From assembly GCA_040905565.1 (NCBI GenBank), contig JBBDRF010000006.1, positions 39,058 to 59,999 on the forward strand: a stretch of DNA of 20,942 nucleotides. Direction: 5' to 3'. Positions within the stretch are counted from its first letter, which is position 1. Every line of letters starts with the position of its first letter. The position numbers and the translations under genes are program-made. This document shows, one piece after another, positions 1 through 20,942 of the stretch. The notes beneath the pieces are model-generated. The model was not told where the DNA came from and did not search any database. It was given only the letters and a program-made list of their open reading frames with translations. Source of the stretch: Phycisphaeraceae bacterium (lineage in GTDB: Bacteria > Planctomycetota > Phycisphaerae > Phycisphaerales > Zrk34).

Positions 1-44
1 CGGCGGCTGTTGCTGTTGGGTGCTGGGGTTCGGGTGGGAGCGGT

Positions 45-2129
45 TCACGTCAGCGGTTGTCCCGGTAGCAGCGGGGGCATGGGGATGTCCAGATTGGCGC
101 TGACGGCACGCAGCAGTTCAGCTTCGCGCGTGGTGATCACGCCGTCAGCAGCGATGCACGCGGCGCAGGCGTTCAACACCGTCTGCTTCTGACGCAAGCC
201 CGTTTCCGCCAGCCGATCGAGCGCTTCACCGAGTTCATCAAGACCGCAGCGGATTTTGCTCCACATCTTCGGACGGTCGATCTTCAGCAGGGCTGCCCCG
301 GTTGCGAACGCCTGCTCGGCCTCGGCATCGCTGGCCGCGCCAGTGTAAGCGAGCATGGTCAGCAGGCAGGCGAGTTGTTCGCTCAGCGGCTTGAGGCTGT
401 AGTAGCGCGTCCGCGGCCGAGGCGTGCCGAGGATGGTCGGCTCGAGATGGTGCTCGACGACACGCTCGATCATCCATTCGAAAATACTCACCCGGCCGTC
501 GGCGTGAATCAGGTGCGTCATGTTCGTTTTGAACGCAGCGTACTGCTCAGCGGTGAGTTCGCGCAGGGCGGGCATGGCCAGTTCAATGAGCACGAGGCGA
601 AGCTCGTCGCCGAGATCCATCACGCTCGTCGCCAGCTGCTGTGTTGCGGCGTAGGCGGTCGGCTCGGCGTGGTGCTCAAGGCGTTTCAGCTGGGTGCTGC
701 GGATCGCCGAATCGGCATCGAGGAGCAACGCGTAGACGACGGCGCGGCTGCCTCCGGGTTCGTGAACGGCGGCGGCGACCTGCTCGGGGATCGCTTCACG
801 CAGCTTCCGGGCATGATCGAGGTGAGCGTCGGACGGCTGCCCGATCTGCGCCAGCGCTCGCTGCGCTTTGGCCCGTTGCTGAGCCAGCCTGCGGTCGGCG
901 GCCTGGCTCGCTGCGACGCGCTCAGCGAGTGTTCCCGCGATCACCGCACCACCGACAATCGCGTCGGCCATGCCAGCACCGGCCATGCTTTGCCCCTGGG
1001 GGTCAGCGTGGTCGGGCGCTTTGGTGGACTGCCGGTAGCGGCGGGTGGTGATCTTCGTGTAGCTGCCGTCCCACTTGGGATCGATCTGGCGGATGCGTGA
1101 CTTGAGTGCGGGGTGACTATCGAGCAGCGGCATGTGCAGCACCGCGTTGCCGATGAACATGTGGCTGGCTTCTTCGGCCTTGGCGGTCTTGAGCCGCGCC
1201 TGCCGATACGTGCCCCCGATCTTCCGCAGCGCTCCCGAGAGGCCTGCGGGGTTGCGGGTGAACTGCACAGCCGCGGCATCGGCGAGAAACTCACGCTGGC
1301 GGGAGACGGCAGCCTTGATGACGCGGCCGAACAGCACGCCGACCGACCCGATCGCGACAAGCAGCGCCCCTATCAGCAGCGCCACGAGCTTGCCCTTCCC
1401 GTCGTCGCTGCTGCTGCGGCGGCTGCCTACGGCGCTTGCGTAAAAGGCGCTCCGCAGTATCCCGTAGCCGATGATCGCGATGACCATGAGGCCGTGGATG
1501 ATGCCTGTGAGGCGGATGTTCATCCGCATGTCGCCGTTGAGGATGTGGCTGAATTCGTGGGCGATCACGCCTTGCAGTTCGTCGCGGTCGAGATGATCGA
1601 TCGCCCCCCGCGTGATGCCCACCACCGCGTCGTCGGGGGTGAAGCCGGCGGCGAAGGCATTGATGGTGTTCTCCTCGTTCATCACATAAACGGGAGGCAC
1701 GTTCATGCCCGACGCGATCGACATCTCTTCAACGACGTTGAGAAGCTGCCGTTCGGCGGGATCCTCTGTCTCGGGGGCCAAACGTTTCCCGCCGAGTGAG
1801 GCGGCGACGCCCGCCCCACCGCCACGCGCCAACGATCGCACCTTCAGGAGCGCGGCGCCGGAAATCAGCAGGAGGATGCCCGCGCCTACGCCGAGCACCA
1901 TCTCCAGTTGCCACATCGATTCCCAGAGCTTGGGCCAGTCGGCGGTACGGTTTTCGCCGCCGCCGTGGGGCCCCATCCACGCCGCCACGAACGCGACGAC
2001 GGGATAGGTCAGCGCCGTGATCAGCAACACCGCCAACGCCATGAGGACGATCAGCAGCAGCGTCCGCCGGCGCATCCGCGACTGCTGACCGAAGAAATCC
2101 ATCGTGGCATATGCGGCGTGCTGCGACAT
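45..2129 (-). CDS. M48 family (HtpX-like) membrane zinc metallopeptidase with long C-terminal extension
   Basis: N-terminal TM helices, LLNVVEEMSIASG, INAFAAG, HExxH (AHEFSH), SRQREFLADA, SHP. The C-terminus has TerB-like ADG..S/T..E motifs. Start placed at ATG 2129 (MSQHAA), which has GAGGGG upstream. Confidence 0.9.
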   Translation of the reverse strand: MSQHAAYATMDFFGQQSRMRRRTLLLIVLMALAVLLITALTYPVVAFVAAWMGPHGGGENRTADWPKLWESMWQLEMVLGVGAGILLLISGAALLKVRSLARGGGAGVAASLGGKRLAPETEDPAERQLLNVVEEMSIASGMNVPPVYVMNEENTINAFAAGFTPDDAVVGITRGAIDHLDRDELQGVIAHEFSHILNGDMRMNIRLTGIIHGLMVIAIIGYGILRSAFYASAVGSRRSSSDDGKGKLVALLIGALLVAIGSVGVLFGRVIKAAVSRQREFLADAAAVQFTRNPAGLSGALRKIGGTYRQARLKTAKAEEASHMFIGNAVLHMPLLDSHPALKSRIRQIDPKWDGSYTKITTRRYRQSTKAPDHADPQGQSMAGAGMADAIVGGAVIAGTLAERVAASQAADRRLAQQRAKAQRALAQIGQPSDAHLDHARKLREAIPEQVAAAVHEPGGSRAVVYALLLDADSAIRSTQLKRLEHHAEPTAYAATQQLATSVMDLGDELRLVLIELAMPALRELTAEQYAAFKTNMTHLIHADGRVSIFEWMIERVVEHHLEPTILGTPRPRTRYYSLKPLSEQLACLLTMLAYTGAASDAEAEQAFATGAALLKIDRPKMWSKIRCGLDELGEALDRLAETGLRQKQTVLNACAACIAADGVITTREAELLRAVSANLDIPMPPLLPGQPLT

Positions 2130-2168
2130 GACCGGCCCCTCAACGTGCCGCCTTCGACGCATTCGCGG

Positions 2169-3524
2169 TTACGGGAGTTCTTTGATGGCGAGCTTGCGGT
2201 AGGCGACGGGGTTGCCGTGGCCGGCCAGACCGAAGTAGCCCTGCGTGCGGGTTCGGCCGGCGTAGCGGTCGGCGTCGCCGCCCATGTAGTCTTCGACGGC
2301 TTCGAGGTCGCCGTCGACGATGACGTAGCCGTTGAGTTCGACGGTAATGCGTGAGCCGTTGACGGTGATTTCCGAGTAGTTCCACTCGCCGGTCGGGCGG
2401 AGGAAGCCGCGGTGAGCGGCGATCTGGCCGTAGACGCTGCCGTTGTACTGGCGCGGGTCGAGTTCCGCATAGCTTTCAGCGTCATCGTCGAGCACCTGCA
2501 GTTCGGTCATGCCGACGTAGGCGGTATCGCCCTCGCCGGGGTAGCGGATGGCGAGGCCGTTGTTGTCGCCGGGCTCGAGTTTGTATTCGAGGCGGGCGAT
2601 GAAGTTGCCGTACTCTTTTTCGGTGTGGATCGTGCCGTGGCCGGAGAGGATTGCGCCGTCTTCGACGGTGTTGTTGTCGTTATCGACGGGGCCGGTCCAG
2701 CCGCTGAAGTCCTGGCCGTTGAAGATGGGCTTGAACTTCGGGTCGGGCACGTTGCGCGCGGGGCCGCCGTTGCGGAGAATGGTGTTGGCCTCGGCGTGGT
2801 CGATCTCGCGGATGAAGAGGTTGCGCCAGCGGATTTCGCCGCCGTGGGTTTGCAGCTGGATGGGGCCGTCCTTCCAGAGGGGCTGGGAGCGATCCCAGAA
2901 GTTTTCCATCACGGCGTGATCGACGACCATCTGCCCGTTAAGCCAGACGGTGACGCGTGAGCCGACCATGACGATGCGGACGGCGTTCCACTCACCGAAG
3001 GGGCGGTCGGCCCGCAGGAGGGGGTCTTTGCCCGGGGCGCCGGGGCTGTTATTCCACAGGCCGCCGGAGCCGAGGTGGCTGCCGTTGCCCCAGCCGGCTT
3101 CCTGGGTCCAGTCCCAGATCTGAACCTGCGGATTGCCGCGCAGGTAGATGCCGCTGTCGGCGCCGGCCTTGGTGCGATATTCCAGGAGCAGTTCGAAGTC
3201 GCCGTACTCCTTGGCCGTGGTCATGTAGGGTCCATGGCCGTCGTTGATCAGCACGCCGTCTTCGACGGTCCAGTGGTTGCGCGCGACGCGTGTCCACTCA
3301 GCGAGCTGCTCCTGGCGTTCGTTCTCATCCATGGCCCAGAGCTCACGCGGATCGAAGTGGGGCATGCCGTGCCAGCCTTCGAGGTTCTCGCCGTTGAACA
3401 ATGCCTGGAAACCTTTGGGCGGCTGATTGAGCGGTCGTTCGGCCAGGGCCGCCAGCGGAAGGCCTGCGGTGAACAGGCAGACGAACATCACGATCACAGG
3501 CATACGGGAGAGAGACAGGTGCAT
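2169..3524 (-). CDS. Secreted protein with two DUF1080 (3-keto-disaccharide hydrolase family) domains
   Basis: Two repeats of LFNG.nl.GW / W.VEDG / YGDF.L.LEY / DSGIYLR or NNGLAIR / GEWN / G.I.LQ.HG. Signal peptide ends ...PLAALA. Start placed at ATG 3524 after AAGGA. Confidence 0.88.
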   Translation of the reverse strand: MHLSLSRMPVIVMFVCLFTAGLPLAALAERPLNQPPKGFQALFNGENLEGWHGMPHFDPRELWAMDENERQEQLAEWTRVARNHWTVEDGVLINDGHGPYMTTAKEYGDFELLLEYRTKAGADSGIYLRGNPQVQIWDWTQEAGWGNGSHLGSGGLWNNSPGAPGKDPLLRADRPFGEWNAVRIVMVGSRVTVWLNGQMVVDHAVMENFWDRSQPLWKDGPIQLQTHGGEIRWRNLFIREIDHAEANTILRNGGPARNVPDPKFKPIFNGQDFSGWTGPVDNDNNTVEDGAILSGHGTIHTEKEYGNFIARLEYKLEPGDNNGLAIRYPGEGDTAYVGMTELQVLDDDAESYAELDPRQYNGSVYGQIAAHRGFLRPTGEWNYSEITVNGSRITVELNGYVIVDGDLEAVEDYMGGDADRYAGRTRTQGYFGLAGHGNPVAYRKLAIKELP

Positions 3525-3641
3525 CAGGGGAATCCTTTTACTAAAGATGATCCTCATCAAGGCGGGCAGGACAAGGCGATTCCATGGTACCAGCCGCCAC
3601 GGGATGCCGCTAACAGAAAACGCTGACAAGGATGCCGATGC

Positions 3642-3678
3642 AAAAAAACCGGGCGAGACTTTTTGAAGTCCCGCCCGG
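3642..3678 (-). terminator. Rho-independent terminator of katG
   Basis: Minus strand reads CCGGGCGGGACTT-CAAA-AAGTCTCGCCCGG followed by T7, about 30 nt after the katG stop. Confidence 0.85.
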
Positions 3679-3710
3679 TAGCTTGAGCTTGAATCGCTGG
3701 CCTGAATGGG

Positions 3711-6149
<2,439 letters not shown>

Positions 6150-6152
6150 CTA

Positions 6153-6189
6153 AGACAAAAACGCTATCAGTAGGATAGCCAGCACCTAT
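6153..6189. promoter_or_regulatory. OxyR-type binding site upstream of katG
   Basis: AGAC-N7-CTAT-N7-ATAG-N7-CTAT versus the consensus ATAG-N7-CTAT-N7-ATAG-N7-CTAT: 3 of 4 tetramers perfect with exact spacing, 150 bp upstream of katG. Confidence 0.75.
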
Positions 6190-6291
6190 AGCTCAAGCTT
6201 TTCGAATATGCGATATTGTTGGGTTCGGCCCCCGCCCCGCCCGCCAGCTTTCGCGTCCACGGCCGGCGCGTGAAGAATCTGGCGGACCAAA

Positions 6292-6365
6292 TACCTCCGG
6301 CTGGGCTCGAACCAGCGACCTGCCGCTTAGAAGGCGGCTGCTCTGTCCAACTGAGCTACGGAGGC
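6292..6365 (-). tRNA. tRNA-Arg(UCU)
   Basis: Cloverleaf: acceptor GCCTCCG/CGGAGGT, anticodon arm GCCGC-CT-TCT-AA-GCGGC, T-arm GCTGG-TTCGAGC-CCAGC. CCA not encoded. Confidence 0.96.
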
Positions 6366-6458
6366 AGCTTAGAGCATTGTACCGTCCTCGCCTTTCGCTC
6401 CCAGTGCGCCCCAGGGCTGCGTGCGGGGGAGGCGGAAACGGCGAGCTGCGATTGCCCG

Positions 6459-7844
6459 CTAACGGGGGGTGAGCTGCTGGTAGATTTTACGGCAGCGGGT
6501 GGCGGCGCCGTCCCAGCTGAGGCTGCGGACTTCGAGCTCGGCTTCCTCACGCAGGGTCTGGCTCAGCACGGGATGCCGCAGCACGGCGATGATCTTGTTG
6601 GCGATGTCATCGACGTCCCAGAAATCAACCTTGAGCGCGTGCGTAAGCACCTCAGCCACGCCTGACGATCGGCTGATGATCACGGGCACGTCATGACGAA
6701 TCGCTTCAAGCGGGGCGATGCCGAACGGCTCGCTGACCGAGGGCATGACGTAAACGTCGGCCAGCTGAAAGACGCGCTCGACGTCTTTCCCCCTGAGAAA
6801 CCCGGTAAAAAGCACTTTGTGACTGATGCCCATCCGCTGAGCGAGCTGGGTGACCTTGCGGATCATGTCGCCCGACCCGGCCATGACGAACTTCACGTTG
6901 TCGTACTTCTCGAGCACTTTGCGAGCGGCGGCGAGGAAGTACTCGGGCCCCTTCTGAAACGTGATGCGTCCCAGGAAAAGCACGATCTTGTCGCCGGCCT
7001 GAATGCGGGCGGTGGGCTCGACGGCGGTGTCGCTTTCGATGCCGTTGTAGACGACCTCGAGCTTCTCAGCAGGCAGATCGTAGCGGTGCATGCAGATGTT
7101 GCCGGTGAGGTAGGAGACGCAGATCACGGCGTCGGCGGCGTGCATGCCCCGCCGTTCAATCTCGTAGATGCGCGAGTCGATGTTCGTGCCCGCCCGGTCA
7201 AACTCCGTCGAATGCACATGCACGACCAGCGGCTTGCCGGTGCGCTTGGCCAGCTCCATCGCGGCGGGGTAGGTCATCCAGTCGTGTGCATGAATGACAT
7301 CGAACGACTCGTCGGCAGTCAGCTTTAGACACGTCTCGGCGTAACGGTTGACGACCTGCATCAAGTCGCCGGCGTAATCGTCCTGATCCAGCAGATCGGA
7401 CGGTTCAGGGTATTCCGACTCGAGGAACGATGCGGGATACGCGGGAGGCATGGGCCCAGCTTCGCTTTGCCGACCGAGCAGGCGACGGTGACGGCGAATC
7501 AACTGTTCGGTGCGCGTGTCGATCTCGCTGCCGGGGTACGGCGAGGGAAGCGAGGCAGGCATGGTGCGGAAGATCACGTGATCGAACTCGGTGAGCTGAT
7601 ACGTCAGGCCCTCTTCGAGCTCGTTTTCAGCATGTTCAGCCTGCGGCCCACCTGTGGCGGCACGACGCGAACCGGGGCTCAGCAGTTTGACGTGGCCGGA
7701 GTATTCCTCGGCGACGGTTTTGGGCAGCACGAAAAGTACGGACACACCCTGTCGGCTCAGCGCCTTGGTGAGGCCGTAACAGGCGGTGCCCAGCCCGCCG
7801 CTGATAAACGGGGGAAATTCCCAACCCAACATCAATACGCGCAT
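6459..7844 (-). CDS. GT4 family glycosyltransferase (glycogen/alpha-glucan synthase-like)
   Basis: MRVLMLGWEFPP..SGGLGTAC, DVIHAHDW, HVHSTEFDR, LFLGRITFQKG, PSVSEPFGIAPLEA. Confidence 0.92.
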   Translation of the reverse strand: MRVLMLGWEFPPFISGGLGTACYGLTKALSRQGVSVLFVLPKTVAEEYSGHVKLLSPGSRRAATGGPQAEHAENELEEGLTYQLTEFDHVIFRTMPASLPSPYPGSEIDTRTEQLIRRHRRLLGRQSEAGPMPPAYPASFLESEYPEPSDLLDQDDYAGDLMQVVNRYAETCLKLTADESFDVIHAHDWMTYPAAMELAKRTGKPLVVHVHSTEFDRAGTNIDSRIYEIERRGMHAADAVICVSYLTGNICMHRYDLPAEKLEVVYNGIESDTAVEPTARIQAGDKIVLFLGRITFQKGPEYFLAAARKVLEKYDNVKFVMAGSGDMIRKVTQLAQRMGISHKVLFTGFLRGKDVERVFQLADVYVMPSVSEPFGIAPLEAIRHDVPVIISRSSGVAEVLTHALKVDFWDVDDIANKIIAVLRHPVLSQTLREEAELEVRSLSWDGAATRCRKIYQQLTPR

Positions 7845-7982
7845 CCGACAATCCCTGCTCTAAAGCGGGCCAGCGTCTCTGAACTCGGGACGTGACTTTA
7901 CCAGCCTGCTGCGGATCCCGCTATGCAGGCGTTTCGGGGCGAGCTTGCGTTGGGGGCGATGGAAGCCGACACTTGGCGGGCT

Positions 7983-8708
7983 ATGAGCAAAGCGAAAACC
8001 ACGAAGGGCCGACCGCGGCGAGCCGACGAGCTTCGGCCGATCACGATCGAGCGTCACTTTCCGACTGCAGCACCGGGCAGCGTTCTCATCAGCATGGGCG
8101 AAACGCGGGTGCTTTGCACCGCCAGCATCGCCACGGAGCCGCCGCCGTGGCTGAAGCACGCCGACCCGCCACGGGGCTGGGTGACCGCTGAGTATGCGAT
8201 GCTGCCGGGCTCGACGCCGGACCGCAAACGCAGAGGGCCTGACTCGCGCGGGACAGAGATCAAACGGCTGATCGGACGGGCGCTGCGGGCTGCGGTGGAC
8301 ACTTCGAAGATGCCCGGGCTGATGATCACCTGCGACTGCGATGTGCTTCACGCGGACGGCGGCACCCGCACCGCCAGCATCACCGGTGCGTACGTGGCAC
8401 TCGCCGACGCTTTGCATTCCGCACGGGAGGCGGGCCTGATTACGGGCAATCCGCTGATCGGACCGGTCGCGGCGATCAGCACCGGCGTCATCGACGGCAA
8501 GGTTCACCTCGATCTGGATTATGCACTGGATTCGCGGGCGGATGTCGACATGAACGTGGTGATGAACCATCGTGGCCAGTTCATCGAGATTCAGGGCACG
8601 GCGGAGCAGGCACCGTTCGGCGGCAAGGAGCTTCAGAAGATGCTCGATCAGGCCGGCCGAGGAATTCGGAAGCTGATCCGGGCGCAGCGGGCGGCGCTGA
8701 AAGATTGA
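7983..8708 (+). CDS. rph: Ribonuclease PH
   Basis: R..DELRPI, GSVLI.MGETRVLCTAS, GWVTAEYAMLPGST, EIKRLIGRALRA, CDVL.ADGGTRTASITG, DMNVVM, EIQGTAE. Start placed at ATG 7983. Confidence 0.96.
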   Translation: MSKAKTTKGRPRRADELRPITIERHFPTAAPGSVLISMGETRVLCTASIATEPPPWLKHADPPRGWVTAEYAMLPGSTPDRKRRGPDSRGTEIKRLIGRALRAAVDTSKMPGLMITCDCDVLHADGGTRTASITGAYVALADALHSAREAGLITGNPLIGPVAAISTGVIDGKVHLDLDYALDSRADVDMNVVMNHRGQFIEIQGTAEQAPFGGKELQKMLDQAGRGIRKLIRAQRAALKD

Positions 8709-8747
8709 TACGGGGGCTGCACCTCAGGTCTATCAGAACGCAAGATC

Positions 8748-8891
8748 ACGAGCCGCGACCGTAAGGGAGCGGACCGGCGTTCGACCTCGCGCGGCCGATC
8801 CGTCACGCGGCGCCGTTCCCGAACCGCGCTCCCATGCGAAGCCGTTCCCCGTTTCCGGACGCACAACCGCTCCCTTACGGTCGCGGCTCGT
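8748..8891. repeat. REP/REPIN-like doublet: perfect 25-bp inverted repeats around a 94-bp spacer
   Basis: ACGAGCCGCGACCGTAAGGGAGCGG (8748-8772) and its exact reverse complement (8867-8891), between the convergent rph and dctM genes. Confidence 0.85.
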
Positions 8892-8899
8892 ATCCAACA

Positions 8900-10228
8900 T
8901 TACGGCTCGTTGTGGACACCACGATCTATTTCAAAGAAACTGCTTAGCCACTCGGGGACCTCGCCCAGGCCCAGGGCGATCTGCGGGAAGATCATCACCA
9001 GCAGTGCCGACACGAGCAGAATCGCGATGAACGGCGGCGTGCCTCGGATGACCTCCAGGTACGGCCGGCGGAAGATGGCGATGGCGGTGAAGATGTCGCA
9101 GCCGAACGGCGGGGTGGCTGAGCCGATCGCCACCTGCATCGTCACGATCACGCCGACGAGGATGGGGTCGATGCCCGCAGCGGCGGCGATGGGCGCGAAG
9201 ATCGGCGTCAAGATCAGAATCACCACGATCGGGTCCACGAACATGCACCCGATGAAGTAGGCCACCGCGATCGTCAGCAGAATGGTCCAGTAGCCCGAGG
9301 TTTCGTCGAGGCTGATCAGGAAGCCCGGCAGCTCCGCGAAGGAGATGACCCACGAGAACGCCGCCCCCGCGCCGACAAGCACGAACACGACGGCAGTGAT
9401 GAGCCCGCTGTTGAGGGCGATGCTGCGAAGGTCGTGCATCTTCAGTTCACGGAAGACGACGGTCTCGAGCAGCACGGCATAGCCGACCGAGATCGCTGCT
9501 GCTTCGGTGGGGCTGAAGAAGCCGCCGTAGATCCCGCCGATGATGATGATCGGGAAACCCAGGGGCCAGAGGGCGCGCTTGAGCGCGACGTTGCGTTCGT
9601 CGGTTGTCGCCTTCTGCAGCCTTGGGATGTTCAGGCGGATCGAGGCGATGTAGCAGTAGATGCAGAAGAACAGCAGGATCATCAGGCCCGGGCCGATGCC
9701 GGCGATGAACAGGTCGCCGATGGAGACCTGCGCGACGACGCCGTAGACGATCATGCCGATGCTTGGGGGGATCAGCAGGGCAATATCGCTGGCGTTGATG
9801 ATGAGTGCGGACGTGAACGAATCGGAGTAGCCGGCTTTGAGCAGCCTTGGGCGAAGGGGCCCGCCCACGGCGACGACGGTGGCCTGCGTGGAGCCGGAGA
9901 TGGCGCCGAAGACGGTGCAACTGATGGCGCTGGTGATCGGCAGGCCGCCTCGTAGATGGCCGACGCAGCTCATGACCGCGTCGAGCAGGCGGTTCGCAGC
10001 CTGGCCGCGGGTCATGACATCCGCTGCAAGGATGAACATCGGCACAGCGACGAGGGAGCCGGGCGTGATGCCGCCGATCCACTGTTGAATCATGATGCGC
10101 GGATCGACATCGGGGAAGAAGGCGATCATCACCACCAGGGCCGACATCAGCAGCGGGACCTTCATGGGAAAGCCCAGCAGCAGCAGCACCAGCATGATCG
10201 CCACAATGACGAGCGTGATTTCCAGCAT
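8900..10228 (-). CDS. dctM: TRAP transporter large permease (DctM; TeaC-like)
   Basis: Highly hydrophobic; AVPMFILA, GHLRGGL, FGAISGS, LLIPPSI, FSPTEAA, TPPFG. Confidence 0.93.
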   Translation of the reverse strand: MLEITLVIVAIMLVLLLLGFPMKVPLLMSALVVMIAFFPDVDPRIMIQQWIGGITPGSLVAVPMFILAADVMTRGQAANRLLDAVMSCVGHLRGGLPITSAISCTVFGAISGSTQATVVAVGGPLRPRLLKAGYSDSFTSALIINASDIALLIPPSIGMIVYGVVAQVSIGDLFIAGIGPGLMILLFFCIYCYIASIRLNIPRLQKATTDERNVALKRALWPLGFPIIIIGGIYGGFFSPTEAAAISVGYAVLLETVVFRELKMHDLRSIALNSGLITAVVFVLVGAGAAFSWVISFAELPGFLISLDETSGYWTILLTIAVAYFIGCMFVDPIVVILILTPIFAPIAAAAGIDPILVGVIVTMQVAIGSATPPFGCDIFTAIAIFRRPYLEVIRGTPPFIAILLVSALLVMIFPQIALGLGEVPEWLSSFFEIDRGVHNEP

Positions 10229-10821
10229 CAGATGTGCCCCTGCCCTTTGGGTTCACCCGACTCGGCGGCCGCGGCCTCGTCGGGCTCGGCTGCGGTGGTC
10301 TCGGGCTCGGCATACGCGTCGCTGTGGCCGTAGCTCATGTAAACTATGTCTCCCCGCTCACGCAGGTTCCGCACCACCGTCAACGCGTATTGAATTCCCG
10401 CCAGCACCAGGCCCAGCGGGGCCGAGAGATACACAATGTAAAGCGGCACCCGAAGCGTCGGCGAAACCGAATCCAGCTCACGCACCACCGAGATGTACCC
10501 CACCGACCAGTACGCCAGGTAGAACATCAACAGCGACGTCACCGCTGCGATCACGATCATCAGCGCCCGCCTCGGCTTCACCGGGAGCATGTCGTAAAAC
10601 GCCGTCATGCGGATGTGCCGGCCTTCGCTCGCGGCGTAACTGAGGCCGACGAAGCAGACGATGATGATGAGGAAGCCGGTCAATTCCTCAGCGAAGGCGA
10701 GCGAGTAGTTAAACGTGACGCGGGCGATCACGTTCAAAATGGTCAGCACAGCCATGGCGATCATCGCCCAGGCGAGCAGCCATTCCTCGATCTTGTGGAT
10801 CACTTTGAACAACTGCGACAT
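10228..10821 (-). CDS. dctQ: TRAP transporter small permease (DctQ; TeaB-like)
   Basis: Four TM segments, NVIAR...AEEL, GRHIRM. Stop overlaps the dctM start. Start placed at ATG 10821 (MSQLFK). Confidence 0.88.
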   Translation of the reverse strand: MSQLFKVIHKIEEWLLAWAMIAMAVLTILNVIARVTFNYSLAFAEELTGFLIIIVCFVGLSYAASEGRHIRMTAFYDMLPVKPRRALMIVIAAVTSLLMFYLAYWSVGYISVVRELDSVSPTLRVPLYIVYLSAPLGLVLAGIQYALTVVRNLRERGDIVYMSYGHSDAYAEPETTAAEPDEAAAAESGEPKGQGHI

Positions 10822-10966
10822 GGTGACGCTGCCTGTTAGGAACGAAGATGCAAAGGCCGCTGCGTACCCCACCGATGATAAGGCGAGCCAACCGAGCGTC
10901 AAGGAAAGCGCTGCGGGCCACGATTGCACTCTCGACGCCGTCGGCGTCATGCGCTAAGGTAGAGGC

Positions 10967-12049
10967 ATGATCTTTGCGAAAGCTGAATATCTCCGCCGCG
11001 TCGCCACGCTCGCCTTCGCCATGCTGTTCACCGCGTTCCTCAGCGGATGCGGGGAGGAGACCAGCGAAGAAGTCGAAGCGGCTTTGGCCGAGGATGTTGA
11101 AGTCTGGCGCTTCGCCATTGAGGAAACGGCCGGCGGCGTTCAGCACGCCTATGCCGAGCGATTCAAGGAACTCATCGAAGAGCGTACCGACGGCGACGTA
11201 CGGGTCACCATCTACACCTACGGTACGCTCGGCACCAGCGACCACGTCACCGAACTGCTCCGCATGGGTTCGGTGCATTTCGCGATGGCTTCGCCGGGGC
11301 ATATCGGGACGGTCATTCCCGAGGTTCAGGCTCTGCTGCTGCACTTCGTGTTCTCCGACGATCCGCTCGTGAACAAGCGGGCCCTGCAGGAAGCGGGCGA
11401 ACTGCGGAATACGCTGAACGAGCTTTATGACGCCAAGGGCTTTCAGCTGCTTTCGATCTATCAGGAAGGCTGGATGGCGTGGACGGCGGACCGTGAGATC
11501 CGCACGCCCGACGATTTTCAGGGCCTCCGCATCCGCGTCATGACCACGCCCACCCTCCTCGCCGCTTACCAGGCCTACGGTGCGGCCCCCACCCCGATGG
11601 CCTACGGCGAAGTGTACAGCGGCCTGCAACTCGGGCAGATCGACGCACAGGTGAACCCTCTCTTCGCCATCCGCGACATGAGCTTTTATGAGGTGAACGA
11701 CTACCTGATCATGGGCCGTCATGCTCCGTTCATCACCACCGCCATGACGAATCGCGATTTCATGGAAGGCCTCTCCGCAGATCGCCGAGAACTCGTCACG
11801 CAGACCGTCGACGAACTGCACGATTACATTTTCGACATGCAGCAGCAGTTCAATCAGGAAGCGTTGGAAGACATCCGCGAGAACCGCCCGGAACTGAACA
11901 TCGTGGCCTCGCTGACCGATGAGGAACGCCAGGCTTTCCGCGAGGCCAGCCTCGGCGTCCGGCAGTGGTACATCGACACAGTCGGCCCCACCGGCGAGCA
12001 GGTGCTCAACCAACTCCTCGCCGCCGTCGAAGCCGCCGAGCAGGAATAA
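10967..12049 (+). CDS. dctP: TRAP solute-binding lipoprotein (DctP; resembles TeaA/UehA ectoine binders)
   Basis: Lipobox LSG-C, WRFAIEE...VQ, IRTPDDFQGLRIRVM, PMAYGEVYSGLQLGQIDAQVNP, FYEV. GAGG RBS. Confidence 0.9.
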   Translation: MIFAKAEYLRRVATLAFAMLFTAFLSGCGEETSEEVEAALAEDVEVWRFAIEETAGGVQHAYAERFKELIEERTDGDVRVTIYTYGTLGTSDHVTELLRMGSVHFAMASPGHIGTVIPEVQALLLHFVFSDDPLVNKRALQEAGELRNTLNELYDAKGFQLLSIYQEGWMAWTADREIRTPDDFQGLRIRVMTTPTLLAAYQAYGAAPTPMAYGEVYSGLQLGQIDAQVNPLFAIRDMSFYEVNDYLIMGRHAPFITTAMTNRDFMEGLSADRRELVTQTVDELHDYIFDMQQQFNQEALEDIRENRPELNIVASLTDEERQAFREASLGVRQWYIDTVGPTGEQVLNQLLAAVEAAEQE

Positions 12050-12167
12050 CCCCCCCACTTCCCGTCCCCGCATCAACCGCGCAAGAGCCGGGCTGTCCGC
12101 ATCCCGCCCCGCCCCGCCCCCCGCCGGCCCAGCTCTCTTGCTCGCCGTATTCCCAATCGTTCCCACC

Positions 12168-12195
12168 TTGACCCGCCCCGAGACCTTGCTAAAGT
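12168..12195 (+). promoter_or_regulatory. Sigma70-type promoter of tRNA-Asn
   Basis: TTGACC-16 nt-TAAAGT with an extended -10 TG, 30 nt before the tRNA. Confidence 0.6.
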
Positions 12196-12225
12196 ATGGC
12201 TCAGCCCGGATAGGGCGACAACTGA

Positions 12226-12298
12226 TCCCCGATAGCTCAATTGGTAGAGCGGACGGCTGTTAACCGTCAGGTTGGTGGTTCGAGTCCACCTCGGGGAG
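12226..12298 (+). tRNA. tRNA-Asn(GUU); anchor of the downstream island
   Basis: Acceptor TCCCCGA/TCGGGGA, anticodon arm GACGG-CT-GTT-AA-CCGTC, T-arm GGTGG-TTCGAGT-CCACC. CCA not encoded. Confidence 0.97.
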
Positions 12299-12538
12299 TT
12301 CAAGGCCGGTATCAACCCCGATACCGGCCTTATTTATGCGCCCGGCAGGCCGTGAAGCAGCCGCCACACAACCCGCTGTCGCAAAGCGATATACGCGATG
12401 CGGGCCACTCCCCGACCCAACCCGCCGTCTCCGTCCGTTAACCACCAAACGCGGGGTCGGGGCGATTTGCGACCAAAATCTCAGACTCTCTCGCCCGAGA
12501 GCGCCGACGGGTTAACAACGTTGATTGGAATGGGGTGG
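12296..12538 (+). repeat. Island leader, copy 1
   Basis: 12296-12521 aligns ungapped to 18631-18856 (offset 6335). The 12429-12538 part recurs at 18954-19063 (offset 6525). Confidence 0.92.
12302..12337 (+). terminator. Hairpin/terminator after tRNA-Asn
   Basis: AAGGCCGGTATC-AACCCC-GATACCGGCCTT, a perfect 12-bp stem followed by ATTTAT. A second copy at 18637-18672 has one mismatch. Confidence 0.65.
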
Positions 12539-12570
12539 GGGTGCGGTGCAGCGTCCACGGAAGCGAGCAA

Positions 12571-13146
12571 TCAGAGATGGGAATAGCTCGCGTACGCCGT
12601 ACAGCGGGCCAACGCCTGCCAAAAGTTCAGCTCTTGCTGCGGAACTTCAAAACGTACCACTGGCGTATTCTCATCGCCTTTGCGCGCCCAATACTCCAAG
12701 CCTGAAAAGTCGGGGAGGTATCGCCAGTTTCCATGCGCCACGGCATTCCTCAAGGCGCGAACTGGATTGTCGGTGAGAAATCTGCAGCACCTTTTGGCCG
12801 TCGAACCACCTGGCAGTTCCTTTTTCAACACTTTGAAGCACGGTTCGCCGAGGTAAACGAAGCAGATGTACAGTTGATAGACCACTTGCGCACGGGCTAC
12901 TGCTGGATGCCGATCGGGCGTGTCATGAACCAAATCCATGAACCCTTGAAATGCTCGCAATTCTTCGACGCGGTTGGCGAGCGGTATGGGCGAAGCTGCC
13001 GTGACGCGCGCTTTAGCATCCTTTGGCAGGGCGGCTACCTGAGCAGCTATCGTTGTCGCGAGCTGATTACTGTCAAGAGCGGGTAGCTTCAGATCATCTC
13101 GCAAACGCGGCGACCATATCTGCATTTGCTCGTCAAGGCGCATCAT
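12571..13146 (-). CDS. Hypothetical protein with HEPN-like RxxxxH motif
   Basis: 191 aa from ATG 13146 (GGAG RBS); contains LRNAVAHGN. Confidence 0.65.
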   Translation of the reverse strand: MMRLDEQMQIWSPRLRDDLKLPALDSNQLATTIAAQVAALPKDAKARVTAASPIPLANRVEELRAFQGFMDLVHDTPDRHPAVARAQVVYQLYICFVYLGEPCFKVLKKELPGGSTAKRCCRFLTDNPVRALRNAVAHGNWRYLPDFSGLEYWARKGDENTPVVRFEVPQQELNFWQALARCTAYASYSHL

Positions 13147-13312
13147 CTTACAGCTCCCCTGATCGGTCTTACTGTAAAAGGTATCGAGGGCGTGATTCCC
13201 GAGCAAACCGTCGCACTCCGGCTGCCTGGACCAGTCCTTCACCAGCGGCAGCGCCGACCGAAGCATCATCCCTGACCGTGCGTCATCGCACACGCTCGAT
13301 AGAATGGCTCAC

Positions 13313-13852
13313 ATGACCCCGGCTGAAGCCCACCCATCACCCCGCGCGATCATCATCGCCGGGCCCAACGGCGCAGGCAAGACGACGTTCGCACGCGAGT
13401 TCCTGCCCGCCGAGGGTGAGTGCCCCACCTTCATCAACGCCGACCTGATCGCGGCGGGGCTCTCACCGTTTCAGCCAGAGACGATGGCGATCGAAGCATC
13501 GCGACTCATGCTCGCCCACGTTCGCCAGAGTGTGGAGCGGCGAGAGGACTTCGCCATTGAAACGACGCTCGCCGGTCGGGCCTACGTACGGATGATTCGC
13601 GACTGGCAAGCTGTGGGTTACCGGGTCCGAATGCTGTTCCTGCAACTGCCGTCGCCCGACATGGCGGTTGCTCGCGTGCGCGGTCGCGTGGCGCAAGGTG
13701 GTCACAATCTCCCCGAAGCCGATATTCGCCGCCGTTTCGACCGCGGGTTGAGGAACTTTGACGACATTTATCGACCACTCGTCGATGCGTGGTCGGTCTA
13801 CGACGCCAGTCACTGGCCGCCCGTGTTTCTTGATGAAGGGGTGAACGAATGA
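13313..13852 (+). CDS. Zeta-toxin-like / predicted ABC-type P-loop ATPase (COG4185-like)
   Basis: IIIAGPNGAGKTTF, FINAD.IA.GLSPF, FAIETTLAG, RV..RV.QGGH.lP...IRRRF. Start is ATG 13313 or 13304. Confidence 0.88.
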   Translation: MTPAEAHPSPRAIIIAGPNGAGKTTFAREFLPAEGECPTFINADLIAAGLSPFQPETMAIEASRLMLAHVRQSVERREDFAIETTLAGRAYVRMIRDWQAVGYRVRMLFLQLPSPDMAVARVRGRVAQGGHNLPEADIRRRFDRGLRNFDDIYRPLVDAWSVYDASHWPPVFLDEGVNE

Positions 13853-14817
13853 TTCAACAGGACGATCGCTATCGTGACCTAGAAGGCAGCCGCGCCGCGA
13901 TGATCCGTGCCGCGCGACGGGCGGCCGAGGTGGCCCGGCAGCACCAGCAGCCCCTCATCCTCTGGCGCGATGGCCGCATCGTCGAGGTGATGCCCGACGA
14001 CCTGCCGCCACTGCCGGAGCAAGCGCCGCGGAAAACTGAAGCAGATATCGATCCGCAGGCCGACCGTCAATCAGCATGTGACCGGGCACAAGAACTCGCC
14101 TGGGATGCGATGGAGGCCAGCGACGAGGAGCAAATGGCCCGGCTGTGCCGACAGGCGTTGGCGATTTACCCCAACTGTGTTGATGCGCTCAGTATGCTCG
14201 CGGAGGTCGAATGCGAGCGGGTCAGGGACTACGTGGCCGCGATGCGACGAGCGGTTGAGGCCGGGCGACGCGACCTTGGGCCGGAGGTGTTCGAGCAGGA
14301 GAAGGGCCACTTCTGGCTGGCTATCGAAACCCGTCCCTTCATGCGTGCCATGGCGGGGCTGGCCGACGCGCTGTTGCAGTGGGGACAACCCGAGCATGTG
14401 GACGAAGCAATCGCGATCTACGAGGAGATGCTTGAGCTCAACCCCAACGACAACCAGGGCATCCGTTACCTGCTGCCAGGCTGCTACCTTCAGCGTAAGA
14501 GATATCGCGAGGCGGCAATTCTGTTAGATGAGCATGGTGATGAAGGGATGGCGGCCCTGGCGTGGGCGCGTGTTCTGCTGGCGTATGCCGTTGGGAACGA
14601 GGACGAGGCGAGCGACCTGCTCAAGGAAGCACGGGAGCAGAACCCATACGTCGAACTGTATCTGACTGGCCGTAAGCGTCGCCCACGAACGCGGACGGAC
14701 TACTACTCGCCCGGGGACGACACGGAAGCCCTCGTTTGCGCGGATGCGCTTTGGGAGGCGTGGAAGAAGCATCCGAAGGCAAAGCGTTGGCTGAAGGAGC
14801 AATGCGAGGCGCAATGA
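13849..14817 (+). CDS. Fusion of a ~60-aa ATPase-partner domain to a TPR/ST7-like domain
   Basis: N-terminal AMIRAARRAAE...PLILWRDGRIVEV; C-terminal AQELAWDA, CVDA, ETRPFMRA, MLELNPNDNQGIRY, EQNPYV. ATGA overlaps with both neighbours. Confidence 0.75.
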   Translation: MIQQDDRYRDLEGSRAAMIRAARRAAEVARQHQQPLILWRDGRIVEVMPDDLPPLPEQAPRKTEADIDPQADRQSACDRAQELAWDAMEASDEEQMARLCRQALAIYPNCVDALSMLAEVECERVRDYVAAMRRAVEAGRRDLGPEVFEQEKGHFWLAIETRPFMRAMAGLADALLQWGQPEHVDEAIAIYEEMLELNPNDNQGIRYLLPGCYLQRKRYREAAILLDEHGDEGMAALAWARVLLAYAVGNEDEASDLLKEAREQNPYVELYLTGRKRRPRTRTDYYSPGDDTEALVCADALWEAWKKHPKAKRWLKEQCEAQ

Positions 14818-16133
14818 ATGCCTTGCTCCGTCAGATGGCAGCCCCTCACCAGCCCATCCGCTACGCGATCTACACCCGCCAGTCGGTCGAGCAGTTGGCG
14901 GACTTCTCATCGTGCGAGGCCCAGTTCCACACCTGTCGTGACTTCGCCGAGGCGTCGGGCGAGCGGGGCCTGGTCTGGTGCGGCCAGCGATTCGACGACG
15001 AGGGCGAGTCCGGTGCGACGCTTGATCGGCCCGCCATGCGGAAGCTGCGGAAGGTCGTCGACCTCGGCGGCATCGACCGCATCTACGCCGTCGCCCTCGA
15101 CCGCGTCACGCGCAGCATGCGCGATGCGACCCTGCTGATGGATGACTTTGAGAAAGCCGGCGTGGAGGTGCGATTTGTTCACCAGCCTGAGTTGACTTTC
15201 GGCGCGCAAGGCCGCTTACTTAGACACGTTATGGCAGCCTTTGCGGAGTTCGAACGCGACATGATCACTGCACGCCTCGCCGAGTCACGCACGTACCTCA
15301 AGAAGCACGGCCGACGCCTTGCCGGCAAAGTCCCCTACGGCTACGACGCCCATCCGCACACCCGGCAGCTCGTGCCCAACGCGGAGGAAGCCCCGCGCGT
15401 CGTCGCCATTTTTGAGCGGGCGGCGAAGGGTGAACGGCCGAAGCAGATCGCTGACGCCATCGATGCACTCAACTGGCCGACGAAGATCTACCACGCCAAA
15501 CGTTCCGGCAGGACCACCGGCGGCGGCAAATGGACCGCCCGACAAGTCACTGACACGCTGCGCAACCCGGTCTACATCGGCCGCTTCGCCGAGGGTGCCG
15601 ATACACGCGACGGCTGCCATGAAGCGATTGTCGATCGGGCGACGTTCGACGCCGTGCAGAAACAACTCGACTCCCGCCGCACGACCGAGCGCCAAAAGCG
15701 CACGCGCCACGACCACCTGCCGTTCCGCCAGAAGATCGTCTGCCCCCGCTGCGGTCGCTTATTGGCGACGCACCAGACCACGCGGAGGGTTTCCAGCGAC
15801 ACGACCATCGTGGACTACTTCTACCAATGCCGATCCACCGCCGGCGGCCGCTCACCCTGTCCGGGCGTTCGGCTACACGCGTGGAAGTTCGAACAGCTCG
15901 TCCTCGGCCTCTTCGACGACGCCGCCACCTGGCGCACGCTCTTCGGCCAGGACGCATCCGACTTGCTGATCCACCAGGTCATGCAAACCTGGCGTGAGCT
16001 GCTCCCGCTCTGGAAACGCGACTGGCTTCGCGAAGCCATCCAGCGCATCGAGATCATGGAAACCGGTGAGACGGAAGCCGACATCTCCATCACCTTCACC
16101 GCCGACGCCGCCAAGCCGTTCCTGGCCCTTTGA
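14814..16133 (+). CDS. Large serine recombinase (intact, 439 aa)
   Basis: Catalytic YTRQS, DEGESGATLDRP, LDRVTRS, FAEFER; recombinase domain PYGY, LRNPVYIG, HEAIVD..TF..VQ; zinc ribbon CPRCG...YQC...C. Start at ATG 14814 overlaps the upstream stop. Confidence 0.95.
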   Translation: MNALLRQMAAPHQPIRYAIYTRQSVEQLADFSSCEAQFHTCRDFAEASGERGLVWCGQRFDDEGESGATLDRPAMRKLRKVVDLGGIDRIYAVALDRVTRSMRDATLLMDDFEKAGVEVRFVHQPELTFGAQGRLLRHVMAAFAEFERDMITARLAESRTYLKKHGRRLAGKVPYGYDAHPHTRQLVPNAEEAPRVVAIFERAAKGERPKQIADAIDALNWPTKIYHAKRSGRTTGGGKWTARQVTDTLRNPVYIGRFAEGADTRDGCHEAIVDRATFDAVQKQLDSRRTTERQKRTRHDHLPFRQKIVCPRCGRLLATHQTTRRVSSDTTIVDYFYQCRSTAGGRSPCPGVRLHAWKFEQLVLGLFDDAATWRTLFGQDASDLLIHQVMQTWRELLPLWKRDWLREAIQRIEIMETGETEADISITFTADAAKPFLAL

Positions 16134-16175
16134 AAGCGACCTACGACGTCGTCTGTTAAGCAGTCGGTCGCAGTC
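16132..16175. other. Putative att site T1 (quasi-palindrome centred on CT 16153-16154)
   Basis: GAAAGCGACCTACGACGTCGT-CT-GTTAAGCAGTCGGTCGCAGTC with symmetric GCGACC/GGTCGC arms. Homology with the second unit stops exactly at 16175. Confidence 0.65.
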
Positions 16176-16229
16176 TCGGGATAGACTGTATCGGGTGTAC
16201 CAGCAAAGCGACAGGAGGTCGAAGCAGAT

Positions 16230-16778
16230 ATGGTGAGATACAAGGTGCTGATCGGTCGCATGCTGGTCGTGCTCGCCGGGGCCCTCTGGCTCGGTGGGCT
16301 GACGTTCTACGCCTCGGTGGTGATCCCGACGGCCCACGGCGTGCTGGGCAGCCACACCACGGTGGGCTTCATCACCCGGCAGGCGACCGGGTGGATCAAC
16401 ATTCTGGCGGTGGTCGCGCTGGTCGTGTTCTTGGGGAACCTTGTCGCCACGCGGGCCGCTCATGGACCCCGGCTGCGCCTGGCGCTGGGCGGCGCGTGGG
16501 CCGCGATGGCGGCCGTGCAGGTGGGCCTGTTCGCCCTCCACCCGCGGCTCGACCGGCTGCTTGATCCCGAGGCGATGGAGATCCTCGCTTCGGAGCGGTT
16601 CTACGCCCTGCACCAGGTCTACCTGATTGGCACCAGCGCGCAGTTGCTGGCAGGGCTGGTCTTTCTCGCATGCGTGCTGACCGTGTGGGGTCGTCAGGAC
16701 ATGCTCAAGATTAAGCGCGCCAGCTCTCGCCTTTCCTCTGCAAGCCAGCCACGTGAGGTCGCTGGCCATGTTGCTTGA
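16230..16778 (+). CDS. Four-TM membrane protein (DUF4149-like)
   Basis: AGGAGG RBS; LWLGGLTFY..VV.P, HPRLD, FY.LH..YL; four hydrophobic segments. Confidence 0.72.
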   Translation: MVRYKVLIGRMLVVLAGALWLGGLTFYASVVIPTAHGVLGSHTTVGFITRQATGWINILAVVALVVFLGNLVATRAAHGPRLRLALGGAWAAMAAVQVGLFALHPRLDRLLDPEAMEILASERFYALHQVYLIGTSAQLLAGLVFLACVLTVWGRQDMLKIKRASSRLSSASQPREVAGHVA

Positions 16779-17049
16779 AGGACGAGCTGATCCATACTAC
16801 CGGTCGCCGCCAACACATGATTTTGTTGCAAGCAACGCGCGGCAGGTTACCGCTTACAGCGGGGGATAGATGGTGCCCTCCTCGCAATTCCCGATGGAGC
16901 GCCCGACTTGCCACGCCATGTCCCTCCCCCGCTCATCGTCGAGCGTCGGCGGGAGATCATCGACCTGCTCGCCCGCCACCTCACGCGGATGCTTGGTGGC
17001 GTCGCGATCGCTCCATGCGTCGTCCAGATCTACCCAGTAAAATGAGGTC

Positions 17050-17261
17050 ATGGTTGAGCAGGACGATCGCTACCGCGACCGCGAAGGCAGCCGCGCTGCG
17101 ATGATCCGTGCCGCGCGGCGTGCGGCCGAGGTGGCCCGCAACATGGACAGCCGCTGGTCTTCTGGCGTGATGGCCGCATCGTCGAGGTGATGCCCGACGA
17201 TCTGCCGCCTCTGCCGGAGAAAGCTCCACGCCATGAAGGACCCTCGCGCGAAGATACTTGA
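17050..17261 (+). pseudogene. Stand-alone copy of the ATPase-partner gene, frameshifted
   Basis: DNA homology to 13849-14033 with a 1-nt deletion after 17138 (GCCCG-CAA vs GCCCGGCAG). The restored frame ends at TGA 17259-17261. Confidence 0.8.
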
Positions 17262-18572
17262 GCGACTGGTCGAAGGCCCACCCAAGCCGAAGCCCATCCG
17301 CTACGCGATCTATACCCGCCAGTCCGTCGAGAAGCTGGTGGACTTCTCGTCGTGCGAGGCTCAGTTCCACACCTGTCGCGACTTTGCCGAGGCGACCGGT
17401 GAGCGCAGCTTGGTCTGGTGCGGACAGCGGTTTGATGACGAAGGCGAGTCCGGCGCGACGCTCGATCGGCCCGCGATGCAGAAGCTGCGGAAGGTTGTTG
17501 ATCTCGGCGGCATCGACCGCGTTTATGCCGTCGCGATCGACCGCGTGACCCGCAGCATGCGCGATGCGACCCTCTGATGGATGAGTTCGAAAAAGCCGGC
17601 GTGGCGGTGAGATTTGTTCACCAGCCTGAGTTGACGTTCGGAGCGCAAGGCCGCTTACTTAGACACGTTATGGCAGCCTTTGCGGTGTTCGAACGCGACA
17701 TGATCACTGCACGCCTCGCCGAGTCACGGACGTACCTCAAGAAGCACGGCCGACGCCTCGCCGGCAAAGTCCCCTACGGCTACGAAGCCGACCCGCACAC
17801 CCGGCAGCTTGTGCCCAACGCGGAGGAAGCCGCACGCGTCGTCTCCATTTTCGACCGGGCAGCGAAGGGGGAACGGCCCAAGCAGATCGCCGACGCCATC
17901 AATGAACTCAATTGGCCGACGAAGATCTACCACGCCAAACGCTCCGGCAAGACCACCGGCGGCGGCAAGTGGACTGCTAGGCAGATCACCGACACGCTGC
18001 GCAACCCGGTCTACAGCGGCCGATTCGCCGAGGGTGCCGATACACGCGACGGCTGCCATGAAGCGATTGTCGATCGGGCGACGTTCGACGCCGTGCAGCA
18101 ACAGCTCGACTCCCGCCGCACGACGAAGCCGCAGAAGCGCACGCGCCACGACCACCTGCCGTTCCGCCAGAAGATCGTCTGCCCTCGCTGCGGCCGCTTT
18201 CTGACAACGCACCAGACCACGCGGAGGATTTCCAGCGAAACGACCATCGTGGATTACTTCTACCAATGCGGCTCCACAGCCGGCGGCCGGCCACCCTGCC
18301 CGGGCGTTCGGCTGCACGCGTGGAGGTTGGAACAGGCTGTCCTCGGCTTCTTCGACGACGCCGCCACCTGGCGCACGCTCTTTGGCCAGGACGCATCCGA
18401 GTTGCTGATCCACCAGGTCATGCAAACCTGGCGCGAACTGCTCCCGCTCTGGAAACGCGACTGGCTTCGCGAAGCCATCCAGCGCATCGAGATCACGGAA
18501 ACCGGTGAGGCCGAAGCCGACATCTCCATCACCTTCACCCCCGACGCCGCCAAGCCGTTCCTAGGCCTTTGA
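17233..18572 (+). pseudogene. Large serine recombinase copy 2, split by a 1-nt deletion
   Basis: 17291-18614 is homologous to 14851-16175 (roughly 90% by eye). CCCT-CTGATG vs CCCTGCTGATG at 17573/4 gives 114-aa and 331-aa ORFs. AEFER is changed to AVFER. Confidence 0.88.
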
Positions 18573-18626
18573 AAGCGATTTACGACGTCGCCTGTTAAGC
18601 AGCCGGTCGCAGTCCTGTAAGGGTGA
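18571..18626. other. Putative att site T2 with a tRNA-Asn-like 3' fragment
   Basis: Homologue of T1, centred on CT 18592-18593. Right half CTGTTAA-GCAGC-CGGTC-GCAG-TCCTGT resembles a tRNA 3' half missing its T-loop. Confidence 0.6.
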
Positions 18627-18630
18627 TTTA

Positions 18631-18856
18631 GAGTTCAAGGCCGGTATCAACCCCGATACGGGCCTTATTTATGCGCCCGGCAGGCCGTGAAGCAGCCGCC
18701 ACACAACCCGCTGTCGCAAAAGGATATGCGCGATGCGGGCCACCCCCCTGCCCAACCCGCTTTCTCCGCCTGTTAAACGCCAAAAACGCGGTCAGGGCGA
18801 TTTTCCGCCAAATTCTCTGACTCTCGCTACCGACCCTCGCGACGGGTTAACAACGT
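18631..18856 (+). repeat. Island leader, copy 2
   Basis: Ungapped direct repeat of 12296-12521; the first ~90 nt are nearly identical. Confidence 0.92.
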
Positions 18857-18953
18857 CGTCTCAAGCGGGGGCGCTTCAGCAGCTCGCGAGTATCGAACAG
18901 TTTAACAGGTAGCGGCGACCGTGTCACGAGCGCGATCATCATCGCCGCCGCCC

Positions 18954-19063
18954 TCTCCGCCGTTAATTGCGAATGCGCCCGGGGGGCGTGGTCTCCGCCA
19001 GACTCTCAGACTCTCGCCGCCGAGACCCGCCGCGCGTTAACCACGTTGTTTGGAATGGGGTGG
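18954..19063 (+). repeat. Partial leader, copy 3 (GTTAA module)
   Basis: GTTAA (18962), CTCAGACTCTC (19005) and GTTAAC.ACGTTG.TTGGAATGGGGTGG (19036-19063), with the same spacing as copy 1. Confidence 0.8.
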
Positions 19064-19108
19064 CAGGACAAGGCATCGAGGCCGCTGTCCTTTTTGCTAC
19101 GTGTCGCC

Positions 19109-19786
19109 TTATTCACGTCGCTCCTCGCGAACCGGCTTGATTTCGACGGGCACGTCGTCGGAGTTGCATTCAAGCCATTCGACGTCGAACCTTCCGCGAT
19201 AGCCGAAGAGCGGCCCCCACGTGTTATTGGTGACACGCACCTCGATTCCGAACTGCTCCCGGTCGTCATCGTACCATTCGCACACTTCCGCATAGCCCGA
19301 AGCGATCATGGGGAAGCGGAAGCCGATCATACCTTCGTAGAAACGCTGCTCGCCCGAGCGAATGCACAGGCTGCCACCTTCGCCGACGGTTGGATGAATA
19401 TCGACTGCGAGATGTTGATGCGAACCGAGATAGTCGACGATGCACTGACGCTGTTCGCTATAGACCATGGTCGCGTCGAACCGCCGTGGTGTGGAAGTTT
19501 CAAATTGGCGGACCCAGGTGACCGTCTCGCGGCCAAACGAATCTACATACGCATAGTTGTGGATGGCAAACGCGATGTTCTGCCCGCGCTCTGGAAACAT
19601 GATGCGTCGCCAGGTACCGATATAGAGAAAGGGGAGTGTGTAAAATCGGCCCCGCCAGATGTCTTCCATGACGCCCCGCCCGATTGAGGCCACGCCATCA
19701 GTGCTACTGAAGCCGAACCGCTGTTGGATCTTAGGGTGTAGCCGCTGGAAGTCTTCGCCGAGCGCCCGCTGATAGATTGAAATCAT
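19109..19786 (-). CDS. DUF4166 domain protein (YndH-like)
   Basis: SIYQRALG.DF.RLHP.IQ.RF, FPERG.NI.F.I.N, R.F....RRFDATM, DYLG, GPLFGYRG.F. AAGGAG RBS; ATGA overlap with the upstream gene. Confidence 0.85.
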   Translation of the reverse strand: MISIYQRALGEDFQRLHPKIQQRFGFSSTDGVASIGRGVMEDIWRGRFYTLPFLYIGTWRRIMFPERGQNIAFAIHNYAYVDSFGRETVTWVRQFETSTPRRFDATMVYSEQRQCIVDYLGSHQHLAVDIHPTVGEGGSLCIRSGEQRFYEGMIGFRFPMIASGYAEVCEWYDDDREQFGIEVRVTNNTWGPLFGYRGRFDVEWLECNSDDVPVEIKPVREERRE

Positions 19787-20700
19787 ATCGGCTCCTTAGG
19801 TTTGCGGCGCAGGCAGCGCCGAGCCGAAGGTAGGTCGCGGCAGCAAACCCAGCCAAGCGTTGCCAGACTGATCATGCCCACGCTGAGCGTCAGAGGGTTG
19901 AATGGGGCGACGTAGATGCTCGGCATCGTCATCAGCGCCCCGAGGCCCAAGGCGAGAAGCAGGACGATGGTCACTATGTAGAGAGATCGCCAGCGCCAGA
20001 GCGCGATCAGCAGCACGGCGAACGCGACCTCGCCGAGGCCGAACGCGAGGAGCATCGCTTCTTCGCGGCCATCGAAAAGGCCCGAGGTGCGAAGCATCGC
20101 CAATTCATCTTCGTGCTGAAGCACTAGCTTGGGGACAATTCCCTGGTAAAGGAAGATCAGGGCCAGCGTCACTCGGCAGATCGCATGGCCGAGGCTCCGA
20201 AGGGCGGACAGTCCGGGATCGACGCCGCGTTCGAGCCAAAGGCGAAGTCGGTCAAAGCTCCACGCTGTCGCCCAGCCGATCAGGGGGCGGAAGAGGAATC
20301 GGTCGACGAGCGCGCCAACAGCACCATAGCGAGGCTTGTAGTCATATAGAGTTAGAAAGCAAATGCCGCCGCGAGTCTCGATGTATTTCCAGTACCCCGA
20401 GCCTTCCTCAATCAGCGACTTTGGGTCGTTCGAGGCGAAACGCAGTGCCGAAGAACTTTGGCCGTCGGCGTCATGTATCCCCACGCTTTCGCCCGTGCCT
20501 TCTACCCGAATGCCGAGGCCGATGCGGGTCTGATAGCTGAATCGCTGAGGCTCATCGTCAGTCGGCCTCGGGAGGTAATGGATTTTCGTGAAACGCAGGT
20601 CCCAACGCTCATGAAGGTGCGGATCTCGCGTGTGACGCCAGAGTGCGTCGAAAGGCGCGCCGATTCGGATCTCAACATAGATGGGTTTGGCAGTCCTCAA
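19783..20700 (-). CDS. SRPBCC-like + DoxX-like membrane protein (YndG-like)
   Basis: KPIYVEI.I, HERWDLRF, GSGYWKY, FLT.YDY, WATAWSFDRLRLWLE, YQGIVPKL, PFNPLTL. Start placed at TTG 20700 (GGAG RBS); GTG 20787 is also possible. Confidence 0.8.
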   Translation of the reverse strand: MRTAKPIYVEIRIGAPFDALWRHTRDPHLHERWDLRFTKIHYLPRPTDDEPQRFSYQTRIGLGIRVEGTGESVGIHDADGQSSSALRFASNDPKSLIEEGSGYWKYIETRGGICFLTLYDYKPRYGAVGALVDRFLFRPLIGWATAWSFDRLRLWLERGVDPGLSALRSLGHAICRVTLALIFLYQGIVPKLVLQHEDELAMLRTSGLFDGREEAMLLAFGLGEVAFAVLLIALWRWRSLYIVTIVLLLALGLGALMTMPSIYVAPFNPLTLSVGMISLATLGWVCCRDLPSARRCLRRKPKEPI

Positions 20701-20862
20701 CGCGGCTCCACCACTTGCTTCGGCAAATCGCGTCACGATTGTCGGCACGATCCTATCCAGCGCTTGCACGTGTATTTCGAATGTCACAATTTGCTTACGC
20801 CGCCGCTGTTGATCGAGTCAAGATAAACGTACGGGTCCCGAGGAAGTGCAACAACATCTGCC

Positions 20863-20899
20863 ATGACGGACCCTCGCGCGAAGATTTTGAGCGACTGGT
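20863..20899 (+). other. 5' end of a third recombinase copy, truncated by the sequence end
   Basis: ATGACGGACCCTCGCGCGAAGATTTTGAGCGACTGGT matches the copy 2 start ATGAAGGACCCTCGCGCGAAGATACTTGAGCGACTGGT, one base shorter. Confidence 0.75.

Positions 20900-20942
<43 letters not shown>

Follow-up and report, generated by a model that had tools for sequence, protein, structure and literature searches.

A probable decaying stack of small integrative elements with large serine recombinases at the sole tRNA-Asn gene of a Phycisphaeraceae genome

How do related recombinase genes, each preceded by different genes, come to stand in a row behind a single tRNA gene? We analyzed a stretch of 20,942 nt (the window) from contig JBBDRF010000006.1 of a Phycisphaeraceae bacterium (assembly GCA_040905565.1, positions 39,058 to 59,999 of the forward strand), in which a preliminary description, made from the sequence alone, had inferred a family of very small elements accumulating in tandem at one tRNA. 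Our analysis supports that interpretation. Based on sequence comparisons, the region is likely a stack of small integrative elements in tandem, now decaying, that were inserted serially by their recombinases at the 3' end of the tRNA-Asn gene. The assembly (92 contigs) has 47 tRNAs, and no other tRNA-Asn is among them. The order of the units rests on a short-read assembly of a sample that contains a second haplotype. Neither recombination nor a circle junction was observed, and no near-identical strain with an empty site came to light, which counts against this explanation. A literature search found no published description of such packets.

The units are built from a leader, cargo genes, a module comprising a zeta-like gene, an N-terminal domain, and a TPR part, a large serine recombinase (LSR) gene, and a pseudo-tRNA arm (Table 1). 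The leader is about 245 nt long, and the arm is a 61-nt look-alike of the 3' half of tRNA-Asn. The three units in the window measure 3.9 kb, 2.45 kb, and at least 2.3 kb. As initially reported, their cargo differs, with Zeta_toxin/AAA_33 and TPR proteins in the first unit, a membrane protein in the second, and DUF4166 and DoxX_3 proteins in the third. No transfer, conjugation, replication, or phage genes are present in the units, as had also been noted.

Table 1. Features of the tRNA-Asn locus (window positions)
Feature	Position	Strand	Basis
tRNA-Asn(GTT), intact; putative left (chromosomal) arm of attachment site	12226..12298	+	ARAGORN; Rfam tRNA 70.4 bits
Leader 1	12299..12538	+	Repeat D3, inverted repeat I2, alignments A5 and A8
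Unit 1 cargo: HEPN-like ORF, Rx4H motif	12571..13293	-	ORF
Unit 1: Zeta-toxin/AAA_33-like P-loop kinase	13304..13852	+	Pfam Zeta_toxin 1.7e-10, AAA_33 1.1e-9
~65-aa N-terminal domain (partner of zeta-like gene) fused to TPR/ST7-like domain	13849..14817	+	Pfam TPR_19 1.9e-10
LSR1, sole intact LSR gene, 443 aa from ATG 14802	14802..16133	+	ORF, Pfam
Truncated pseudo-tRNA arm of unit 1	16134..16175	+	Junction alignment, sequence; X1 contig 16027-17198 crosses without mismatch
Unit 2 cargo: 182-aa membrane protein	16230..16778	+	ORF
N-terminal domain gene remnant, frameshifted, without TPR part	17050..17232	+	Repeats D5 and D6, spacings 3200 and 3201
LSR2, pseudogene via 1-nt deletion at 17574	17233..18572	+	Two ORFs, split Pfam matches, alignment
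Complete pseudo-tRNA-Asn 3' half (putative element-side arm), CTGTTAAG ... AGGGTGATTTAGAG	18573..18633	+	Junction alignment
Leader 2, start of unit 3	18634..18873	+	86-87% identity to leader 1
Additional copy of distal leader part (66 nt), directly 5' of unit 3 cargo	18998..19063	+	Repeat D4, 80%; alignment A2
Unit 3 cargo: DUF4166 protein	19109..19786	-	Pfam 3.5e-62
Unit 3 cargo: 334-aa protein, C-terminal DoxX_3 domain	19783..20787	-	Pfam DoxX_3 1.4e-18
Third LSR start, ~13 codons	20863..20899	+	92.7% to LSR2 start (match 20860-20899, 40 nt)
Poly-G run, ~44 G, at contig end, sequencing artefact	20900..20942	.	Sequence

Three related LSR genes had been described, and the repeats are real, but one gene is intact, one is frameshifted, and one is a 40-nt stub at the poly-G end of the contig. 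The intact gene, LSR1, lies in an ORF spanning 14736 to 16133 and probably starts at the internal ATG. Its Resolvase, Recombinase, and Zn_ribbon_recom domains all exceed Pfam cut-offs, and its catalytic residues R26, S28, D100, R101, and R104 as well as four cysteines are invariant in an alignment of 15 sequences. The predicted structure (AF2, pLDDT 81) matches Bxb1 in Foldseek (1.7e-17), and the best solved relatives are the integrases of SPbeta, Bxb1, TP901-1, and A118. Judged by domains, invariant residues, and predicted structure, the LSR1 protein is a bona fide LSR. The frameshift breaks LSR2 into ORFs 17233..17577 and 17577..18572; the deletion is also present on an independent, exact contig of run X1, and relatives in runs X2 and X3 keep the extra base. 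The third LSR gene probably continues, broken, on contig C61, where ~1.7 kb of other DNA, an internal replacement, separates residues ~18-78, which contain stop codons, from residues 367-443. The row of units probably also continues from the contig of the window (C6) onto C61, a join that we infer from abutting gene ends and equal depth without a bridging contig. A fourth unit on C61 holds a PhoD-like gene and, of the LSR, only the last codons, plus an arm. Because only one recombinase is intact in the window, that of the tRNA-adjacent unit, the region amounts to a decaying stack and not to three working elements, with a gradient from the intact LSR1 through the 1-nt deletion of LSR2 and the pieces of LSR3 to the LSR tail and arm of the fourth unit.

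The leader recurs, as had been proposed: 12296-12521 is found again at 18631-18856 with 86-87% identity, and a 66-nt piece returns once more in front of the unit 3 cargo. Leader 1 contains a hairpin (12302-12331), conserved blocks, a second hairpin, the GGGTTAACAACG motif, and a degenerate internal copy of the pseudo-tRNA arm (12433-12476), and it stops sharply at the start of the cargo. Homology to two genomes, G004 and G044, stops at 12521-12538, and joints in run X3 fall at 12535 and 12539, the latter leading to 16182 such that a relative of the unit 2 cargo abuts the leader end. Since G004 and G044 carry the full leader behind tRNA-Asn without an LSR within 12 kb, finding the leader does not by itself demonstrate an element.

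Both complete LSR genes were said to end in the same site. The 42 nt 3' of both stop codons are common to LSR1 and LSR2 (16134-16175 and 18573-18614), but LSR2 is itself split, and the site of LSR1 is without its last 19 nt. At this junction, the final 19 nt of the arm and the entire leader of the next unit are missing, and the site is not clean. From the anticodon-loop motif to its end, the complete arm behind LSR2 has the same length as the real tRNA. Junctions are of the types tRNA/leader, arm/leader (18573-18680), and, on C61, arm/hairpin and arm/degenerate leader, and their right-hand sides start alike with TTCAAGGCC and a hairpin.

The gene in unit 1 that was first described by its HEPN motif does contain Rx4H and has look-alikes in the Atlas among HEPN pEK499_p136 clusters (0.94-0.95, a lead only), but it matched no Pfam or PADLOC family; its real start is probably at residue 50. 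The membrane protein of unit 2 matched no Pfam family above the cut-off. A variable cargo slot between leader and recombinase had been suggested, and gene content does differ between loci, but part of what lies in the slot travels with the LSR. Homologues of the zeta-like gene (44-76%) adjoin related LSRs in L028, L029, L030, and L063, and homologues of the TPR part lie directly 5' of the LSR in other phyla too (L047, L027, L043, L093, and L089). Free cargo is therefore not a fitting description of the zeta-like gene, its N-terminal domain partner, or the TPR gene, because they are LSR-linked in other genomes. The remnant 5' of LSR2 duplicates the first ~180 nt of the TPR gene, and its translation has a stop codon.

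Homologues elsewhere also lie downstream of tRNA-Asn, as the preliminary description anticipated. A same-strand tRNA-Asn is located 335-4226 nt upstream in 18 of 45 related LSR loci scanned; among the 27 loci for which 5 kb or more of upstream sequence was available, 16 have one. The linked homologues have 40-73% identity to the LSR and come from Phycisphaerae, Desulfobacterota, Acidobacteriota, and Verrucomicrobiota, such that one LSR family occurs at tRNA-Asn across several phyla with differing cargo. Gene content between tRNA and LSR varies by locus and is mostly of toxin-antitoxin or restriction type (zeta with DUF6933/6398, GIY-YIG with SPL and an Eco57I-type methylase, MazE, GNAT, MNT with HepT, and HEPN with TPR). 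Complete units span 2.4-5.6 kb, and an arm follows the LSR stop codon in eight other loci (L028, L034, L036, L037, L043, L057, L042, and L049). Tandem accumulation likewise extends beyond this genome: at least five other loci have two successive LSR genes or remnants (L028, L044, L048, L055, and L091), and the stacks in L028, L055, and L091 mix LSRs of different clades.

Comparison of related elements would place the crossover at the tRNA 3' end. For example, L036 and L037 have the arm and leader in common and differ in the tRNA body and the post-arm sequence, and the tRNA end and arm end share GAGCCAGATTA in L043 and GAGATACG in L032. These comparisons indicate that the arm and leader travel with the LSR, whereas the tRNA body and post-arm sequence are host specific. 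We propose that the LSR would recombine an attP site, made up of the pseudo-tRNA arm and leader start, with an attB site centered on the tRNA 3' terminus, leaving the tRNA whole. The right-hand side of the element would be a copy of the native sequence downstream of the tRNA, so the occupied site would still be attB-like. A newcomer could insert between the tRNA and the resident element, which would put the youngest unit closest to the tRNA, and older units would accumulate frameshifts, stop codons, replacements, and deletions as they decay. Units retaining an arm could move together with a working neighbor, and units could be lost via homologous recombination between leader copies. To our knowledge, attL is not a target of canonical LSRs, which counts against this explanation. 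Additionally, the order is reversed in L091, where a remnant of this LSR family is the one closer to the tRNA and an intact LSR from a different clade lies farther away, which weakens a simple "nearest is youngest" rule.

Alternatively, one element could have integrated a single time, and the row could have grown from it through local duplication and through homologous recombination between copies of the 245-nt leader or of the LSR gene; cargo would then have been swapped with other elements by recombination instead of arriving through serial site-specific insertion. Such a history would account equally well for the 91% identity of LSR1 and LSR2 over 1326 nt and the co-duplicated N-terminal domain segment upstream, and it would fit the 86% identity of the leaders, the unclean LSR1-to-unit-2 junction, and the sharp cargo boundaries between conserved flanks at the X3 joints. 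It would also fit an X1 joint from 12530 to 19057 (depth 14.5), which lies inside a repeated leader motif as homologous recombination would yield. We nevertheless regard this history as unlikely: every unit end has its own arm copy, the cargo sets are unrelated, only an LSR tail and arm are left in the fourth unit, the LSR copies diverge by 9%, which is more than a recent within-genome duplication would suggest, and duplication cannot yield the stacks of different-clade LSRs in L028, L055, and L091.

The row could also be an assembly chimera, in which coexisting strains with one element each at tRNA-Asn were strung together via the leader and LSR repeats. The assembly is of metagenome type (92 contigs, 5.7% contamination) and built from short reads only, and the contig breaks at the poly-G run inside the third LSR. 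In run X1, 19227-20082 is represented solely by a variant (97%) that carries 23 differences, which together with the 12530-19057 joint means that a second haplotype exists, with a leader abutting the DUF4166 cassette. Yet depth in X1 is the same, 15-16, for the flank, units 1 and 2, and the C61 part, which argues against a chimera because summed strains would deepen the common flank. Exact X1 contigs (depth 15-19) cover unit 1, the LSR1-to-unit-2 junction, and LSR2; individual contigs span 16027-17198 (LSR1 end into unit 2 cargo) and 18691-19256 (leader 2/DUF4166 boundary), and one contig of 12,068 nt (depth 16) covers both C61 junctions and the PhoD-like gene. The listed X1 pieces leave 12297-12356, 15233-16027, and 17672-18691 unbridged, and the final 158 nt of C61 are without X1 cover. 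Copy differences of 9-14% suffice for assemblers to separate the copies, and pseudogenes and remnants are expected of an old stack, which makes a chimera quite improbable. Finally, an integron-like platform, in which a resident LSR1 captures recombinase-less cassettes at a fixed leader-end site and the other LSR copies are incidental, is very improbable: the leader end is fixed within 4 nt in leader 1, G004, G044, L028, and four X3 joints, but the first cargo bases of units 1, 2, and 3 and two L028 units share nothing and thus form no second LSR half-site, every unit has or had its own LSR, and it is the tRNA end, not the leader end, that carries the conserved arms.

If the region is a decaying stack of serially inserted elements, the nearest known systems appear to be the ssrA islands of Dehalococcoides and the staphylococcal SCC composite islands, not integrons. 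In CIME accretion (ICESt1/ICESt3 of Streptococcus thermophilus), a functional element integrates next to a decayed one whose att sites persist, and joint movement is possible. This model fits the decayed units here, but those systems have tyrosine integrases, conjugative elements, and a protein-gene target. In staphylococci, large serine recombinases move SCC cargo elements of tens of kilobases into a single essential gene, rlmH, at its 3' end, with CcrA/CcrB working as a pair or CcrC alone. SCC elements also form tandem composites with recombinase-less pseudo-SCC units and are not known to carry conjugation genes, but they differ in the protein-gene target, the host phylum, and element size. 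SCC/SCCmec composite islands are treated in PMC13739063 and 10.1101/336396.

In McMurdie et al. 2011 (PMC3146451), Dehalococcoides islands with the recombinase DsiB stand in tandem at the single-copy RNA gene ssrA. They resemble the tRNA-Asn units in having a large serine recombinase, which is CcrB-like in the islands, in targeting an essential, tRNA-like RNA gene of single copy at its 3' end, and in forming rows bounded by copies of the target gene end (PMC3146451). Some units are without an integration module and are read as cis-mobilizable, and the islands, without transfer or replication genes, are interpreted as integrative mobilizable elements (PMC3146451). Their target, however, is the mid T-loop of tmRNA with a 20-bp direct repeat, rather than a tRNA-Asn 3' terminus, and their six-gene integration module has a second, small serine recombinase (PMC3146451), whereas one LSR is present here. 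The ssrA integrase adjoins and overlaps attL on the reverse strand (PMC3146451); here, the units are 2.4-6 kb long and the LSR lies at the far end, followed by the 61-nt pseudo-tRNA half, and a 245-nt copy of the region downstream of the tRNA precedes the unit. Prochlorococcus tycheposons are also cargo elements at tRNA genes, with tandem junctions and heterogeneous subpopulations, but many carry replication genes (primase and helicase), unlike the units here (10.1101/2020.12.28.424599). Large serine recombinases are a minority among them, with tyrosine recombinases in 910 of 937, and tRNA-Asn has 0 occurrences in the main text of that paper (10.1101/2020.12.28.424599). The preliminary comparison with integrons is loose, and the ssrA islands are nearer. 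Like integrons, the locus is a row of small units of variable content at one fixed chromosomal site, but it is without an IntI tyrosine recombinase, attI, attC, or a single platform promoter, and each unit has, or had, its own serine recombinase, as that comparison had already noted.

The only tRNA-Asn gene among the 47 tRNAs of the assembly (92 contigs) has genes for the TRAP-transporter proteins DctP and DctM (Pfam) on its left side and, on its right, a stack of small units. A unit here means a leader, cargo, a large serine recombinase (LSR) gene and an arm, the last resembling the 3' half of tRNA-Asn. The tRNA gene is kept intact, and the leader begins at the very next base. G+C content in the region (0.59-0.65, against 0.60-0.67 in the flanks) is unremarkable. 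The preliminary description saw three related LSR genes here, an observation that we could confirm in part. LSR1 and the related LSR2 (91% identity over 1326 nt) stand, but LSR2 is split by a deletion and the third gene amounts to about 13 codons. The LSR2 deletion is also present in an exact contig from X1, the sequencing run that is the probable source of the assembly, and the extra base is found in relatives from two other runs, X2 and X3, which makes LSR2 a real pseudogene. The window ends where its contig, C6, ends, and the G run there (20900-20942) has poly-G or poly-C counterparts at the ends of contigs C27 and C88 and at the start of C79. These runs are sequencing artefacts at which the assembly breaks off, in the present case right within the third LSR gene.

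Features of the tRNA-Asn region, with the cargo of related loci (L numbers) below
Feature	Position	Strand	Description
tRNA-Asn(GTT)	12226-12298	+	ARAGORN, Rfam
LSR1	ORF 14736-16133, probable start 14802	+	Resolvase, Recombinase and Zn_ribbon_recom, all over Pfam cut-offs
LSR2	17233-17577 and 17577-18572	+	Split by 1-nt deletion, outside any homopolymer
LSR3 start	20860-20899, ~13 codons	+	Followed by ~44 G up to contig end
Unit 1 cargo		-	ORF with Rx4H motif, no Pfam or PADLOC family
Unit 1 cargo			Zeta_toxin/AAA_33-like protein
Unit 1 cargo			Overlapping gene, N-terminal domain fused to TPR repeats
Unit 2 cargo			Membrane protein, 182 aa
Unit 3 cargo		-	DUF4166 and DoxX_3 genes (Pfam)
L029 cargo			Zeta-like with DUF6933/DUF6398
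L031 cargo			GIY-YIG with spore-photoproduct-lyase-like radical SAM enzyme and Eco57I-type methylase
L032 cargo			MazE
L036 cargo			GNAT
L042 cargo			MNT with HepT
L043 cargo			HEPN with TPR
L049 cargo			HEPN

LSR1 has the domain order of a large serine recombinase, with a serine catalytic domain (Pfam Resolvase, 1.2e-26), a Recombinase domain (7.2e-14) and then a zinc ribbon (Zn_ribbon_recom, 1e-6). Its catalytic residues R26, S28, D100, R101 and R104 and zinc-ribbon cysteines C314, C317, C343 and C353 are invariant across 15 family members. The TP901-1 catalytic domain matches LSR1 at 2.2e-22, and Foldseek searches with LSR1 returned Bxb1 (1.7e-17) and the SPbeta integrase (8.2e-17). Every LSR domain is present in the AF2 model, which places four short helices (residues 360-412, ~53 residues) between the ribbon and the last beta hairpin. 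The coiled-coil insert of the LSR zinc-ribbon domain governs which sites may pair; in its place the LSR1 model has only this short helical insert, which appears shorter than the long two-helix motif of A118 and phiC31.

Both LSR genes were described as ending in the same site and the leader as recurring, and both repeats are borne out. Directly after the stop codons, 42 nt are common to the two LSR 3' ends, and the first leader (12296-12521) matches a second copy at 18631-18856 with 86-87% identity. After LSR2 the shared site extends to 61 nt (18573-18633) and runs into that second leader; after LSR1 it breaks off at 16175, with no leader, and unit-2 cargo begins at once. Further duplications include a 66-nt piece of the distal leader at 18998-19063, shortly to the left of the DUF4166 gene, and the start of the TPR gene (~180 nt from 13849), repeated with a frameshift at 17050-17230 ahead of LSR2.

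The 61-nt arm is a pseudo-tRNA-Asn half, a diverged mimic and no exact repeat. It starts with CTGTTAAG, matching the anticodon-loop motif CTGTTAAC of tRNA-Asn, and ends in ...AGGGTGATTTAGAG, where the real tRNA ends in ...GGGGAG; from loop motif to end, the two are equally long. Pseudo-tRNA-Asn 3' halves also lie behind the LSR stop in L028, L034, L036, L037, L043, L057, L042 and L049, and in the arm-bearing loci labeled Desulfobacterota both tRNA and arm finish in an encoded CCA. Seventeen arm nucleotides are identical to the tRNA anticodon arm in L036, and in L028, L030 and L033 the LSR reading frame extends into the arm. The sequence TGTTAACC is found in the tRNA anticodon arm, in the post-LSR arm and twice in the leader (once inverted).

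Three positions for the crossover were weighed. We rejected a site at the boundary of leader and cargo, since the cargo of the different units begins with unrelated sequence and shares no half-site. A crossover in the anticodon loop, suggested by the CTGTTAA present in both tRNA and arm, is likewise excluded; the DNA to the right of the loop motif at the far junction belongs to the element, as its conservation follows the LSR from host to host and phylum to phylum and it is no working T-arm. Host-specific sequence at the far junction starts only after ...GATTTAGAG. Between L036 and L037, arm and leader are common and the tRNA body and the DNA beyond ...GATTTAGAG differ, and tRNA and arm share their end in L043 (GAGCCAGATTA) and L032 (GAGATACG). 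Together, this comparison and the shared ends place the predicted exchange point within a few nucleotides of the tRNA 3' end, which would leave the tRNA whole.

The leader, a conserved noncoding block of ~245 nt, is also found apart from LSR genes. It follows tRNA-Asn in genomes G004 and G044, which have ordinary genes next to it and no LSR within a distance of 12 kb, and in G001, where it stands at a contig end. Compensatory changes are confined to its first hairpin (RNAalifold), and the pairing of its two GTTAAC motifs is invariant and hence uninformative. Rfam at E<=1 returned the tRNA alone, and we rejected the leader as a known RNA. Inside the leader, a degenerate arm copy (12433-12476) precedes a second hairpin and GGGTTAACAACG. 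The whole series occupies 12433-12520 and 18768-18855 in the window and 283-368 in L126, and it recurs in the LSR-less G044 leader. This second hairpin is terminator-like on the minus strand, behind a minus-strand cargo gene. A partial second copy of the leader stands behind the element in L042, L037, L032 and L036. We infer that the native tRNA-Asn trailer of this lineage is a collapsed remnant of old insertions, a copy of which present-day elements would carry at their tRNA-side end.

The stack probably continues on contig C61. An LSR gene breaks off near codon 13 at the end of C6, and the reverse strand of C61 starts at about codon 21 of one, beside a G/C run. In this LSR3, residues ~18-78 contain stop codons, including a TAA replacing the Tyr codon of the AIYTRQS motif; the middle is ~1.7 kb of unrelated DNA with a 537-aa ORF of no Pfam family; and the gene resumes at residues 367-443, ending in a stop. 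Beyond it lie an arm, a 40-nt copy of the leader hairpin, an 848-aa PhoD-like gene, the last few codons of another LSR, another arm, a degenerate leader and then ordinary genes (DsrE-like and a PAS histidine kinase by Pfam). A single 12,068-nt X1 contig (depth 16) contains both C61 junctions and the PhoD-like gene with zero mismatches, and X1 depth is 15-19 over the C6 flank and units 1 and 2. No contig bridging C6 and C61 is among the X1 matches listed, and the last 158 nt of C61 are uncovered in X1. If the two contigs adjoin, there are four units whose decay grows with distance from the tRNA, from intact through frameshifted and then stop-ridden and partly replaced to a tail only. Within the DNA replacing the middle of LSR3, a stretch (C61, L001 12412-12590) reaches X1 depth 85 against ~15 around it, and the replacement DNA encodes a leucine-zipper-like peptide, EAQRLKELEQENGRLK, of a kind typical of IS3-family OrfA; the stretch is probably an IS remnant.

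Within the window, exact X1 pieces cover 11500-12297, 12356-13450, 13425-13998 and 13971-15233 on the tRNA side and 16027-17198 (spanning the junction of LSR1 and unit 2), 17171-17672 and 18691-19256 on the distal side. Among the pieces listed, 12297-12356, 15233-16027 and 17672-18691 are unbridged. Positions 19227-20082 occur in X1 only as a variant (23 differences, depth 21), and a joint from 12530 to 19057 takes leader-1-like sequence straight into the DUF4166 cassette at depth 14.5. Consequently, X1 holds a second haplotype, without units 1 and 2, and the flank depth of 15.5 speaks against its being merely the same chromosome minus those units. X2 and X3 contain relatives at 90-99% identity only and not the window locus itself. 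Among the relatives in X3, which comes from a different study, one leader end abuts unit-2 cargo (12539 to 16182) and another is separated from the region ahead of LSR2 by 1261 nt of other DNA (12539 to 16969), an arrangement that fits a variable slot. Among relatives outside the genus, G011 has a plain terminator after tRNA-Asn, and G004 and G044 have a leader but no LSR.

Close homologues of the LSR (49-72%) occur in four genomes among 61 relatives, and GTDB species representatives contributed 67 loci, of which 45 with at least 40% identity were scanned for tRNAs. As the preliminary description anticipated, homologues sit downstream of tRNA-Asn with differing gene content. The tRNA lies 335-4226 nt upstream on the same strand at 18 of the 45 loci, or 16 of the 27 whose available upstream sequence reaches 5 kb or more; L041 is one further, inverted case, and loci lacking the link are mostly on short contigs. 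Complete units measure 2.4-5.6 kb where both ends are visible. Not all of their genes are free cargo, because some recur with the LSR, namely the zeta-like gene and N-terminal domain (L028, L029, L030, L063) and a TPR/ST7-like protein immediately 5' of the LSR (L047, L027, L043, L093 and L089, 38-70% identity). In L043 the TPR protein is coupled to a HEPN gene, suggesting that it may be a toxin-antitoxin-like partner rather than a directionality factor. For the unit-1 Rx4H ORF, Atlas look-alikes are HEPN pEK499_p136 clusters at 0.94-0.95, which is a lead only. Pfam placed none of the proteins of the window's units in a phage, conjugation or replication family, in line with the preliminary description, and PADLOC run on seven cargo proteins returned nothing beyond weak P-loop matches to the zeta-like one.

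A second LSR clade (~30% identity, frames of 520-700 aa, often preceded by a DUF2924 gene) shows a similar placement. In 15 of the 31 LSR-matching genomes, the best tRNA-Asn match is followed by such an LSR at a distance of 1-16 kb, contig and strand being shared; the count was read from tables in which the tRNA is the best sequence match, checked in part with ARAGORN. Genomes with this clade include G005, G015, G021, G023, G026, G031, G035, G039, G040, G041, G043, G058 and G060, and it also appears at L017, L091 and L055. In the one genome inspected visually, G040, the stop is not followed by a pseudo-tRNA arm, and the element seems to extend downstream. The two clades meet in stacks. In L028, IS110 and a degenerate tRNA-like stretch precede a first unit (leader, zeta-like gene, N-terminal domain with DUF6933/6398, an LSR of 70% identity and an arm), which is followed by a second leader, unknown genes, a remnant of the N-terminal domain and another LSR, this one from the other clade. 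Where its tRNA-Asn is expected (7270-7340), a 63-nt stretch, GGCTGTTAA to GGGAGC, is not called by ARAGORN and may be a tRNA-Asn disrupted beside the IS110 transposase gene. L091, in a complete genome, reads tRNA-Asn, AAA_21 with DUF4276, an N-terminal remnant of the LSR1 family, HTH with HipA, and DUF2924 with an LSR. Two LSR hits also follow tRNA-Asn in L044, L048 and L055.

Islands at tRNA genes are textbook tyrosine-integrase biology, and SCC composite islands are the classic LSR stacks. The present locus has the layout of a tRNA-gene integrative island, with an intact tRNA directly adjoining, as in the 18 of 45 linked loci, and a copy of the tRNA end at the far side. If C6 adjoins C61, it also resembles SCC and ssrA-GI islands in its tandem units, some recombinase-dead, at the 3' end of a single-copy essential gene. 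However, those islands have paired recombinases in an operon (CcrA with CcrB, DsiA with DsiB); here there is one LSR per unit, and its neighbors are a zeta-like kinase and the TPR protein. Integrons, to which the preliminary description likened the array, combine the tyrosine recombinase IntI with attI and attC. That analogy is loose, as the Pfam results contain no tyrosine recombinase and the repeats are a pseudo-tRNA arm and leader, unlike attC. Tycheposons match in tRNA target and integrase, but Pfam found no primase, helicase or polymerase in the units, and overall the system is not a tycheposon. Tycheposons are cargo elements at tRNA sites that mostly use tyrosine recombinases, a minority having an LSR (10.1101/2020.12.28.424599). 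In Dehalococcoides, islands with serine recombinases are described as lying in tandem at the 3' end of ssrA, a single-copy RNA gene, and integrase-less islands are proposed to move along with neighbors (PMC3146451). Our literature search found no description of a tRNA-Asn-directed LSR family or of such Planctomycetota islets; large attachment-site databases such as TIGER/Islander (PMC12884075) may hold members.

Accumulation of small LSR elements at one tRNA, as originally proposed, is supported, with corrections to the state of LSR2 and LSR3 and to the freedom of the cargo. From sequence comparison, we propose that a circular element would carry attP (arm plus leader start) and that the LSR would recombine it with attB at the tRNA 3' end. 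The right arm and native trailer both start with TTCAAGGCC and a hairpin, and because of this resemblance an occupied site would still look like attB, so that a later element could land between the tRNA and the resident unit. Inner junctions of arm and leader (e.g., 18573-18700) would be attP-like, and if an LSR recombined the tRNA junction with one of them, the proximal unit or units would be excised through the forward reaction. By analogy with CIMEs and integrase-less ssrA islands, decayed units could ride along. Leader copies could also supply homology for RecA-type deletion, a form that the X1 joint of 12530 to 19057 has. Serine integrases are normally unable to re-use an occupied site, and canonical LSRs are not known to accept attL. 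L091 contradicts a simple order in which the nearest unit is the youngest.

The locus extends the pattern of tRNA-Asn LSR elements to Planctomycetota and offers a concrete case for the question of how serine integrases could build stacks. At one tRNA, in at least four phyla, the role usually filled by tyrosine integrases would here fall to a family of compact serine integrases (~440 aa), with elements of only 2.4-6 kb and cargo mostly of toxin-antitoxin, HEPN, kinase or restriction type. Such a unit is a very small natural integrative element whose predicted attP (61-nt arm plus leader start) and attB (tRNA-Asn 3' end) can be specified directly, and the family is a candidate source of integrases whose target pre-exists in almost every bacterium. 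A bolder view, which we consider unlikely, is that these elements form a self-renewing, cross-phylum gene-accretion system in which the occupied site is attB, the inner junctions are attP and the leader is a fossil. The right arm would then copy the native tRNA trailer and keep the occupied site usable as attB; insertion, stacking and excision would be one reaction needing no directionality factor; and the 245-nt leader of LSR-less genomes would be a fossil stack collapsed to its two ends. Were this true, tRNA-Asn would be a natural, near-universal landing pad, and the 440-aa recombinases would be portable integration tools requiring no engineered site.

Two further observations concern sequences away from these stacks. 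Contig C5 of the window's own assembly (L094) carries 80-85% copies of the window 16943-17043 block and the leader-distal motif at 190394-190494 and 193964-194015, near the contig end and distant from any tRNA-Asn. In L025 (G002, contig C31, 8835-14356), a type II Cas9 (10211-13402) and Cas1 adjoin a truncated, inverted LSR of the LSR1 family, which lies 8 kb from tRNA-Asn with an IS transposase and a 1731-aa PEP-CTERM-like protein between.

Follow-up and report, generated by a model that had tools for sequence, protein, structure and literature searches.

We propose, with considerable confidence, that two sites in the window (the whole stretch of 20,942 nucleotides analysed here), T1 and T2, are the right ends of small mobile elements that are stacked behind tRNA-Asn and joined at GAG, the last three bases of the tRNA. 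The adjacent large serine recombinase (LSR), which lacks a coiled coil, is the likely joiner and likely cuts at GA. An earlier note on this DNA had taken T1 and T2 for att-like sites beside recombinases, and sequence comparison supports att-related ends that belong to LSR elements at tRNA-Asn; the note's placement of the crossover, at the CT of the anticodon loop, did not survive.

Layout of the array and its junctions

Each unit of the array is 2.5–6 kb in size, runs in the order leader, cargo, LSR, T, and carries a single LSR gene with no ccrAB pair (Table 1). The junctions read tRNA-GAG-leader or T-GAG-leader. The 3' box of leader 1 has the form CTCTC-NN-GACTCTC-N19-GGTTAAC, with its GTTAAC at 12511. 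T2 is complete despite the frameshift in LSR2, and the window's reading of LSR2 is matched by the sequencing run that contains the greater part of the stretch. The stack appears to run on from the window into contig C61, an adjacency that we infer; in reverse orientation this contig holds broken pieces of LSR3 and two further ends, T3 and T4, with GAG at C61:22575 and 19698. Tandem stacking is seen in the window together with C61 and at loci L042, L050, L056, L058 and L098. A search of 12100–19200 with Rfam returned nothing besides the tRNA.

Table 1. Features of the window, with positions counted from its first letter
Feature	Position	Strand	Remarks
tRNA-Asn(GTT), intact	12226..12298	+	ARAGORN, Rfam; sole Asn tRNA called in the assembly; 3' half is the putative target (B-type) arm
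Anticodon loop CTGTTAA	12257..12263	+	putative distal motif of left arm, not crossover
GAG, tRNA positions 71-73	12296..12298	+	left junction of the array by breakpoints; crossover likely GA
Leader 1, putative left end of element 1	12296..12524	+	terminator-like hairpin 12302-12331; GTTAAC at 12437
Cargo ORF, 240 aa	12571..13293	-	no match in Pfam/NCBIfam
Zeta-toxin-like AAA ATPase	13304..13852	+	also present after leader in L002, L003
Small conserved ORF (13849-14030) reading through into TPR protein	13849..14817	+	
LSR1, 439 aa	14814..16133	+	Resolvase + Recombinase + Zn ribbon; coiled coil absent
T1, putative truncated right end of element 1	16132..16175	+	lacks last 16 nt and GAG core
Cargo ORF, hydrophobic, no significant family	16230..16778	+	occupies expected place of T1's end and element 2 leader
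Remnant of element 2 left module	16943..17230	+	stretch like L002 14395-14446, then second small-ORF copy (17050-17230)
LSR2, ~90% identical to LSR1	17233..18572	+	frame broken by 1-nt loss near 17573 (TGA 17575-77)
T2, putative complete right end	18585..18633	+	46-nt arm: CTGTTAA 18592-98, GGT, GTAAG, GATTTA; GAG core 18631-33 last
Leader 2, putative left end of next element	18631..18859	+	86% identical to leader 1
Additional copy of leader 3' box	18995..19049	+	
Element 3 cargo: DUF4166 (19109-19786), DoxX-like (19783-20787)	19109..20787	-	
LSR3 start	20864..20898	+	cut by contig end (poly-G)

Homology breakpoints approached from both sides bracket the junction to GAG (12296–12298 and 18631–18633). 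At all eight loci where a tRNA junction and a T junction occur together, leftward identity ends after exactly GAG, and in the nine T-containing pairs among 12 cross-type pairs the alignment begins at the G of GAG in every case, the relatives in these breakpoint counts and in the T-site counts below not being independent of one another. One element that sits directly on the tRNA in L056 and behind another element's end in L068 is 97.3% identical over 1503 nt between the two, with the alignment starting 3 nt before GAG. The base that precedes GA in 33 T sites is T in 22, A in 10 and C in one, and is never the G of the tRNA. T-type letters are also joined to the leader at 12296 in contigs from two runs; run X1 may be the source sample, and runs X2–X4 hold small shares and are the basis for no habitat claim. 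T seeds and junction cores were picked by GAG or CTA, which makes those counts partly circular; among 15 non-seed T arms, scored with the GAG columns left out, 12 are also followed by GAG. The bracket is compatible with a two-bp crossover at either GA or AG, and GA is kept in 31 of the 33 T sites.

Near-identical T arms part immediately after GAG (34/36 positions shared by L056 and L065, 32/36 by L058 and L073), with unrelated right neighbours from that point on. This behaviour speaks against a different origin for the arrays, in which the leader is duplicated and short elements enter within it, through homologous recombination or at its 3' box, T-GAG-leader being an internal segment passed on by inheritance. 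Flanking leaders are indeed often near-identical (100% over 458 nt in L047, 91% in L056, 93% in L083, 86% in the window), and the leader contains an att-like inverted pair of GTTAAC motifs; 13 of the 33 T sites, however, have no leader match after GAG, some of these being truncated leaders or short contigs. We regard such entry as quite improbable.

No circle or excision joint was seen in assembled contigs, the sole type of data examined, and this absence is uninformative. Among the loci compared, no empty site was found in a close syntenic relative: the TRAP gene that adjoins the window's tRNA is in no relative's locus, and the genes around the leader-less tRNA-Asn of genome G011 and beyond the last T of G013 fall on scattered contigs of G000.

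The anticodon-loop motif and the tRNA-like ends

The motif CTGTTAA is present, as first reported, at 12257–12263, 16153–16159 and 18592–18598, and in the same 39-nt register before GAG at the tRNA and at T2 (12257 to 12296 and 18592 to 18631; spacing 6335). Two further copies, not listed in the earlier note, lie at 18770 (+) and 18902 (−). The window thus has five, where the genome averages 0.34 per 21 kb. The symmetry of T1 about CT also holds, at arm positions 9–10, 12–17 and 20–21 and additionally at 4 and 6; a value of 12/22 is reached by 143 of 20,852 window positions (0.7%). This symmetry, together with the exact CTGTTAA of 21 of the 33 T sites, is what favours a crossover at the CT of the anticodon loop within a palindromic att site.

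The symmetry does not extend to the family. T2 has just 10/22 matches about CT, a level reached by 5% of positions, T3 has 10, T4 has 4 and the tRNA 5. Over the 33 T sites the mean is 5.3/22 against a null of 5.8, which rules out a CT-centred palindrome as a family trait; a palindrome centred on GA in the T-leader sites does no better (4.9/22 against 5.8), so that the canonical ~50-bp quasi-palindromic attP centred on its crossover is absent here. CT itself is kept in 23 T sites and altered in 10. Crossover at CT would moreover require each T to be followed by a tRNA 3' half, or else a hybrid of tRNA 5' half and T right part, whereas the T arm is element-specific and such fusions number zero among 38 tRNA 5' halves (a set that includes duplicates and one tRNA-Lys). 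The breakpoints map to GAG at 12296–12298, the very outcome that the earlier note had set against its own proposal, and we give CT very little credence. The note had further placed the end of T1/T2 homology exactly at the edge of the T1 symmetry. On the right the homology does stop at 16175 and 18614; on the left it continues through the ~90% identical recombinase genes. T2, T3 and T4 remain alike for 16 nt more, up to GAG and into the leader; the homology halts at 16175 because T1 is truncated, and the homology edge is hence not the site edge. T1 is probably dead.

We propose instead that T forms the right-hand end in a family of LSR elements, that it mimics the 3' half of tRNA-Asn and continues to GAG, and that CTGTTAA would be a distal piece of the left arm, 32–40 bp from the junction. 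Compared in tRNA register, CTGTTAACC at 32–40 and GGT(T) at 24–27 match, and GAGTC is displaced by 2 nt; in line with the earlier note, the T consensus retains both the anticodon-loop motif and the GGT of the variable loop. Only 8 of 31 positions of the T arm are identical to the tRNA, and no displaced tRNA 3' half lies at T. In the viral collection there were two LSR loci and one exact match to the T pattern.

A decayed tRNA 3' half is a plausible origin of T. That T is nothing else, a fragment that an anticodon-loop (tyrosine-type) integrator left behind and that has no present role, is most improbable. It would explain why T equals a tRNA 3' half in length and register, and recognisable orphan 3' halves do precede leaders in 9 of 133 junctions. 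T, however, keeps its own non-tRNA consensus (GAGTCAG...TTTT) across LSRs that are 42–71% identical to LSR1, it lies 1–135 nt downstream of the LSR stop, and no tyrosine integrase was found among the 17 window ORFs scanned. A Pfam scan of 28 ORFs upstream of U ends (the other type of end, described below) and orphan halves gave no tyrosine integrase either. Calls of tRNA-Ala (L056), tRNA-Ile (L111) and antisense tRNA-Asn (L058/59), at 91–93 nt, look spurious and were set aside.

A recombinase clade without the coiled coil

The domains PF00239, PF07508 and PF13408 of LSR1 score above cut-off, and its top sequence and fold matches include the integrases of TP901-1, SPbeta, Bxb1, LI/A118 and phiC31. 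Across 48 sequences R22, S24, R72, D96, R97, R100, C310, C339 and C349 are invariant and C313 nearly so. From the last Zn-ribbon Cys to the C-terminal strand there are 60 aa in LSR1 and 57–63 aa in 31 of 33 short-clade rows (the other two are truncated), against 134–148 aa in 31 of 33 rows of long relatives, and the AF2 model of LSR1 predicts no helix longer than 13 aa in this interval. The short/long split has an SH-aLRT of 100, the sole feature used from a quick-search tree. By sequence and model alike, the cognate LSR clade is without the coiled coil of ~80 aa by which direction is governed in known serine integrases. We found no description of coiled-coil loss or of a tRNA-mimic end in such LSR elements in the literature searched.

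The short LSR likely recognises the tRNA-like sequence at unit ends: of 35 loci with a short LSR that could be scored, 25 have a T behind it and the other 10 have no T close by. It is also possible, if somewhat unlikely, that the junction is at GAG and that integration is carried out in trans by the long coiled-coil LSRs of neighbouring elements, the short LSR just excising and reshuffling units like an unregulated resolvase. Long LSRs do lie behind the same leader, at tRNA-Asn and at tRNA-Met, and are found together with short ones in arrays (L002, L046, L125 and, in the window's own genome, C15). When LI integrase is deprived of its coiled coil, it excises with each of the four site pairs tested and gives no intermolecular integration in E. 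coli (PMC3783163). Set against this are the retention of catalytic and Zn residues throughout the short clade (51–72% identity) and T itself, which forms an end type of its own, goes with the short LSR and is without the U-type motif.

That motif is the T-loop TTCGA, which begins at position 18 in all tRNAs (55/55) and at position 23 in 15 of 33 U ends, a displacement equal to the 5-bp motif shift described between attB and attP (PMC3783163); T lacks the shifted TTCGA, with no match in 21 of 22 arms and one, at position 10, in the last. Against a cut at GA, the positions of the U and leader motifs (23 and 21) would have their centre of symmetry at G70-G71. With GA as the core, the distal GTTAAC is 5 bp more remote on the side of the leader. 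The GTTAAC motifs at 33–38 lie beyond the 25-bp LI footprint. An inverted GTTAAC follows GAG by 34–37 nt in 78 of 117 junctions, the window's own leaders being without it. Of 151 genomes of the class Phycisphaerae, 81 carry the leader shared by the left ends. A sister family joins tRNA-Met at CTA, again tRNA positions 71–73 (14 junctions), with GTTAT in the leader box at 8 of these 14 and at none of the 117 GAG junctions, a covariation of leader box and anticodon that may be one inherited event.

Proposed mechanism and known systems

An excised circle bearing T-GAG-leader would recombine with tRNA-GAG-x, so that the tRNA would be rebuilt through G73, no long duplication would arise and older elements would be shifted outward. 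Donor and target would be of like build, each with a tRNA-type left arm and a leader right arm, and substrates would therefore resemble products. Such likeness would fit the loss of the coiled coil, which in LI integrase forbids such pairings. The GTTAAC motifs in T, tRNA and leader could be extra binding sites that aid synapsis; this is the weakest step. Put together, and advanced tentatively as a possibility, a natural coiled-coil-less clade would recombine like with like (tRNA-mimic end plus leader with tRNA plus leader), reading the anticodon loop 32–40 bp from a cut at the discriminator end, with GTTAAC accessory sites of the ~230-bp leader replacing the coiled coil in the fashion of a res site. 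The outcome would be RDF-free reversible stacking at tRNA-Asn across Phycisphaerae, and in the tRNA-Met sister family the leader box would track the other anticodon.

The elements share domain order, catalytic residues and a very short core with the phage large serine integrases (Listeria LI/A118, SPbeta, Bxb1, phiC31), whose 5-bp motif shift recurs in the sister U ends. They differ in the absent coiled coil, in a T arm that is tRNA-like rather than attP-like, in conserved motifs that reach 40 bp and in a target at the tRNA 3' end. SCC/SCCmec cassettes, with CcrA/B/C, are LSR cassettes that build composite islands at one gene end. Relaxed site pairing is reported for CcrA/B (PMC3783163). Here, by contrast, there is the tRNA target and the lone LSR gene, and LSR1 scores 83.5 bits against a CcrB cut-off of 900, with 59.5/700 and 51.2/900 for the other Ccr families. 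The Dehalococcoides ssrA islands (PMC3146451) are likewise LSR-associated and stacked in tandem where an essential RNA gene has its 3' part, and some members are decayed and have no recombinase; they differ in their tmRNA T-loop target with a 20-bp direct repeat, against a 3-bp core at tRNA-Asn 71–73, and in the 540-aa DsiB and DsiA of a six-gene module at attL, against a 439-aa enzyme at the far end. Anticodon-loop tyrosine-integrase islands (Islander site A) have in common the gene class and anticodon-loop sequence at the far end, and differ in that ours have a serine enzyme and a 3'-end junction, and T holds no displaced tRNA 3' half.

LSR elements that probably target tRNA genes contrast with the Islander account of serine integrases as not known to use such targets (PMC4383910, 2015). 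Because a 3-bp core is too short for tools that seek displaced tRNA fragments, such tools would overlook this very common Phycisphaerae island family. Control of synapsis and direction in serine integrases is generally ascribed to the coiled coil. A widespread natural clade without it raises the question of what else can drive synapsis, and compact integrases whose landing site is conserved and non-disruptive could result.

Junctions at GAG of tRNA-Asn

The earlier note had placed the crossover at the CT of the anticodon-loop sequence CTGTTAA, reading T1 and T2, the tRNA-like right ends of the short-recombinase elements, as att-like palindromes centred there. The heptamer is indeed common to the tRNA anticodon loop, T1 and T2, and it lies 39 nt before the leader, the left end of the element, at both the tRNA and T2; the window holds five copies, where the count over the genome would predict 0.34 in 21 kb. 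The CT-centred palindrome stands for T1 (12/22 matches, with 10 in T2 and 5 in the tRNA) but not for the family, where 33 T sites average 5.3/22 against a null of 5.8. T1's score is reached at 143 of 20,852 window positions. The CT itself is intact in just 23/33 T sites; the palindrome is peculiar to T1 and due to chance. The edge of T1/T2 homology at 16175, read before as the edge of the site, is a truncation, since T1 stops 16 nt before GAG. The homology breakpoints map instead to GAG (12296-12298; tRNA positions 71-73), which the note had itself named as an example of a junction elsewhere than CT; it had found the right system and the wrong crossover.

The leader profile begins at or next to GAG whatever lies upstream, be it tRNA, T, U (the other end type) or an orphan tRNA 3' half. 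The leftward identical run is exactly GAG in all eight loci having both tRNA and T junctions. Twelve cross-type pairs reach ≥90% identity; all nine that include a T begin at the G of GAG, and one element found behind a tRNA in L056 and a U end in L068 matches at 97.3% over 1503 nt, from 3 nt before GAG. In 19 listed pairs, T arms that are otherwise nearly identical cease to match immediately past GAG or GAGCCA, a leader match follows 20/33 T sites, and none of 38 tRNA 5' halves is fused to the right part of T. Contigs of two sequencing runs carry T letters joined to the leader at 12296, although one run, X1, is possibly the sample from which the window itself came. GAG served as the anchor in choosing the 19 seed T arms; 12 of 15 non-seed arms also carry it. 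The base preceding GAG in T is never G, unlike in the tRNA, and GA is retained in 31/33 T sites, which points to a core of GA or AG; we consider GA the probable one.

T ends and leaders

Relatives were gathered from genomes, metagenomes (the best 80 of at least 401 confirmed stretches) and viral contigs, and the closest recombinase relatives come from Phycisphaerae, Phycisphaeraceae or Planctomycetota records. The motif CTGTTAACC-N4-GGTT-N6/7-AGTCAG-N5-TTT[TA]-GAG is conserved 3' of the stop codon of short-clade large serine recombinases (LSRs), in 25 of 35 loci scorable after dropping 18 duplicates or near-duplicates and 2 with contig ends. It is complete in T2 and in T3 and T4, on contig C61. 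Numbered from G71, T arms match the tRNA in register at 24-27 and 32-40. Orphan tRNA 3' halves with no 5' half occupy T's position before the leader at 9/133 junctions. Their placement suggests that T derived from a displaced tRNA fragment, which would account for the common CTGTTAA and the 39-nt register.

The leader that follows the tRNA, ~230 bp long, characterises the family: it is present at 11/15 tRNA-Asn loci in the family search, and its model matches 81/151 Phycisphaerae genomes, training genomes included. Its best-conserved part is a 3' box with CTCTC twice, 7 nt apart, and GGTTAAC 19 nt on. Cargo begins directly after this box, possibly an accessory or cargo-capture site. A sister family has its junction at CTA, positions 71-73 of tRNA-Met, at 14/133 junctions, including one element on contig C15 of the same genome; its leader box ends in GTTAT, resembling the inverted Met anticodon loop, at 8/14 CTA junctions versus 0/117 GAG junctions.

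Features and their coordinates (window positions unless a contig or locus is named)
Feature	Position	Remark
CTGTTAA	12257, 16153, 18592, 18770; minus strand 18902	first three: tRNA, T1, T2
Small inverted repeat	16171-16188	6-bp arms; overlaps T1 truncation point
Leader 3' box	12473-12521, 18808-18856, 18995-19049	last is an extra copy after leader 2
Stray leader-box or partial-leader matches	G000:C5:193931-194015, C20:21066-21216	same genome
Poly-G	20899-20942	contig end; likely sequencing or assembly artefact
LSR3 region	G000:C61:19698-24747	LSR3 split by ~1.7 kb of other DNA
Orphan tRNA 3' halves	L143:1545, L074:4798	plus 7 more
Short LSR inverted relative to tRNA	L089:1632-1897, L041:400-9986
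Long-clade LSR with short interval	L103:4095-5102	66 aa; long branch
tRNA-Met(CAT) sister element	G000:C15:47470-52941 (L009)	long LSR, same leader build
Further tRNA-Met(CAT) sister loci	L033, L035, L222, L227, L234	CTA core, long LSR

Recombinases lacking the coiled coil

The window covers positions 39058-59999 of contig C6 in genome G000. LSR1, its first LSR (439 aa; Resolvase, Recombinase and Zn ribbon domains), is followed directly by T1, and the frameshifted LSR2 by T2. A third LSR begins at 20864; its broken remainder lies with T3 and T4 at the end of C61, to which we infer that the window contig C6 is joined. The leader at T3 is missing its central part; TTAA has been lost from T4, which is preceded by an 862-aa ORF without recombinase.

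Catalytic and zinc residues are invariant across 48 sequences. A quick tree splits the LSRs into short and long clades (support 100). From the last zinc Cys to the C-terminal strand, the short clade has 57-63 aa in 31/33 rows (2 truncated) and the long clade 134-148 aa in 31/33 (1 truncated; the other, L103, possibly a second, independent coiled-coil loss). In an AF2 model of LSR1 (mean pLDDT 83.5) the coiled-coil interval folds into four short helices, and the model's best fold matches are the SPbeta, Bxb1, LI and phiC31 integrases. As described in PMC3783163, deletion of the coiled coil leaves LI integrase with normal binding and with excision on each of the four site pairs tried, but with no intermolecular integration in E. 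coli; PMC5499577 reports only small amounts of integration by the same deletion in vitro. The main alternative, in which the junction is still GAG but a long LSR performs integration in trans, seems to us unlikely.

In L089, one of two loci with an inverted short LSR, a T end connects at GAG to mid-leader sequence on the reverse strand, which suggests inversion or secondary-site insertion.

Site geometry and a proposed model for the array

The T-loop TTCGA starts at position 18 in 55/55 tRNA arms and at 23 in 15/33 U arms, the same 5-bp shift that PMC3783163 describes between attB and attP of serine integrases. U ends are probably part of long-LSR elements, judging from two contigs (G064:C7, G131:C19). 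T arms show no 5-bp-shifted TTCGA-type motif. GA-centred symmetry of the T-leader junction is just 4.9/22, and G70-G71 would be the centre shared by U and leader motifs; both count against a tidy geometry. Of 117 GAG junctions, 78 have an inverted GTTAAC-like motif 34-37 nt past GAG; both window leaders lack it there, having a terminator-like hairpin at that place and GTTAAC deeper (12437, 12511).

The nearest published case is DsiB at tmRNA (PMC3146451). Table rows of an IME review place tyrosine enzymes at tRNA ends (PMC5704250), and the word 'tRNA' is absent from the main text of PMC10083194. PMC12424338 and passages of PMC12884075 and PMC13626063 do not decide whether catalogues include serine integrases that sit at tRNAs. 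In literature listings, which cover few subscription papers, neither the GAG-junction family nor a naturally occurring clade without the coiled coil is described.

The comparisons establish the build of the units (leader, cargo, LSR, T), their junctions at GAG, the likeness of T to the tRNA and the missing coiled coil. We propose that circles bearing T-GAG-leader would integrate at tRNA-GAG, with the leader side supplying G73 again at each integration and the incoming unit displacing older units outward. The distal GTTAAC motifs may serve as extra binding sites. Because donor and target would be of the same build, directional control would not be required.
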